DNA of 64,000 bases from positions 64,001 through 128,000 of the IMG/VR virus record IMGVR_UViG_3300029319_000005. One strand, 5' to 3'. Position 1 is the stretch's first letter; each line of letters begins with the position of its first letter. The DNA is from a virus. A program made the translations under genes and the position numbers. The notes under the pieces are model-generated. The model made no database searches. It was not told where the DNA came from and saw only the letters and a program-made list of their open reading frames with translations. Shown here in pieces: positions 1-64,000 of the stretch.

Positions 1-2327
1 AAAACATATGCAAAAATTTGATAAACATATCTTTTACCGAATTTTACTTGAGTATCTACATATCGAACGTACTCGTCTGTGCTCTCTTGTCCCGCTAGTG
101 GTGGAGGGGTCAAAAAGAACCTTTGGACTATATTGCTTCGGTTAATCGGAATTCTTCTTCCTCGATCATCTTTTTGAACTTCATATTTTTCAATCCCAAA
201 AAACAATGTCTCTACAAAACATTTCTTACCCTCTATGATATCTCTAAAGTCCCTTCTAACAATTTTTAAATTCGGAGTTTCATAAAGCTCCTTGTGAGTT
301 TTAATTGTCATTGGAAAATCAATAGTTACTTCTTCTCCTCTAGGTAAGAAAAAATCTTCGTCTGTATCGGAAAAAAAAGTTTTCGATGTTCTTTTCATAA
401 TCCCAGTGTAGTTATCAACAATTGTACCAGAAGAATTAACACTGTCTGCATTGAGAACTAATTGAACAACGTCCTCTAAATTTACAGAGTGAAGCTTTGT
501 ATGGTTCGTTCTGTGTCCGTATTGTTCTTTTTGTAAAATACTCGCTTGCCTAACAAAATTAGGTGTTTTGGCACTAGGAGATATAACCGTTGGGTCGTTT
601 TCTTGTTCATTTATTGGCGTTGGACCGCCGCTAATAATATCAATTGCGTCCACCGTGGCTCTCATAAACGGATCTGCAAAGTTCATTGACATTATTTTTT
701 GCATTAGGCCCGCCTGGGTATTAGACCCAACGCTTTTGGAAGATAGCAGCGATTCAAGAGAATTCCCATTTTGTGCCAATGGATGAAATGCTGTCTCTAC
801 CGGATACCTAAATTTAATTTCCACGCTCATCGGAAATGCAGCGCCAGGATTTGATAGTTTAGTATTTTTCTGTCCAATATTCAAAGAATTTCTAAGTGTA
901 AAGTCCATATCTCCAAAGTATTGTTCAATTTCAGAGTTGTTAAAAGAAAAATAATCAAACACGGCATTGTTTAAAAGCGAGTTAAGTGCGTCTGGAGAAA
1001 GGGTACTGGCTTTTTGTTTGTGCAATGCATTATCTAGTTCGGACTGTATGTGTCCACTTTCGGCCAAAAATCTATTCCTATTTTTAGCGACTTGGCTTAA
1101 AACTTCATAGCCACTAGCCTCATCTACAGTATTATTTTTTTCCTCTTGTAGCGCCTGCTGTTGATACGCTGATGCCGCTTTTGACCACTCCCTCAAATAA
1201 TCAATTACAGATCCATCTCTTATCAAAGAAAAAGAAATCTTGCCGCCTAAACTAGTGTAGTCTACATAATCTGCTCCATACAGCTTTTCAAACACTTGAA
1301 TAGAATTTATGACATTTTTTGTGGTATCAAGTATGGGCGTGATTTTTTCACTCCCACCACCGGCAGTCACATTTGAGTAAAAGTCATTATCAAGAACAAA
1401 GTTTGCATATTCATAATCGTAAGGGCTCGGCAAGATGTGTTCTACTCTGTCTCCGGAAGTCTTTAAAGCAAGACTAAGGCCATTTACGCTAGATATGCTA
1501 GTGCTTGAATCACTCAAGCCGATAACAGCGTCTTCGTATTCTTTCAAATAATAATGGTAGCGAAACTTGACATCAGCGTCTAGCGCTTGCGTTGTTATAT
1601 TTGCGGCAGCAAGGCCATCTTTTGAATATGGTGTAGAATATTCAAAAGAGTGATCTTCAATAAATGGCGCGTCTTCTTTAATAGTTGCAGAGAAACCAAA
1701 GGTTTCTGCACTTCCCTCCGAATTAGCAAGCTCTATAATATCTTCTAAAGTAACCAGGCCTTGCGTTGCTTTTTCTGGATCGGCCTGTCCGTTTATATTT
1801 CCTATATTCATATTATAGCCACCCTGCGTGACCGTTGCTAAATCATAGGGAAGCTTGTACTTGTTCTGGTCTTCTATTAAAGAGCTAGCTAAAACTTTGC
1901 CTTCACTATCCAGTTCATAAGAAAGCCATTTTTGTCTCAAAGATAAAGTAAATTTTTCTTCTAAATTAGATATTAATCCATTATTAAAATTAAAAAATTG
2001 ATCGGAAACTACGTTTACATCGCTACCATAGCTATAAAATCTCCAGTAGTCAGACTGTATTTCTGAAAGACTCTGTGCGCTATACACTGCCTCATCAAGA
2101 GAAAAGTTTTTATACACAAGCTTTTCCATGTATTCACCAACAATGCTCGAACCTTCAAGACCATTGTTTAGCGGTGGTAAATCAATTTCTTCGATCTGCT
2201 GGAGTCCGAAAGGACTAGGATCATAATAATACGATCTAAATTCTATCCTTAGCGGTTCTCTAACAATTCCTCCGCAAGCGTCTATGTTGTAGTAGCAATT
2301 TTTTTTAGAAAATTTTATTGAACTCAT
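1..2327 (-). CDS. Large putative virion structural protein, truncated by the window edge (absent from the ORF track)
   Basis: ATG at 2327 (MSSIKFSKKNCYYNIDACGG...) lies 10 nt after the previous stop. The frame at the left edge matches (...YVDTQVKFGKRYVYQIFAYV). I translated both ends, not every internal codon. It lies in the structural operon. Confidence 0.75.
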   Translation of the reverse strand, partial: MSSIKFSKKNCYYNIDACGGIVREPLRIEFRSYYYDPSPFGLQQIEEIDLPPLNNGLEGSSIVGEYMEKLVYKNFSLDEAVYSAQSLSEIQSDYWRFYSYGSDVNVVSDQFFNFNNGLISNLEEKFTLSLRQKWLSYELDSEGKVLASSLIEDQNKYKLPYDLATVTQGGYNMNIGNINGQADPEKATQGLVTLEDIIELANSEGSAETFGFSATIKEDAPFIEDHSFEYSTPYSKDGLAAANITTQALDADVKFRYHYYLKEYEDAVIGLSDSSTSISSVNGLSLALKTSGDRVEHILPSPYDYEYANFVLDNDFYSNVTAGGGSEKITPILDTTKNVINSIQVFEKLYGADYVDYTSLGGKISFSLIRDGSVIDYLREWSKAASAYQQQALQEEKNNTVDEASGYEVLSQVAKNRNRFLAESGHIQSELDNALHKQKASTLSPDALNSLLNNAVFDYFSFNNSEIEQYFGDMDFTLRNSLNIGQKNTKLSNPGAAFPMSVEIKFRYPVETAFHPLAQNGNSLESLLSSKSVGSNTQAGLMQKIMSMNFADPFMRATVDAIDIISGGPTPINEQENDPTVISPSAKTPNFVRQASILQKEQYGHRTNHTKLHSVNLEDVVQLVLNADSVNSSGTIVDNYTGIMKRTSKTFFSDTDEDFFLPRGEEVTIDFPMTIKTHKELYETPNLKIVRRDFRDIIEGKKCFVETLFFGIEKYEVQKDDRGRRIPINRSNIVQRFFLTPPPLAGQESTDEYVRYVDTQVKFGKRYVYQIFAYV

Positions 2328-2337
2328 TTATTTTGCT

Positions 2338-5300
2338 TTAAACAGTGAAAGTATCTTCTGGCATGATTTTAATTCCGCCGCCCATCAAATCGCTGTCGTC
2401 TCCATTTATTGTGCTGTTTATAGTACTCAACATTTCGTCCTGCTTTGAAAAGGCACTTTGAAGTGATTGCACTTGTGCTTGATTAAAGTTTTCATTTGTA
2501 ATTTTAAAATACTCATCATAAATAGGCAGTTGTAACAAATTGATTTTTTTGATATTGAACTCCGGCAATTCATAGCTTCTAATTCTACATAGAGTGTTTT
2601 CAATTGCGTTGGAGGAGACCCTAGTCAAATCTAGCGGTGCCCACAACTCTTTGCTGACATTGGGGGTGCCGGACTCGTCAAGCTCGTATCCAGAAAGATA
2701 CTCAATTATAACTAAATTTTTATACAATAATGCATAAGCGCCAAAGTTTTTAGCACTATTCAGCGCCGTGTCATTGTTGCCTAGATTATTTTTTTTCACT
2801 AAATTAGAATTGACCATGTTAAACATCAAAGATTTAACTTGATTTGGTAACAATCTAGTGGATTTTGCTACCTGATCTTTTGAGCTATCCACAGAAAATC
2901 CTGGCTTTGCTATAGCAGAATCGGAACTGTTAATATCATAATAAGACATACTATCTTCACTATAGTCTAGATCAGAATTTGCAGCAACAGAGAACATAAA
3001 TAAAGATTCTTTTGATTTTTTTATTTTTAACTCATCTTTTTTAATATTTGAAAAAGATTTTTTAGTTTTAGAATCATTAGTAAAAATTTTAAATTCTTTC
3101 TTTTTTTCTAAGCTTGTTGCCGTAACAACAACACTACCATCAGAAAAAAGATCTTTTATATAAGCATCTATTGATTTCTTTTCATCATTGATTTTATTTA
3201 AAGATATTTTGTTTGTTTTATTATATTTTATAATTTTAGATACGACTTCATTGTATTGGTCCAAATTTATTTTTGCGACATTAACATTTAAATTATCAAA
3301 CAATGGCTTGTCATCATAAGAATTAAAAATTATAGATTGTGTTTTCTTCTCCCCTCCGGGTGTTTGTTTTTGTTTTATTTTTACTTGAGACATTTTTATC
3401 AGTGCAGGTGTCAAAAAAGTATATTTAGTTCTTTCTATAGAGTCATTAGGATTTATTGTTTCTCCCGAATCTTGTGGAATTAGCGTGTTTGAGAACGCCC
3501 CATCATCATCGGCTGAGTCTTGGACAAAGTACTTTTCGGTCTCTAAGTTGATTCTTTCTAAAAATTCTTGCTTGCTTAGATTTCTACTCGGACCATAATT
3601 TATTCCTACCTCTGCTGCTTTCCCGGCTACGGTTGATAGTTTTTGTGCAGATGATAAATATTCGTATCCGTAATATGTTGAATCGGCACCTATTATATCT
3701 TTAAAAAAATGAGAAAATTTAATTTCTTTAGTGCTCTTTAAAGACTTGTTGTTGGATTTTTGTGGTGTACCAGTTGAGTTCCCAGGCTTTTTTGATAGAT
3801 AAGAATTAGAATATGATTGTAATTTACTTGTAGTCGTGTCAATAATATTGATTAATTTTTCTATTCCATCGGGATTTCCAGAGATGGGTAAAGAAATATT
3901 TTTAAGAAAACTAACTACATTCTGTATGTCAAGAGACTTGTTGCCAATAGACAAGACAACCATTAGATCCATAATCGAATCTTTAATAATTTTACTATTA
4001 GATTCAGTATTTATAAATTCAGGACTATAACATAATGACGAATAATTATACTCTTTTTCTGCATTTGATTTGAGAGCAAGTAAGTCCTTTACTCTTTTAG
4101 ATAGCTGCTTCAATAGTACTTTTATTTTTGAACTAGTTAGATCTATAATAGTTCCTTCGACTCCATACTGATACTTTGCACCTTCGGCTTGTTCTAGCTC
4201 ATCATGAAAATCAAAAGTTTTTACAAAATTGTTTAGCTTTACATCATTGAACATGGTTGTCACTGTAGAGAACTTATTGTCTGTGTTCCCTGTCCCGAAG
4301 GCTTTATTAGGGTTTTTATATTCTCTAACAACTTCTGTTGGGGATACTACAACAACTTCTCCATCATTTATTTCAACTTTTCTTCTGGTTATCTTTAATG
4401 AGGCCAAAGAAGCAAAGTCTTTAAGATCTAGCATGGAGTCGTCGAAATGATTTGAAAAAGATATGTAACTTTTTAATAAATTATTAGTATTCATAGAAAA
4501 GTAACCAGTCGTAGAATCGTAGTATGTTCTCGAAAAGTAACCTCTAGAGAATATAGATTTTTTAAAAGTGTCTCCAGCAAAATTAATTTTATTATACGAA
4601 ACAGAATTTATTTCATTTAAAAGTCTAAAATCTTTTATTTTTGTATTTGGAATCCCAGTAGCACTCAAATATTGACTATTGCTAGAGTGCGATATGCCAG
4701 TCATCGGTCTATTCATATTTGCGCCCATAAAGTGGACTGCTCCCGACCAAACAACCCCGGATGCCTTTCCGGGTTGGTTCAAAATATACGCCGTAGCAGT
4801 TCTGCTGACTTGTCCTCCGTTGATCACAACTTCTCTTTTTATCAAAGAATTTCGCTTATCAAGTTTTGAAAACAATGTATTTGTAGAAGAAGCTTGATAA
4901 AGTTTACCAGTAATTTTTGGAATAAAGAAATATTCAAGAGTTTCAGGCTCTGCGCTATCAACGATAAACTCAAATTCCATCGGTATCTCGTATAAATTAG
5001 CTCCATTGTCTTTTCTTACAAAAAACTTCTGTAGCTGGGTCATATTAAACTTAAGCCCCATTGCGGCTAGGGACGTTTTAATATTTATAAGATGTTCTTT
5101 TTTATTTTTTTGATTAAATGTTTTTAATTCTTGGGAAGATACAATGGTTTTTTCAGTTAAGACCTCTGGAATTAACTCACTGTCTGTAATTTGCACTACT
5201 TTTAAATATAAATTTTGAGTTGTAGATTTCGTAAACCATTTAGCAAACTTATTTCCTCTATCTTTCAACACTACTTTAATATTTACTTTTGTTTGCTGTC

Positions 5301-5376
5301 CAAGATTAAATAAGCTAATCTCCTTGACGCCAAACTCCGGGAACGGTCCATTTCCTGCCGATGTCATTATAGCCAT
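2338..5376 (-). CDS. Large hypothetical protein, probably virion-associated (~1012 aa)
   Basis: Long ORF. Likely start is ATG 5376, overlapping the upstream TAA (TAATG). No catalytic motif recognised. Confidence 0.7.
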   Translation of the reverse strand: MAIMTSAGNGPFPEFGVKEISLFNLGQQTKVNIKVVLKDRGNKFAKWFTKSTTQNLYLKVVQITDSELIPEVLTEKTIVSSQELKTFNQKNKKEHLINIKTSLAAMGLKFNMTQLQKFFVRKDNGANLYEIPMEFEFIVDSAEPETLEYFFIPKITGKLYQASSTNTLFSKLDKRNSLIKREVVINGGQVSRTATAYILNQPGKASGVVWSGAVHFMGANMNRPMTGISHSSNSQYLSATGIPNTKIKDFRLLNEINSVSYNKINFAGDTFKKSIFSRGYFSRTYYDSTTGYFSMNTNNLLKSYISFSNHFDDSMLDLKDFASLASLKITRRKVEINDGEVVVVSPTEVVREYKNPNKAFGTGNTDNKFSTVTTMFNDVKLNNFVKTFDFHDELEQAEGAKYQYGVEGTIIDLTSSKIKVLLKQLSKRVKDLLALKSNAEKEYNYSSLCYSPEFINTESNSKIIKDSIMDLMVVLSIGNKSLDIQNVVSFLKNISLPISGNPDGIEKLINIIDTTTSKLQSYSNSYLSKKPGNSTGTPQKSNNKSLKSTKEIKFSHFFKDIIGADSTYYGYEYLSSAQKLSTVAGKAAEVGINYGPSRNLSKQEFLERINLETEKYFVQDSADDDGAFSNTLIPQDSGETINPNDSIERTKYTFLTPALIKMSQVKIKQKQTPGGEKKTQSIIFNSYDDKPLFDNLNVNVAKINLDQYNEVVSKIIKYNKTNKISLNKINDEKKSIDAYIKDLFSDGSVVVTATSLEKKKEFKIFTNDSKTKKSFSNIKKDELKIKKSKESLFMFSVAANSDLDYSEDSMSYYDINSSDSAIAKPGFSVDSSKDQVAKSTRLLPNQVKSLMFNMVNSNLVKKNNLGNNDTALNSAKNFGAYALLYKNLVIIEYLSGYELDESGTPNVSKELWAPLDLTRVSSNAIENTLCRIRSYELPEFNIKKINLLQLPIYDEYFKITNENFNQAQVQSLQSAFSKQDEMLSTINSTINGDDSDLMGGGIKIMPEDTFTV

Positions 5377-7223
5377 TAACAAATACTCCCTGGATCTTCC
5401 GTGTCATTTCCATATATATTTATTCTGTTAGGTGCAGGTGTAGCATCAGGCTTCAAAAGCTTATCGACACGAATATTTTTAAGCCTATCTTTATACTTTG
5501 CAAACAATCGACTGTCTATTTCTTCATCAACAAAAATATTCATAAAATATTCTACGTTATTTTCGCCTACCGGTTTAGAAGATATTTCTTCTTCTTCGGG
5601 CACATATAAGAATCCTGATTCTTTTTCGGCATCGCTTTGAGAAAAATATAGTCTCCTAAGCGTTTTTGACGCTGGGTCCTCGTCCCAATTAACAAGCGAT
5701 GTTAATACACCAGCAGTAAATAATGTTCCTTGTACAGCGTGATCTTTTGTATAGACTTCAGTAAACCCAGTTTGATCTAATATGAACTGGTAATTGCTTG
5801 TAGCACCTATCTGTTTAAATGTGGCTACAATACCGCCCGAAACTGTATATTGCGTCTGGTTAAAGGATTGGATGCTTTTAGCAATTGATTCAGCCAAATC
5901 CGCGTTTGTAGTAACATCGCTAGTGCCTATTATGTTTGCAGTTGAATCAGCCTTCGCTACCGAAGTATCTATAGTGGCGCTGTATAGAACGCCATCGTAT
6001 GTGGTAAATTTAAGGGTTTGTCCATTAGAAAGACTACCAACTCCACTAACTATGAACGTTGCGCTCGCTGGCTTTTCATTATTCTCCATTTCAAAAACTT
6101 CAATATCAAAATTTTCATTTTCGAAATAAGTATTTTTTTCATCTATTATTAAAAGTAAATAATCGTTTTTGATTCTCAACTTAAGACCATCTATCAATTG
6201 TTGCGTCTGTACAATATCTTCTTCAAGTAAATTTATAGTCTTTTTATCATCTAGGATTGCTCTAACATTAATATCTGCTGTAATTTGTGGTATCGACAAG
6301 TCTCCGTATGTGTAATATTTTGTATTGAAAGAGTCTAGCTCTTTGTTGCCTGGTGTAAAAGCAACTAAATTCATCGTTAGCGACCTAGTGTTTATTTCTT
6401 TTTGGTTTAAAGATAAAATATCCCATGCAGGCATTTTTTGATTTTTTAGTTCCATCGATCCTAAAGGCAGACCTTCATAATAAATATCGTGGTCAAAGAC
6501 TCTCCTCGTTCCTCCCATTTCTATTGATTCAAATTGAGTTTCGAATATGGGATAATATTTTTTTTGAGATAGCGGCCATTGGTAATATTTTGTGATTATA
6601 TACTTTGGGTCTTTGACTTCTGGCGGGGTCCCTGTGAGAGCCTTTTTATGGTATTCTTTAAGAGCTTTTTCAACATCAAAATTAGTTTCTACGGTAGTCT
6701 GAGACTCATAGCCGGACAGCGTATATGTCTTTTTAAATAGCCCTAGCCCCTCCTCCTTTTGTTTGGTAACAATATAATTCACTTTTGAAACCCAATCGCC
6801 AAATCCGTTTGGATAAAAAGGCCAATCAGTAAATTTAAATTCCTTCACGGCTGCAATTTTTGTTTCCATACCGATAGATTCAATTTTTTCTTCAAATCCA
6901 ACATGATTTTGAACTGCCGCGCTCATCAAAAAGCTCTCTTCTCCTTCCTCTATCTCTCCTAAATTATAGGCACTGCCATAATTATATTGGGCTTTTCCTC
7001 TAACGGATTCCTTAATTCTAGTAGAGATGCCATTCTGCCTCTCAGCTACGGCCCCAGCAACACTAGTAGGATCTGTCGGTGTTGAGTATTGTGTATCATA
7101 AACGATGTCATCATCAAAAAAAGCGTACTTCTTCGGCTTGAACTTTCCTTTAGACAATAGCAGTTTGCCATATTGAGTTAGTTCAATATCTATAACTTCT
7201 TCTTTTCTATTGAAGAATGTCAT
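5376..7223 (-). CDS. Putative baseplate/tail-associated structural protein
   Basis: 615 aa. The N-terminal 'IELTQYGKLLLSKGKF..YAFFDDDIVYD' resembles the LTxxG baseplate-attachment N-terminus of tail-fibre/wedge proteins. ATGA-coupled to the upstream gene. Confidence 0.55.
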   Translation of the reverse strand: MTFFNRKEEVIDIELTQYGKLLLSKGKFKPKKYAFFDDDIVYDTQYSTPTDPTSVAGAVAERQNGISTRIKESVRGKAQYNYGSAYNLGEIEEGEESFLMSAAVQNHVGFEEKIESIGMETKIAAVKEFKFTDWPFYPNGFGDWVSKVNYIVTKQKEEGLGLFKKTYTLSGYESQTTVETNFDVEKALKEYHKKALTGTPPEVKDPKYIITKYYQWPLSQKKYYPIFETQFESIEMGGTRRVFDHDIYYEGLPLGSMELKNQKMPAWDILSLNQKEINTRSLTMNLVAFTPGNKELDSFNTKYYTYGDLSIPQITADINVRAILDDKKTINLLEEDIVQTQQLIDGLKLRIKNDYLLLIIDEKNTYFENENFDIEVFEMENNEKPASATFIVSGVGSLSNGQTLKFTTYDGVLYSATIDTSVAKADSTANIIGTSDVTTNADLAESIAKSIQSFNQTQYTVSGGIVATFKQIGATSNYQFILDQTGFTEVYTKDHAVQGTLFTAGVLTSLVNWDEDPASKTLRRLYFSQSDAEKESGFLYVPEEEEISSKPVGENNVEYFMNIFVDEEIDSRLFAKYKDRLKNIRVDKLLKPDATPAPNRINIYGNDTEDPGSIC

Positions 7224-10200
7224 TCTTTTTTGTCTCCCTCAATCTCAACAGCGGCCTCTATCTGTCCTAGCTCAACCAATGAGAAGAAATCGTATGGCCA
7301 GTTATAACTATGTTTGTAATCTTTTTCTGATGATTTGAACAAGAACTTAAATCTATCGTCGTCTTTAGAATCGGCAGTGATCTTGAAATAATTGTTTTCA
7401 GCCCTTCTCTTTACTTTAAACACCATCCATCTAGTTTCAGGCGGTAGCGGCATACCGCCAAAAAATTCATGCTTATTCATGGCATGTTCAATAGTAACGT
7501 CTTGCTTTTCTGCTGTTATTGAAATTTTAGGCATAACGCCTTGCCAAATGTCCGCCAAATCTCTTTGGTCCAATACATGATTAAATTCAAAGATATACAT
7601 TGCAAATGGGTCTTTATCTAAATCTTTATCTGTAAAGTCTAGCTGCGGCGGTATTACATATTTTTGCATCTTTTCATACATGTCAGTAATACTAGTTTGT
7701 TGAATATTGTCTGCGCCATCTTCTGTGCTGCCTTTTTCTACTGCGATACCTTTAGATATTTTAAGCTCTGTTTGGTACCTATATTCATCTGTGTCTATCT
7801 TAAAGAACGACTTGCCAAGATACTCAACTGTATCTAGACCAGTAAGTTCCGGACTATCTACAAAGGGAATTGCCACGATCGCTTCCGATATTTTTTTGCT
7901 CTCCGCTATTTTTCCGACTCTCTCTTTACTAGTTTGAAAGCCAACCACTTCCAGTAGAGATTCTTGATCGCTGACATTCGAAAGCCCAGTAAATATTCCC
8001 GTTGTATCATCCGGTATTTTACCATAGCCAGCCCAGACGCCAACGCCTTCATCAACGCTGTAAGAGGCGGAAAAATTCAAGGCCGGACATTCCCACTTAG
8101 TTCCAATTGACCAAACATCAAAGGAGGAATCGCTAGGCGTTTCAAAAGTGTTGGGGAGATAGTTGCCATCTGGCCCCAAGCCTGTAGAATAATTTACTTT
8201 TTGAACCCTCGTTGTACCAAAAAGATTCATTGAGGCACTAATTTCCATTTTATTTCTTGTAACATTATCATTATATTGACCAGTGAGTGCGGGATTGGCA
8301 TTTGTATACGATGCAGTCACGCCTGCTATAATCTCTTCTAAAGTATATTTTTTAGTTTCAAAACACTGAAATGTAAGCGTTGCCTGTGATAGTCCATAAA
8401 AATATGGTGGCGTGTGCGGCGCATACGCTGGATCATCGAATCCAGATAATACAGAGTTACTCTCCGAATGATAACTGCTCGACATTGGAGGTCCGTATAG
8501 TGCGCCCCTAGCGCGGCCCCTAATAGCAGACGCATCAGTGTTTTCACTTAGCTTCATGTCGTTTGTTTTATACATGTTGACTTTCATACCGTAGGTAGAT
8601 CCGGACTTCATTGTTTTAAATTGGCTCTCTTGAGCAGAATAAAAATTTGTTAGCTGCTGGTCTTTTAAGAAGAACTTTACTGTTTCTCCTAAAAAGTTAT
8701 GCATGGCTAATTCGAAGTTAGGCTTCTTTTCAAACATCCAGTTGGCATAAGGATAGGAACCTGTTGCACTAGGCTCTCCCAAAAAAATATTAGTTTGTGT
8801 TGCCGAAGAAGTTCCAAACGCTGTGACGTCTTTAATTGTCGGCGGGAGGTGCCTAACAATGTCTACTAGGCCTTCAAACGGGAATCTCATATCATAGTCA
8901 TCACTATAGCCAATAAGCTGTTGTTGGATTGACGATGCTCCATTAGGATATGCGGTGCTACCAGTTTTAGCCTCAGTATAAAACGGAAAGTCGACAGCCA
9001 CTGCCGACTTAATGCTATTAAACAATATTCCTGGTGCCACAAAAAGTCGGTTAATTGAATTTAAACGCTCCGTGTCTGGGTTATTTGAATTTTCATTTGA
9101 TCCACTCAAATAAGGACCAAGGGATTGCGAAAGCAAGGAGGCTAACTGAAGAGTTCTGGTTGAAGGGTAAAATCCATTGTAGGGAAGAAGCTTTTTAACT
9201 CCTCTACAAGTCATTTTAATTCTACTTGGCTTGCCTATTTCTTCATTTATATGGTCTTCTTGAACAACATCAAAATATTTCATAAAATCAGAATTAGAAT
9301 AGATATCAAAGAAATTGTCATTAAAGTCAGCAAATTCGCCATTCGCACTAGAGGTGTGTGCCGCTCCATCTAGACTAAGAAATTTATTGTTTGTTCCAAT
9401 AAAAGAAGAGCTTTGATTGTTTAGATAAAAGTCCATATGATCTGATATTCTAAATTCCGGCAGTACCGCATAATCTTTCGCTATCCTTCTTATATCTTCC
9501 GAATAATCCTCATAGCTGTTAAACCAAGGATTTTTTCCTGCAAGGACATTTGTACGATAGCCCGGTGGTCTGATATAAGCATCAGCATAAACCTTGTGAT
9601 TTATTGCTCTTCTATACATGGCAGCAGAAGCAGAGACGTGATAACCATACATAGGAGCGTTAAATCCGGACGGGAAGATACCGTCATCCACCGAGCCCGT
9701 GGGGTTAACAAATGGATAGTGTACAAGTTCTCCTACTGCTCCGTTTATATCGGACAGGTCTATTGGGAATCCGTTCAGACCGTCTATTTCAGAAACATCA
9801 CCACAGTCTACGGGCCAAACACTAAGTATCCTACTCTGATTATTATATACTGTATATCCTTGGGAATTTAAAGCGGTGCCCGCTGTTCTTTCTCTTTGAA
9901 ATAATGAATCTCGCCAAAAAGTCCTACGATTTATACGATCAAACCCATTCTCTCCTGTTCCAGGAAGTTCCGTATAGTTTTGTCGGCCTCTAATTTTTCC
10001 TAGATAGGCGTTGACGGAGCGTGGGTAAATTGTCTCTTTATATTCTAGAGATAATAATTCAGAGATAGGATTGTCGTCTCCCAAGTCTTTATTAGTATAT
10101 ATCTTGTACAGCTTATCATAAGGCTGTGTTGGCTTATTATTTTCTGCCCCCAATGCGTTGTTTAAGTCAACCGAAGCAAACTTGGATATATTGTTAGCAT

Positions 10201-13200
10201 AACTGTGTTTAATATCAAAATTAGCCTCATTGCCATCGTAATCTTTTGTAGCAACCTTGTGTGTAATTGGTTTAAAACTAGTAATAACAGGCGGCTCTGT
10301 AAAAGAGGTCAGTTGCCGCACATTGGTCGCGCTATTGTGAGATACTTTTTCTTTTCCAGAAGCGCCCGACCACTTATATTTCGATTTAGCGAAGAAGTCA
10401 TTCATTGCTGCAAAGGTGGAGATTCTATTATTTTTTACCATGTTCCTCACCAGCGGATTAGTTGAATTATTGATTTGCTTCCAGCTAACAAATCCATACG
10501 GACCATTTTGATGAAGTAGCAAGGCATTTAAAAGATCTGACGAGTTTAATGAAGCGATAGAAGTATTTAATGACGCCGTGCTCACAGCATTTGTCCCAGT
10601 TAATAATGGTGCGTTTATAAGAGTATTTAATCCAACAAAATCAACAACATGGCTGTCTACCGACGTCTGGCTTGCGCTCAAGAACTTAAACTGTGATATT
10701 TCGCCGCTAGAGCTTGATACGAAGCCTATTGGATTCGCAAATCCATAGGGCGCGCTGTTTATATCAAACATGGATGAAGTAATCCAATTATAGTTTCTAT
10801 CGCTTTGAGGTATTTGATGTGTTACATTATCGTTATCAAATATAGCACCAGAAAGCACCGTTGGATTGACTGGCGGCATATAGCTTGTTTCTATAACAGT
10901 AACATTCTTTCTAGCGTTTCTATTAACTTTATGATAAGACGCTGTAACTAGTGGCGAATATGCATCTCCCGAAACAAAGCTGCCTGTTTGAATTCCATAC
11001 AATAAAGAGTGCAAAGCTCCGCTAACGTTCAAAGCTGTTCTGACAGTCGAATTCCTATAATTTAGCTGGTTATATACCGAGTAAGTTTCAGACGCAGGGT
11101 CTAGATAACCTTTAGTGAGAACCTCTTTTCCGCCAGGCGACGAGAATCTCTCAGCTATAACTGTCTTATTGGAGCCGGTAGCTCTATCCGGCAATGCGAA
11201 ATTTAAATTACCAGTAAGAGTAAACACTTCGGGGTATTGATTGCTTACACCCCCTAGTCCTGTAGATCCGGACTTAAACCACAGGTTATTGATATCTCGA
11301 CCCGTAGTCATAACTAATTCGTAATTTCTTTCAAAATTACCCATAGTCCTAGTTGGTGTTGTAAAGTTTAAGTTACCAGTTATAGCAGAGCCGCTAGTTG
11401 CATAAAATGGCCTATTTGTAATATTGACAGGCCTTTTAACACCAGGCAGCCTTATTCTAGTGCCCCTAGCAAAGTTTGTGTTGATACTGTCGACAGGCAC
11501 AACGGTAATTTGATTTGAAGCAAGAACGATATTGTAGCCTTCTGGCCTATTGTACGCCGTGTTAAAATTCCCAGCTTCGTCTAGTTTATTAGGAGCGACA
11601 TTTCTATATTGGTACCCTCCTACAAATCTTTCTGTAAACGGCCCTTGCAGCGGAGTTTCGAATTCATTATTTGAAAAATCATTACCAAAGTTTATTTGTG
11701 TACTGCTTAAAGACACACCCAGCGAAGCCAGATACCCACCTAAAGAGGCCCCACTATCATATTCATAGCTCGCACTATAAAAAGCAAATGGTAAAACAGA
11801 GTCACTGCCGCTAGCAAGGTAAGCGTCTGGTTCGTTGTCGATATTGACTTCGACTATCTTTCTCTTGGTCAACAACTCTGTGGGAATAATTTCTTCTATA
11901 TAAGTTTTTGTTGAATCCGATACATTAGAATTATTAATAACAAACTGTTTATTCGACGCAAAAGATAAAACCTTTGAAGCTATAGACATTCCTTTTTTAT
12001 TCGTTGGCATTCTAACGCCACCGGCTATTTCTTTTGATTTTATGCTTGTGTTAAAAACAAACGGCTTGTTTTGCAAATCCTGGTTGCCGCTCTGATAAAC
12101 AGTAAATAATTTTTGTCTAACAACATCTAATACAGCGTCACCAGTTTTCGCATACTTTGTTTTATCGACTTTATTCTTCCACCACAAAATATGAAAATCT
12201 TGGTCAGTACTTGGTGGGGAATTAAGCTTGGGTCCAGCCAAGAATGCATTCGGTTTTGCCGAAAAGCCTTCGTACTGTTCAACCAATAGTGGTGGGATGG
12301 CTATATTTCCGTCATTGCTAGTCGTGTCGAGATTAGGCTGCAACTGTCCCGATGATGCCGGTTCAGCAAATTTAGAATCAATTGTTGGAAATTTATTTCT
12401 GTACTTATTTCTTTCAAGAGCGTGGCTTTCAATAACTGTTTTGATCCCTCTGCTAACCCCAGAAGAGGCGGGAACTAGATTAAGAATCATGTCACCAAGT
12501 GCCTTATCTATCCATTTAAAATAATCAATAAACTTTTCTACGTCAGGAGTGTTCCCCAGTCTTTCAAAGAAAATTTGTTTTAAAAATGCTAGCCTTTTAT
12601 AGTTCTGTCTATACCTCTCTTCTGTTCTTCCTATCAAAGCGCCATAGTCTCTAACAGAGGCAAAAAAGTTCATAATTTCTTCGGATAAATTATGATACAT
12701 ATTTTTTTCAATAGAAGTTATAAATTTTATTGGCTTCTGGTCTCTGTAAAGATTATCATCATCAAAAGATAAAATTGATACCATGTCTTCGGAATAAAGC
12801 AACTCAGGCAATTGTTTTTTAGAATCTTCTAGATATTCTACAGAAACAAATGAAGAAGTCGATGCGAGAAAGCCTCTACCAATTCCAGAGTTTGGCAAAT
12901 TTACAACATTCCCAAGCCAACCATATTCTTCTTTAAGATCACTAGACCCAGAGGTTATATCATAAACAGCGAAGCCTCCGGCAGCGTCTGATCCGGTAAC
13001 AAGCTCGAAATTCCAATCAAGAGCAAGAGTTTTTATTTTTGGAATAAAAACATTTGTTGATCCACTATTAGAGGTCGATCCTGTTTGAAAAACAAATGCA
13101 TTATTTGCTGGCTGTCTAGTTCCGTAGTTGCTTGCATCTATTGCATGTGATTTAATCTCCTCATTGCTAAGATGAGACATCCATGCCTTTACTGAAGAAA

Positions 13201-15916
13201 TCTTAGCGTCTGAATAAATACTGACAGAGCCGGTAAAATTAGTTACGCTAGCGCCTGCAAAAAGTCGTTTAGCTTGAGACATGAACCCTGTCCCATAAGC
13301 ATTGCTGATTGACTCTGTAACATGAAATTCATTTTTTACGATGTCTTGTACTGTATTGACGCCATAAAATTCAACAACGTATGTGTCTGAAACGCCTATC
13401 GTTCTATTATCTAGTGTTGACTGTGGATACTTTGAAGGCGCGACCTTGACCGCAAAAGTCCAGCTTGAGTTGTCATACACATCATAAAAGACATCGGTTT
13501 CCAGCTTTCCACTAGACAACAACGAACTAGATAATTGAAAAAATGCGTGTCTCGTATCTTTTACGCTCTTAACAGAGCGGACTTCAAAAGCCCAATCGTC
13601 TCCAGCAGCATTGTGTGCCCAAGTTGTATCAGCAGGCGTGTCCTGGCGCGCGGAGTGTGCGCCAAAAATAGAGGATGTTAAGGGGTAATTACCCTCAAAC
13701 TCAACCATGTCCGGATCCGGTATATACGGAAATAGTACTTCACTCTCAAATGTTGATCCAAATCCATTAGCTTCTTGCTGTAGCGTAGGATATCCAGAAG
13801 CCGACAAATACGCAGTGGAATCCGTAATTAAGGAAGATGTTTGTTGATAGACGACCGCGCTGTTTGCATCTAACGAACTAAAATCTATGAAAGTCTTTTT
13901 AATTGTTGAATCATAATATTCATCTTTAACATCAAAAGTTAGATTGTCGGCAAAAGTGTTAATTTTTATTAAATCTTCATTAATCCCAAAACAGTGCATC
14001 AAATTCCTAAGAGACTTTATGGTCCCCTTAGATTTCATTATTTGAGTCAAATTGTTGTAAATGTTCTTATATATTAAATTTTTAATATCATCCAGTGGCT
14101 GGGAATGGATCTTGTCTTCTCCCATTTGCAAGAACTTTTCTACTATTTCTGCATCTGCAAATAGGTTTTCAGTATTGAACCCGACTCCATCCAAAAGATT
14201 TCTACTAATAGATGATTCTTTATTTATCTCGCTTAAAGATCCGGATACATATCTAATATCTTTTATCTTATTTAATTCATCAATCATAATATGCAACTCA
14301 TCAAAATAGCTGCCTATTATTTGTGTTAGCTGTTCAAGAGTTGGGTTTGTCTCCGACTCTTCTCTTATCCAAGATGGTAATGAATTAAATATGGAAGCAT
14401 TGTTAGTAAGATCGTGTAGTTTACCTTCTTTTATTTTTGTTTCTATAAGAGATTGGACTTGTGGATGTTTTTCATAAATTATTGGGTCTTTAAATTCTGC
14501 TGCCGAGGCGCTTGCCTCTACAATTGCAGAATTTGTTGATCTCATATCCGTCAATAGCGCGCTGCTGTTGCTATACCCTGTCCAAGTGCCGTTTGTTACT
14601 CTTCCGGAATAATCCAAAACAACAGCATCTACGCTTGCTGTCTGGGTTATCCCCTCGTTAAACTTATAATAAACTCCAAGATCTACGGCGTTCCCATCTT
14701 CCGCAGAGCCGCTATAATAATATTTTATGTCGTCGGTATTTGTGCCGCCACCAATCTGTCTTTTCCAATATCTCCCAATTTGTTCAGGAGTTCTCTCTTT
14801 TCTCCAGAATCGGAACTCATCTAGAGATCCGCTTAAGGCTCCGTAGCCTTGCGTCGCAGCGTGGGATCCAGAAGGAGAAGCAACTAGGGCACCAATTTGT
14901 GCTACCATAGTTCCCGTTATTGAAGAAATAGACGATCCTGTAATTATTTCTTGGTTTAAAGCTCCATCTACATACAGCGTGGCTCTCATGTTGCTTCCCG
15001 TATTGGCGAAGCTAAGGGCATAATGGTGCCATGTTGAGCTTGTAACAGGAACATCCGTACCTATTGATATTAGTGTTTCTCCGCCAATCGTGGCAGGCTG
15101 TGGGTCAAAAACTCCTTGGGCATACTGTCCTGACCCGGACATCAAAGAAATGTACAATGAAGAACCAGATGGAACAGGATCGACACAAGTAACGACTTTT
15201 AGACGCCCATACCCAGGCTGCCCCGCGACATCAGCACCCCAAGAGCCACTACTCCAAAGATCAAAAATTACCTGTGTTGGTGATTCAACGCTCGAAGTGT
15301 ATGGCACTTTTCTAAGCCAGAATTCTACTGTGAGTCCGTCAGTTCCATTAAACTCAAGATTAGATATTCTATTAATGTTAGAGTCATAATAGTTTGGCAA
15401 AGAATTAATAGAAGAGCTTGGCACAACTTCGCCACTCAGAGTCTCTGTTCCTCTAAGCTTACTAGGATGTGGACCACCTTTTAGAAAAATATACTGAGGA
15501 TAGTCATTGTAGGCATACGGATGTGAGACACTAGTAAAATTGCCCGCTACAGTGCTCATCTCTCTAGACCCTAGAAAATTAATGTATCCATTTGTTCTAG
15601 GATATTGTTCTTCAAAAATATATTTGTCGATCAAAAGAGAGTTTTGATCCCATTCCATCTTTTCTCTTAAAGAACCATCATAGGGATATTCTTTGTAAAT
15701 ACGCTCTATTGAATCTTGGTAATATCTAGCAGCCAGGCCGTATCTAGCAAAGTTTTTAGGGTCAGAATAATCTACTTGAGGCAAGACTCTATTAGATTTT
15801 TTTAAATAAGTTGGCACAAAAGCGGAAGACTCCACTTCTTGCTCTAGGTCTTTTTTACTTTTTTTAGTCAATAGCTGACTAAACTTTTCTTTTTTAAAGA
15901 GATCTTTTAAACTCAT
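7220..15916 (-). CDS. Giant baseplate wedge-like protein with LamG/concanavalin-A-like domain(s) and a P2 gpI/T4 gp7-like segment
   Basis: 2898 aa. LamG signatures 'LTVEFWL..WHHYALSF..LYVDG..GSLDEFRFW'. 'IMKSKGTIKSLRNLMHCFG' matches the KGT motif of gpI-like wedge proteins. Lies downstream of gp25 and gp6. Confidence 0.65.
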   Translation of the reverse strand: MSLKDLFKKEKFSQLLTKKSKKDLEQEVESSAFVPTYLKKSNRVLPQVDYSDPKNFARYGLAARYYQDSIERIYKEYPYDGSLREKMEWDQNSLLIDKYIFEEQYPRTNGYINFLGSREMSTVAGNFTSVSHPYAYNDYPQYIFLKGGPHPSKLRGTETLSGEVVPSSSINSLPNYYDSNINRISNLEFNGTDGLTVEFWLRKVPYTSSVESPTQVIFDLWSSGSWGADVAGQPGYGRLKVVTCVDPVPSGSSLYISLMSGSGQYAQGVFDPQPATIGGETLISIGTDVPVTSSTWHHYALSFANTGSNMRATLYVDGALNQEIITGSSISSITGTMVAQIGALVASPSGSHAATQGYGALSGSLDEFRFWRKERTPEQIGRYWKRQIGGGTNTDDIKYYYSGSAEDGNAVDLGVYYKFNEGITQTASVDAVVLDYSGRVTNGTWTGYSNSSALLTDMRSTNSAIVEASASAAEFKDPIIYEKHPQVQSLIETKIKEGKLHDLTNNASIFNSLPSWIREESETNPTLEQLTQIIGSYFDELHIMIDELNKIKDIRYVSGSLSEINKESSISRNLLDGVGFNTENLFADAEIVEKFLQMGEDKIHSQPLDDIKNLIYKNIYNNLTQIMKSKGTIKSLRNLMHCFGINEDLIKINTFADNLTFDVKDEYYDSTIKKTFIDFSSLDANSAVVYQQTSSLITDSTAYLSASGYPTLQQEANGFGSTFESEVLFPYIPDPDMVEFEGNYPLTSSIFGAHSARQDTPADTTWAHNAAGDDWAFEVRSVKSVKDTRHAFFQLSSSLLSSGKLETDVFYDVYDNSSWTFAVKVAPSKYPQSTLDNRTIGVSDTYVVEFYGVNTVQDIVKNEFHVTESISNAYGTGFMSQAKRLFAGASVTNFTGSVSIYSDAKISSVKAWMSHLSNEEIKSHAIDASNYGTRQPANNAFVFQTGSTSNSGSTNVFIPKIKTLALDWNFELVTGSDAAGGFAVYDITSGSSDLKEEYGWLGNVVNLPNSGIGRGFLASTSSFVSVEYLEDSKKQLPELLYSEDMVSILSFDDDNLYRDQKPIKFITSIEKNMYHNLSEEIMNFFASVRDYGALIGRTEERYRQNYKRLAFLKQIFFERLGNTPDVEKFIDYFKWIDKALGDMILNLVPASSGVSRGIKTVIESHALERNKYRNKFPTIDSKFAEPASSGQLQPNLDTTSNDGNIAIPPLLVEQYEGFSAKPNAFLAGPKLNSPPSTDQDFHILWWKNKVDKTKYAKTGDAVLDVVRQKLFTVYQSGNQDLQNKPFVFNTSIKSKEIAGGVRMPTNKKGMSIASKVLSFASNKQFVINNSNVSDSTKTYIEEIIPTELLTKRKIVEVNIDNEPDAYLASGSDSVLPFAFYSASYEYDSGASLGGYLASLGVSLSSTQINFGNDFSNNEFETPLQGPFTERFVGGYQYRNVAPNKLDEAGNFNTAYNRPEGYNIVLASNQITVVPVDSINTNFARGTRIRLPGVKRPVNITNRPFYATSGSAITGNLNFTTPTRTMGNFERNYELVMTTGRDINNLWFKSGSTGLGGVSNQYPEVFTLTGNLNFALPDRATGSNKTVIAERFSSPGGKEVLTKGYLDPASETYSVYNQLNYRNSTVRTALNVSGALHSLLYGIQTGSFVSGDAYSPLVTASYHKVNRNARKNVTVIETSYMPPVNPTVLSGAIFDNDNVTHQIPQSDRNYNWITSSMFDINSAPYGFANPIGFVSSSSGEISQFKFLSASQTSVDSHVVDFVGLNTLINAPLLTGTNAVSTASLNTSIASLNSSDLLNALLLHQNGPYGFVSWKQINNSTNPLVRNMVKNNRISTFAAMNDFFAKSKYKWSGASGKEKVSHNSATNVRQLTSFTEPPVITSFKPITHKVATKDYDGNEANFDIKHSYANNISKFASVDLNNALGAENNKPTQPYDKLYKIYTNKDLGDDNPISELLSLEYKETIYPRSVNAYLGKIRGRQNYTELPGTGENGFDRINRRTFWRDSLFQRERTAGTALNSQGYTVYNNQSRILSVWPVDCGDVSEIDGLNGFPIDLSDINGAVGELVHYPFVNPTGSVDDGIFPSGFNAPMYGYHVSASAAMYRRAINHKVYADAYIRPPGYRTNVLAGKNPWFNSYEDYSEDIRRIAKDYAVLPEFRISDHMDFYLNNQSSSFIGTNNKFLSLDGAAHTSSANGEFADFNDNFFDIYSNSDFMKYFDVVQEDHINEEIGKPSRIKMTCRGVKKLLPYNGFYPSTRTLQLASLLSQSLGPYLSGSNENSNNPDTERLNSINRLFVAPGILFNSIKSAVAVDFPFYTEAKTGSTAYPNGASSIQQQLIGYSDDYDMRFPFEGLVDIVRHLPPTIKDVTAFGTSSATQTNIFLGEPSATGSYPYANWMFEKKPNFELAMHNFLGETVKFFLKDQQLTNFYSAQESQFKTMKSGSTYGMKVNMYKTNDMKLSENTDASAIRGRARGALYGPPMSSSYHSESNSVLSGFDDPAYAPHTPPYFYGLSQATLTFQCFETKKYTLEEIIAGVTASYTNANPALTGQYNDNVTRNKMEISASMNLFGTTRVQKVNYSTGLGPDGNYLPNTFETPSDSSFDVWSIGTKWECPALNFSASYSVDEGVGVWAGYGKIPDDTTGIFTGLSNVSDQESLLEVVGFQTSKERVGKIAESKKISEAIVAIPFVDSPELTGLDTVEYLGKSFFKIDTDEYRYQTELKISKGIAVEKGSTEDGADNIQQTSITDMYEKMQKYVIPPQLDFTDKDLDKDPFAMYIFEFNHVLDQRDLADIWQGVMPKISITAEKQDVTIEHAMNKHEFFGGMPLPPETRWMVFKVKRRAENNYFKITADSKDDDRFKFLFKSSEKDYKHSYNWPYDFFSLVELGQIEAAVEIEGDKKE

Positions 15917-17541
15917 TTTTCTTCGACTCTAAATTTAAAAACTTCTGCCTGTTCTTGGTAATCGCCATTAATATTATATGCAAAATGTATTTTATACATA
16001 TAATCAGTATCTAACATGCTCATGTCTAAATCGAAGTAGTTGCCATCAGAATCGTAGGACAATTTTGTTGCCTTGGTACTGCCAGTATTATAAGCGACGA
16101 CTTCCAGACCATCTACTGCTCTAATAATTTTATAATGTGCTTCTTCAATCACTTCTGTATTTGGCGTTGTAGAAGACAAAGTATATATATTTGGATTCCA
16201 ATTCTTATCCCTGACAAAGAGCCTAAGTCTTGGCTTTTCTTTGTTCGTATATGCTGCTTTTAAGTTTACTATGTTAGTTACGTATTCTCTAATTGGATAA
16301 TTTGTTGATCCTGTTATTCCTGTCGGGCTTATCGTGCCTGTGAAAAACTGTGTCAGATCGTAGTTTGCAAAAGTTCCAGTACTCCAAACGTCATAAATTG
16401 TTTCTAACGATGGAGATCCCGTAAATGCCAGCGAGGCTGTATAAATACCAGTATCATAATAGCCACCTGTAGCATATAAGAGACTCTCTCCTACATTACC
16501 ACCAGCACTTAAAATCATTTTAGAGCCGGACGGCTCTGTATCGCTAGCCGATCCAGAATACAATGCGACCATAATTGATCCTGTTGTGCCAATTTCAGGA
16601 ATATTTTTTAATTGTCCTTTAATATAATTGTATAAAAATAGCGTATTTAAGTTGTCTTCCGCAGGAGCCAAGGAACTGCTCATAAAGAATTGCCCTCGAT
16701 CATCTTGTACAGAGGAGTCCCATCTAGCTTCTAGCACTGGCCTCTTAAAAAAGAAGTCGCTGGTTCTGGAAAAGAACTTTTTAGTATAATACGACTCCGT
16801 CGAGCCTTCTAGATTTCTAGGGACGTTAGTGCCATCTCCTACTGAGTACGCTTCTTGAGATGCTGTCAAATATACACCAAATCCATAGTTTAAGTACGTG
16901 CCCGCAATCCACTCTTCTACCGCCGCAGTCACGTCCACTTCCATGTCTTCATCGCCGTTGGTGAAGGTTGTAGTATACATTGGCATTCCATCAGTCCCAG
17001 CAGAGTAGGCCGCTGTATGGAATGTTCCTCCAGGGACAAAGCCAGTCGTTTGATCCATACTAGAAGTTCCCCACGCTCCGTCCCATCCTCCTTTACCAGA
17101 AGCAGGAGCATCAACGCTTCCGGATATATTGCCAGAAACCCAATTAGATATACCAGTATCGGTATAATTCTCCATGTCTAGCCCGGTACCTTCATTCCAG
17201 GACTGGGAAACAGCTTGTACATTAAGAATCATATTTCTAGGAAGGGTTAGGCCATGTTTGGCGTTAAACATTCTAAGATAAAATCTAACGCTCCCGCTAG
17301 CAGGTATAGTTCCTGCTGTCCTATCTCCTTTTATTTCCCCCGCCGTTGTGCCGGATACCGGAAATTGTATCAAAACCCTGGAAAGCTCCGTTGAGCCAGA
17401 ACTCGCTTGGCCAACAATAGAAAAAACTTCAAGGATATCAGAAGCGCCCATGTTTGATCCAGTGCCTCTTGTGCTAAGGTTAGTTTTAAAAGCATTCGTT
17501 ATCGTGTTATCCGCTGTGGCAAAATATCTTTTAATTGACAT
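15913..17541 (-). CDS. DNRLRE/CBM96-like domain virion protein
   Basis: Pattern 'ADNTI..N.G..L.V..SRVLIQF..SWNEG..W..DVT..V..W..NYG..F.S..P.L' is typical of DNRLRE-type domains. Located in the baseplate cluster. Confidence 0.55.
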   Translation of the reverse strand: MSIKRYFATADNTITNAFKTNLSTRGTGSNMGASDILEVFSIVGQASSGSTELSRVLIQFPVSGTTAGEIKGDRTAGTIPASGSVRFYLRMFNAKHGLTLPRNMILNVQAVSQSWNEGTGLDMENYTDTGISNWVSGNISGSVDAPASGKGGWDGAWGTSSMDQTTGFVPGGTFHTAAYSAGTDGMPMYTTTFTNGDEDMEVDVTAAVEEWIAGTYLNYGFGVYLTASQEAYSVGDGTNVPRNLEGSTESYYTKKFFSRTSDFFFKRPVLEARWDSSVQDDRGQFFMSSSLAPAEDNLNTLFLYNYIKGQLKNIPEIGTTGSIMVALYSGSASDTEPSGSKMILSAGGNVGESLLYATGGYYDTGIYTASLAFTGSPSLETIYDVWSTGTFANYDLTQFFTGTISPTGITGSTNYPIREYVTNIVNLKAAYTNKEKPRLRLFVRDKNWNPNIYTLSSTTPNTEVIEEAHYKIIRAVDGLEVVAYNTGSTKATKLSYDSDGNYFDLDMSMLDTDYMYKIHFAYNINGDYQEQAEVFKFRVEEK

Positions 17542-19334
17542 TATCTAACCTCACCTTTAATATTCGTGCTTGGGAACTTGATTTCATATATCATATTCGC
17601 AGGAATAAGCAATTGCGCGCCATCGCTAGTCGTATTGAGAGCGACGTTATACTGATTGTTAGAATACGCTCCGCCTAGTTTTTGATCCACTTGTACATCC
17701 ACAACGTCTAAGACGCTATCAAGCTTATTTAATGTTTTATAAATATCCCTAATCTTAAATGGTTCGCCAATTTCCGGCAGTGTAGAAAACTTTTCTTGCA
17801 GCGCTTGAAGGCAGTCCGTTAGTGTCTGCTCCGGAGTGTATTGTTGGTCCCCTGTCACTATAAAGTCAATTTCTAAATTAATTATATAGGCGTCTAATAT
17901 ATCAATACTATCATTAAGCATTTTATAATTTTGAATCCAAGTCTTTAAATTTTCTTTTATAGAAGAATTACTATTTGAAAGATTCCCATCTGAATCTTCG
18001 CTTATGACAAATAAATTAATATTTCTTTTTGATGAATCCTGATCTTGGTAAACTGCTGCTCTTCTGACTGCTCCAAACTTTGTTGGCATTCTATAGCACA
18101 AATTAATATAATCTTGCTTTGTCACTGCTCTGTTTTGAGATGAATATGTACCCATTGCTCTCATTCTTATTTCGTCAATGGACACGTCTTGTATGTCTCC
18201 ATTGATTGGGCTTTCATTATAAACTTCAATACTATTCCTAACATCTAGTAGCTTTGTAGAATCTAGCGATTCTTCGGCTAAGAAAAAGTAATTTATGTTT
18301 CCAGGTCCAGATATACCTCCAACAGTTATATTAGAGTCTGTTGTACTATTTCTTCGGTATTGTACTGTAAGAGTTGTGTTGCTTGGAGCAATCCCTAATT
18401 TGCTATTCGACAATAATTTTGTTGGATCAAAGCTTGTGTCAGCAATATATTTTTTACCGTATAAATTAAAATTAACTTTTGAAGGATCTACCACATCGTC
18501 TGAGTCTACCTCTGCTTCTGAACCGAAACCAAACTGCAAGAAAGTGTTATTGTCATCTTTCTCTACTACAAACCTTCTTGGCACTATAACTGGCTTTAAT
18601 AATTCTTTTACAAGCTGTCTATCATCCCCAGGATTTGGCACGCCTCTAAACACAGAATCTTGTGTTAAATTCTCTACTTCGTAATACTCTCTGCCCTGCT
18701 CATCAAAAACGGAAATAATCTCCGTTGTATTTTCATCGTCAATTGGCACTTTTAAGAATCTAATAAAGTCTCCAATCGGGATTCTCTTCACACTCAATTC
18801 GCCAGAGATAATACTGCCAACTGCTTTTACCGCATATTTTAATGGCTTGCCAGTCGCGGAATCAATTGTAGCAGGGTACACAAGGTTGTCATTGTCAGCG
18901 AAGTCTACATCATCAACAAGTGTAAAAGTTGTTCCATTATCACTTCTTACGGTGCTCCCTTTTAATATTTTTGGCATATAATTGGTGTCAGGGCCACTTC
19001 CTACAGTATTCGCCGGTACTAGTAAAAATAATGAAACCAGCCCGGAAGAAGTATAGGCTTTATCTAGCTTGTAGCCTAGTTGTCTAGCTAGTCTAACTAC
19101 ATTATCATAATCTACAGCGCTATCTATAAAAGACTCGTTGACCTGATAATCGAGATAAAACGAGAGCATATCTCCAACATAAGCAACCGTATCAAACATC
19201 AAAGAGCCAAAGGATGATTCGTTGAAATCTTTATAGTTAGATGGATAGTATCTTTTTGCGTATTCTACGAGTGACCGCTTTATTGATTCAAAATCTCTAT
19301 TTGTGTAATTTATAGGATTATTTTTTTTTGCCAT
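17541..19334 (-). CDS. Baseplate wedge subunit (T4 gp6 / baseplate J-like)
   Basis: 'YTNRDFESIK..DFNESSFG..AYVGDMLSFYLD', 'LARQLGY', 'LQFGFG' and 'QNRAVTKQDY' motifs. ATG 19334 preferred over the track start. Confidence 0.9.
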   Translation of the reverse strand: MAKKNNPINYTNRDFESIKRSLVEYAKRYYPSNYKDFNESSFGSLMFDTVAYVGDMLSFYLDYQVNESFIDSAVDYDNVVRLARQLGYKLDKAYTSSGLVSLFLLVPANTVGSGPDTNYMPKILKGSTVRSDNGTTFTLVDDVDFADNDNLVYPATIDSATGKPLKYAVKAVGSIISGELSVKRIPIGDFIRFLKVPIDDENTTEIISVFDEQGREYYEVENLTQDSVFRGVPNPGDDRQLVKELLKPVIVPRRFVVEKDDNNTFLQFGFGSEAEVDSDDVVDPSKVNFNLYGKKYIADTSFDPTKLLSNSKLGIAPSNTTLTVQYRRNSTTDSNITVGGISGPGNINYFFLAEESLDSTKLLDVRNSIEVYNESPINGDIQDVSIDEIRMRAMGTYSSQNRAVTKQDYINLCYRMPTKFGAVRRAAVYQDQDSSKRNINLFVISEDSDGNLSNSNSSIKENLKTWIQNYKMLNDSIDILDAYIINLEIDFIVTGDQQYTPEQTLTDCLQALQEKFSTLPEIGEPFKIRDIYKTLNKLDSVLDVVDVQVDQKLGGAYSNNQYNVALNTTSDGAQLLIPANMIYEIKFPSTNIKGEVR

Positions 19335-19356
19335 TACAATGTTCCCCAAGCAAAAA

Positions 19357-19363
19357 TAATTAG
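19357..19363 (-). promoter_or_regulatory. CTAnTTA candidate late promoter (CTAATTA) for the gp6-like gene
   Basis: 22 nt upstream of ATG 19334; one of 8 copies found before gene starts. Confidence 0.45.
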
Positions 19364-19734
19364 TTCAAATCAACATTTATTGTTATAAGGTCTCTTAAAG
19401 TTAAGGATTCAACAAAATAAGAAATTTGTAGTGACAGGGTATTTTCCTCGCTATCAAAAAATTTGATATTTAAAATCTTTATAAAAGGCAAATAAATTTT
19501 AACCTGCTCTTTAATTTTTGCTTTGATGTCGTTTTGTACATTTTGTCCTTTATTTTCAAACAAAAAGTTTCTCAAGCCCACTCCATAGCCTGGTATCATC
19601 ATTCGCTCTCCCGGCGCTGTCAACACTAACATTTTTAAGTTTTGTCTCATTAGAGTTGCATAATCTTTAATTAAAGAATACGGCCCGTCTTCTATATCGA
19701 TAGTTAAGGGTAATTTTGCGGCTATTCCAGGCAT
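19360..19734 (-). CDS. Baseplate gp25/GpW-like protein (sheath initiator)
   Basis: 'QNLKMLVLTAPGERMMIPGYGVGLRNFLFE' is the gp25 family motif. Adjacent to gp6. Confidence 0.9.
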   Translation of the reverse strand: MPGIAAKLPLTIDIEDGPYSLIKDYATLMRQNLKMLVLTAPGERMMIPGYGVGLRNFLFENKGQNVQNDIKAKIKEQVKIYLPFIKILNIKFFDSEENTLSLQISYFVESLTLRDLITINVDLN

Positions 19735-19752
19735 TTTAAGATTCCTTTAAAT

Positions 19753-19759
19753 TAAATAG
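19753..19759 (-). promoter_or_regulatory. CTAnTTA candidate late promoter (CTATTTA) for the gp25-like gene
   Basis: Intergenic, 18 nt before ATG 19734, followed by an AAGGA Shine-Dalgarno. Confidence 0.5.
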
Positions 19760-19775
19760 TTTGATGAAACTATTA

Positions 19776-22700
19776 TTAACATGGTTCATTAGAGTGATAC
19801 CCTGCGGTAAGAGTTCCATCAAGAGGATCAAGTTTTCCGGTAACCGAAAGTCCCCAATAAGTCATTCCTAAAGGAGTGATGTGGAAAGGATTAGTAATTC
19901 CAGCAGCAAACAGCACTTCTTGTGGAATTAAAGGATAGGGGAGAAGCGATAAAACAATTGGGAACATCGCTTGTGAGCTTCTCCAGTATCTCATTGTTTT
20001 ATTATCGTAAAGAGATGATGCATCTCCACCAAAAGCAGCCTCTCCTGCTTTAATAGTTGTTTTTACGCCTTGATAGACAGTATCCTTAATTGCCTTCGCT
20101 GTTGCGATCGTTGGGTCTGAAATTTCAGCTAGGCCTTTTAGTATCATTAAACTAGCTTGTAAAATTACCTGTTGATCAATACCTGTAGCATCGACCGGGT
20201 CTGCGGTAGAAAAGGCGTATTGTTCTTCATAAGATCTAAATTCTGCCGCAGAATCATATGATAGTGGCAAGCTAAATGCTGTCATTGTATTTAATAAATC
20301 ACTTTTTGTTTGGCTAAACATCTGACTAAGCCCTGGTTTCGCCGTATCAACTATAGTGTTATAAGTGCCTAATGCACTCAGAGTAGCTAGGTCTTCAACA
20401 GGTAGAGAATAGCCAAAAAGCACTTGAAATTTTTGTTTTTTTAATAATTCTTCTTTGAGTTTAAAAACTTCTTCATAAACTTTATTGTAATCATACAAAA
20501 TATTCCCATCTGGGCCTAGTTGCAATGCAAAGGAAAGAGGAATATCTTTATCTTCAACTCCATAAATGTCACTAATCTTAATCTTGCTTTCCGCTATCGG
20601 TATTTTATATATTTCTTTATTTATAGTTTGTACTTCTTGTTCATCATCAACAGTCACTTGCTTTGTTTCTCTTTCAATTATTTCATATGATTTTTTATAT
20701 AAAGGAGGATAGTTCCTACCGGGAGAGCCAGCAAATGCTCGGCGGGCCTGAATCATATCTGATAGGCTATTTTTTAAAAAGACACCGTCTGATGGAATCG
20801 ACTCTTCAGATTCTTTCGACACTGGTAAAACATAGCTGAGCCTGACACCAGCCTTCAAGGGCTCGTAATAGGTCGTATGGGGTTCATCAGCAAAAAATTC
20901 GCTACCCTTTACTGCTGGCATGAATTTAATTACTTTGTCGCGCAAATTGTTAATAATTTTAGCTCTTTTATCTCTCAATTCTTCAATCTTATCATACCAA
21001 TTCTTTAATAGCTTATAAGCAATTGTTTCTTCGCCTGAGATTCTTTCGTATTCATTCGTTTCAGGATTCAAATAATAAAGAGTTCTCGAATTGTACATAT
21101 TATTATGGTTAGTTTTAGACATGCCTGTCGCGAAAAGAGCCGCATCGTTCATGTGAACCGCAAACTTGTCTATAGACATGGGCATATTAAGATACTCACC
21201 TTCGACTCCAGGGGCACCCGCTCTTACTAATGGAATATCAACAACTGGCGTGTAAACAGCTTCTTCCCCTGCTTCAAAATCTTGTCCGTATAAAGTGTCA
21301 TAATTAATTATAGACATAAATTTATTGAGCGTCGCTCCAATTTCCTGGTCATAGTCGAGGCCGCGAGAGCCAATGTCTATATTATTTGTCATGGAATTTA
21401 TTTCATAAAATTTGCCACTTGGCGTAGGTCTTCCAATCCTAATTGATTTTAATTGTAGCGATTCATCAGAGTTCATAAAGTTATCTACAGCATCGCTAAT
21501 GTATAAAATACTCCAATCATTCATATGGCTTTTAGGAAGCGTGTCATAATTTTGGATTTGATTCAGATAGAATTTCATGTTTAACAAAAGAGTGTCTAAT
21601 GTGGCTCGTCTTCTACCATGATCTTCTGTCCAAATTTCTTTAAACTGGTTTAAAAAATATAAAACGCTTTTCGGCCCAGGATTATTTTCATCACTTAATC
21701 CACTAAATCCGAATAAATTGTGAACACCCTCCATGATAGCGAGACCTGCGTCTTTTGCTCCAACCCAGAACCCACTATCCCAATCAGGATCCCAATCTTT
21801 ATGACTACCAAGTGATTCATTTAACAGTGGTGCGTAATTTTTTGATTTAATACCCCAAATTCTAGAATATTGTTGCGGCTTATAGGAAGCAGCAAGTATG
21901 TTCCTCTCAGGAAGCGCATTTTGTGTCACATCATCAGTAAGCACCTTAAACCCTACCCTAGAGGTCTCTTCGTGTAAATAATCTGGGTGATATCGTTTGC
22001 TCATATGTTCACTCACGCTATCTTGGATTATATCGTCTGGGTCCATGTTAACATTTTCACCCATCCAATCGAGTGATTTAAAATTAGTTACACTAGAGTT
22101 TGGTTGATGAATCGTTGTCTTGCCGAACAATAAAGATGGCTTTACAAACAGCGGCGCTTCGTTAATATCTGTGCCAAATAAACCGCTGAAGACGGCTATC
22201 TGTGAACTGAATTCATAATTTACATCTTCATAATCTAACAAAGGAAGAGAAGTCAAATCTTTTATATTCTTTTTTAAATTTTTCGTTGTTATTTGTTTTG
22301 GGAATATTATTTCCACGTCTGGATTAGAGAACTGTCTCCAAGTTAACCGTGAAACTGCTGAATTACCTTTTTTTAGGGTAGCGTCTATTTCTCGCTCAAC
22401 AAGCTCATAGGGGTAATAGTTGAATCCTTGTATACAACTCGACCATTTTACTAGGTTGGCACCAATGCTTTTATCAGCGAAAAGGCCATAAAAAGTAAGA
22501 CCTTTTAGCACATGGTCAAAGTGCCAATAGAGTTCTTCAGCGTTAAGATTAAAAACAATCTCATTAACATCTACATATGATGTAGCTAGATTAGAAGAAA
22601 TTTGTAATTGCTCGCCATTAGTGGCGGTTAAAATATTTAAATCATAAACAGCAGTACCATCTGCAATACCTTTTAACTCGGCTATTTGGCTAATTCCTTT

Positions 22701-25700
22701 TGACTCTCCAAAAGGTAGTTCAATCGTAGGATAGATAGTATCAAAAATTTTATCCCACTCTTCTCTTTCTGGCGTTCCCTCCTCCGCTTTTGGTATAGCA
22801 TATTGTAAATTTAAGAAATTTAAAAGAGATTCTGATGCGTCTTGCACATTTGAAAAATCTGCGTTTCTAATAAATTCTTTTAAATCTTTTTCAATAGGAA
22901 ATAATGCTAGATCTTCACTATGTTTATTTTCCATATATAAAATCAATCTAGGAAACAAAGATGACTTTAGTGACAAGCGCCACTTTCCTTGTTCCGAATC
23001 GTAAATCAATTGTCTTATATGAAATCTTTTATCCCAATCAGACCACCCAGGAGACGACATACCTTCGTAAATCTTAGCAAAAACAGCATAGCAATCTTCC
23101 GACGTTATTGGGTTATCGATATCACCTTTACCTAAAACAATTTTGTCTTGATTTTCATAAGCAGTATTATCCCAGACATTCCAAGTAAATTTTGATTCAT
23201 ATTCAACGTAGTATTTCATTGAATTTAAATATTTTTGTATATACAGAACGTTAAGCCATGATTTTTGTAAATAAGTGTCAACCACTGAAAAAGACGCCGG
23301 GGCGTGGATTAAATTGGTTCCTTGATTAGGAGAGTAGGGAGCAGCGCCATCAGTCCAATCTAATGATTCTCCAGTATAAGGAACAAAATTTGTAAGCAAT
23401 AAATCTGTTTTAAACTGCTCAAAATCAGTTCCTTGTTTTTTAAGCATTACTTGATATATCGAGATGATAGAATCGAATAAGGCACTTTCTTTATCTTTTA
23501 AAGAAACAATATCAAGCGCACTCCATTTGCTCCAATCGGTAGCACTCAAATCCGCTTCAAATTTAACAAAGCTGTTAGGAGTGTACCTTACGACAGATCT
23601 TTTTGAATTATTGATACTATCTCCTCCAATATAAAAAGAGAAATTAGCACCTTTCTTTGCCTTAGATGTGTTTGGATCAACAAGCCTATGAGCACCAAGG
23701 GGAACGTGTGGAAGTCCATCAGTCTTCGCTAGATCCCCTATTGTGGCAATTGATTTAAACACTCGAACATTCCCATCCGAATCTATATTATTTATATTTT
23801 TAAAGTTAGAGTCTTGGCCTGTAAGATTCAACAATTTTTTGGGAATCGCTGTTGGCCTATATCTAAACTGTTTCCAGTCTTCAAAAATTTCAAACAATTC
23901 TTTATCAATTGCAGACAATTCAGAAAAACCTTCATTAAGATTATTGGTTACTGTAGCCAGTGAATAAAAATCATCTAGCCCTACATAGCCATTAAATAAA
24001 GGTGCTGCTCCATCAATCTCTAAAAAGTCTTTCACATAGTCAAAAGATTGATCGCTTATTTGTCCATATATTCCTTGGGAAACTGCCTCTTCCGCCGATA
24101 GGTTTGAAAACATAGGATTTGAATTAAAATTAACCTTTTTAGCACTTGTTTTAATGGGAGGTATATTTTTCAACTTCGGCTGATTATTGCCGATATTAAG
24201 CTTGGCCTTAACCTCTATGAACTGTTCTAAAACAAATCCTCCATCTTTAAAATATCTTTGATCAATATTATTTTTTAATATTTGCTTTTCTATAGAAACA
24301 ATCCTTCCAAGCTCATTGTTATAAAAATTTGGTGGTACATCAAACTTTTCAAAATCAACTTCAAGAGTAGCGAGCATATCATTTAAATCAATAGTCCCCT
24401 TTTGCGAAGCCTGCGACAGCACTTCTAATAATTCATCATTTTTTGGACCATTATAGGCATAGCTTAGATATCTTGCGATATCCAAAGCTTGATTAGCAGG
24501 GTCCTCAAACATACTAACAAACGTAGGAACGTTTAAGACCTCTGGATAAACCGTTCTTCCCGCAATCTTAAGGTTATCATCAGTCAAAGCCTTGTTTTTT
24601 AAATCCGGCTGTACAACTCCGTATGTTTGTACGACTGGCGTGTCTAATATTCTACGGAAAAGGCTGTCAGATACTTCTCCAAACTTTTCAACATCAATAT
24701 CTAACTCAGAGACTGTCTGGATGTTCTCTTTAACCTTATCTGAGACTTCGTACAGTGTCTTTTCTAAAAGCAATTTTAAAGCATCAGTGTTTGTCATTTC
24801 AATGGCTTCTTCTTGAGTTAAAATGTCATATGAAGCTTGTGCCATTAGACTTAAAATATCGTCCGCGCCGTCTTCGACTTCTGCACAAAATAAACTAAAT
24901 ATAAAGCCCATATAGATTTCTTTGTTCACACTGTTTAGGCCAATCTCAGAAAAATAAAATATAGACGGAAGAAATTTTTCATATATTAGGACTCTCATAA
25001 AAGTTTTAGTCAGTCCTGCCATGATCGCTCTTTGCAATGCTGCTTGCTCATCAAGTCCTTGACAAATAAAGTTCTTTCTGATCGTTTCCATAGATGCCGT
25101 TAAAGAGGCCAGGTCCATAAGATCAACTTGCTTTGTAGGACAAAGCGGATCATCAAACAGAGTCATAGTTAAAATTCTGTTCGAGTCTAAGAATGGTGAA
25201 TATAAAGATTTTTTAGAAAACCTTCCAGCGAGTGTGTCTAAAGCAGTCGAATAGTGGGCTCGCATGGACGCTCTGAACTGTGCCTCAAATTGCTCATTAA
25301 TTTGACCTAAAATAGGTTTCCAACTGTCTGTCATGACCTGAGAAAACCTTTCTGCTTGGGACGACGGCTGAAACTGTCCCTCTATCCCCACCGCATAGGG
25401 GTCCGGATAAGCGTGAGTTTTTGAAAGAGCCTTCATGGCTTGTTCAAGTTGTGCGCTTGGATTAGGGCTTTTTATTCTCAAAGACAAGGTTTCATTTTGA
25501 TTATCTATTTCTATAGAATGCAAGCCTGTAATGTCTATTAGATACTGCGAGGCTCCGTCAGGCGACAATCCAGAATAAATTTTATTTTTAAGAATTATTT
25601 CTTTATCATATTCCAGATTATTAACAAAATCATTATTTTTTATGTTTTGAGCATTCGTCTTCTTTGTTAAAGATAAAGCAGCTACTGCTCTGTTTTCTTT

Positions 25701-28646
25701 TAATTCACTAAAACGATCAATGCCGTCCAATGATTCTATAAATTCTAATCCCGCAGCAAATCCAGAGGTGTTAAATAATCTTCTTAATTTTGCCATGGGA
25801 TCGATAGTATTAAATCTAACTTCTTGTTTAAAATCGTTAGAAATGACCTCTACTAAGGTGTTATCTTCATCTTTTAAAAGATTTCTAAAATCTACTAAAA
25901 GCTCAACATTTTTCTGTGAAGCTCCTCCTTTGTTTGCGCTCATAGAAGGCACTAGCACTTTGTCATCAAGCTCTATAAAGTTGGTAGTAATGTTTAATTT
26001 AGAAATTGCATCGCTATCAAACAAAAATACAGGAAAAGCATTCAATTCAACCGTAAACTTTGTCTTAATTGAATCAAAGGCACTCTGATAGGCGCTTTTA
26101 TTCATAAAATCGCCAGCCGGATCAGGAATTTTTAACAACTCACACGGCTGTAAAACAAACTCTGGGTCGAATGCCAGAGCGCTTTCAGGATTTTTATCTG
26201 GCAGTCCGCCAATAATTTCATCTAAAAGACCGTCATCATAATTTGAATATTTGTCTTTCATTTGCTGTTTAAAGTCAGCACAAATTTCGGCGCTTGACAT
26301 CCTAGCCATTTCATCTATTTTTTCATCTAATAGTGATAAGTTACAATCTTCTCGACCCATAGACGCTAATCCAGATTCGACAGCAGCCTTTTCGGACCTG
26401 ATCCCTAGTTGTTGGTTAAGTCCTCTTGCTATCGCTTCAATTACAGAGTTATTAGCGTTCCCTTGCAAGCAATCTCTCATTTCCAAAGGAGTAGTAGTGT
26501 TGGTAACAATTTTCGCTAATTTTTCGATTTCTTTTTTAGTGCGTAGTAAGTTTGCAGACTTCGGAGATCTTTCCATTGATTTTGTAATAACATGGTCTGC
26601 AAACTTTAGAAGCGCATCATCTTTATTTGTTAAAAAGTCTCCAAGGTCTGCGGCCCCCTTCTTAAACTGATCGCCTACACCTTCAACATTACAAGAAGCG
26701 ATCATTATCAGCATTTGTTTAAAAAAATCAACAATTGCTCGTTCTACGGTCTCTTTTATAACTCCTTCAATATTGTTAGTAAAATCACCCCAAAAATCAC
26801 CAATTGGAGTGGTTTTTTTGAAAGCAGGCATTATCCTAGTATTTCCTAGAGTTACCAAAAATTTGTCAATCCTGTCAAGAACATCAACATTTGGAGTGCC
26901 ATATCTATCAGCACAAGTTAATCCTAGTATTAAAAGGTCTCTAACTGTCAACCTTTTCACAATCAAGTTTTCTATATCTTTAATTGTTTTAATTCTAGAA
27001 AGAAGCCTGCCGGAACTGATCTGCGCTACGGTTGAATCTCTAATAACGTGGCTGGGCCTTATTTTAGCATTGCCAGGATAACTTAACCAGGGCGCATCAT
27101 ATTGTTCATTTAAAGATGAAAAGTTAAAGCCATCCGATAAAAGAGACCCATATGCCTCATGTAGGCCAGAGGCAGCGATAGACGCAACCACTCCTCCGGC
27201 AACATCGCCAGTCACAAACAAGCCTTTTATATTGGCATCTGCTCCCGCCTCGGCAATACCAGCTAATGAGTTTATTGCGTCCTCTCTGTCAAAAGGAGCA
27301 TTTGTCACTTGATCATAAAGTTTTGAAATATCGTGTTTTACTTGTGATAAAATAGCCTTTTCTTTTTCAACATCCTCAGAACCTTTGTATAGCGCATCTG
27401 CTTCATCAAATACTTTCTCTATTTTTTGTAGATTTTCTATACTAATGTCTTTTGGATAGTGATAGGCCTCCAAAAATGGCATTAAATCAGTATAATCAGC
27501 ACCCCCTCCATCTAGAAAACCAGAAGTAACGTCGCTAATAGGATTAGAAGAATCAATTATTTCATTAATATTTCTAATGTAGTTAACGAAAGTTGGGTAA
27601 TATTCTGCTTCAATTGTGCTTTTAGTTCTACCTATGGATGTATCTAAAAACTGGTTGTTACCTAGTGACTCCTCGCTGCCCTCTAAATTTAGCTCTGCTG
27701 TTATTTGTGCTTCAAACTCTGACTCGCCAACCCTAATAGCAGCCGCTGGTAAATTTTTGATAAAACTAAATCCAAAGTACTGTTTTTCAAACCCTAATCT
27801 AGAAAGTGCTTCGTCGCTGTTTAAAGAAGACTCTCTAGGATTTTGCTCTACTAGTCCATAAACCTCTTCCATTAAGTTAACAGCCTGCTTTTCGCTAGAG
27901 TCTGGAATTTCCACTAAGTTTCTAGCTTCAGCCCTAAAAGATTCAAGCCCTCTAGAATCCGGAAAAGTTATACATAGAATAGGAACCAACCCTTCCAGCC
28001 ACGACACCGGCCCTTTAGTACTTCCGGCTATTTCATATAAACCCTGTTGGTTCACTTCGCTCGCTTGTTTTTGGGAAGATTTTTTCTCTTCATAAAATTC
28101 TTTCATGTCTGCTACTAACGCATCTTTCCATGCGTCAATATTTTCTATGATATATTTTTCTTTATAAAGATCGACTTTAATTTTATCTGCCGCTTCAACT
28201 ATTGCTGTTAAAACAGCCTTTAACTTTCTTAGCTTAGCCACGAAAATAGAATTGTCGCTATAAGTTTCGTCAAATTCTAGTATCACAAAATCAGTAGCCC
28301 CATTAAGAAGGGCGCTGCTAGGAGCATCTCTTCTAACTGCCCCTAAAGAACTTAATACAACATCAGATATCAAAACACTAACAGAAATCGTTGCTGCTGC
28401 CGGATCATACTTAAAGTAATCTCCCTTAATAGCTCTAGGTAACGAAATTAAATTAGCATCATTTGTGAGTTCCGAATATGCAGAGGGCGATAGCAGATAC
28501 TCAGTGTCTAGCAATTCAACCGCTCTAGTACGAATTAATTTTTGTACTTCGTTTGTAAACAGTTTTTCATTTTTATCAGCAACAAAGTCCTTGCCGCTAG
28601 ACCAGTCTATTACTATTGGAATTTGTAAATATTTTTTTGTAGCCAC
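19776..28646 (-). CDS. Giant hypothetical protein (2956 aa), probably a tail/baseplate hub or ejected protein
   Basis: Uninterrupted ORF with GTG start and AAGGA SD, between the spike genes and gp25. Acidic, helical-looking, with hydrophobic C-terminal segments. Confidence 0.6.
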   Translation of the reverse strand: MATKKYLQIPIVIDWSSGKDFVADKNEKLFTNEVQKLIRTRAVELLDTEYLLSPSAYSELTNDANLISLPRAIKGDYFKYDPAAATISVSVLISDVVLSSLGAVRRDAPSSALLNGATDFVILEFDETYSDNSIFVAKLRKLKAVLTAIVEAADKIKVDLYKEKYIIENIDAWKDALVADMKEFYEEKKSSQKQASEVNQQGLYEIAGSTKGPVSWLEGLVPILCITFPDSRGLESFRAEARNLVEIPDSSEKQAVNLMEEVYGLVEQNPRESSLNSDEALSRLGFEKQYFGFSFIKNLPAAAIRVGESEFEAQITAELNLEGSEESLGNNQFLDTSIGRTKSTIEAEYYPTFVNYIRNINEIIDSSNPISDVTSGFLDGGGADYTDLMPFLEAYHYPKDISIENLQKIEKVFDEADALYKGSEDVEKEKAILSQVKHDISKLYDQVTNAPFDREDAINSLAGIAEAGADANIKGLFVTGDVAGGVVASIAASGLHEAYGSLLSDGFNFSSLNEQYDAPWLSYPGNAKIRPSHVIRDSTVAQISSGRLLSRIKTIKDIENLIVKRLTVRDLLILGLTCADRYGTPNVDVLDRIDKFLVTLGNTRIMPAFKKTTPIGDFWGDFTNNIEGVIKETVERAIVDFFKQMLIMIASCNVEGVGDQFKKGAADLGDFLTNKDDALLKFADHVITKSMERSPKSANLLRTKKEIEKLAKIVTNTTTPLEMRDCLQGNANNSVIEAIARGLNQQLGIRSEKAAVESGLASMGREDCNLSLLDEKIDEMARMSSAEICADFKQQMKDKYSNYDDGLLDEIIGGLPDKNPESALAFDPEFVLQPCELLKIPDPAGDFMNKSAYQSAFDSIKTKFTVELNAFPVFLFDSDAISKLNITTNFIELDDKVLVPSMSANKGGASQKNVELLVDFRNLLKDEDNTLVEVISNDFKQEVRFNTIDPMAKLRRLFNTSGFAAGLEFIESLDGIDRFSELKENRAVAALSLTKKTNAQNIKNNDFVNNLEYDKEIILKNKIYSGLSPDGASQYLIDITGLHSIEIDNQNETLSLRIKSPNPSAQLEQAMKALSKTHAYPDPYAVGIEGQFQPSSQAERFSQVMTDSWKPILGQINEQFEAQFRASMRAHYSTALDTLAGRFSKKSLYSPFLDSNRILTMTLFDDPLCPTKQVDLMDLASLTASMETIRKNFICQGLDEQAALQRAIMAGLTKTFMRVLIYEKFLPSIFYFSEIGLNSVNKEIYMGFIFSLFCAEVEDGADDILSLMAQASYDILTQEEAIEMTNTDALKLLLEKTLYEVSDKVKENIQTVSELDIDVEKFGEVSDSLFRRILDTPVVQTYGVVQPDLKNKALTDDNLKIAGRTVYPEVLNVPTFVSMFEDPANQALDIARYLSYAYNGPKNDELLEVLSQASQKGTIDLNDMLATLEVDFEKFDVPPNFYNNELGRIVSIEKQILKNNIDQRYFKDGGFVLEQFIEVKAKLNIGNNQPKLKNIPPIKTSAKKVNFNSNPMFSNLSAEEAVSQGIYGQISDQSFDYVKDFLEIDGAAPLFNGYVGLDDFYSLATVTNNLNEGFSELSAIDKELFEIFEDWKQFRYRPTAIPKKLLNLTGQDSNFKNINNIDSDGNVRVFKSIATIGDLAKTDGLPHVPLGAHRLVDPNTSKAKKGANFSFYIGGDSINNSKRSVVRYTPNSFVKFEADLSATDWSKWSALDIVSLKDKESALFDSIISIYQVMLKKQGTDFEQFKTDLLLTNFVPYTGESLDWTDGAAPYSPNQGTNLIHAPASFSVVDTYLQKSWLNVLYIQKYLNSMKYYVEYESKFTWNVWDNTAYENQDKIVLGKGDIDNPITSEDCYAVFAKIYEGMSSPGWSDWDKRFHIRQLIYDSEQGKWRLSLKSSLFPRLILYMENKHSEDLALFPIEKDLKEFIRNADFSNVQDASESLLNFLNLQYAIPKAEEGTPEREEWDKIFDTIYPTIELPFGESKGISQIAELKGIADGTAVYDLNILTATNGEQLQISSNLATSYVDVNEIVFNLNAEELYWHFDHVLKGLTFYGLFADKSIGANLVKWSSCIQGFNYYPYELVEREIDATLKKGNSAVSRLTWRQFSNPDVEIIFPKQITTKNLKKNIKDLTSLPLLDYEDVNYEFSSQIAVFSGLFGTDINEAPLFVKPSLLFGKTTIHQPNSSVTNFKSLDWMGENVNMDPDDIIQDSVSEHMSKRYHPDYLHEETSRVGFKVLTDDVTQNALPERNILAASYKPQQYSRIWGIKSKNYAPLLNESLGSHKDWDPDWDSGFWVGAKDAGLAIMEGVHNLFGFSGLSDENNPGPKSVLYFLNQFKEIWTEDHGRRRATLDTLLLNMKFYLNQIQNYDTLPKSHMNDWSILYISDAVDNFMNSDESLQLKSIRIGRPTPSGKFYEINSMTNNIDIGSRGLDYDQEIGATLNKFMSIINYDTLYGQDFEAGEEAVYTPVVDIPLVRAGAPGVEGEYLNMPMSIDKFAVHMNDAALFATGMSKTNHNNMYNSRTLYYLNPETNEYERISGEETIAYKLLKNWYDKIEELRDKRAKIINNLRDKVIKFMPAVKGSEFFADEPHTTYYEPLKAGVRLSYVLPVSKESEESIPSDGVFLKNSLSDMIQARRAFAGSPGRNYPPLYKKSYEIIERETKQVTVDDEQEVQTINKEIYKIPIAESKIKISDIYGVEDKDIPLSFALQLGPDGNILYDYNKVYEEVFKLKEELLKKQKFQVLFGYSLPVEDLATLSALGTYNTIVDTAKPGLSQMFSQTKSDLLNTMTAFSLPLSYDSAAEFRSYEEQYAFSTADPVDATGIDQQVILQASLMILKGLAEISDPTIATAKAIKDTVYQGVKTTIKAGEAAFGGDASSLYDNKTMRYWRSSQAMFPIVLSLLPYPLIPQEVLFAAGITNPFHITPLGMTYWGLSVTGKLDPLDGTLTAGYHSNEPC

Positions 28647-28657
28647 AGGCTAATTCC

Positions 28658-29608
28658 TTAAGTTATTATTTTCATGTTTTTAAAAGCACTTCCGACTTTA
28701 TTCTCTTTTTGTTCTAAATACTCAAAATAATTATCTAAAGTTGTTATTTTAGATCGATTTATTTCAGACCATTCACCATATAAATCTATTATTTTTTGTA
28801 TGTTTTTATTTTTTGGTCTTTTATTTTTAATCCACTCTAAGTTAGCTAAAATTGTTGGAGAGTAGTAAAAGTTTTCCTTTTCTTTAGGCCCCCCTTTTGG
28901 CGAAGGCCACCAAAACCATCCAGAAGCTTTTGCACTAAAATTCTCACTATGGATATCCTTATTTTTAAATAAGTCTTTGTTCTGATTTCTCCAGTGAATA
29001 GCATCATAATGCATATTATCAATTATATTCCTATTTTCATACATGCCAAGTCTACCGGAAGGTAACAGGCCAGCATCTAATAAAACACTAACTGCTGCAA
29101 TCACTTCAGTAGTGTCAAGTGCTGTATTGTCATCTGCGAAAAAAAATACGGGTTTTGCCGAAGAGCCATAATTTCCGTGATCCCAAGCAATTCCAGCCGG
29201 ATGAGCACCGCCTAGCCCGCTGCCTTTGTGTTGAACCAAAGTTCCTATTTGTGGTACATAGTTCACTCTTCTGCCCGTTGCAATACTAAGGAATTGCTTA
29301 GTAATTTCACCGCTTGCTGCATTTAATCTTAATCTAAGATTATCTTGGATTAGTTCATCTTTGAAAGGGGGAAAAGTTTTTTTACTCTGTGACCTGATGT
29401 ATTTTGTTCTAATTCCGTTTTTATTTATTTTTTTTACACCATTTTGACAAATTAGGATAAGAAGTTCATAAATATCAAGAGGAGTCTTGCCTATGGAGAC
29501 ATCAGATGGACTTTTCCCTTGCAATGAATAAAGACTTCCAAGTCCTAAATAAAATTCTTCAAAGGTCTCATCATCTATATTAACTTCTTTTGTAATAAAT
29601 TTGGTCAT
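28658..29608 (-). CDS. Peptidase M15-like (LAS-type Zn) peptidoglycan hydrolase, probably tail-associated
   Basis: H-x6-D motif 'HPAGIAWD', followed by 'GRLGMY..NMHYD', matches the M15A pattern HxxGxAxD..GxY..HxD. Confidence 0.55.
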   Translation of the reverse strand: MTKFITKEVNIDDETFEEFYLGLGSLYSLQGKSPSDVSIGKTPLDIYELLILICQNGVKKINKNGIRTKYIRSQSKKTFPPFKDELIQDNLRLRLNAASGEITKQFLSIATGRRVNYVPQIGTLVQHKGSGLGGAHPAGIAWDHGNYGSSAKPVFFFADDNTALDTTEVIAAVSVLLDAGLLPSGRLGMYENRNIIDNMHYDAIHWRNQNKDLFKNKDIHSENFSAKASGWFWWPSPKGGPKEKENFYYSPTILANLEWIKNKRPKNKNIQKIIDLYGEWSEINRSKITTLDNYFEYLEQKENKVGSAFKNMKIIT

Positions 29609-29616
29609 CGTTTCTT

Positions 29617-30660
29617 TTAGTTAGTATGGTTTTTATAGCTACATATATATTTTTCGCCTAGCAGAGCATCTGTATAGGTTTTTTTATTAATAATTAACGT
29701 TGCTTGATGCGCTTTCAGATTCTGCTGGAAAAAAGACGCCATGACGGCATTTATTCCTTTTCCTACGTTTTCTAGCCTTTCGGCTGGTCTGGTGGGTCCA
29801 TTAAAAAACGGCGAACTATGTGTGTGTTTTATAACGTGGGTATTAAAATTCGTCTGGTCGAGCACGAACTTTGATAAGTGCCCACTTAAACTAGCCACCT
29901 GTTGGTAAAGGTCATCAATACATTCTCTTAAATTATTTCCCTTGACCAGCGGCTGAACGTCAGTTGACATATCAACTCCTCTTGGATTAGTATTGTTGTT
30001 TGCAATCAAGTCGATACCGCCCGAATCGAAAACACGCCCTCCAAGAGAATTCTTTTTACCATTTACCATGTCCGACTCTGGGCCGACCCCGAATCCGGAA
30101 ACAATACGGATGTTTTCTCTACCAATTATCCTAATAACATCCGCCTTCATGCCGATTGCGGCTCTAGGCATTTCTTGACCATCATCTTTTGCAGTCGGTG
30201 CTCCCGGAGAAGACTGAAGTCCAAAATTCGTATCAATATTTGTTTTTTGGCTAATATAGATTCTAGCAGCATCATAAATAAAATTATTGTCAACATAAGC
30301 ATCTTTGCCATCAGACCGCTTGCTTTTAGCCAAAAATCCCATTCTTCCAACAACCACATCAATAGTATTAGATCGCGTGTTGCCAAGCCCCCCATATCCA
30401 GAAAAAATATTTCCAGGCCTATCCTTTCCCATGACTATATAAGAATTATTTTTACCTTTTATAACGTGTTCAGATTCAGTTTCAATAAACTTTGGTTCTG
30501 GCTCTGGTTGGAAACTACCGCCGACGCCCGGATAGTTTTTTTTCAAATCTCTAATTAACTCTTGCGCGCCATCAGAAAATTCATCAGATTCATAGCCGTC
30601 ATAATCAACTGCTTTTGAAACAGTCTTGTTAGAAGATATCTTATCTTGCGTGTCTTTCAA
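29617..30660 (-). CDS. Baseplate central spike (gp5/gpV C-terminal-like) with HxH metal-binding tip
   Basis: Short beta-strand repeats, 'QPLVKGNNL' and 'KHTHSSPF..GPT'. Position in the baseplate module. Confidence 0.6.
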   Translation of the reverse strand: MKDTQDKISSNKTVSKAVDYDGYESDEFSDGAQELIRDLKKNYPGVGGSFQPEPEPKFIETESEHVIKGKNNSYIVMGKDRPGNIFSGYGGLGNTRSNTIDVVVGRMGFLAKSKRSDGKDAYVDNNFIYDAARIYISQKTNIDTNFGLQSSPGAPTAKDDGQEMPRAAIGMKADVIRIIGRENIRIVSGFGVGPESDMVNGKKNSLGGRVFDSGGIDLIANNNTNPRGVDMSTDVQPLVKGNNLRECIDDLYQQVASLSGHLSKFVLDQTNFNTHVIKHTHSSPFFNGPTRPAERLENVGKGINAVMASFFQQNLKAHQATLIINKKTYTDALLGEKYICSYKNHTN

Positions 30661-30663
30661 TTT

Positions 30664-31308
30664 TTAATCCTCTTCTACAGCTTCAATGGTCGCACCTATA
30701 CTAACTTTTGAATCATAATCAGATACATTTACGTTAGAAAACCTATCATTAAAAGTTGTTAACGCTTTCTCTTCTTGCGTCGAGTTTAAATTTGTTTTTT
30801 CAGCACTCTGGCCCTTTACTGGACCTAAGTATCTAGGCCCTATCATATTAACCGGATCTTCATAAATAATATCAACAAGCGCTCCTACTTTAGGGATTCT
30901 AACACTATCATTCATAGGGAGGGCCACAGGATGTGCCTCTACCAAAAGAGAATCAAAGCCCTCAGAACTGTCTAAAGTATCAGGTGCCGGTATGCAGGCG
31001 TGCATCTCCGGTATTCTAAAAATAATCGGAGGTGGGGCTTGATCCATGAAAACATCTTTCTCAATATTCCCTTGATATGCCGCGCTCGAATTTTTTGATA
31101 AAACGGCTAAAACAAATCCTTTAAATACACCTCTCTCTCTAAATGGTATTGCAACCTGCTCGCTAACCCTTTCTTTAGCAACTTGCGTTAATTGTTCTAA
31201 TTTATCAGAAACGGTTGCAGCGAGGGGAGACAATTTTCTTTTGTCAACCCTTCTCCTGTGAACATTATTAGTAGGCGCAGTAAGTCTTTTTTTTAGTTTG
31301 TTTCTCAT
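30664..31308 (-). CDS. gp5/gpV N-terminal OB-fold-like protein
   Basis: 'IFRIPEMH..IPKVGALVDIIYED...PRYLG' matches the PxxGxxVxVxFxxG..P..lG pattern of the gp5/gpV OB fold. Confidence 0.5.
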   Translation of the reverse strand: MRNKLKKRLTAPTNNVHRRRVDKRKLSPLAATVSDKLEQLTQVAKERVSEQVAIPFRERGVFKGFVLAVLSKNSSAAYQGNIEKDVFMDQAPPPIIFRIPEMHACIPAPDTLDSSEGFDSLLVEAHPVALPMNDSVRIPKVGALVDIIYEDPVNMIGPRYLGPVKGQSAEKTNLNSTQEEKALTTFNDRFSNVNVSDYDSKVSIGATIEAVEED

Positions 31309-31604
31309 CCTTCTAAATTTCCATCCGGCTCGGCCTGTATTAGTTTGAATATTTCGTCTTTGTCAAAAGACGACAAGTCTTTGCCGCTGGATATCTTTTT
31401 CTGGAGTAGCGCTGATACTTTTACCAACTGTTCATTAGAGCGCTGCAATGTCTCTAGATACTTCGCAGCAACAGGTCCCAAGTCCTTGTGCATCTCTGCT
31501 AGCTGTATCTTTTCTAGTATGTCGGTTAGCAAGGTTAGGGCTAATGCCCTATCACTTCTTATGTTTGTAACCGATTCAGCTAGATATTCTTCTATTTTTT
31601 CCAT
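31305..31604 (-). CDS. Small helical hypothetical protein heading the baseplate operon
   Basis: 99-aa ORF, ATGA-coupled to the next gene. Confidence 0.7.
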   Translation of the reverse strand: MEKIEEYLAESVTNIRSDRALALTLLTDILEKIQLAEMHKDLGPVAAKYLETLQRSNEQLVKVSALLQKKISSGKDLSSFDKDEIFKLIQAEPDGNLEG

Positions 31605-31611
31605 AGTAAAA

Positions 31612-31618
31612 TAAATAG
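31612..31618 (-). promoter_or_regulatory. CTAnTTA candidate late promoter (CTATTTA) at the head of the baseplate operon
   Basis: Lies in the 21-nt gap between the sigma stop and ATG 31604. Confidence 0.5.
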
Positions 31619-31625
31619 GAAAAAA

Positions 31626-32324
31626 TTATTTTTTTCCTACAACCCAGTCCTTTTTGAAAGCCCTATACTTTATTCTTAATTTATTAAGATTATTAACAAC
31701 TTGTTTAGTATTCAGACCTGTGATTTCCCTTATATACAAATAAATCGCTTTTTTGTTAAAAATTTCTATATCATCTGCTTTATCAAACAGGAATCTTATT
31801 GCCTCTAAAACCTTTTTCTCGTTTTCTTTTAATTTGGAAGTTTCCCAAGTATCGATCTCCACCCAAAGATGTTGCCAGAATTCATACTTTTCTCTTTCGT
31901 TCAAATATTCATTTTGAACAGAAAGGTAGCCCGTCTCTAATTCGCTAGATAAATCATCAAAATTTACTTCTCTTTTTAAGTTTTTAGAATTCTTTTTAAC
32001 TTTATAGATGAACCAATTTTTTGTAATAACGCTAAAATAAGAAAAAGCTTTTGAACCTTTCTCTGGGTCGAATTTATCTAGAATAGTCGTTAGCCAAATT
32101 TTACAGTCTTCCTTTAAATACTCAATATTTGGGAGATTGTTAAATTTGTACGTGAATACTATCTTATCTACCAGTTCGCTAAAAGCGGGCTCTATTAGTT
32201 CTACATAGAGCTTAGTTCTTTCTTCTAAACTATCCGTAGTGGCGTAAGCCACTATTGCTTCCTGATGTATTTTAGTAAAGTATTTGTTGGTAGTCCTGGG
32301 TCTACGGCGTCTCTTCATTGTCAA
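31626..32324 (-). CDS. Phage RNA polymerase sigma factor (T4 gp55-like late sigma)
   Basis: 'KFDPEKGSKAFSYFSVITKN' is a sigma region-2 motif (compare FDPEKS.NPFAYFTQI in gp55 relatives). N-terminal 'YFTK..EAIVAY'. Confidence 0.75.
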   Translation of the reverse strand: MTMKRRRRPRTTNKYFTKIHQEAIVAYATTDSLEERTKLYVELIEPAFSELVDKIVFTYKFNNLPNIEYLKEDCKIWLTTILDKFDPEKGSKAFSYFSVITKNWFIYKVKKNSKNLKREVNFDDLSSELETGYLSVQNEYLNEREKYEFWQHLWVEIDTWETSKLKENEKKVLEAIRFLFDKADDIEIFNKKAIYLYIREITGLNTKQVVNNLNKLRIKYRAFKKDWVVGKK

Positions 32325-32685
32325 AATCTATTTCCTCTATTTCTTGTTCAGCTTCTGTTTGGATAGAAATATATTTATCAATATCTTCGACAACATATTG
32401 AGAATGTTCTAAAAGTTCTTGTAATACAGTATCTCCATAAAAAGTTTCCATCTCATATATTTTTTCAACATGATTTGCAAACATGGTTAAAGAGGTTGAT
32501 ATTTCTATTAAATTTTCTTCAGACGTTGATAAATCTTTTAATAAGCTTTTAATATAAAGAAAAGCTAACAAATTTAAAATCACAGAAAGAAAAAGCAAAA
32601 ATGGTACGATGCCCACGACTAGAGCAATTAATAGACCATTTAATAGTAATGAAATTACAATTGCTATTCTAGCTTCCTGGCTCAT
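32302..32685 (-). CDS. Membrane protein with two N-terminal hydrophobic helices and a coiled coil
   Basis: Residues 7-45 are hydrophobic. Confidence 0.65.
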   Translation of the reverse strand: MSQEARIAIVISLLLNGLLIALVVGIVPFLLFLSVILNLLAFLYIKSLLKDLSTSEENLIEISTSLTMFANHVEKIYEMETFYGDTVLQELLEHSQYVVEDIDKYISIQTEAEQEIEEIDFDNEETP

Positions 32686-32938
32686 ATAACTCCTCTTTTA
32701 GCTTTTGCTTGTCTTTTTTCAAATCAGAGCGGAATTCTTCTATGCTTTGTTTTACCAAGCTTCCCACTTGATGAGGACTATCAACGCTATCTTTGCTCTT
32801 TACTGTAAAATTTGATATAGCTCTAGTTACACAATTTTTTTCTTTACAGACCAAGCAGTCCTCCACTGTGTCACCTACAGAGTGCCTAACCATAAACGAG
32901 ACTTGGCACTCACTGCATTTATAGACATATCTAGGCAT
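32669..32938 (-). CDS. FmdB-family zinc-ribbon regulatory protein
   Basis: 'MPRYVYKCSEC...CLVC...RAIS'. Confidence 0.8.
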   Translation of the reverse strand: MPRYVYKCSECQVSFMVRHSVGDTVEDCLVCKEKNCVTRAISNFTVKSKDSVDSPHQVGSLVKQSIEEFRSDLKKDKQKLKEELYEPGS

Positions 32939-33149
32939 CGTCTGTTAAATCTTCTGTGTCTTGTATTTCTTCTACATCAAACTTTACGATTGGAGGATTT
33001 AGTACAAATAATTCATCGTTTACAGTTGTAAAGTCTAAATTTTTTAACATGGGCACGATGTCACTCTGGTCCATAATGCACTTCTGTAAGCACATCATAA
33101 CTGCTCCTAATGCCTCATCTGAAAGCTTTGTCTTTTCTTCAATAGCCAT
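32931..33149 (-). CDS. Hypothetical protein
   Basis: 72 aa with AGGAG SD; overlaps the next gene. Confidence 0.7.
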   Translation of the reverse strand: MAIEEKTKLSDEALGAVMMCLQKCIMDQSDIVPMLKNLDFTTVNDELFVLNPPIVKFDVEEIQDTEDLTDDA

Positions 33150-33161
33150 TGTGGTTCTCCT

Positions 33162-34124
33162 TTACCATTTAAAATTATTTTTATAGTGCCAAACAATAGC
33201 ACTTATTTCTTCATCAAAATTCTTCTTTGGTTCCCATCCAAGATTTCTTAATTTAGTATCATCTAGTGAATACCTAACATCTTGTCCAGGTCTTGTATGC
33301 TCCAAATCGATATAATCGTTCCAATCTACATCATGAGAAAAATAACATTCTATTATCTTTTTAACAGTTTCTTTATTTTTTTGTTCAAACCCGCCAGCGA
33401 TATTAAAAATTTCATTTATAGCACCAGATTCAATAATCGTCATAACTCCTTGTGCGGTGTCTTCTGCGTGTAGCCAGTTTCTATACGGCTCTCCTCTATC
33501 GTGTAATCTTATCTTTTTCCCTCTTTGTAAAAGCTTAACTGACAATGGTATTAGCTTTTCTGCATTTTGATGGGTACCATAATTATTAGTTGGACGCAAA
33601 ATAATGTAATTAATTCCATAAGTTCTGGCCCAAGCTTCAATTAGCATGTCTGACGACGCCTTAGAAGCAGAATATGGGTTGCTTGGCTTAAGAGGGTCCT
33701 TCTCGGTGTGAGCGCCTTCTATAATGTCTCCATATACTTCATCCGTGCTAAAATGAAACAATACCGGCCTTTGTCCAACATTTGTTGGCTTGTTCTTTAT
33801 CAGATCAAGAATATTTTTAACTCCATTAATATTGCTCTTAATAAAGTCTTCACTGTCTATTATGCTATTGCCAACGTGAGTTTCTGCGGCTGTGTTAATA
33901 ACATAATCGCAATCAGGTATGGATTTTAAATCGCAAATGTCTGCTCTCTTAAAAACAAAATTATCGTCGTCTTTATTAAACGAATAAAATTCTTCTAACA
34001 GTTCCTTATTGGCTGCGTAAGTAAGATCGTCAATACCATACACTCTCCAGCCTTTTTTTAAGCAAAGACGAGTAACATGAGAACCAATAAATCCCAAACA
34101 TCCTGTTACAATTACTAATTTCAT
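33162..34124 (-). CDS. rmlB: dTDP-glucose 4,6-dehydratase
   Basis: TGxxGFIG, 'LTYAAN', 'AAETHV', 'STDEVYG', 'PYSASKA', 'NNYG', 'RPGQDVRYSLD'. Confidence 0.9.
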   Translation of the reverse strand: MKLVIVTGCLGFIGSHVTRLCLKKGWRVYGIDDLTYAANKELLEEFYSFNKDDDNFVFKRADICDLKSIPDCDYVINTAAETHVGNSIIDSEDFIKSNINGVKNILDLIKNKPTNVGQRPVLFHFSTDEVYGDIIEGAHTEKDPLKPSNPYSASKASSDMLIEAWARTYGINYIILRPTNNYGTHQNAEKLIPLSVKLLQRGKKIRLHDRGEPYRNWLHAEDTAQGVMTIIESGAINEIFNIAGGFEQKNKETVKKIIECYFSHDVDWNDYIDLEHTRPGQDVRYSLDDTKLRNLGWEPKKNFDEEISAIVWHYKNNFKW

Positions 34125-34495
34125 TAATCACCCTTTATAACTCTATAAGAATCACTATCAAAATGTTCCGTTGAAAATTCGTATAGTTCGCTATCTTCCA
34201 ATGCGACCATCTGATGTCTTAAGCCCGGATAAACGTAAAAATTATCGCCGGGGTTTAATATTAGTTGTTTAGCCTTTGTTATATCATCACTTTCAGAATA
34301 GTATAGCATCATCTTGCCAGATTGTAGGTAAAACACTTCGTCTTTCAATACATGGTAATGCCAAGAACACCTTTTGCCTTGTACAAAAAACAAAAGCTTC
34401 CCACAATATTCTTTTTTATTAACAATCCACTTTTCATATCCCCACCCTTTTTTAACAAACTTAATCGATGGAGTTTTGTTGGTTAAAGAATTCAC
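34124..34495 (-). CDS. Cupin-domain sugar isomerase (mannose-6-phosphate isomerase type II C-terminal-like)
   Basis: 'KGWGYEKW..YCGKLL..SWHYH..KDEVFY..G', 'PGLRH'. Confidence 0.7.
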   Translation of the reverse strand: MNSLTNKTPSIKFVKKGWGYEKWIVNKKEYCGKLLFFVQGKRCSWHYHVLKDEVFYLQSGKMMLYYSESDDITKAKQLILNPGDNFYVYPGLRHQMVALEDSELYEFSTEHFDSDSYRVIKGD

Positions 34496-34500
34496 TTTAT

Positions 34501-35520
34501 TTATCCTTTAGAGCTTTTGCTAGTTGTATCTACCTGCTTTTTTACCCAAGCATATGTTTCTTTCATTCCATCTAAAAGAGGCTTTGAAACTCTCCATCCA
34601 ATCTTTTCTTCGTATAGATTGTTGTCTGAATTTCTGCCATTTACCCCGATAGGACATTTATGCCCGTATTTATTTTCAAATTCCTCGCCACTAATATTAT
34701 GTACTGTCAAATTTTTGCCAGATATATCAATAGCCATTTGGGCAAAATCATTGATTGAAATCATCTCATCAGAGCCAATATTAACTGGTCCCGTAAAATC
34801 TGACTGCATAAATCGATAAGTAGCTTCCACGCACTCATCAACATATAAAAAAGATCTAGTTTGGTTTCCAGATCCCCATACTTCGATTGATTCCCCTTCT
34901 TTTGCTTCAGCCGCTTTTCTACACATAGCAGCAGGAGCCTTTTCTCTTCCCCCATCCCAAGTGCCACACGGCCCAAAAATATTATGATACCTAGCAACTC
35001 TAACTTGTAGGTTTTTATTTCTCATAAAAGCAAGATAAAGCCTCTCCGAAAAAAGCTTTTCCCAGCCGTACTCAGAGTCGGGGTTGGCTGGATACGCAGA
35101 ATCTTCGACGCAGTTTGGATTATCGGGATCAAGTTGGTTGTGCTCGGGATACATACACGCAGAAGACGAATAAAAGATCTTTTTAACGCCCTTGCTAGTT
35201 GCTTCATGTACCATATTTAAATTAATTAAAGCAGAATTGTGCATAATATCAGCGTCATTTTCACCAGTAAAAACAAACCCCGCGCCGCCCATATCTGCCG
35301 CAAGTTGATAAACCTCGTCCATATCCTTATCCACAACGCGGGCGACAACATGAGGGTCTCTCAAATCTCCAATAACAAAATCATCTGCTATTTCATCTAC
35401 GGGCTGGTACTCGTTAAGCTTTAGGTCAACCCCTCTAACCCAATACCCTCTCTCTTTCAAATATTTTACAAGATGTCCGCCAATAAAGCCACCGGCTCCA
35501 CAAACTAAAGCTTTCTTCAT
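34501..35520 (-). CDS. NAD-dependent epimerase, GDP-mannose 3,5-epimerase-like
   Basis: 'GAGGFIG', 'LAADMGGAGF', 'YSSSACMYPE', 'YGWEKL', 'GGREKAPAA.CRK', 'GRNSDN'. Confidence 0.85.
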   Translation of the reverse strand: MKKALVCGAGGFIGGHLVKYLKERGYWVRGVDLKLNEYQPVDEIADDFVIGDLRDPHVVARVVDKDMDEVYQLAADMGGAGFVFTGENDADIMHNSALINLNMVHEATSKGVKKIFYSSSACMYPEHNQLDPDNPNCVEDSAYPANPDSEYGWEKLFSERLYLAFMRNKNLQVRVARYHNIFGPCGTWDGGREKAPAAMCRKAAEAKEGESIEVWGSGNQTRSFLYVDECVEATYRFMQSDFTGPVNIGSDEMISINDFAQMAIDISGKNLTVHNISGEEFENKYGHKCPIGVNGRNSDNNLYEEKIGWRVSKPLLDGMKETYAWVKKQVDTTSKSSKG

Positions 35521-35524
35521 TATG

Positions 35525-36304
35525 TTATCCTTTTAAATTTTTAGGTATTTCACAAACAGGTGGCATTTGTAATTTGTGTTTAGTATTATAGTGCCTTTCT
35601 CTATATATTTTAAGAACTTTTTGTTGTCTTTCAGTAAGCTCTTCTTCAATGCCACGATCATTGTATTCAAGAGCCCACTCTAGTTCATCATAAGATGCGC
35701 CAATTTGATCCTCGTCCGATCTATTATCATTCCATAATCCATCAGTCGGTATAGCGTCCTGTATAGAGTTCGGGACTCCCATATAAGATGCTAACTCATA
35801 AACTTCAGATTTTAAAAGATCCGCTATGGGGCTTATATCAACTCCGCCATCCCCATATTTAGTAAAAAATCCTATACCATAATCCTCAACTTTGTTGCCA
35901 GTTCCAACAACCATGTAATTTTTTGAATTGGCACAGGCATAAAGAGTCATCATCCTTAATCTAGAAGCAGAGTTCGCAACCGCAAGATTTGTTAGCTCGG
36001 ATACAGACATCGCACCTCTAAAAGCATTAAAAGATTCTGTTAAATCTATTTCATAAGAACTAACATTATTATATTTTTCTTTCAGCCATTTAATCTGCTC
36101 ATTAGATCTATTATATTGCCCCTCTTCTTGTGAAATAGGCATATTTAAAACTAAAACAGGTCTTCCTGTATTAGCAGCTAAGGTAGAAGTCAAGGCAGAA
36201 TCAATGCCTCCAGAGACACCTACAATAAAGCCATTACAATCCGCTTCTTCTATGATGTTGTCAAGCCATCCCGTTATAAAGTCTATTGTCTGTTTATTAT
36301 TCAT
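35525..36304 (-). CDS. nadE: NH3-dependent NAD+ synthetase
   Basis: PP-loop 'GVSGGIDSA', 'RLRM', 'GTGNKVE', 'GFFTKYGDGG', 'PTDGLW..DEDQIG..Y'. ATG 36304 overlaps the upstream stop. Confidence 0.9.
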   Translation of the reverse strand: MNNKQTIDFITGWLDNIIEEADCNGFIVGVSGGIDSALTSTLAANTGRPVLVLNMPISQEEGQYNRSNEQIKWLKEKYNNVSSYEIDLTESFNAFRGAMSVSELTNLAVANSASRLRMMTLYACANSKNYMVVGTGNKVEDYGIGFFTKYGDGGVDISPIADLLKSEVYELASYMGVPNSIQDAIPTDGLWNDNRSDEDQIGASYDELEWALEYNDRGIEEELTERQQKVLKIYRERHYNTKHKLQMPPVCEIPKNLKG

Positions 36305-37412
36305 CGCTATTAAACTCTCTCTCTTGGTATACAAAAAGATTTCCAAATTTTTGTTTAAGTTTATTAACAACTTCTTTAGATTCTTTAATTACAACAGTAA
36401 AACCCTTTTTTGCTATCTGAGCGGCATATTCTAGCTGTTGGGATTCTTCAATTATTGTTGTGTTCGGCTTATAGGTAACTGAATCGAAAGAAACCAAATC
36501 CGACTTTGCATTCTTACAAAAGTCTTCCACCTGAAACTTTAAATGCTCCTTATTGCTCTCGTCGGAAGCTAGGCTGATAAGGGCTTTAATATTCTTATCG
36601 CTTGCATAGATCGCTAAAGCCCTATTATCTCTTGGGAAACAAGGTCCACCATATCCGAATCCATAGCCAAGATACTTTAATCCAATTCTAGAATCTGCTC
36701 CAATTGCATTCAAAATCTTTTGTGGGCTGCATCCGGAAGCTATTGCAATATCCCCAACCATATTGGCAAATGCAATTTTAGTTGTCAAAAAACAATTAAG
36801 AGATATTTTAGTTAATTCTGCTTCAGTCCTATTCATTTTATGAATAAATGGATTATTGTTTGTCATATCTTTGTATGCCTTTTCAATAATCATTCCAGCA
36901 TCTTTATTGCCTTCTCCTATTAAAACCATATCGGGTTGTAGCTGGTCTCTTAGGATGCTGCCCTGCGCAATAAATTCAGGATTATAGCTAACAATATAAT
37001 TAAAGTCCTTAAGTCTCTCCTGCACTGTATCGCAATATCCAGGCATAGTTGTGCAGCAAATAACCAAATGTTTCGTTTCTTTTGCAGGCCCAAGTTTAAT
37101 TAAAGATTTTGCCAGTTCGTCTACTTGAGAATGATCATATCTGCCATTTTCTAAAGACGGAGTTGCTACAACAACAAACAAAAGATTTGAGAAATCTATC
37201 GCCTCTTGAAGATCTGTAGTGGCCTTAAATCTTTTAGACTCTTGAAGATATTCCTCCACATTTGGTTCAACACTAGAAAGCTGCTTCGAATTAATTAAAT
37301 CAACATAATCCTGATTGACGTCTACTCCAACTACGTCGTATGATGCTCTCTCTAGCGTTAAGGAGAAGCAGAGACCCAGCCTCCCAATTCCTATTACTGA
37401 TGCCTTATTCAC
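36297..37412 (-). CDS. ugd: UDP-glucose/GDP-mannose 6-dehydrogenase family protein
   Basis: GxGxxG, 'VATPS', 'YNPEFIAQG', 'AELTK', catalytic 'GYGGPCFPRD'. Confidence 0.85.
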   Translation of the reverse strand: MNKASVIGIGRLGLCFSLTLERASYDVVGVDVNQDYVDLINSKQLSSVEPNVEEYLQESKRFKATTDLQEAIDFSNLLFVVVATPSLENGRYDHSQVDELAKSLIKLGPAKETKHLVICCTTMPGYCDTVQERLKDFNYIVSYNPEFIAQGSILRDQLQPDMVLIGEGNKDAGMIIEKAYKDMTNNNPFIHKMNRTEAELTKISLNCFLTTKIAFANMVGDIAIASGCSPQKILNAIGADSRIGLKYLGYGFGYGGPCFPRDNRALAIYASDKNIKALISLASDESNKEHLKFQVEDFCKNAKSDLVSFDSVTYKPNTTIIEESQQLEYAAQIAKKGFTVVIKESKEVVNKLKQKFGNLFVYQEREFNSDE

Positions 37413-37423
37413 TATTACAACTC

Positions 37424-38296
37424 CTATATAAGATGCCAGTCTTCTGGTGTTTGCCCTTCCCTGTGCGCGTCGGGGTTGTCAACAAAATAATTTTTAGGGG
37501 CTACAACTATCTTTTCTTTATTATCATTTAAGTATGCAGCCCACCATCCAAATGATGTATTATGACAAGTGATATTGTGATCACAGGCCTTCATAATTGC
37601 AAAGTCCATTATATCATCTTTACCTTCGCAATATAAAATATTTTCACCATTTATATTATTCTTACACCATTCTATATCTTTTTCGTTTCCAACTTGTCCT
37701 CTACTGCCGCCAGTAAAGATAAGATATTTTACTTTCTTACTTTTAAATTTAGTTTTTGCCTCTTTAAAATATCTACCGAATATACTATCCCAAGTAAAAA
37801 TATCATTTTCCCCATAATAATGGCCTAGCTCAGGATTTGTGCCATCCGTGTTGTCTCCACGACGAACATGCACACTGACTAATTCGCTGCCGTCTTCTTT
37901 CAATCGATTAACATATTCTTCGGCTTCTTGTTCTAAATGATCTAAAAGTCTAAATTCTTTTCTTATTTGTTCTTCTATATTTTGAAAATAGTAGATACTT
38001 TGAAAGAATCCATATAAATCAGTATTAGGAGGAACATTAAATATATCAGGATACCACTTCATGTGATCAGGCTCCACAAAGCGCGCCTGTATATCATTAT
38101 ATTCACTTAATTCTAGATATTCACATTCAATTTTAAAATTTTTCAGCAAGCATTTTTGACCATGCCAGGACATATGATCGGGATCAGGAATTTTTAAAAC
38201 ATTACCAGTCTTAATAGCTACAGATTTTGCCGTCGCATATTGATATAGTTGGTTGCCAAGTCTTCCCAACATGCCTAGTTGACTAAAAGTAATCAT
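37424..38296 (-). CDS. GT11 alpha-1,2-fucosyltransferase-like glycosyltransferase
   Basis: 'GRLGNQLYQYA', 'GFFQS..YF', 'SVHVRRGD', 'SFGWWAAYL'. Confidence 0.85.
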   Translation of the reverse strand: MITFSQLGMLGRLGNQLYQYATAKSVAIKTGNVLKIPDPDHMSWHGQKCLLKNFKIECEYLELSEYNDIQARFVEPDHMKWYPDIFNVPPNTDLYGFFQSIYYFQNIEEQIRKEFRLLDHLEQEAEEYVNRLKEDGSELVSVHVRRGDNTDGTNPELGHYYGENDIFTWDSIFGRYFKEAKTKFKSKKVKYLIFTGGSRGQVGNEKDIEWCKNNINGENILYCEGKDDIMDFAIMKACDHNITCHNTSFGWWAAYLNDNKEKIVVAPKNYFVDNPDAHREGQTPEDWHLI

Positions 38297-38913
38297 CTTA
38301 CCTCTATATTCTCAAAAAGTTTAAATTCGGTTAAATCTCTATAAGGTGGATCTTCCGGTATGTCCGGCATATGTTCCGGATAGTTTTGCATCAAAGTTAG
38401 TCCTCTTGCTGCTTGTTCAGGTGTCATGTACATATTCCACCCTTCTTCGTCAATCATGTCTTCGTGATATTTCATCCCATCTGTCCTGCCTTCATATCTT
38501 CTAGCTTTTAGCCATTTGACAGCATCCATACTATCACAAAGAATCATGCCTCCCTTGCCTATTTTTAAATGTTTTTTAATGTGAAAAGATAGGCACATAA
38601 GAGTCCCAGGAATATACATATTAGAAGTCAGTCTTTTCGCTGCGTCGTAGATCGGAAACGGTTTAAATTGATAGATTCCTTCCCACTCAATATCTTCGAA
38701 TACTAACTCCCCTCCTGCTTGCATAATAGATTGCGGAGGAGATAGATAGGTTCTCTTTGGTATAGTGACCTCTTTGCCTTCAACTCCTACCCATTTACAT
38801 GCAAGAAATAGAGCGTTTGTGCAACTATTCACAGAAACGGCAAAAGGCGCTCCCGTATAGTGTGCAATCTCTTCTTCAAACATTTTTACTATTTTATATG
38901 GATTATGTAACAT
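38293..38913 (-). CDS. Short DegT/DnrJ/EryC1/StrS PLP-dependent sugar aminotransferase
   Basis: 'FEEEIA..AVSVNSCTNAL', 'DAA', 'SFHIKKHL..GKGGMI' (PLP lysine). Confidence 0.75.
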   Translation of the reverse strand: MLHNPYKIVKMFEEEIAHYTGAPFAVSVNSCTNALFLACKWVGVEGKEVTIPKRTYLSPPQSIMQAGGELVFEDIEWEGIYQFKPFPIYDAAKRLTSNMYIPGTLMCLSFHIKKHLKIGKGGMILCDSMDAVKWLKARRYEGRTDGMKYHEDMIDEEGWNMYMTPEQAARGLTLMQNYPEHMPDIPEDPPYRDLTEFKLFENIEVR

Positions 38914-39811
38914 GATTGTCTCCTAAATTAAGATTTGCTTTAGCCAAGCCAAAACCCTCTCGTCCGTATTTGTCTCCATTGTAAAGCATGTATAAGTTTT
39001 CCTTGTGTTTAAAAACATGGGGATAACATACCATATTTTTATCCCACCCTTTAGCAGAAATATTTAAATTGCTTTGTTTCATGGACCAAGCTTCTCCATT
39101 TTTACTAAAAGCATATCCAATTCTATATGGTGTCCCGTCGCCTGATCTGTAGGAAAACCACATGTGATATCCATCTATATCTTTATGGACAGATGGTTTA
39201 GAGAAGGCTTGTGCTTTACCTATTTCATAAGGTATTGCTACACCTTTAAAGTCCCAAGTTTCACAATCTTTAGATGTGGCGTACTTTATGACGTGAACCA
39301 TTTCTCCATTGACAGACGTCCAGCTTATTGTAGAGCCATACCACATTTTATACAACCCATTTTCATGAATAATGTGAGGGTAAGATAGGCTAACTTTGTC
39401 TTCTTCGTTAGTACCCAGGAGCATTGATATTTCTTTTGTTCTTAAATTTACTTTTCCAATATCTCCTCTCCAATGATGACCTTCCCTTTGTTGCCAGCCC
39501 ATAAAACCAATATAGTCATCGCCATCCTGATTCCAGCAGTTGCCAATAGTTATTCCATGAGAATAGAAAGTATTCTCTTTTGGCTCAGCTATGGGATTTT
39601 TATGATCATTAACAATCTTTCTCTGCTCGATATCAAAATCAACATAAGAAATAGAAGACCTATTTTGGCTATCCCTTCCGGAGTAAAATATTCTAAATAT
39701 GTCGCCGCCTAAATGATAAGCTAAAGGATTAGAAGCATGAGTCACCAAAGACGGATGATCATTGTCCACCTCATATATCATTCCTAGTTTTTCCCAAGCA
39801 CATTCTTTCAT
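38903..39811 (-). CDS. Five-bladed beta-propeller glycosidase/phosphorylase-like protein
   Basis: Repeated 'P.V....YxMW[YF]..I.YA.S.[DN]G..W' blades. Such proteins are common in surface-polysaccharide loci. Confidence 0.6.
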   Translation of the reverse strand: MKECAWEKLGMIYEVDNDHPSLVTHASNPLAYHLGGDIFRIFYSGRDSQNRSSISYVDFDIEQRKIVNDHKNPIAEPKENTFYSHGITIGNCWNQDGDDYIGFMGWQQREGHHWRGDIGKVNLRTKEISMLLGTNEEDKVSLSYPHIIHENGLYKMWYGSTISWTSVNGEMVHVIKYATSKDCETWDFKGVAIPYEIGKAQAFSKPSVHKDIDGYHMWFSYRSGDGTPYRIGYAFSKNGEAWSMKQSNLNISAKGWDKNMVCYPHVFKHKENLYMLYNGDKYGREGFGLAKANLNLGDNHVT

Positions 39812-39812
39812 G

Positions 39813-40478
39813 TCAAAGCTTAAAACTACTACTTGGCTTATCTAATTTGGTGCTTCTAGCAGGCACGTACACTGAGCCTTTCTCTGTGTTTTTAGTTACT
39901 ACAGAACCGGCTCCTATTAGACTTTCTTCCCCAATTTCGACCATATGTCCTATAGTGCTGTTAACCCCAATAAAGCAATGAGAACCTACAGTACATTGTC
40001 CAGAAACAACAACATGAGAACTTATAAAGTTGTGACTCTTTATAGTGCTATGGTGCCCAATGTGATTGCCGCTCCAAAGAATAACGTTATCTTCAACTTT
40101 AACAAACGGTTGAATAGTATTGTCTTCAAAAATAAAACAGTTCTCTCCAATCGCTTCTTTTGTCATGATACTACTTTTTGAACTAATATAAGACGGAAGA
40201 TTGTAGCCCATATCTTTTGCTTCATAAAATTTTCTCTTCCTCAAATGATTTAGTTCAGTGTAGCTTAAAGCTATATGCATATCGTGACTTTCGGGAGGGT
40301 ATAGATCGCGCACTTTAGAAAATGGAACCATGGGGAGCCCCAAGTATTCATTATTAGTTATGTAATCGTCATCTTTTGTAAAACAAACGACTTCATATTC
40401 AGTATCATCATTGAAATATTGGTGAGCTATTTCTGTATAAAGTCCTTCTCCAAAAAGTATCAGTTTTTTGTTTTTCAT
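39813..40478 (-). CDS. Sugar acetyltransferase, NeuD/PglD family (left-handed beta helix)
   Basis: Hexapeptide repeats, 'HIGHHS', 'GAGSVVTK'. Confidence 0.85.
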   Translation of the reverse strand: MKNKKLILFGEGLYTEIAHQYFNDDTEYEVVCFTKDDDYITNNEYLGLPMVPFSKVRDLYPPESHDMHIALSYTELNHLRKRKFYEAKDMGYNLPSYISSKSSIMTKEAIGENCFIFEDNTIQPFVKVEDNVILWSGNHIGHHSTIKSHNFISSHVVVSGQCTVGSHCFIGVNSTIGHMVEIGEESLIGAGSVVTKNTEKGSVYVPARSTKLDKPSSSFKL

Positions 40479-40518
40479 TTTTTACCTCTTCTGTAGTTCT
40501 AATAAAATAGATAAGTTC

Positions 40519-40545
40519 ATTATACACCATATTAATCACTTCCAA
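40519..40545 (-). promoter_or_regulatory. Possible sigma70-type promoter inside the glycan cluster
   Basis: TATAAT (40524-40519) in a 57-nt gap, with a GAGG SD downstream. The -35 (TTGGAA, 15-nt spacer) is weak. Confidence 0.35.
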
Positions 40546-41234
40546 TTAAAATATTTTATAGTCTGGTCTCCTAAATTAAAGAACATATCGACGATACTAA
40601 CATAGTGATCAAAGCCCTGCCACATTTGTGTATATTCAGGAAAATTATCTAAATCATAATAAGTTAATTTTATATTATTCTTTTCAAACAAGCCTTCATC
40701 CATATACCCCTTTGCGGCAGGCCCAGTAAAATATTCATTCGCATCCATATCATTACACAAATTAATAAGTTTTTCAGTCTTCCCGCCCCTTATATCAAAT
40801 TCTCTTGAATCTAAAATGCTTATATCTAGTTCTAAAAGACTAATACATCTTTGTAATAATACTCTATTAATATCCGACAAGTAATCATAATTTTTTAGTT
40901 CTTTGAGATAAAGTTCTTCAAAGTAAACGGAATATTCTTTAAAGTATGGTGCTTTCCGATAATTCTCAGTTATTTTGTTCCAATGATTCAAAGACCAGTT
41001 ATTATCTTTTACTTTCGCTTCGTTTATCTTTTGATGAAACTTGCCTTTAACATCAACTGGAATTGATAGCCAGGATGGTCCGTTTGGAGTTATTATTTTA
41101 TTTCTATTTCTCCAATCTCGCTTTGTATATTGGGCGTTATCATATAAGATAATATGAGTAGCCTTTTTCATGGTGGTAAAATAGCCTTTCCATGGTATAT
41201 AATTTGATTGTGTTATGATTATTTTATTCGGCAT
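40536..41234 (-). CDS. wbqC: WbqC-family protein
   Basis: 'QSNYIPWKGYF', 'QYTKRDWRNRNKI', 'WLSIPV', 'YRKAPYF', 'SIVDMFFN'. Confidence 0.85.
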   Translation of the reverse strand: MPNKIIITQSNYIPWKGYFTTMKKATHIILYDNAQYTKRDWRNRNKIITPNGPSWLSIPVDVKGKFHQKINEAKVKDNNWSLNHWNKITENYRKAPYFKEYSVYFEELYLKELKNYDYLSDINRVLLQRCISLLELDISILDSREFDIRGGKTEKLINLCNDMDANEYFTGPAAKGYMDEGLFEKNNIKLTYYDLDNFPEYTQMWQGFDHYVSIVDMFFNLGDQTIKYFNWK

Positions 41235-41970
41235 TGTTATTTCTATTAAGTCGGTATGTTCTAAAATCCATCACACTTAGAAATTCATTACTCTCAAATC
41301 CTAAAAGTCTATTTAATCTATCATCTTGTGTTTTTTTTCTTAAACAGTGTGGATATTTTATTTGTTGTTTTATAAATGGCAATGTAAACATATTATTTAC
41401 ACCGCATCTTGATTGATTTGTTTTATTGTCTCCGGCACTATGATAAACCATAGAATCAAACAAAATGACAGAGCCTGCCTCCACGCCGGGTGTTTCTTCA
41501 TTATTATAAGAAGTTAATTTTTCAACCATATGGCTCCCTGGTATAAAAGAAGTCCCTCCATTGCTTTCATTATAGTCATCTAGGCAATAATACAAATTTA
41601 TAGATAAAGGTCTAGACGATGTAAACTCTTGATATATGAGATCTCTGTGAAAAAAGCTTTGGTGGTGTTTTTTCATGGGAGGTATGAAAATACCATTTTG
41701 CAAGCTTAATATCGCATGGTCTCCTAGAATATCTTCAACAATCTTCCGTGAAAAATCATTATAAAAAAGATATTGAAATTTTTGATCTTGCAAAAAAGGG
41801 GACCGAACTGTGTTGTCTTCTCCAATCTTTTTAAGGTTGTCTTCTCCAAAATCATCCTTTTGTTGTTCATATAAATCAAGAATTCTATTTTTGTAGAAAT
41901 CAACTTGAGACTTCTCCAAGACATCATGGAATACTTGAAATCCTTTTTCTTTAAAATCTTTATATTCCAT
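41224..41970 (-). CDS. Phytanoyl-CoA dioxygenase (PhyH) family Fe(II)/2OG oxygenase
   Basis: 'FHRD', 'NGGT.FIPGSH', 'AGSVILFD..YHSAG.N..R'. Likely start is ATG 41970. Confidence 0.8.
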   Translation of the reverse strand: MEYKDFKEKGFQVFHDVLEKSQVDFYKNRILDLYEQQKDDFGEDNLKKIGEDNTVRSPFLQDQKFQYLFYNDFSRKIVEDILGDHAILSLQNGIFIPPMKKHHQSFFHRDLIYQEFTSSRPLSINLYYCLDDYNESNGGTSFIPGSHMVEKLTSYNNEETPGVEAGSVILFDSMVYHSAGDNKTNQSRCGVNNMFTLPFIKQQIKYPHCLRKKTQDDRLNRLLGFESNEFLSVMDFRTYRLNRNNNAE

Positions 41971-43330
41971 GATTATTAAAAAACTCTTCCCATTTGCCAA
42001 CAAGCCTATCAGTATCCATTAGGCTCTTATAAGTCTCATACATATTAAAAGAAATTTGTCTTTTCTGTTTTTCACTATAATTGGCAAACCTATACATCTC
42101 CTCTGCAAACCTTTTTGTATCATAAGCCGGTACAAGTGCACCGTTACTCTCATTAACAAAATCAGAGGCATTGCAGCTATCAAAAGAGATCACTGGCGTT
42201 GCCAAGGCAGCAGACTCATATGTTGTTCTTGGACCAGCATCTCCAATAGTAGTAGAACAACTTATGTCACTAGCCGATAGGATAGTGTTATAGGTATCTT
42301 TATCTACATGGCCGGTGAAAACTACCGGTATGTTTAAGTCTTGTATCTGTGTCGCAACGTTTTTATCGCCCACTTGTGCACATACAAGCAATAGCATCTC
42401 ATTGTACCTGTCTATCTTCATTAAGTGTTTTAATATTTTTAAAGAAGTTATAAAATATTCCATACCCTTTCTTTTTATTGCTATGTCATGTGCTGCCCAG
42501 GTCATAATAAATTTTATATTTTCAACATTAATAGAGCTTTGATTTTCGATAGATTGTAAAATATTTTTTCTTTGCTCTACTTTAGTTTGCCACAAAATAT
42601 CAAAATCATAGTCATAAAAAGAATTTTTTAAAGGTATAAGCACTTTTTCAACATCTTTAAAAATAAAACTTTGATTTGCCTCTTGATAAGAAAAATTATT
42701 TCCCACGTTCAATATAACCGCGTCTTGATTTCTTTTTACGAAATTTTTTGTACTGTTAAAGTTTGATATTAATAATTCCTCACTACCGCTCGCTTTCCCA
42801 AATAAGTCAGGACAAGGCGAGCGACATCCCTCTTTAGTTTTGAATTTATCACAATTATGCTCACTCGGATATGAGCAGCCGCCTGTCCATGTATTATTAA
42901 CAGCAGATAAAATAATAACTTTAGATTTAAAGTGCTTTAAAACTAGTTCTAAAATCGGCAAATTAATATCTGCTTTATCGGCAAGAGCAATAAATTTGTG
43001 ATCCGGCAAATTTTTTATCAAAATATCAGCAGCGCGTTTTATATATTGTTCATGATCATCTTTTACATTTAAATAAATAAAATCATGATTAATTTGTTGC
43101 GCTAAGCGCATATTATCACCTAAAAGACTAACATCAAAAACATCAATATTGTTTTTATATAGACTTTCTAATGTATTTACAAAAATAGATTTTATTTTTA
43201 AATTATTTCTAAAAAAATCAAACATTTGAAAAAGTCCATGATTAGGCTTGCCTTCATTGTGATCAAATGCACTAAAAAATATAACATCGATATTTTTTAA
43301 ATTTTTAAGTTCCTTGTTATCCAGATTCAT
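41960..43330 (-). CDS. GT-B (GT4, WcaC-like) glycosyltransferase
   Basis: 'WTGGC.Y...C', 'RKG', 'P.T.YESAA..TPVISF', 'NGALV'. Confidence 0.75.
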   Translation of the reverse strand: MNLDNKELKNLKNIDVIFFSAFDHNEGKPNHGLFQMFDFFRNNLKIKSIFVNTLESLYKNNIDVFDVSLLGDNMRLAQQINHDFIYLNVKDDHEQYIKRAADILIKNLPDHKFIALADKADINLPILELVLKHFKSKVIILSAVNNTWTGGCSYPSEHNCDKFKTKEGCRSPCPDLFGKASGSEELLISNFNSTKNFVKRNQDAVILNVGNNFSYQEANQSFIFKDVEKVLIPLKNSFYDYDFDILWQTKVEQRKNILQSIENQSSINVENIKFIMTWAAHDIAIKRKGMEYFITSLKILKHLMKIDRYNEMLLLVCAQVGDKNVATQIQDLNIPVVFTGHVDKDTYNTILSASDISCSTTIGDAGPRTTYESAALATPVISFDSCNASDFVNESNGALVPAYDTKRFAEEMYRFANYSEKQKRQISFNMYETYKSLMDTDRLVGKWEEFFNNHGI

Positions 43331-43715
43331 GTTCTTTTTCCAAGATGTAGTATTTTTTCTTAAAACCGGCTTTTTCGAACAACCTCACGCTAGCCTCGTT
43401 ATCCAACTTGACTTTTGCCAAGGCGTTTGGATGTCTTTTCATAAGTTCATTGATCATAAAGATGGCCACCCCTCTTTTCTGGTAGTCGGGATGTGTGGCT
43501 ACTCTTATATCATTGTCAATTACTCCGGCATACCCAGCAGGCTTATTGCTTATCAAGCAAATATAAAACTTATCCCCATGCAACTTCATATATTTTTCAT
43601 GATCTTTCTTAGTTATCTCTTCCTGTTGAATAAACCCTTTTTTAACCTCTTCATGGTTTCTTAAGTTTCTAATAAATTCCCAAAATGTTTTATTGTTTAA
43701 AACAAACTCTTTCAT
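43317..43715 (-). CDS. GNAT N-acetyltransferase (PseH-like)
   Basis: 'HPDYQKRGVA', 'NEASVRLFEKAGF'. Confidence 0.8.
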   Translation of the reverse strand: MKEFVLNNKTFWEFIRNLRNHEEVKKGFIQQEEITKKDHEKYMKLHGDKFYICLISNKPAGYAGVIDNDIRVATHPDYQKRGVAIFMINELMKRHPNALAKVKLDNEASVRLFEKAGFKKKYYILEKEHESG

Positions 43716-43722
43716 ACTTTTC

Positions 43723-44499
43723 CTAAGAACAACTTTTAATTAAGTCCGGATGAAAAACACTATGGTGATATGCTCTTAGATAATCCCTTGAAAGTTCCAT
43801 GCCCATATAGGGGTGTAAAGTAGTACCAACATCAATATAGGTGTTATTATGATTATACTTAAAAAGTTCGTAAATTAAAACCTCACTTAAGCTACTTGCA
43901 GAAAATAGAAAAATGTGATTTTCTATTTTATTATCGTTTATATAACTCTTTATCTCATCGAGCACATCATGATCATTTACAATACAATTTTTACCAACTC
44001 TAAAGTCTTTTTGCACTTGAAATGGCAACTTGCTTAAATCAGCGTTCTCGTTACATATCATTACCACTTTATGATTAGAAAACTCCGGGATGAAATGATT
44101 TACAAACATGGGGTAATTAGAGTTGACCAGCAGATTAGCTGACATAGCGTGCTCGTCGTCAGAGCCGTACAAGTCTCTCATCCAAGGCTTAAATTCTCTA
44201 GAGGCACAAGTGCAATTTCTACAAATACCGCCAACAAAGTAATTATCTTTCTTATATTTGTATGCCTCTATTAATTTATCAGTTAAAAACTTATCTCTTT
44301 TAGGATCAAACTCCTTATGATCATTTTCAGAATATCCAAAATTATAAACCGTTTCTCCCAATATAACTTTATCACTACCGAGAACCAAAAGTTTTCCTTG
44401 CATGATAGCTATTTCCCCATCTGAAAATCTGCTAAAAGCAAAGCTTTCCCCGTTTTGCAGTTTATGCAAAAGCTTGTAAAAATCTTTTTTAAAATCCAT
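43723..44499 (-). CDS. GT-D fold (DUF1792-like) glycosyltransferase
   Basis: N-terminal 'FSRFSDGE' and C-terminal 'IDVG'. Confidence 0.6.
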   Translation of the reverse strand: MDFKKDFYKLLHKLQNGESFAFSRFSDGEIAIMQGKLLVLGSDKVILGETVYNFGYSENDHKEFDPKRDKFLTDKLIEAYKYKKDNYFVGGICRNCTCASREFKPWMRDLYGSDDEHAMSANLLVNSNYPMFVNHFIPEFSNHKVVMICNENADLSKLPFQVQKDFRVGKNCIVNDHDVLDEIKSYINDNKIENHIFLFSASSLSEVLIYELFKYNHNNTYIDVGTTLHPYMGMELSRDYLRAYHHSVFHPDLIKSCS

Positions 44500-45493
44500 G
44501 TTTTTCCTTCAATATTTTACATATTTTTTCAGCAGACTTGCCGTCTCCATACGGACACTCTTCTTTTTCATCCGGAATATGATCTTCATCCACCCACTCT
44601 ACAAGGCCAGGTAAATCGTCCACCCCCATACACAAAAAAGCAAAAGTCCCCATACCTTCGATTCTTTCTGTCGTTTCTCTACAAACGATACACTTTTTTC
44701 TAAAGAAGGACGATTCTTCCTGTAGCCCTCCGCTGTCGGTGATTACAAACTTACAAGAAGCTAAAAGTTCAATAAATTCGCCATACTCCATTGGCCTCAC
44801 AACATTTACATGATGCAATAAATCTTTATGTTTATAAACATTAGGATTTGGATGGATCGGCAATATAAACTCTAGATGCTTATTCTTTTTTGCGATTTCA
44901 TCAAGCTTGCGAAACCACTGCGGGATTAAATTGTGATTTTCTCGACGATGCATTGTTATAACAACTTTATTTGTATATTCGGCTTTTATATCTACAATAT
45001 TATCCAAAACAGTGTTACCAACAACATATGAACTGCCTCGTACTCTTTCTGCTTTTAGGTTTCTTTCTGCTCCCTCCGTTGGGCACAGGTTTATGTCTGA
45101 CATCCTTGATATTGCCTGTCTATTAAACTCTTCCGGATAAGGGTTTAGCATATCATAAGTTCTAAGCCCTGCTTCAAGATGAATTATTTTTATTTTTCTA
45201 TGAAACGCCGCCAAAGCAACAGAAAAAGCAGAGGTTGTGTCTCCTTGAATTAACACCGCGCTAACTCCATCAAAGATGTGGTCGTTGTTCATTACAGATG
45301 ATACAATTGAGTCTAGGCGACTATCTCCATCTATAATTTCAAGCCTGCTGACGTCTTCTTCTATTGAAGATAAGAGATCTGTATGTTGTCCCGTCAAAAG
45401 CAACTTATAATCGATATCTTGTTTAGAAAAGGCGTTTAATAATGGTTTTATTTTTATATATTCAGGTCTTGTGCCAAAGCTTATAAGTATCAT
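44489..45493 (-). CDS. wecB: UDP-N-acetylglucosamine 2-epimerase (non-hydrolysing)
   Basis: 'GTRPE.IK', 'TGQH', 'QGDT', 'HLEAGLR', 'PEE.NR', 'HRREN', 'TDSGGLQEE'. ATG 45493 forms an ATGA overlap. Confidence 0.9.
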   Translation of the reverse strand: MILISFGTRPEYIKIKPLLNAFSKQDIDYKLLLTGQHTDLLSSIEEDVSRLEIIDGDSRLDSIVSSVMNNDHIFDGVSAVLIQGDTTSAFSVALAAFHRKIKIIHLEAGLRTYDMLNPYPEEFNRQAISRMSDINLCPTEGAERNLKAERVRGSSYVVGNTVLDNIVDIKAEYTNKVVITMHRRENHNLIPQWFRKLDEIAKKNKHLEFILPIHPNPNVYKHKDLLHHVNVVRPMEYGEFIELLASCKFVITDSGGLQEESSFFRKKCIVCRETTERIEGMGTFAFLCMGVDDLPGLVEWVDEDHIPDEKEECPYGDGKSAEKICKILKEKHGF

Positions 45494-47115
45494 ATTTTTA
45501 CTCCTCGAACTGTTTCCCAACCATTCTTTATACCATGTATAACACACATATCTCTTTCACTAAAGAATTGTTGATGAGTTGTCTCATTATTATTTGATGT
45601 TGCCTTAGAATCAATACCTAACTCGTTACCAAGCGTAGACCCATGCATCTCTTTATTATCAGGAGGGTGTGGAGGACAGAAAGTTTTTATACCTCCATAT
45701 GTTTTAGCAGAGTAGGCAAACTGTATATCTTCTCCGTTGTCCCAGGTCGGGGGCTTCTCTTTCCAAAGATATTGAAGCCATTCTCTTTTAAAAAACCAAG
45801 CATGCCCTACCAAATCAACCTCTTCCGTCTCCGGGTTTTGCGTCGGCCAGCCACATCGATCATGTTTGACGTAATGATAATCATTCAAAATTATACCAGC
45901 GCTACCTAGAATACCCTCGTGTGTTTCCATGGTGTCTAAGCAATTTTTAAACCACAGGTTCCCTGGTATGGTGTCGTCATCAAAAATTGCAATATATTCC
46001 GTATCAGCCAACAAAGCTCCAGCAAAACGTCCATAAAACTTCCAATTATGATTATTGTGAAATATTTTGTCTAGCCCAAGCTCAGAATAATCAAAATCAT
46101 GATTATCTTCATGATCATTTACCCAAAGCCATATTTCTTTACATCCTACGATTTGACTTCTTATAGCCTCTATTTGTCTCTTTAAATTATATGGTCTTCT
46201 ATATGAGTTCAATATAACTGTTATATCCGCAATATTCGAAGACCTTTCTTTTTTGAAAAAATTAATCCCCTCTGTACCCGCCACAACAGACGCTACCGTA
46301 TCAATGATCTCTTCCCTTTTAGATTCAACAAAATTTAGAAGCTCCTCTCCTTCTAGCTTCCCAAACCACTCCTCCGAAGTACATCCGTTATTCCCGTTTG
46401 TTACAAGCTTGCATCCAAGAATCCTGGCCTCTACAGCTAACCTACAAAAGGTTTCCAGAACCTGCGAAAAAAAGACTAGGCTTTTAAATTCAGCCAGTTG
46501 TGGGATCAAATCTTCAAAAGAGCACGGCTGGATTAACTCATAGGGGTTGTTTAATTTTCTACAGAACGCCTCTGCCTGTCGCGTCCCTTTAACGGCATTT
46601 GTAGAAGCAATAATTGCTTTGTTTCTTTTCTTATCTTTGTTTAAGTTTTCTCTAAGTACACGAATATGGTTGTCAGACCACATGCTACAACCCAAATTAA
46701 CAACATTGTTTATAAGTAAGTTTTTATTAACAACTTCGGAATGTATCTTAGATTGACAAAAGACAGCCTTTGCTCTTTTATAAAATTCCTTGTTTATAAT
46801 TTGATCTTCAGTAGCCAAATAGTTAGGAAATAGAGAAGGGTCTCTAGTCTTTAGATATTTGTGATCATGTTCAAATATCACATATTCTTTCTGATGAAGC
46901 GCAGATAGAGAGGCGGAGTCTAAAGCTACGAAATTAGCAACAATAAAAAAATCATTACTTTGTTTAATAAAATCCTCTGTGACTTCTTGGCTTTTTAGCT
47001 TACGAACACTAAAACCTCTATTCTTGAGACCATCGATTAAAACTTCATTAACGAGTTCTCCGCCACCAGGAACTTCATTAGCATAAAAGTCCGCTATAAA
47101 GATTATAGTTCTCAT
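45490..47115 (-). CDS. Two-domain glycosyltransferase (GT-B-like N-terminal half, GT-A-like C-terminal half)
   Basis: N half: 'GGGE', 'KG', 'ETFCRLAVEA..LGC'. C half: 'FDDD', 'GEDI'. Confidence 0.7.
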   Translation of the reverse strand: MRTIIFIADFYANEVPGGGELVNEVLIDGLKNRGFSVRKLKSQEVTEDFIKQSNDFFIVANFVALDSASLSALHQKEYVIFEHDHKYLKTRDPSLFPNYLATEDQIINKEFYKRAKAVFCQSKIHSEVVNKNLLINNVVNLGCSMWSDNHIRVLRENLNKDKKRNKAIIASTNAVKGTRQAEAFCRKLNNPYELIQPCSFEDLIPQLAEFKSLVFFSQVLETFCRLAVEARILGCKLVTNGNNGCTSEEWFGKLEGEELLNFVESKREEIIDTVASVVAGTEGINFFKKERSSNIADITVILNSYRRPYNLKRQIEAIRSQIVGCKEIWLWVNDHEDNHDFDYSELGLDKIFHNNHNWKFYGRFAGALLADTEYIAIFDDDTIPGNLWFKNCLDTMETHEGILGSAGIILNDYHYVKHDRCGWPTQNPETEEVDLVGHAWFFKREWLQYLWKEKPPTWDNGEDIQFAYSAKTYGGIKTFCPPHPPDNKEMHGSTLGNELGIDSKATSNNNETTHQQFFSERDMCVIHGIKNGWETVRGVKI

Positions 47116-48368
47116 CCAAATACCTGCACATCTTCTTCCTTCTCTTGTGGTATTGCATCAAGAATTGCATCAGACATCTTTTTGTACATTTTCTCCTCTT
47201 CAAATTCTTCAGCAATCCAGCTTTGTAGATTCTTTGCTTGTTTTTTAAATCTAGAGTGATCTTTGAAAATGTCTCTTAGTTTGTTTTTATACGACTTCGG
47301 GTCTGGGTAGCACCAGGCAGTTTGTTCTTCTATAACCCCTTCCCATCTAGCCTCTGGCTGGACTTGTCCTAGTTCATAGTCAACTTTAGCAAACATGGCT
47401 TTTTTCTTAACTTTGCCTTTTTTGTTTTCAACAGGCATGTATAAGAAATCAAGATGCCCGCTCCAGTCTGGTGCCAAAACCGGGAGTCCTGCCTGTGCAG
47501 CTTCGAACAGCGGCAAACCAAATCCTTCTCCGTGTGCAAGATTGATTATAGCTTTTATTTTGTTATTCCTGTATAAGCCATGTATCTCCTCATCGTGCAG
47601 ACCTCCGTGCAATAGATATACGCTGCATTTTCTATCCGGGTATCCTTGTAATATTGTTCTTATCTTTTGTTCGCAATTGTACCTATCGTATACACAATTT
47701 TTTGCAAGATTCGCCTTAACAACAAGACCTACTTCATCATTAGCAAATTCTTCCACAAACCACTTGATTGTGTTGTCTAAATTTTTTCTGGGCGACCATT
47801 GGGCCACACAAAGAAAATTAAAATCATTTGCAAGCTCTAGATTTAGATCGACTGGCTGCAACTCTTTGGCGGGGTAGTTTACAACCTCTATTGGTTTTGT
47901 ACACTTAAAGTCGTTTCGAATCACTTCTCCGCCAGGACCATGAACAGTGCAAACTGTTCTAAGAAAGCCTTCTTTTGCGTGCTCAGAAGTTACAATGATT
48001 TTATCAATAACCTCTTCTGTCTTTTGAATCCACGAAGGTGACACCATGTTTGTTTCTATACCGGCTGTTATTCCAATATTTGTCTTTGCTATTCTTTCCC
48101 ATTCATTAGGAATTGTTACTTGTAAAGAAATATCAAATTGCGCATTGTCTTGCTGTACAGCATGTATAGTCTTATGAATTAAAAAATCTATCCACTTTCT
48201 TTCTTCTGTATCTTCCGGTGTGACACCGGTTGCTCCCCAGTTAATGTTTATTACATGAATATCAAAAATATCCTCTCGTCTTTTCAAAGATCTTAAAACA
48301 AACCTAGCATGCTCCCCATAGCCAGACCTAGAAAGCACAGGAGCTTTTAGTACAATTTTATATCTCAT
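47112..48368 (-). CDS. GT4 glycosyltransferase
   Basis: 'SGYG', 'RKN', 'GEGFGLPLFEA...GLPV...WSGH.DF'. Start at ATG 48368. Confidence 0.85.
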   Translation of the reverse strand: MRYKIVLKAPVLSRSGYGEHARFVLRSLKRREDIFDIHVININWGATGVTPEDTEERKWIDFLIHKTIHAVQQDNAQFDISLQVTIPNEWERIAKTNIGITAGIETNMVSPSWIQKTEEVIDKIIVTSEHAKEGFLRTVCTVHGPGGEVIRNDFKCTKPIEVVNYPAKELQPVDLNLELANDFNFLCVAQWSPRKNLDNTIKWFVEEFANDEVGLVVKANLAKNCVYDRYNCEQKIRTILQGYPDRKCSVYLLHGGLHDEEIHGLYRNNKIKAIINLAHGEGFGLPLFEAAQAGLPVLAPDWSGHLDFLYMPVENKKGKVKKKAMFAKVDYELGQVQPEARWEGVIEEQTAWCYPDPKSYKNKLRDIFKDHSRFKKQAKNLQSWIAEEFEEEKMYKKMSDAILDAIPQEKEEDVQVFG

Positions 48369-49612
48369 CTCATCTCCTTTAGAGACCAACGGTTATGCTT
48401 CTTTCTGCTTTCCCAAGACCCATGTTCATTATGAATTTTATCCATAAGGTCCACCCATTGCTTGCCATAGTTTTCAAAATTATAATTATTCAAAATATAT
48501 TCGCGACCAGCTTTCCCCATCTTCTTTCTTTCTTCATCAGTTTTGTTATACATATCAAGCAGTGCTTGTACTACGTCTTCTTGAGAAACTCTATCCTCAC
48601 GTATATAAGGTACCTGCAAAGAGCCAATAACTGAGGATGCCGCCGGATTAAGACCAATTCCAAACCAATTCTCTCCGTCCGTCACTTGCTCTTGAAGACC
48701 GCCCGTCATCGTAACAATAATCGGTGTCTCACAGGATAAAGATTCCATCGTACCAAGGCCAAACCCCTCAGCGTCAGCTATATTTATTGTACAATCGGCG
48801 GCATTATATAATAATGATAAGATTTCTGGGGGGTGTTTTTGTGTTGAGAAAACCACTTCACGATTTGTCAACCCAAGCTCTTCAACAATCGCTCCTAAAT
48901 CTTGGCCGTGGGGGTCTCTAATATCGGTGTGCATTATAAGCCTAGCGTTCTCCTTACCAACAACTTTTAAAAATTCATTAAACCACCATATAAGAGTGCC
49001 GCTTTGTTTTCTTCTCGCATTTCTATTGTTCCAAAAAACTGTGAACTTTCCATCATCTAAAGAATGCTGCTTTTTAAACTCGGCTAAAGCTTGATCATCT
49101 GCTTTAGAAAAAATGTCATTATTGACCGCATGAGGTATGTAGTAGCTCTCTACGCTAGGCGCAACCGTTTTAACAATGTCGTCAGTGACTTTAGAAATGC
49201 TAACAACAACATCACAGGATTCATAGTGACGCTTATTGAATTTGGGATAAGGGTAATTGTCCCAAACATGATAATATACCATTGGTATTAAAGGCCGAAT
49301 CTCATTTTCTATATCCCATAACCACTCATAAAACCTCGGATCAGTCATAAACCACAATATATCTGGCTTATGAGTCCTTATAATTGATCTAACGCTATCA
49401 TGATTTCCATACCCGTCGACTGGGAAAATCAGAACGTCGTCTCCGTATTTGATCGGTTCATAACTGTGATGCTTTACTGCCCCTCCAAAGCAAACAAACT
49501 CATATCTGCCCGTCTTTAGCAGAGCATCAACCATGTATTTTGTCTGAGTGCCTACTCCAGACGGCGACAAAATCATATCGCTAAGTATAAAGACTTTCGT
49601 TTTCTTATTCAC
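48365..49612 (-). CDS. GT4 glycosyltransferase
   Basis: 'SGVG', 'NRN.RRK', 'EGFGL..MESLSC.TPII...TGG'. Confidence 0.85.
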   Translation of the reverse strand: MNKKTKVFILSDMILSPSGVGTQTKYMVDALLKTGRYEFVCFGGAVKHHSYEPIKYGDDVLIFPVDGYGNHDSVRSIIRTHKPDILWFMTDPRFYEWLWDIENEIRPLIPMVYYHVWDNYPYPKFNKRHYESCDVVVSISKVTDDIVKTVAPSVESYYIPHAVNNDIFSKADDQALAEFKKQHSLDDGKFTVFWNNRNARRKQSGTLIWWFNEFLKVVGKENARLIMHTDIRDPHGQDLGAIVEELGLTNREVVFSTQKHPPEILSLLYNAADCTINIADAEGFGLGTMESLSCETPIIVTMTGGLQEQVTDGENWFGIGLNPAASSVIGSLQVPYIREDRVSQEDVVQALLDMYNKTDEERKKMGKAGREYILNNYNFENYGKQWVDLMDKIHNEHGSWESRKKHNRWSLKEMR

Positions 49613-49621
49613 ACTTTCCTC

Positions 49622-50401
49622 TTATGTGCAGTGTTCTGTCTTATAAAACTCACAGACAAATCCACTTGTACAAGCAAGCCTATTTTTGACGTGGTTTTCT
49701 TTAAGTATATTATGCACTGTATTATTCAACATTTTAAGAGCATTCTCTGTTTTTTTATTTCCGCTAGTTACACGAAAAATTTCAACTTTATTATCTTTTG
49801 CCGTTCTTTTTAACAGACCAAAGTAAGTCTCAATCATAGATGGATCTATATTATGCTTCTGTGCATAATATTTTTTGTATAAAGTCAGTTGGTAAGTAGT
49901 CATTTTGTCCGACTTCTTTTTAGCATCCCAACCCCAACTACAAGTTTTCCAATCTAAAATATGATGTTTTCCATCTTCAGTTTTTATAACTAAATCAATG
50001 TAGCCTTTAAATATTTGACTATCAAAGTTTTCCATACTTTCATAAAGACCCTCTTCGGTAGAAACAACTTCAAAGTTGCCAAAATAGCTCTCTAGAGCAG
50101 GAACCGCCCCTTCGGCTAAATCAGGCCCTTCTCGATACATACTATCAATTAAATCTTGATTTAGGTTTTCTTTTGTAGCTTCTGGTAGTTTGGCTAGTTC
50201 GTTTGCGAAAGCTTCACGAAAATGTTTTGCTTTGTCAAAAGTGTCAGAAACAACAGAATTTTCACAAACAGAATGAATAGCGGTTCCAAATGCAGTATGT
50301 TCGCTTCCTTGAAAGTCATAAACTTTATCTAAATACTTAAGCTTATGTTTATAAGGGCACTCGTTCCAAATTCGAAACTCAGAATATGATATGTGAGACA
50401 T
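49622..50401 (-). CDS. PD-(D/E)XK nuclease, Cas4/AddB/RecB-like, with a probable Fe-S staple
   Basis: 'SYS..CP', 'FGTAIH', 'GYIDLV..ILDWKT', 'QLTLY'. One N-terminal and three C-terminal Cys. Confidence 0.8.
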   Translation of the reverse strand: MSHISYSEFRIWNECPYKHKLKYLDKVYDFQGSEHTAFGTAIHSVCENSVVSDTFDKAKHFREAFANELAKLPEATKENLNQDLIDSMYREGPDLAEGAVPALESYFGNFEVVSTEEGLYESMENFDSQIFKGYIDLVIKTEDGKHHILDWKTCSWGWDAKKKSDKMTTYQLTLYKKYYAQKHNIDPSMIETYFGLLKRTAKDNKVEIFRVTSGNKKTENALKMLNNTVHNILKENHVKNRLACTSGFVCEFYKTEHCT

Positions 50402-50411
50402 TTTACCTCTT

Positions 50412-50729
50412 TTAAGATTTTTTAGTATTATCTAAACGCTTTACTTTAACACTATTATTACTCTTTTTCAAGGATTTGTTTTTGGTAGAAAATACCCAAG
50501 TCACATCTTGATCCGAGTACTTGTTTCTTACATGTCCCTCTTGTACAACTGCTTTAATCTTATGTCCGCTCTCTGCTAGCCAACTAATCACATCTTGAGT
50601 TGAGATCCAAACCAAGGCATCTGTGTTTCTATTTTTATATACAGGGGCGATGACTCTAACCTCTATTGTTCCATTGCTTTTATTTAATTGAGCGTTGTTT
50701 TTTAAATACTCAGAACTTTCCTGTTTCAT
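50412..50729 (-). CDS. Hypothetical protein
   Basis: 105-aa ORF with GGAGG SD. Confidence 0.65.
   Translation of the reverse strand: MKQESSEYLKNNAQLNKSNGTIEVRVIAPVYKNRNTDALVWISTQDVISWLAESGHKIKAVVQEGHVRNKYSDQDVTWVFSTKNKSLKKSNNSVKVKRLDNTKKS
50443..50471 (-). promoter_or_regulatory. Sigma70-type promoter embedded in a gene end, upstream of the nuclease and glycan operon
   Basis: TTGAAA-17 nt-TAAAGT with extended TG, ~40 nt upstream of ATG 50401. Confidence 0.45.
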
Positions 50730-51408
50730 TATTTTCCTCCATGTTATTTAAGTTATTAACTTTATTATATAATTTTGGACTTATTTCTGCCAAGGCTCTT
50801 CTATCTCCTAAATAGTATTCCTCGAACCCACTAGCAAAATATTCTCTTAAAGATGTGACAGGATAGGGTGATATAAATAAACCTAATACAAAGTTGTTTA
50901 ATTTAGCATAGCCCACTTCTTCATAAAAGAACTCGTCTAGATCCCTGACATACTCTGTATTTAAAAAATTATGGGGGGATATATTATAACCATGAGATCC
51001 AAGAATTCTACGCAAAGTGTTTCTCTTAGCTAAAAATTCTCCACGAATTTGATCGTCTCCGTAAACATCTTGGTTATAGTTTTCCTCCACCAAATGAGCT
51101 ATTTCATGAACAAGGTCATCCAGCATGTCCAAATTGTCATCCTGCTCATTCGTTAAATATATAGCACCAGAATCATACATCGCATTGACATCTCTATCTC
51201 TAAGATGATCAAAATCACCAATATATACAACATCCAAATTTCTAGTAAAGTTTGCTGGAATGATTGTCTCTAATTCTTTTAAGACTTGTCTTAAATCAAT
51301 ATCCTCTGGGAGGGGGTCCTTCACGAAGACGTCCACATCTCCAAAAATTACAAGATGCTCCTGCCTCTTCCTGGCTCTTTTGCTACTCTCCAGAATGTAG
51401 TGTTTCAT
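50710..51408 (-). CDS. Zincin-like metallopeptidase
   Basis: 'LVHEIAHLVE' (HExxH) with a downstream 'REYFA..F' third-ligand Glu. Confidence 0.65.
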   Translation of the reverse strand: MKHYILESSKRARKRQEHLVIFGDVDVFVKDPLPEDIDLRQVLKELETIIPANFTRNLDVVYIGDFDHLRDRDVNAMYDSGAIYLTNEQDDNLDMLDDLVHEIAHLVEENYNQDVYGDDQIRGEFLAKRNTLRRILGSHGYNISPHNFLNTEYVRDLDEFFYEEVGYAKLNNFVLGLFISPYPVTSLREYFASGFEEYYLGDRRALAEISPKLYNKVNNLNNMEENNETGKF

Positions 51409-51664
51409 TTTGTTCTTCCTGGGCTAATCTTTGACCCTCTTCGACGTCTTCCAGCGCCTGTTGGTACCCTCTAACCCAGTTTTCTTCAGCTACCGCCATT
51501 AAGAATTCGGGAAATTCTTTTGCTAAGACATCAATAATGTTTTCAACAGTGACATTTTCATCGTTAGGATTAGTTTTGTTTCCAACATAATCAACAAGCA
51601 ATGATTTTAATTCATTTTCCGGCTCTACTGTTTCAATTAAAGTAGTATTTTGTAATTCCATCAT
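51383..51664 (-). CDS. Conserved-looking hypothetical protein
   Basis: 93 aa with a strong AGGAGG SD. Confidence 0.75.
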   Translation of the reverse strand: MMELQNTTLIETVEPENELKSLLVDYVGNKTNPNDENVTVENIIDVLAKEFPEFLMAVAEENWVRGYQQALEDVEEGQRLAQEEQNETLHSGE

Positions 51665-51681
51665 TTCCTCCTGACTTCAAC

Positions 51682-51710
51682 AGGATAGCACACGAATATT
51701 CATAAATTAA
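51682..51710 (-). promoter_or_regulatory. Extended -10 promoter (TGcTATCCT)
   Basis: TTAATT-17-TATCCT with TG, in the intergenic gap before 51664. Confidence 0.4.
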
Positions 51711-51715
51711 AAATT

Positions 51716-53029
51716 TTAAAGAATCTTTGCCGCCAAAGTCGCTGTTTTGGATCTTTCGCCTTTTTTAAGGGTAATGTGTCCTGCCAAAGATTGTGATTTG
51801 AATTTTTCAATCGCATGCGATAAGCCGTTGGAAGTGGCGTCCAAATAAACGTTATCAATTTGTTCGATATCCCCCGTTAAAATTATTTTTGTATTTTCAC
51901 CCACACGGGTAATAATAGTCTTAAGCTCGTGAACAGATAGATTCTGAGCTTCATCTATTATTATATAGGCATTAGATATTGAACGTCCCCTGATATATGA
52001 AAGAGCTTCAATTTCTATTGTTCCATTTTCAAACATTAATTCCATGGTGGATTTGTTGCCTGACATTAAGTATTCCAAGTTATCCTGTACAGGCATTAGC
52101 CACGGGCTCATCTTTTCTTCTAAAGTACCGGGCAGAAATCCAATATCTTTCCCCACTGGCTGTATGGGTCTCGACACGACAAGTTTCTTATATTTTTTGC
52201 TTCTTTCTTCTAACACCTGCTCTAAGCCCGCTGCTAAAGCAAGAAGTGTTTTTCCCGAACCAGCCCTTCCTATTATACTTACTATTGGTATATCTGGGTC
52301 CATAAGAAGGTCAAGAGCAAACATTTGTTCTTTGTTTCTTGGACTAACATTCCAAACCCCATCCGAATAACCATGAACTTTTTTTATCGGACTGTTGTAG
52401 TCTCTGAACTTAGTAAGACATGTCTTCTTTTCGTTTGCATTTGAAACGAGCATTATATATTGGTTTGGTTGTATGATTACGTCTTCTTTGTCAAAATATA
52501 TTTCTTCCCCTTCGTAGATCCTATCGACCAATTGGTCGTCTACAAGATGAGAGAGCACCCCAGTATAGAGTTCATCTGTATTTTCGATCGCGTCTTCTGT
52601 AATAAAATCTTCAGACTGTATTTCAAGAGAATCACACTTTACGCGCATGTTTATGTCTCTAGATATAACAATAACTTTTCTTCTAGACGAGTTTTGTATT
52701 TCTGTTAACGCAGTACAAATTATTTGGTTGTCTGCACTGGCCATATCAAATCCAAATGGAACATCATCTAGTGCGTAATCTTTAACAAAAAGCTTTCCTA
52801 GTCCTGTTGCCAGTCTAACGCCTTTATGCAGATTTCCCTTTGCTCTCAAAGAGTCAAGAATTCTAATCGTATTTCTAGCATTTACTCCAACACCGTCTTG
52901 TCTTTTTTTATGTTTATCTATCTCATCTAGAACCTTTAGGGGAACTACTATGTCATTGTTTTTATAAAGAAAGATAGAATTTGCATTAGTTAAAAAAACA
53001 TTAGTATCAAGAATATAAGTTTTTTTCAT
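51716..53029 (-). CDS. phoH: PIN-PhoH (PhoH2/YlaK-type) protein
   Basis: PIN motifs 'ILDTNV', 'ADNQI', 'SRDINMR'. PhoH motifs 'GRAGSGKT', 'IGFLPG', 'IRGRS', 'DEAQN', 'GD..QID'. Confidence 0.92.
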   Translation of the reverse strand: MKKTYILDTNVFLTNANSIFLYKNNDIVVPLKVLDEIDKHKKRQDGVGVNARNTIRILDSLRAKGNLHKGVRLATGLGKLFVKDYALDDVPFGFDMASADNQIICTALTEIQNSSRRKVIVISRDINMRVKCDSLEIQSEDFITEDAIENTDELYTGVLSHLVDDQLVDRIYEGEEIYFDKEDVIIQPNQYIMLVSNANEKKTCLTKFRDYNSPIKKVHGYSDGVWNVSPRNKEQMFALDLLMDPDIPIVSIIGRAGSGKTLLALAAGLEQVLEERSKKYKKLVVSRPIQPVGKDIGFLPGTLEEKMSPWLMPVQDNLEYLMSGNKSTMELMFENGTIEIEALSYIRGRSISNAYIIIDEAQNLSVHELKTIITRVGENTKIILTGDIEQIDNVYLDATSNGLSHAIEKFKSQSLAGHITLKKGERSKTATLAAKIL

Positions 53030-53048
53030 GTTACTTCCTGCGTATAAG

Positions 53049-53081
53049 TAAATAGTGGTAATTGAATCTTTACACTAGTTA
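53049..53081. promoter_or_regulatory. Divergent pair of CTAnTTA motifs
   Basis: CTATTTA on - (53055-53049) points to phoH; CTAGTTA on + (53075-53081) points to the protease. Confidence 0.5.
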
Positions 53082-53112
53082 TTATGCAGGAGTTGGGCCT
53101 AAAACGATACTT

Positions 53113-53853
53113 ATGAAACTTAAAAAAATACTTTCTTGTTTATTTTTAATAGTGTTAACGTCTTCATGTGTTAGGCCAGATATGACTTCGGATATAAGTG
53201 TTGGAAAGATACTTCCGAGAAAGTCTTTTGTAAAGGTAATAACTACATACAGGGCAACATCTTGTGTTGAGCCTAAAAGCGAGAAAGACGCCGGTAATCA
53301 ATGTGATTATCACTTTTTAAACACAACCTCCTCTGGTGCTGTGGTGAAGGCCAGGAAGGATGGGTCTTTTATCTTAACGACAGGTCACTCTTGTTCTAGC
53401 AAGAATATACAGTACGCGCCAAATCCAGAAGCCATTATAGATGTTGAACTTTTTGTTTTTGACATAAGAGGCGGTAAACACATAGCAAAAATAATTAAGA
53501 TTGATGAAGTAAAAGACATGTGTATGCTACATGTTCCAAGTTTAGTTTGGACTCCGGTAAAAATAAGCTATGTAGAGCCTAAAAAAGGAGACAAAATTTA
53601 CAATCTTTCTGCTCCACAGGGTGTTTTTCAAAAAGACACCGTAGTCATATTAGAAGGTAGATATACAGGATATTTTTGGGGATATTCAATGTATACAGTT
53701 CCAGCAATTGGCGGATCTTCCGGCTCACCTTTGTTTAATAAATCAGGTAAGTTAATCGGAATGATACATTCAGTTCACAGAAGATTTCATCATCTATCGT
53801 TTTCTCCAAAGCACAAAGAGTTGATAGATTTTATTAAAAGTAATACAAAATAA
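53113..53853 (+). CDS. Trypsin-like (S1) serine protease, predicted lipoprotein
   Basis: ATG 53113 gives MKLKKILSCLFLIVLTSS-C (lipobox). Catalytic triad 'TTGH', 'KDMC', 'GGSSGSP'. Confidence 0.85.
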   Translation: MKLKKILSCLFLIVLTSSCVRPDMTSDISVGKILPRKSFVKVITTYRATSCVEPKSEKDAGNQCDYHFLNTTSSGAVVKARKDGSFILTTGHSCSSKNIQYAPNPEAIIDVELFVFDIRGGKHIAKIIKIDEVKDMCMLHVPSLVWTPVKISYVEPKKGDKIYNLSAPQGVFQKDTVVILEGRYTGYFWGYSMYTVPAIGGSSGSPLFNKSGKLIGMIHSVHRRFHHLSFSPKHKELIDFIKSNTK

Positions 53854-53857
53854 TCTA

Positions 53858-54646
53858 TTACGGATGATCTTCTACAATATCTGATGCTTCCATGTTTGTC
53901 GCAGTTCCATTCCCCCCACCTCTTCCAAGATCAGTTAGCTCAGGAAAATTATTGAAATCAGGCCCGTTGCCAAAGATATAGTAGTGTTCTGGGAATAGCT
54001 CCCTTTCGTTAAAGCACTTGCCATTATTATAAACAATCCCGGCTTTAGTAGAGCTAAGCTCATAATCATAGATTGCTAATTGAGCTATTTTTCCTGTAAC
54101 CGGAAAAGATAGGCTAGAGCCGCCAACAAGTCGTGCTCCTATAGTAAAAACATCAGGAAGCAAAACTCCAGCACCTACAGAAATAGTAGTTGGGTTGCCG
54201 CCATCAAAATATCCTTTCAGGGTGTCTGACCCATTGTATGTAACGAGTAGATGATGCCATGCATCATCGTCTTGACCGGCATCGGACAAGGGCAACCCTG
54301 ACCCGCTTCCCCAAAGCCTTCCAGATCCAGCTTTCCATCCAAAGATACGAACAGTGCCATTTGCGGCAAGGGAACACCAATATCTAACATTATTATCAGA
54401 AGTCTTGGTAAATGACCATAAAGCGTGATAAGCAGGAGTAGTAAATGCAGGCGTTCTAAACCATACAGACACACTATGAGGTTTGCTGTTAAATTCTATC
54501 GGTTTAACAGCGCCGTCGCCTCTTACGTATTCATTTGTGCCACCGAAATTATAACATCTATCGCCTGTCGGCAAGGTTAAATTAGAGGATCTCGATGATG
54601 ATATTTTTATTTTATTTGTAGAAGAAACAAAGTTTACTTTAGACAT
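53858..54646 (-). CDS. LamG/concanavalin-A-like domain protein, probably a virion decoration
   Basis: 'SVSVWF', 'DDAWHHLLVTY', 'YFDG', 'GKI.QL.IYD.ELS'. Start at ATG 54646. Confidence 0.75.
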   Translation of the reverse strand: MSKVNFVSSTNKIKISSSRSSNLTLPTGDRCYNFGGTNEYVRGDGAVKPIEFNSKPHSVSVWFRTPAFTTPAYHALWSFTKTSDNNVRYWCSLAANGTVRIFGWKAGSGRLWGSGSGLPLSDAGQDDDAWHHLLVTYNGSDTLKGYFDGGNPTTISVGAGVLLPDVFTIGARLVGGSSLSFPVTGKIAQLAIYDYELSSTKAGIVYNNGKCFNERELFPEHYYIFGNGPDFNNFPELTDLGRGGGNGTATNMEASDIVEDHP

Positions 54647-54664
54647 TTTTGTTACCCTTTCAAA

Positions 54665-54671
54665 TAAGTAG
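54665..54671 (-). promoter_or_regulatory. CTAnTTA candidate late promoter (CTACTTA)
   Basis: 18 nt before ATG 54646. Confidence 0.5.
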
Positions 54672-55151
54672 TCATTTAGAGTGTTTATCAGCAATAGAAG
54701 CTGCCGCAAATGCATGTGGTTTGATCTTGCAGTTAAAGCCTGCCCCCTTTGCGTATCCTACCAACATATCAGAAAATCTACTAGTGGCCTGCTGTCTATC
54801 TGTTGCCGAAACGTCTAAATGAATATCAATATCTATAACAGGATTGTGTTCAAGAAGAACCATACCTATTTCAACAGAATCTTGAACCTCTTTCATTATT
54901 CTTTGTAAAAGAGTTGAAAATCTTTTCTTTTTAAAAGTGACTCTTCTTATAAAATATCTTCCACCGGATTGTCCATCAGCGCCATATAAACATATAGCTG
55001 TCGAGAATATACACTCTTGCTTTCTTATAAAGCTATCACTCCCAACAGAAACTTGCCCATCTTTTTCAGTGTGGTCTTTTATTATATCAACAATTTCGGA
55101 AAATGATAGTGCTTCTCCGGCTCCTGTATTCCATGTATGATCATCTTTCAT
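54672..55151 (-). CDS. RNase H-like YkuK (DUF458) family protein
   Basis: 'VGSDS', 'GGRYF', 'RI..E...S', 'IHLD', 'IKP.A.AA..IAD'. Confidence 0.75.
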   Translation of the reverse strand: MKDDHTWNTGAGEALSFSEIVDIIKDHTEKDGQVSVGSDSFIRKQECIFSTAICLYGADGQSGGRYFIRRVTFKKKRFSTLLQRIMKEVQDSVEIGMVLLEHNPVIDIDIHLDVSATDRQQATSRFSDMLVGYAKGAGFNCKIKPHAFAAASIADKHSK

Positions 55152-55701
55152 TATATTTCCTTACATAATCATACATCGCAATTCCAGAGGTTGTCCCAAC
55201 GTTCATACTTCTAACAGATCCATACTGCCTTATTGATATAACATGGTCCGCAAGTTCTAACATTTCAGGAGTCACCCCTTCCCCCTCCTCTCCAAAAATC
55301 ATCAAAGCGTTTTCAGGCCATTCAAAATCTTCCATGGGAACAACGCCTTCAATGTTATTGTCAAGACAAACAAAAGTATAGCTTTCCTTCAACTTCCACA
55401 AGTCATCAAAAGTATCGATATGTTTTAAATCAATATAATGATGGGTGCCAACAGCGCCTCGACGGTCATACTTTTTTTGACCAACATAGAAGACTTCCCT
55501 GGCGTTAAAGGCATTTGAATTCCTGATCAACGTACCGATATTAAAATCCCCTTTCCAGTGTTCCATTAGAACAGCAAAAGGATGTTTAGTAAGATCTAGA
55601 GATTCTTTTATCTCTTCTTTAGTCTTGCCTTTGAATTCGTCAACTACGTTGTATTGCCAACTGTTCCACTGAATATTTTGTCTTTGAGTTTTTCCTGACA
55701 C
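55141..55701 (-). CDS. trmH: SpoU/TrmH-family RNA 2'-O-methyltransferase
   Basis: 'NIGTLIR', 'FGEEGEGV', 'I.QYG.VRS.NV..GIAMY'. Confidence 0.85.
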   Translation of the reverse strand: MSGKTQRQNIQWNSWQYNVVDEFKGKTKEEIKESLDLTKHPFAVLMEHWKGDFNIGTLIRNSNAFNAREVFYVGQKKYDRRGAVGTHHYIDLKHIDTFDDLWKLKESYTFVCLDNNIEGVVPMEDFEWPENALMIFGEEGEGVTPEMLELADHVISIRQYGSVRSMNVGTTSGIAMYDYVRKYNER

Positions 55702-55940
55702 GGGTCCTCCACTGTAAGTCTCTGATTGAATATTTTCCTATGCTCATCTAGAATAGCTTTAGCGGCAGATTCTAGATCTTCAAAAGATCCTATACAAGAG
55801 AGCCTTTCATTGCAGTATGCCATGTAAGTGCATATATGCTTGTCTTCAATTTTACAAGCTAGTTCACCAATTAGTATTGATTTATACCAAACATCTACCA
55901 TAGTAGTGTGAGGTTTTTTTGTAAAAGCGAAGTTGGACAT
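55644..55940 (-). CDS. Hypothetical protein
   Basis: 98-aa ORF with GAGGAG SD. Confidence 0.55.
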   Translation of the reverse strand: MSNFAFTKKPHTTMVDVWYKSILIGELACKIEDKHICTYMAYCNERLSCIGSFEDLESAAKAILDEHRKIFNQRLTVEDPCQEKLKDKIFSGTVGNTT

Positions 55941-55941
55941 A

Positions 55942-56142
55942 TTACTCCTCTGGACCTATTTCTCTTAGCATATAGTCCATACTAGTTGTGGCTGGCCAAG
56001 CATCTCCGATACGCCAAACAGAGTCAGCGTCAGTACAGCAAACAGGCACAAGCCTTTCGGGATTGGTGTCTTTTTCTGTTTTCACTTCTTCGCACCCGAA
56101 TAGCGCGAAAGACAATAATATAATAAGTAATAAATTCTTCAT
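55942..56142 (-). CDS. Small predicted lipoprotein
   Basis: MKNLLLIILLSFALFG-C lipobox. Confidence 0.65.
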   Translation of the reverse strand: MKNLLLIILLSFALFGCEEVKTEKDTNPERLVPVCCTDADSVWRIGDAWPATTSMDYMLREIGPEE

Positions 56143-56426
56143 TCTATCTTCTCCAGATGTTTAAAATCATCAGTTTGGAAGTATAAGTATTCCCCATTAG
56201 AAGAAAAGAACTTATGCAATGTAATTTTCATCCAGTTATCAAAAACTTTTTCGGTTCCAACATAAACCATGGGCTTAAATAAATGGCTCGGAGTTCGCTT
56301 CTTCTGGCTCTCGGATATGTTCCCCCAAACAACCTTATTGATCTCGCCGTTAAAAGAAATAATAGGCCAAATTCTTTTAGGACTCTCTATTATAGCCATA
56401 TCGCCTTTTTTTATATCTTCTATCAA
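56139..56426 (-). CDS. Hypothetical protein
   Basis: 95 aa with coupled stop/start on both sides. Confidence 0.6.
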   Translation of the reverse strand: MIEDIKKGDMAIIESPKRIWPIISFNGEINKVVWGNISESQKKRTPSHLFKPMVYVGTEKVFDNWMKITLHKFFSSNGEYLYFQTDDFKHLEKIE

Positions 56427-56878
56427 TTTAGAAACTCGCTAAGGCAATCCGACAAAGCCGATAAGGCCGATATGTCGCTCATTCTATGATCTTCACCGAT
56501 TTCTATTAGCTTGACTCCATCATTGTTTATCATAATCTTGGAGCTATCAAGATACGGCACAACATCATCTTTAAAAGAATGTAAGACTTTTGTACCATAA
56601 GGGACGGTCGGATGAACTCCATATTTCTCCCAAGCAGGAGCTATCAAAATAAGATTAGTAGTAAAATGAGCTACCTGCATCGCCAACGCTCCGCCTCTCG
56701 ATGATCCTATCACCACGTCAGGTTTGCTTAACATCATTTCCGATGCGATCTTAACGCTATCAGACCAACTATCCTTTGGTAAGGATGGGTTCAGCACCTC
56801 GTGTCCTAGACTTTCAAGGTGCCTTACCTTACTTCCTCCAGGTCTTGACTCCAAGCCGTGCAAAAAAAGTATCTTCAA
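56423..56878 (-). CDS. Alpha/beta hydrolase (YqiA/YcfP-like esterase)
   Basis: 'FLHGLES', 'GSSRGG', 'DDVVP', 'DH'. Likely TTG start at 56878 (TTGA overlap, GGAG SD). Confidence 0.8.
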   Translation of the reverse strand: MKILFLHGLESRPGGSKVRHLESLGHEVLNPSLPKDSWSDSVKIASEMMLSKPDVVIGSSRGGALAMQVAHFTTNLILIAPAWEKYGVHPTVPYGTKVLHSFKDDVVPYLDSSKIMINNDGVKLIEIGEDHRMSDISALSALSDCLSEFLN

Positions 56879-57078
56879 TTTTCTTTCTCCATTTGGCTTT
56901 GTCGATAGCAGGCGCATCCCCTCTCCAGAACTGTTATTTTTCGCAGTAAAGTGTCTCTCTCAGATTGCAGTGACACGAACTGTTGAGTCATTTCCCAACA
57001 CCACTTTATAAGATCACCATCTGTAATCTCATTAGAGCTTAAAACTCTCTCTCTAAATTCATCAAGCGTTTCTTTCAT
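56875..57078 (-). CDS. Small hypothetical protein, probably on a leaderless mRNA
   Basis: 67 aa; ATG is 7 nt after a TATAAT box. Confidence 0.6.
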   Translation of the reverse strand: MKETLDEFRERVLSSNEITDGDLIKWCWEMTQQFVSLQSERDTLLRKITVLERGCACYRQSQMEKEN

Positions 57079-57085
57079 GATTTAT

Positions 57086-57112
57086 ATTATACACAAAAAA
57101 AAGAATAAGTCA

Positions 57113-57113
<1 letters not shown>
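57086..57113 (-). promoter_or_regulatory. Near-consensus sigma70 promoter
   Basis: TTGACT-16 nt-TATAAT. Confidence 0.7.
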
Positions 57114-57186
<73 letters not shown>

Positions 57187-57191
57187 ATCTA

Positions 57192-57809
57192 CTAGATTAT
57201 TTCGTCTATGAGTCCATACTTAAGACAGGTTTTTGCATCCCACCAGAGATCATGTTTTAGGATCTCGCCAAGCTGCTTTTTAGGAATTTTGGTATTTTCC
57301 TCGTATATTTTTTTAATTGTTTTCATCAAAAGATCACAATTTTGTAAGTCATCTTTCATGTCTTCATACTTGCCCCACATCCCGGAAGACAATTGGTGTA
57401 TTAGCATAAAAGAATGTTCACGCATGTATCTCTTGTCGCCAACAACACTCATAAGAGTCGCTGCCGAGGCTGCACATCCATCGATAATAGTATTTACAGG
57501 AACCTTGCAATTCTTGATATAGTCCACGCTGGAAAAGCCCGCAAAAACACTGCCACCGTAAGAATTAATGTGCAAGTTTATATGGATGTCCGGAACGTCC
57601 AATATATTAGCACTGTTGCTGTATCTGTTGGATAAGGTGACTATGTACTTATTTAAGTACAGATTGTTCGGTCGAGTTACTTCAGAATAGAAGTAAATAT
57701 TGTTATTCTCCCACTCAATCTTGTTGTTTGGTCCAAACCCTGTTCCTTTACTTGTAGTAGTTGTGGTTTGGGGTTTATTTGCTTTTGAAAACCAATAGTC
57801 TTCGTTCAA
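57192..57809 (-). CDS. clpP: ClpP-family protease subunit
   Basis: 'INSYGGSV', 'GCAASAAT' (Ser), 'LIHQ' (His), 'D.W...LKYGLIDEI'. TTG start with AGGAG SD. Confidence 0.85.
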   Translation of the reverse strand: MNEDYWFSKANKPQTTTTTSKGTGFGPNNKIEWENNNIYFYSEVTRPNNLYLNKYIVTLSNRYSNSANILDVPDIHINLHINSYGGSVFAGFSSVDYIKNCKVPVNTIIDGCAASAATLMSVVGDKRYMREHSFMLIHQLSSGMWGKYEDMKDDLQNCDLLMKTIKKIYEENTKIPKKQLGEILKHDLWWDAKTCLKYGLIDEII

Positions 57810-57834
57810 AACTATTCTCCTAAATAACTTACAA

Positions 57835-57863
57835 ATTATAGCACATAACTTACTTTTTTTAAA
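57835..57863 (-). promoter_or_regulatory. Extended -10 promoter for clpP and tRNA-Thr
   Basis: TTTAAA-17 nt-TATAAT with extended TG. Confidence 0.6.
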
Positions 57864-57875
57864 TCAAATTTGGAA

Positions 57876-58766
57876 TTATCTAAAGTTGGCATAACCTATG
57901 TCAATAATAGCTATCTGTCCATTTTTTTCCATAATGTTTGAAGTTTTCAAATCATTAAAGATAATGCCATTGTCGTATAAAAAAGTTAGTCCGGATGCAA
58001 GTTGGTTAAGATATAAACTTCTCGGGTCACTTAAAACTTTATTTGCGTGTTCTGTTGCCGACAGAGAGTCAGATAAAGTAGAATTATACATACCGACACT
58101 TAAGGTCCAAAATTCAGTAAAAAGTCTTTTTTGTAGTTCATCCCATCCTAAAGTATTAGAAATAGAATCAATTTTTGGTTCTATCGAGTCCCACTTATTG
58201 GAAGAAGGAGTTAAAACGATGGAATCCTTAGACAGGGCATTCAAAAATTGTTTTATAAGATTCTCTGCTTCAGATAAGTAAGATTCTTTCCACTGGTAGT
58301 AAAACTTATCTTTTTTTATTTTATGGAACATAAGCTCTGCTACATCAACCATTAATCTATTTGGATATTCTAAGTAAGAATATACAATGGCGTATCTCTG
58401 ATTTTCCAAAGGTCTAAATTCTACGGGCAACTCTTGTGCTTTATAAATTGTGTAAACATTCGGGTGTTCTTTACCAGCTATCATTTTAGCGGCGCGATAC
58501 TCTGTGTCATCCGACGTTATCTTCAACACTTTTTTATCAAACAAATAGGCAGAACCTTTTGATCCAGAACCAAGAAAATCAGGGTCTCCCTTTAGATCTC
58601 CCCATTTTTTAAATGATTCTATAGCCCTAGAAGTAAGAGGTATTCTTTTTTGTTCATCAGTTACTTTAGCTAAAGAATCATTAATAAATCTTCTTCCGCT
58701 GTCTAATGTATTGATACGCTCGTCTAGACTTTTATATGCTCTCCATCCTGCAAAAATATCTCGCAT
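57876..58766 (-). CDS. Protein-kinase-like (PKL fold) enzyme with N-terminal WR leader
   Basis: Gly loop 'LGSGSKGSAY', 'VLKIT', 'E', 'HPNV', 'DLKTSNIM', 'IIDIG'. Confidence 0.75.
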   Translation of the reverse strand: MRDIFAGWRAYKSLDERINTLDSGRRFINDSLAKVTDEQKRIPLTSRAIESFKKWGDLKGDPDFLGSGSKGSAYLFDKKVLKITSDDTEYRAAKMIAGKEHPNVYTIYKAQELPVEFRPLENQRYAIVYSYLEYPNRLMVDVAELMFHKIKKDKFYYQWKESYLSEAENLIKQFLNALSKDSIVLTPSSNKWDSIEPKIDSISNTLGWDELQKRLFTEFWTLSVGMYNSTLSDSLSATEHANKVLSDPRSLYLNQLASGLTFLYDNGIIFNDLKTSNIMEKNGQIAIIDIGYANFR

Positions 58767-58767
58767 G

Positions 58768-59352
58768 TTATTTCTCTATGTCTTCTAATAGACGAGATAT
58801 CGCCCAGCGTTTATTACGAGAAAAATTCTCGTAATACTCTATTTCGGCAGCTTCTTTGAAATGAAATGGACGCCCCTTAACCCGCGACATAAATTCTGAT
58901 TCTTCGCCCATCTTAATCCCACCAACATCCATTGTCTCACCAAAAGGGGGGTATTCATTGTCAGGCCTAGTTCCTACAAGAAAAGCGTCGCTCGCGCCGC
59001 GAGGTATTAGAAGAACAGAGTCTTGCTCGTACTCAATGCCAAAATTTTCTATCGATTTAAAGAAATTAGGCTTATTATGTTTGTTTACAACAAGCAGGCT
59101 CTCTTCTGTAACTTCTACTGCCTCTGGAGTTTCAAAGTTTTCAATAAATGAGCCCACAAGTTTAGCGACACCATAGCCTCTTTTGAGTAGACGAGCTTTT
59201 AATATTTGTCCTTTTTCTTTGTTCTCTTTTGCGGTATTTTCTGCACGATAAGCAGAAATGATAGCAGTGTCGTATTCTTTCATATGAGAGTAAAATCTAG
59301 ATAAAGATGATTCTGCTAAAAATATTCTCCATTCATGTAGTATATCTTGCAT
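58768..59352 (-). CDS. DUF3293-like phage protein with N-terminal WR leader
   Basis: 'IISAYR..EN..L...L...GY...G..E.S.LV...G..Y.QDSVL' pattern. Confidence 0.5.
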   Translation of the reverse strand: MQDILHEWRIFLAESSLSRFYSHMKEYDTAIISAYRAENTAKENKEKGQILKARLLKRGYGVAKLVGSFIENFETPEAVEVTEESLLVVNKHNKPNFFKSIENFGIEYEQDSVLLIPRGASDAFLVGTRPDNEYPPFGETMDVGGIKMGEESEFMSRVKGRPFHFKEAAEIEYYENFSRNKRWAISRLLEDIEK

Positions 59353-59372
59353 AATTTTTAGTGCCTCGCTAG

Positions 59373-59416
59373 TAAGTAGGGTTCGTCAAATAAAAGATAT
59401 CTAATATATCTACTTA
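59373..59416. promoter_or_regulatory. Divergent pair of CTACTTA motifs
   Basis: CTACTTA on - (59379-59373) and on + (59410-59416), each pointing to a gene start. Confidence 0.55.
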
Positions 59417-59423
59417 CTATACT

Positions 59424-60041
59424 ATGAGCAAAGTCTCAACAAATAAGTCTAACATAGAAAAAGAAAAATTCAAGAAAAGATTTCAGAAAAGAACAATGTT
59501 AGAAATCTCCGCCTTAGTTCTTGAACTTGAAGAGGCTGAAGAGTTGGACATAGAGTACAGCAAAAAGTTTTCTGCGGACTTTAAGGATGAGTTAAAGTAT
59601 AAAGCTGCTCTCTTAGACGAGATTGAAAATGCTCCTACAGAGGAGGAAAACATCTCAAAGTCTAAAAAGTCAGAGCCACATGATTTTATAAAAACTCTAT
59701 ACAGAGAAATAGCTAAAAAGACACATCCTGACAGATTTGGAGATGAGTACCAAGACCAATTTAAAACTGCCAGTGTTGCCTATGAAGAAGAGGAGTGGCT
59801 TACACTGCTAATGATAGCTGCCGATTTAAGTATTAACATGCCCCTCTTTGATCAAGATGCTCAACAAATAATAAGTAAAGAGATAGAACACAAAAGACGA
59901 TTACTAGAAAAAAAGAAAGAGTCCCTAGTATGGGCCTGGGCTTCGTCGGATGACTGTCCAGAGACAAGGCGCAAAGCTAGGTCTTACATGGACATCGATG
60001 AAGATAAATTCCAAGAATTTTTAAAAAAAGACTCTATGTAG
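59424..60041 (+). CDS. J-domain-like (HPD) coiled-coil protein
   Basis: 'IKTLYREIAKKTHPD..F...SVAYE'. Confidence 0.7.
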   Translation: MSKVSTNKSNIEKEKFKKRFQKRTMLEISALVLELEEAEELDIEYSKKFSADFKDELKYKAALLDEIENAPTEEENISKSKKSEPHDFIKTLYREIAKKTHPDRFGDEYQDQFKTASVAYEEEEWLTLLMIAADLSINMPLFDQDAQQIISKEIEHKRRLLEKKKESLVWAWASSDDCPETRRKARSYMDIDEDKFQEFLKKDSM

Positions 60042-60294
60042 CACCATCAGAGAGGTCCGCAATTTCTTCTTCAGAGTCCTCTAATCTAGTGAAATGAACT
60101 TCCATAAAGCTGTCGTCCGTGAGCCAAACAGGCCTAAACTTTAGGGAATTGTTGTCCTCGCTAATCTCTTGTAAGTCTGGGTTGTGGTTTACGAGATAGT
60201 TAACCACAATCTTTTGTACTTGATCTTTTTCTAGAGAAATGCTACCAAGGTAGGTAACTTCTCCTTCAGCATTTTGTTCAGTATCGGTACTCAT
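60034..60294 (-). CDS. Acidic hypothetical protein
   Basis: 86-aa ORF. Confidence 0.65.
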   Translation of the reverse strand: MSTDTEQNAEGEVTYLGSISLEKDQVQKIVVNYLVNHNPDLQEISEDNNSLKFRPVWLTDDSFMEVHFTRLEDSEEEIADLSDGAT

Positions 60295-60296
60295 TT

Positions 60297-60488
60297 TTAA
60301 TCCTTATTTTCGTATTGTTTGTCTACTGCTGAAACAATTGACCACGTTTCAGATCCTTCTCTACGGTTATTGCACGCTACATAAGCTTCAGTGGAAGCTT
60401 GGGGGAAGGTATGTGCCTCTACAAGTATACTCTCTCTCTTACCAGTTGAAGAGCTTTGTATAATAAATTCAAATTGTTTAATTGGCAT
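60297..60488 (-). CDS. Hypothetical protein
   Basis: 63-aa ORF, tightly packed with neighbours. Confidence 0.6.
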   Translation of the reverse strand: MPIKQFEFIIQSSSTGKRESILVEAHTFPQASTEAYVACNNRREGSETWSIVSAVDKQYENKD

Positions 60489-60492
60489 TTTA

Positions 60493-60726
60493 TTATCCTA
60501 AAATAAGCTTTTTATTTTCTTTAACAGAGGTTTCTTTTTCTTCCAGCACTTCTTCAAGTTGAAGAGAGGCTAGATGTGGGTATTTTTCAAATACTTCAGG
60601 AAGAGTTAATTTTTCTTCTATCTGAATTTTCTTTATCTGTTCTGCTACTTTACCCATCGTTCCCTCTATAAAATTCTTCTTGTACTCTCTTTTCCGTATC
60701 TTCAAACTTTTTTTCGAATTTGTCAA
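60493..60726 (-). CDS. Hypothetical protein (start uncertain)
   Basis: 77-aa ORF overlapping the upstream gene. Confidence 0.55.
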   Translation of the reverse strand: MTNSKKSLKIRKREYKKNFIEGTMGKVAEQIKKIQIEEKLTLPEVFEKYPHLASLQLEEVLEEKETSVKENKKLILG

Positions 60727-60922
60727 TCTTTTTTTTTAAAAGATCGCAGTCTTCCTTATTTCTTATTTCAAGACACCTAGAATATACTTGCATTATAAAC
60801 GCCTGATCTCTACCATCATTGAACCCATGTATATAACCAAGATCATGACTATAATATCTGTTATTTGTACAAGAAATAAAAAGTGGAAGTAATAAAAAGT
60901 TAAGAAATAAAGATCTTACCAT
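60650..60922 (-). CDS. Small predicted lipoprotein
   Basis: MVRSLFLNFLLLPLFIS-C. Confidence 0.55.
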   Translation of the reverse strand: MVRSLFLNFLLLPLFISCTNNRYYSHDLGYIHGFNDGRDQAFIMQVYSRCLEIRNKEDCDLLKKKIDKFEKKFEDTEKRVQEEFYRGNDG

Positions 60923-61173
60923 TTGTGAGTTGGTTCAATCTTCTTTGCTAAGGTTCGAAGATGTTCTGAGAACGTGTTCTGAGTAGTGCTTAGCTGGTTC
61001 TTGAGGATTGCTACTTCGTCAACAAGATCGCTAATCCTGCTTCTCATAGCACCAAGCTTGTTGTTGGTTTCCAGTAGCTGCTCTTGTAAAGCTATAGTCT
61101 TTGTAGATAGCTCTTCATTTGTCTGTAGGTTTAGTAGTCCTTCGTCGACTACATTCTTCTTTCTTCCTGCCAT
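60916..61173 (-). CDS. Coiled-coil hypothetical protein
   Basis: 85 aa with heptad pattern and AGGAG SD. Confidence 0.7.
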   Translation of the reverse strand: MAGRKKNVVDEGLLNLQTNEELSTKTIALQEQLLETNNKLGAMRSRISDLVDEVAILKNQLSTTQNTFSEHLRTLAKKIEPTHKW

Positions 61174-61185
61174 TTTCTAACTCCT

Positions 61186-61281
61186 TTAGAATCCGGGGCA
61201 ATGTATAAAAATACTAGCGGTTGATACAATTCCAAAGCAAATTATAGCAACCATAAGAAACTTTTGAAAGTTTTCTTTCAT
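61186..61281 (-). CDS. 31-aa membrane micropeptide (not in the ORF track)
   Basis: MKENFQKFLMVAIICFGIVSTASIFIHCPGF; starts 6 nt after a -10 box. Confidence 0.5.
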   Translation of the reverse strand: MKENFQKFLMVAIICFGIVSTASIFIHCPGF

Positions 61282-61287
61282 ATAAAT

Positions 61288-61316
61288 ACAATAACATATA
61301 TAATATATTATTTAAA
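61288..61316 (-). promoter_or_regulatory. Extended -10 promoter, probably giving a leaderless transcript
   Basis: TTTAAA-17 nt-TATTGT with extended TG, in an extremely AT-rich gap. Confidence 0.4.
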
Positions 61317-61332
61317 TAAATATAAATATTTA

Positions 61333-61425
61333 TTATTCTTTTTGATCAAACAGATATTTTAGTCCAATAATAAATAAAATTAAATATACTAGCCATTTTA
61401 TTTTAGTAAACAAAGGGTGCTCCAT
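61333..61425 (-). CDS. 30-aa membrane micropeptide (not in the ORF track)
   Basis: MEHPLFTKIKWLVYLILFIIGLKYLFDQKE; ATG directly abuts the upstream TAA. Confidence 0.5.
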   Translation of the reverse strand: MEHPLFTKIKWLVYLILFIIGLKYLFDQKE

Positions 61426-61833
61426 TTACTTTTCTTTAAGGTCTAGTACCCATTCGCCATTTACTTTCTTAGCACTTACTCTCATTCCAAGAAAATACCA
61501 ACGCTCGAACACGCTAGCGTCTAACTCCGGTACAAGGCCTTTCTCAATGTCTCTAAAAAATCCAACTGCTCCCTGGATAATCTGCGACTCAACCGAGTGG
61601 TCATCTCCAATCTCAAAAACTTTTTTACTCTTGTGCTTTATATCTAGCCATGCTACTGTGTCTGCCAATGTTTGTTTCATTCTTTTATTTTTGGCAATGT
61701 GGGCAGCATGATACAAATGCCCCTTTAGTGTATCAATATGGATTCCCATAAATGGGTGCCCACCGTAAGTTACCTTTGCGGAAGCGCTCACGGATATAAA
61801 ACACAAAATTATAGCTAATATTAATTTTTTCAT
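61426..61833 (-). CDS. Secreted/periplasmic hypothetical protein
   Basis: Sec signal MKKLILAIILCFISVSASA. Confidence 0.65.
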   Translation of the reverse strand: MKKLILAIILCFISVSASAKVTYGGHPFMGIHIDTLKGHLYHAAHIAKNKRMKQTLADTVAWLDIKHKSKKVFEIGDDHSVESQIIQGAVGFFRDIEKGLVPELDASVFERWYFLGMRVSAKKVNGEWVLDLKEK

Positions 61834-62435
61834 TAGATTACTCCTCTATCCATCTTCTGGATTTGTAGCTTTATGTCTTCAGTATACACTAGTCTAGGAT
61901 CTTTTTCCTCGTATAATGAAAATTTAGACTTATCAAAATCATCAATCGATAGGCTGACAACCATCATCTCTCCGCCGTGCCTATCGACGCTAGCTGCTGC
62001 ATTACTTTCGGCTAATTCATAATTTCCCCATTCGCTTGGAGCAGGAACTCCGTTTTCAACTAATGAGTCTTTTAGTGCGGTCGACGTACCATAGAAAAGT
62101 TCAGTTATGTTGTCTAAACGCTTAGATTTAGGAGGATCGATGCCTTTAAAATAACTGGGAAGGCCCATTTCGCCTGTAGCTCTCCAATCTCCGCTGTTGA
62201 CTGCTTCTAAGGCAGAATAGAGATCTATCTCTCCTCCCCCAAGACTATCAGTCCACGAGACGCCATTTTCATCTACTTTTTCAATTTTAATGATAAGAGG
62301 CTTTTCCTCTGAAAACTCATGGTCTCGTATCACGGCACCAGGGACAATGCCAGCGGCCTCTAACTTCTGCAAGTACTGTGTGCTAACTCTCGATTCTTTC
62401 AAAAACTTCCGCCACTCTGTTAGTAGTTTTTTCAT
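61833..62435 (-). CDS. Hypothetical protein with WR leader and a possible degenerate ADP-ribosyltransferase-like C-terminal domain
   Basis: Leader MKKLLTEWRKFLKE. 'LFYGTS...SLVENG' resembles LYHGT..I..GL. Confidence 0.5.
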   Translation of the reverse strand: MKKLLTEWRKFLKESRVSTQYLQKLEAAGIVPGAVIRDHEFSEEKPLIIKIEKVDENGVSWTDSLGGGEIDLYSALEAVNSGDWRATGEMGLPSYFKGIDPPKSKRLDNITELFYGTSTALKDSLVENGVPAPSEWGNYELAESNAAASVDRHGGEMMVVSLSIDDFDKSKFSLYEEKDPRLVYTEDIKLQIQKMDRGVI

Positions 62436-63052
62436 TCTTTTTTTACCAGTTCCTTATTTATGATATCATAGCCTTCCACAACTCCCACCTTTTCGTAATC
62501 AAAATCGGGGAGTAGAGCAATCTTTTGTTCTGGAAATTTACCATTTACAATAAATGAACAAGCTTGACCTACCACTTCTGTGAAAAGGGCTGGATGTGAC
62601 TTAGGTGGCATTGTTTGTATGTGTGCATTATAAGAAGCAATTTCGCCTTTGGCATCGAACTTTGTACCTCGTTGGATGTGAGACATGAAGTCGTGGACTG
62701 CTCTAAATTTTGCGTTTGTCTTGGGATCAAAGATATCGTGTTCTGCATCAAGCGTAGAAATTTTTAAAACACCATTCTGTTTCACATCTTGCTTTAATTC
62801 TTCTGCTGTAGCATAAGGATGTTCCTCAACAAACTCTACATCGATAACACCTTCAATTCTTTTAAACATCTTATCAACAAAAGGCTTCATCGCTTCAAAA
62901 TAGGGAACAGCGGCTGAATCAAACCTGGGCGCTTTAGCATAAGCTTCTGCAACCAACTGGCAATACTTATCCCAACCATTTGGTCCGGGCTTAAGCATTA
63001 ATTTTTCATCTAATACGACGAATTTACGCCAATTTTCAAGTAAGAGTTTCAT
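62432..63052 (-). CDS. Phage protein with WR leader and an 'FRAVHDxxxH..GE..TE..GQ' putative metal-binding domain
   Basis: Leader MKLLLENWRKFVVLDE; 'NAKFRAVHDFMSH', 'GEIASY..H', 'LFTEVVGQ'. Confidence 0.6.
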   Translation of the reverse strand: MKLLLENWRKFVVLDEKLMLKPGPNGWDKYCQLVAEAYAKAPRFDSAAVPYFEAMKPFVDKMFKRIEGVIDVEFVEEHPYATAEELKQDVKQNGVLKISTLDAEHDIFDPKTNAKFRAVHDFMSHIQRGTKFDAKGEIASYNAHIQTMPPKSHPALFTEVVGQACSFIVNGKFPEQKIALLPDFDYEKVGVVEGYDIINKELVKKE

Positions 63053-63053
63053 A

Positions 63054-63593
63054 TTACCATGCCTTACAAGACCAATATCTTGCTTTCCATTTAGGCCCAG
63101 GGTTTTTGCAATTATGTCGAGCCCTGAAAGATTTTCTAGCCTTTGGATTAGATTTTCTAATTTTCATATTAGGATCACCGAAGTTTACTTTAACAACGTT
63201 GCCTTTTGCATTCTTAACATAGACCTTAGATTTTTTAACATCACCCTTCATAGGCTTATTTAATGTTACTTTGCGACCTTGGTATTCTGCTTCTTCTAAA
63301 ACCTCGCCTTCTGCGAGCATCTCATAGTAGGCTTGCTCGTCTACATCTTCGGTAGTAACTTTCTTTTGTTGCTTGGCTTTTTTAACTTTGCTTTTAAGAC
63401 GATTCATATTATATTTACCAATCTTAGACAGCTTCGACAAAGCCTGCACCGCTGATGGACTACTATGCCCAGCCATTATGGCATCGATTGCTTGTTTCTC
63501 TAGTTCAGCTATGTTTGGAGAATCGTCTTCACTTAACAAGGCATTAAGTTCTTCTTTTACAATTTTTCTAATCTGTTCTTTTGTGATATTCAT
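63054..63593 (-). CDS. Basic DUF6321-like putative internal head protein
   Basis: N-terminal 'ITKEQIRKIVKEEL..LSE'. C-terminal 'KVYVKN..VKV.FG..RKSFRARH.C..ARYWSC..W'. AGGAG SD. Confidence 0.65.
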   Translation of the reverse strand: MNITKEQIRKIVKEELNALLSEDDSPNIAELEKQAIDAIMAGHSSPSAVQALSKLSKIGKYNMNRLKSKVKKAKQQKKVTTEDVDEQAYYEMLAEGEVLEEAEYQGRKVTLNKPMKGDVKKSKVYVKNAKGNVVKVNFGDPNMKIRKSNPKARKSFRARHNCKNPGPKWKARYWSCKAW

Positions 63594-63715
63594 CGGTCTG
63601 CTCCTATTGGCTTTTTCCTTATTTTTCCCTTTTCTAACATTTTCCGACCCACCTGGCCAGTCAAGTTCATCCGGTCATATGTGTGGCTCATACCAGCCTT
63701 GTTTACTATCTTTCA

Positions 63716-64000
63716 TTATCCTTTTTTTCCTGCTTTAGATTTTTTGCCAGATTTTTTTGAGGTCCCACAATCAGATGGTGTTGGGCGACAATGTGGATAC
63801 TTTGCTCTTTTTTCGCCCTCTTTTCTTCCGCACGATTTGCAAGTTTTCCTACCAGTCTTCTCGTCTTTTCTACAGGTATTGCAGTCCACCCAGCCTTTTG
63901 ATTTGCCTTTACCACCTTGTCGGGAAAACCAACCGTGTAGACCGGATTCTTTTTCTTTAGAGTAGTCAGTTTTCTTTTTCTTTTCTTCTAGCTCGTTCTC
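63716..64000 (-). CDS. C-terminal part of a basic Cys-containing protein, truncated by the window edge (not in the ORF track)
   Basis: ENELEEKKKKTDYSKEKESGLHGWFSRQGGKGKSKGWVDCNTC..CKSCGRKEGEKRAKYPHCRP..KKG*, stop at 63716. Confidence 0.7.
   Translation of the reverse strand, partial: ENELEEKKKKTDYSKEKESGLHGWFSRQGGKGKSKGWVDCNTCRKDEKTGRKTCKSCGRKEGEKRAKYPHCRPTPSDCGTSKKSGKKSKAGKKG

Follow-up and report, generated by a model that had tools for sequence, protein, structure and literature searches.

A W-R leader shared by unrelated enzymes of an uncultured marine T4-like phage is a candidate capsid-targeting propeptide

Four otherwise unrelated proteins encoded by an uncultured marine T4-like phage begin with the same short leader, here called class A or the WR leader. 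The leader has a constant anatomy, is restricted to N-termini in this genome, is portable among bodies and keeps a cleavage-like motif at its end, and the phage that carries it has a T4-type head module. It is probably a capsid-targeting propeptide of the T4 kind, and from its sequence we infer docking, cleavage, packaging and injection of the proteins that bear it. What is new, on the best reading, would be a sequence variant of the T4-style propeptide attached to an unusually large cargo of enzymes.

The sequence of events would run as follows. The leader would form a short amphipathic helix, separate from the enzyme fold, by which the new protein docks to the scaffolding core as the prohead assembles. 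The prohead protease, of the gp21 (S77) family, would then cut behind the Glu that closes the leader's [LIV]-x-E, and the freed enzyme would remain in the head and enter the host together with the DNA. The repeated leader DNA may double as a recombination site, by which tags are swapped and cargo genes shuffled.

Genome and head module

The sequence is from IMG/VR record IMGVR_UViG_3300029319_000005, and the window, meaning the whole 64,000-nt stretch analysed, covers positions 64,001 to 128,000 of that record. The phage genome is 147,376 bp with about 151 genes. The phage is T4-like, and its head module is of the T4 type: Pfam identifies a gp20 portal (Portal_T4, PF07230, E=6e-77), a gp21-family prohead protease (Peptidase_S77, PF03420, E=4.7e-32) and a gp23 capsid protein (PF07068, E=1.1e-74). 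PHROG likewise returns a head maturation protease (E=1e-59), and a gp22-like acidic scaffold is also encoded. The T4-type prohead protease invoked by a first-pass annotation of this DNA is present in the genome as this Peptidase_S77, and the five open reading frames of the locus are all on the minus strand where that annotation placed them.

Tagged proteins in the window

Four minus-strand genes of the window open with a class A leader of the form M-x3-5-W-R, ending in [L]-x-E. The 296-aa protein (57876..58766, minus strand; MRDIFAGWRAYKSLDE) is protein-kinase-like by Pfam, and its leader occupies residues 1-16 (58719-58766, minus strand) and ends in SLDE. The earlier label of kinase holds only for its C-terminal end: the Pfam Pkinase match is partial (E=2e-9, residues 244-294 only), PDB kinases align to residues 234-295 only, and the protein terminates about 8 residues past a DFG-like DIG motif. 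The 194-aa protein (58768..59352, minus strand; MQDILHEWRIFLAE), with a leader at residues 1-14 (59311-59352, minus strand) ending in FLAE, was first taken as DUF3293-like. That label is replaced by the Pfam family S-AdoMet_lyase (PF23780, E=4.7e-14, 52.9 bits against a cut-off of 28), and the protein is a member of the SAM lyase family with that activity predicted. A sequence search of solved structures in the PDB gave no match to it, and a related contig holds a second leader-tagged SAM lyase.

The 200-aa protein (61833..62435, minus strand) is an open reading frame with no family assigned by Pfam, also at E<=10, or by PHROG; its leader is at residues 1-14 (62394-62435, minus strand; MKKLLTEWRKFLKE). 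It has three homologues, one of which bears a different leader type on a body that is 76% identical. Its former description as ART-like finds no support in Pfam, AF2, hhalign or the ESM Atlas. The AF2 model, built on a 3-sequence alignment, is unusable (pLDDT 30.6); hhalign against a relative's leader-tagged ART-PolyVal protein aligns residues 1-19 only, i.e., the leader; and the ESM Atlas offers a weak lead in the form of PARP in 16% of a cluster (score 0.84). The 206-aa protein (62432..63052, minus strand; MKLLLENWRKFVVLDE), an open reading frame with conserved His and Asp residues (HDxxxH) and no Pfam family, has its leader at residues 1-16 (63005-63052, minus strand), ending in VLDE. It has 418 metagenomic homologues. 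Mean pLDDT of the AF2 model is 83.5; pLDDT exceeds 85 in the body and drops under 50 over residues 1-16, and in this model the leader lies outside the predicted enzyme fold. Neither Foldseek against the PDB (no match with E<0.5) nor VIA-align (best Z 2.9) finds a fold match for the model, and PDB sequence searches with the protein were empty. The leader is missing from the Bxz1-type mycobacteriophage homologue.

A further gene extends the tagged operon past the window edge. The C-terminal end of this 342-aa gene lies at 63716..64000 on the minus strand, and its start, just outside the window, carries the class A leader MKKLLTEWQRYLKE.

Form and distribution of the class A leader

The consensus of the leader is M-K-[KLE]-[LI]-[LM]-[TEN]-[EN]-W-R-K-[FY]-L-[KN]-E. 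Among 139 leaders, W8 and F/Y11 are present in 139/139, L/I/V12 in 138/139 and E14 in 137/139, and the L-x-E ending recognized in the first-pass annotation is a near-invariant [LIV]-x-E at positions 12-14. Across the 147,376-bp genome, 9 of about 151 genes have a loose form of the pattern inside the first 24 residues, against an average of 0.034 and never more than 1 in 500 shuffles; away from N-termini this pattern does not occur in the genome. The leader shared by four window proteins is real, with bodies that differ by Pfam and an enrichment far above that of the shuffles. In IMG/VR, the pattern has an ATG exactly 6 codons upstream in 33/44 matches and a GTG in 2 more, compared to 0/77 matches with such a start when the identical pattern was applied to 596 Gb of cellular genomes. 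The shuffles and the cellular control together rule out chance or low complexity as the origin of the leader. A Sec or Tat signal peptide was also rejected, since the leader has no hydrophobic core and a charged residue every 2-3 positions.

A profile of the leader, as the annotation had proposed building, retrieves 194 protein clusters among 1.84 billion representatives. In all of the best 150 of these 194 clusters the motif directly follows a Met or Val start, on unrelated bodies. In related contigs, 68 distinct tagged proteins sort into 40 body families, and the description of the tag as portable is borne out by at least 40 body families there and 194 clusters worldwide. Leader copies are also found internally in some multi-module proteins, at domain borders. 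The codons for W-R differ across genes and genomes (TGGAGA, TGGCGG, TGGCGT) while the peptide is kept.

There are about ten class A proteins per genome. The tagged proteins are mostly enzymes of 130-540 aa, reaching up to 1102 aa. In this genome they include the SAM lyase, kinase-like, ParB-like and Nudix hydrolase proteins as well as proteins without an assigned function, and in relatives an ADP-ribosyltransferase, a C39 peptidase, a 2H phosphoesterase, a GNAT protein and an exonuclease. A search of cultured phages with a 399-aa tagged protein gave no match, and no cultured carrier of the class A leader was found among ten leader clusters checked, all of which are metagenomic. None of the motif strings WRKFL, EWRKF and NWRKF led to anything relevant in a full-text literature search.

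The leader boundary and the head proteins

The cleavage consensus of T4 gp21 is L/I-x-E, and in the T4 capsid-targeting sequence (CTS) residues 8 and 10 are needed for processing and residues 4 and 7 for targeting (PMC9026906). Cleavage specificity of the S77 homologue in this phage is assumed from T4. When the two are aligned at the cut, E14, L12, W8 and F/Y11 of the leader correspond to CTS residues 10, 8, 4 and 7, giving a common register of aromatic-x-x-aromatic-[IL]-x-E (Y4, F7, I8 and E10 in T4). The boundary is strictly kept in the family of the 206-aa protein, where 114/114 homologues have [LIVM]-x-E as the last three residues ahead of the body, the linker varies among 6, 7, 8 and 11 residues, and some members have a doubled [LIVM]-x-E site.

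Related motifs occur in the head proteins themselves. In an alignment with T4 gp23, LLKE|S of the capsid protein falls on the cleavage site FLTE|A, which places a predicted cleavage-type motif in the head at the position homologous to the gp23 site. Outside the tagged proteins, an N-terminus of the form KKLLxE[WYF] is found in this genome only on the prohead protease. The same is true of five relatives, where it is followed by an L-T-E site.

Promoter-like motif and leader repeats

The annotation had also noticed a CTAnTTA motif before one gene pair, and this is CTACTTA at 59373..59379 (minus strand), which precedes the SAM lyase start by 27 nt. The pair that it heads consists of the SAM lyase gene (194 aa) and, 1 nt after it, the kinase-like gene (296 aa). 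CTACTTA is a variant of CTATTTA, a putative promoter common to the scaffold gene and the tagged operons. In three genomes, the 60 nt ahead of gene starts are enriched more than 10-fold in CTATTTA. The scaffold gene has it upstream in 3/3 genomes, as have the sheath-like genes, the tube-like genes and a number of tagged operons, and the tagged proteins may be made late along with the head proteins. The motif is just 12 nt from one start codon, and several tagged genes lack a copy of their own.

No exact repeat in the genome is longer than the 40-bp one over the leader codons of the 200-aa gene (62398..62437, minus strand; genome positions 126398 and 130332). Its twin, 3.9 kb away and outside the window, starts a 541-aa ParB-like gene. 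Two 21-bp leader repeats are also among the top five repeats of the genome, and bodies with more than 85% identity have exchanged leader types. Because leader DNA is repeated in this way, recombination between tagged genes is plausible.

Alternative explanations

Short amphipathic basic helices can bind membranes or partner proteins, and the leader is itself short, amphipathic, net basic and detached from the fold. It might, with no link to the capsid, be an uncleaved docking or oligomerisation helix for the host membrane, for a replication or takeover complex, or for a multi-enzyme assembly. We regard this as unlikely, since it leaves unexplained the near-invariant E14 and the strict [LIVM]-x-E junction across indels, the match to the predicted maturation site of the capsid protein, and the likeness to the prohead protease N-terminus, and since the leader is confined to phages with a T4-type head module. 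Alternatively, what is conserved may mainly be a DNA or RNA cassette that spreads between gene starts, as a recombination hot spot or a region for translation initiation, and encodes a functionless peptide. This would account for the 40-bp and 21-bp leader repeats and for the swapping of leader types. Such a cassette is hard to credit, as the peptide is kept through different W-R codons, W8, aromatic 11 and E14 hardly vary over 139 diverse leaders, and the internal copies sit at domain borders, where an initiation signal is not needed.

The remaining alternative involves a protease other than S77. S77 is encoded by 5/10 relatives tested, among them both of those with a completeness of 90% or more; of the five without it, one is a fragment starting within the capsid gene, and four lack that gene as well. 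S77 is not singled out by co-occurrence alone, because a ClpP-like protease is in 5/5 leader-carrying genomes. In the window, the ClpP-like gene adjoins the kinase-like gene, and a tmRNA whose tag ends in ALAA sits inside the tagged gene region. The leader could then be a tag for the phage ClpP-like protease plus a host unfoldase, with timed destruction of early effectors fitting the phage tmRNA, but we hold this to be very improbable. In two near-complete relatives ClpP is 75-105 kb from the tagged arrays, and ClpP was rejected as the processing enzyme since its adjacency to tagged genes is not kept. A conserved cut site is not required in ClpP degrons. The L-x-E boundary, the capsid-site match and the T4 CTS register would also be unexplained, and the scaffold gene has its promoter motif in common with the tagged operons.

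Comparison with known systems

The nearest parallel to the proposed propeptide is the CTS of T4 IPI, IPII, IPIII and Alt, which is likewise a short N-terminal propeptide on unrelated proteins and ends in [L/I]-x-E. The gp21-family protease, the gp22-like acidic scaffold, gp20 and gp23 are head genes in common, and just as T4 has Alt, relatives here carry a tagged ADP-ribosyltransferase. Repeated leader DNA, with the recombination between tagged genes that it makes plausible, is a further likeness. The leader shares the register and the initial M-K with the T4 sequence MKTYQEFIAE, with no detectable homology between tags that are too short for a statistical test. It is 14 residues long rather than 10, having an extra K-K-L-L head, and it is net basic with an invariant W-R, unlike the CTS. 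The number of tagged proteins is about ten class A per genome compared to four head proteins in T4, and the T4 internal proteins are small and basic, whereas those here are mostly enzymes. A second leader class coexists here, unlike in T4. In T4 it is gp21 that processes the tagged proteins.

Other phages also load proteins into the head. In the Dar system of phage P1 (DarA, DarB, DdrB, Hdf), anti-defence proteins are packaged in the head, some of them processed, and injected. Capsid loading takes place during head assembly, as proposed here, but by a hierarchy of specific protein-protein contacts without a common short N-terminal tag. In phiKZ, 201phi2-1 and SPN3US, propeptides of head and ejection proteins are cut by gp21-like proteases; these are mostly 80-160 residues, protein-specific, and end in [A/S/G]-x-E (PMC5694885), whereas here a single short, near-identical tag is reused on dozens of bodies. 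[quoted passage not shown] 2017, PMC5512222). Their effector domains overlap with those of the tagged proteins (ART-PolyVal, ParB-like, 2H phosphoesterase, papain-like peptidase), and they join two to fifteen disparate domains per polypeptide, usually with a zincin-like MPTase that is thought to cut the fused domains apart (PMC5512222). Some tagged proteins here are likewise multi-module, with internal tag copies. Mostly, though, these are separate genes, each with its own tag, and cutting is proposed to be by the head protease. Each of the four window proteins (194-296 aa) has a single module, and Pfam finds no MPTase in them.

Consequences of head loading

Proteins injected with phage DNA act ahead of any phage gene expression and therefore decide the first minutes against host defences. 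To our knowledge, beyond T4, P1, N4 and a few giant phages, such proteins are findable only by virion proteomics of cultured phages. If the leader does load proteins into the head, injected cargo could be listed from metagenomes by a short, protease-linked tag. For this clade the list would hold SAM lyase, ADP-ribosyltransferases, kinase-like, ParB-like and Nudix hydrolase proteins, and many without an assigned function. SAM lyase is a known means to starve SAM-dependent restriction and BREX. The T4 capsid-targeting principle would then reach well past the T-even phages, and the leader would provide a second, independent tag for the study of cargo docking to the scaffolding core.

The class B leader and a possible shared docking code

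The annotation had described a fifth leader as a relative of the WR type, and it belongs instead to a separate class B. It opens a 179-aa protein (63054..63593, minus strand), an open reading frame whose class B leader is residues 1-22 (63528-63593, minus strand; MNITKEQIRKIVKEELNALLSE). Class B leaders are on 7-9 proteins per genome, among them conserved small proteins either side of the prohead protease gene. We tentatively raise the possibility that T4-like heads share a docking code, LL-x-x-aromatic followed by L-x-E, visible in the capsid delta domain and the protease N-terminus. This marine lineage may have copied it into two portable classes, A on enzymes and B on small acidic core-like proteins, which would load 10-20 effectors, some as multi-tag polyproteins cut into modules by the head protease. 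If that were so, the injected proteome of an ocean phage clade, about 200 cargo clusters, would be readable from genomes. Of cultured phages the closest is Flavobacterium phage immuto. It has class B leaders and, beside its protease, a single N-terminus resembling class A; the canonical class A pattern is absent.

Leader-Tagged Genes of the Genome

The genome, a virus record of IMG/VR, is 147,376 bp long, of which the window is bases 64001–128000, and its completeness is estimated at 81% (CheckV). The five minus-strand reading frames that the first-pass annotation had singled out for a shared or related N-terminal leader are all present exactly as described there. They encode proteins of 296 aa (57876–58766, starting MRDIFAGWRAYKSLDE), 194 aa (58768–59352, MQDILHEWRIFLAE), 200 aa (61833–62435, MKKLLTEWRKFLKE), 206 aa (62432–63052, MKLLLENWRKFVVLDE) and 179 aa (63054–63593, MNITKEQIRKIVKEELNALLSE). 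The leader of the fifth belongs to a second class, class B, with the pattern MK[IL]TKSxL[RK]xIIKEE. Just outside the window, the leader of the other four (class A) heads proteins of 342, 399 and 257 aa, a ParB-like protein of 541 aa with one further internal copy, and a protein of 1102 aa with internal copies. A Nudix hydrolase located there (NUDIX, E = 3e-12) is probably tagged as well, if read from an internal ATG. A loose leader pattern falls within the first 24 residues in 9 of the genome's ~151 genes, against a mean of 0.034 and a maximum of 1 in 500 composition-preserving shuffles, and it was found at no protein-internal position among all proteins of this genome. The only plus-strand gene inside the tagged region (59424–60041) encodes a DnaJ-like J-domain protein by a weak match (E = 1.5e-4). 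Two giant minus-strand frames of 2898 and 2956 aa lie in the structural region of the window, at 7220–15916 and 19776–28646.

Distribution of the Leader

The leader is N-terminal, portable and confined to viruses. Searching IMG/VR for DNA encoding E-W-R-K-F-[LF]-[KN]-E gave 44 matches on 36 DNA stretches, with a start codon exactly six codons upstream in 35 of the matches (ATG in 33, GTG in 2). Several of these matches form tandem arrays of two or three genes, and the sequences downstream differ. Run against 596 Gb of genomes from bacteria and archaea, the pattern matched 77 times, and the start codon was at that position in 0 of the 77. Two near-complete relatives (178 and 175 kb) have the leader on 6 and 9 neighboring genes, respectively. 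A 30-column leader profile run against 1.84 billion representative proteins (E ≤ 0.001) returned 194 matches. The motif is present in each of the best 150, beginning within the first six residues in 144 and exactly at residue 4 in 139 of those; in the other six it immediately follows an in-frame Met. Such a scan had been proposed in the first-pass annotation, and the outcome is the one predicted there: among the best 150 of 194, N-terminal matches on differing bodies.

By their bodies, the 68 distinct tagged proteins sort into 40 families. Those assigned by Pfam include SAM lyase, Peptidase_C39, NUDIX, Pkinase, 2H phosphoesterase, GNAT, RNase_T and ParB_N, and ART-PolyVal scores 32.9 bits, over its cut-off. 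Some metagenomic proteins from the profile search (P0141, of 1134 aa, P0125, P0214 and P0253) carry two or three leader copies. Their internal copies retain the Met (e.g., ..NKPMKKIFENW..), as if adjacent tagged genes had fused into polyproteins.

Bodies of the Tagged Proteins in the Window

Pfam places the 194-aa protein in its S-AdoMet_lyase family, with 52.9 bits where the cut-off is 28. In the 296-aa protein, the similarity to protein kinases is confined to the stretch from the catalytic loop to a DFG-like motif, and the C-terminus comes eight residues further on. The 206-aa protein represents a large marine metagenomic family (418 homologues) with conserved His and Asp residues; structure searches found no matching solved fold despite a confident predicted model. 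In that model, pLDDT is below 50 at residues 1–16 and averages over 85 in the body, which places the leader outside the predicted fold. In a Bxz1-type mycobacteriophage homologue, the domain sits within a 433-aa protein without such a leader. For the 200-aa protein there are three homologues, the predicted model failed, and no family was assigned. Its first-pass description as ART-like is unsupported: in a profile comparison with a relative's leader-tagged ADP-ribosyltransferase, only residues 1–19 align, so the leader is the sole thing that the two have in common.

Correspondence to the T4 Capsid-Targeting Sequence

In T4, the prohead protease gp21 cleaves after the Glu of L/I-x-E, and the first ten residues of internal protein IPIII suffice for head targeting (PMC9026906). 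These residues read MKTYQEFIAE in the T4 genome. Residues 4 and 7 of this capsid-targeting sequence (CTS) serve targeting, while 8 and 10 serve processing (PMC9026906). Across a diverse set of 139 leaders, W8 never varies and position 11 is always aromatic; position 12 is L, I or V in 138, and E14 is present in 137. When the two tags are aligned at the cut, leader positions 8, 11, 12 and 14 coincide with T4 positions 4, 7, 8 and 10. Members of the 206-aa family differ in the spacing from W8 to the conserved body (6, 7, 8 or 11 residues), yet [LIVM]-x-E stands immediately before that body in every one of 114 sequences; in some, the site is doubled (e.g., FLNE-EPLNE). The phage and two relatives have capsid proteins with LLKE and then S or A, which an alignment sets against FLTE|A, the gp23 site of T4 (E65).

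The defining features of the T4 system on which sequence gives a clear answer are found here: a T4-type prohead with its gp21-family protease, one short N-terminal tag on unrelated bodies, and a tag that ends in L/I-x-E. Judged by these features, it is rather likely that the leader works as the CTS does, in which case the tagged proteins would be incorporated into the head, cleaved and ejected. The tag differs from the CTS in sequence and length, the cargo differs from the T4 internal proteins in number and enzymatic nature, and, as further differences from T4, there are a second tag class and multi-tag proteins. A review of T4 work has already suggested that T4-like phages in general may use the CTS to bring varied proteins into the head (PMC9026906), and we therefore count this system as a variant of the known T4 principle.

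Head Module and Prohead Core

A T4-type head module lies ~18 kb before the window. It encodes a T4 portal (PF07230), small acidic proteins, a Peptidase_S77 prohead protease (genome 45222–45863, minus strand, at 5222–5863 of stretch L004; PF03420, E = 4.7e-32), a very acidic scaffold-like protein of 411 aa and a gp23-type capsid protein (PF07068). Judged by the capsid protein, the cultured phages nearest to this one are Flavobacterium phage immuto, Rhodothermus phage RM378 and Microcystis phage Mel-JY01.

Elsewhere in the genome, a leader-like N-terminus (KKLLxE plus an aromatic) occurs on the prohead protease only. The protease N-termini of L004 and of relatives L046, L047, L048, L070 and L071 are class A-like (MAKKLLQEYFQL, MTKKYVLQEF, MSKKLLREYY, MQLLREWCAF), and the homologues in the five relatives start alike and then have an L-T-E site ~20 residues in. 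This arrangement suggests that the protease has a targeting propeptide of its own. In T4, too, gp21 has L-I-E as an N-terminal site, and it has been suggested that the gp21 propeptide may serve as a kind of CTS (PMC9026906). Class B leaders occur on 7–9 proteins per genome, including conserved small proteins on either side of the protease gene; the T4 core proteins gp67 and gp68 are encoded directly upstream of gene 21. The head assembly module therefore holds prototypes of both leader classes. Of 10 leader-carrying relatives tested, 5 encode S77, among them the two whose completeness is at least 90%. One fragment without it starts within the capsid gene, and the other four are uninformative because they lack the capsid gene too.

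In immuto (L069, 7631–8931), two adjoining proteins share a further N-terminal motif, M-x-NF-[ND]-L-[RK]-x-FL-x-ENKLT ... LKE, and a 75-aa protein immediately after the protease starts MENNFDIHKWQAKFLKES. N-terminal leaders common to several proteins may be widespread in the wider phage group.

Other Explanations of the Leader

A docking helix for some destination other than the capsid is an unlikely explanation, as it leaves the invariant Glu and the rule at the leader/body junction unexplained. We give much less weight still to a degradation tag linked to a ClpP-like protease. Two ClpP-like genes (PF00574), both N-terminally extended, lie at window 57192–57809 and genome 276–923, both on the minus strand. 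The former adjoins the kinase gene and is followed by a tRNA-Thr (57113–57186), and a ClpP-like gene, apart from the head module, is kept in 5 of the 5 leader-carrying genomes tested. There is also a phage tmRNA inside the tagged region, at genome 132028–132337 (5028–5337, minus strand, of stretch L006), immediately upstream of the tagged 399-aa gene (Rfam RF00023, 125.9 bits). Against this, ClpP is distant from the tagged arrays in relatives, and degradation accounts for none of the cleavage-site features. The tmRNA tag peptide, ANDNVAFDYALAA (ARAGORN), of the form ANDN...ALAA, may hint at a proteobacterial host. A purely nucleic-acid cassette is the least probable explanation, being at odds with a leader conserved through different codons.

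Promoter-Like Motif and Probable Recombination at the Leader

In three related genomes, CTATTTA is strongly enriched 12–54 nt upstream of structural and tagged gene starts, and 15 of 33, 16 of 34 and 11 of 30 occurrences lie at most 60 nt upstream of a gene start. Each of the three genomes has the motif ahead of its scaffold gene, and several tagged operons have it too; examples are at genome 43761, 37815 and 34727. A CTACTTA variant (window 59373–59379) precedes the SAM lyase/kinase pair. Read as its reverse complement, CTATTTA corresponds to part of TATAAATA, the late promoter of T4, and we regard it as a candidate late promoter.

At 40 bp, the longest exact repeat of the genome is the stretch of leader DNA that the 200-aa and 541-aa genes share; two leader repeats of 21 bp also rank among the top five. 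Homologous bodies more than 85% identical can bear differing leader subtypes, which indicates that recombination has probably passed through the tag. The relative G001 (98% complete) encodes, at 92950–98556 on the minus strand, a protein of 1868 aa that starts with MKDLLHSWNQYLADQ, a leader of class A-like type. Its gene follows directly on a CTATTTA motif and is the first of a six-gene tagged array.
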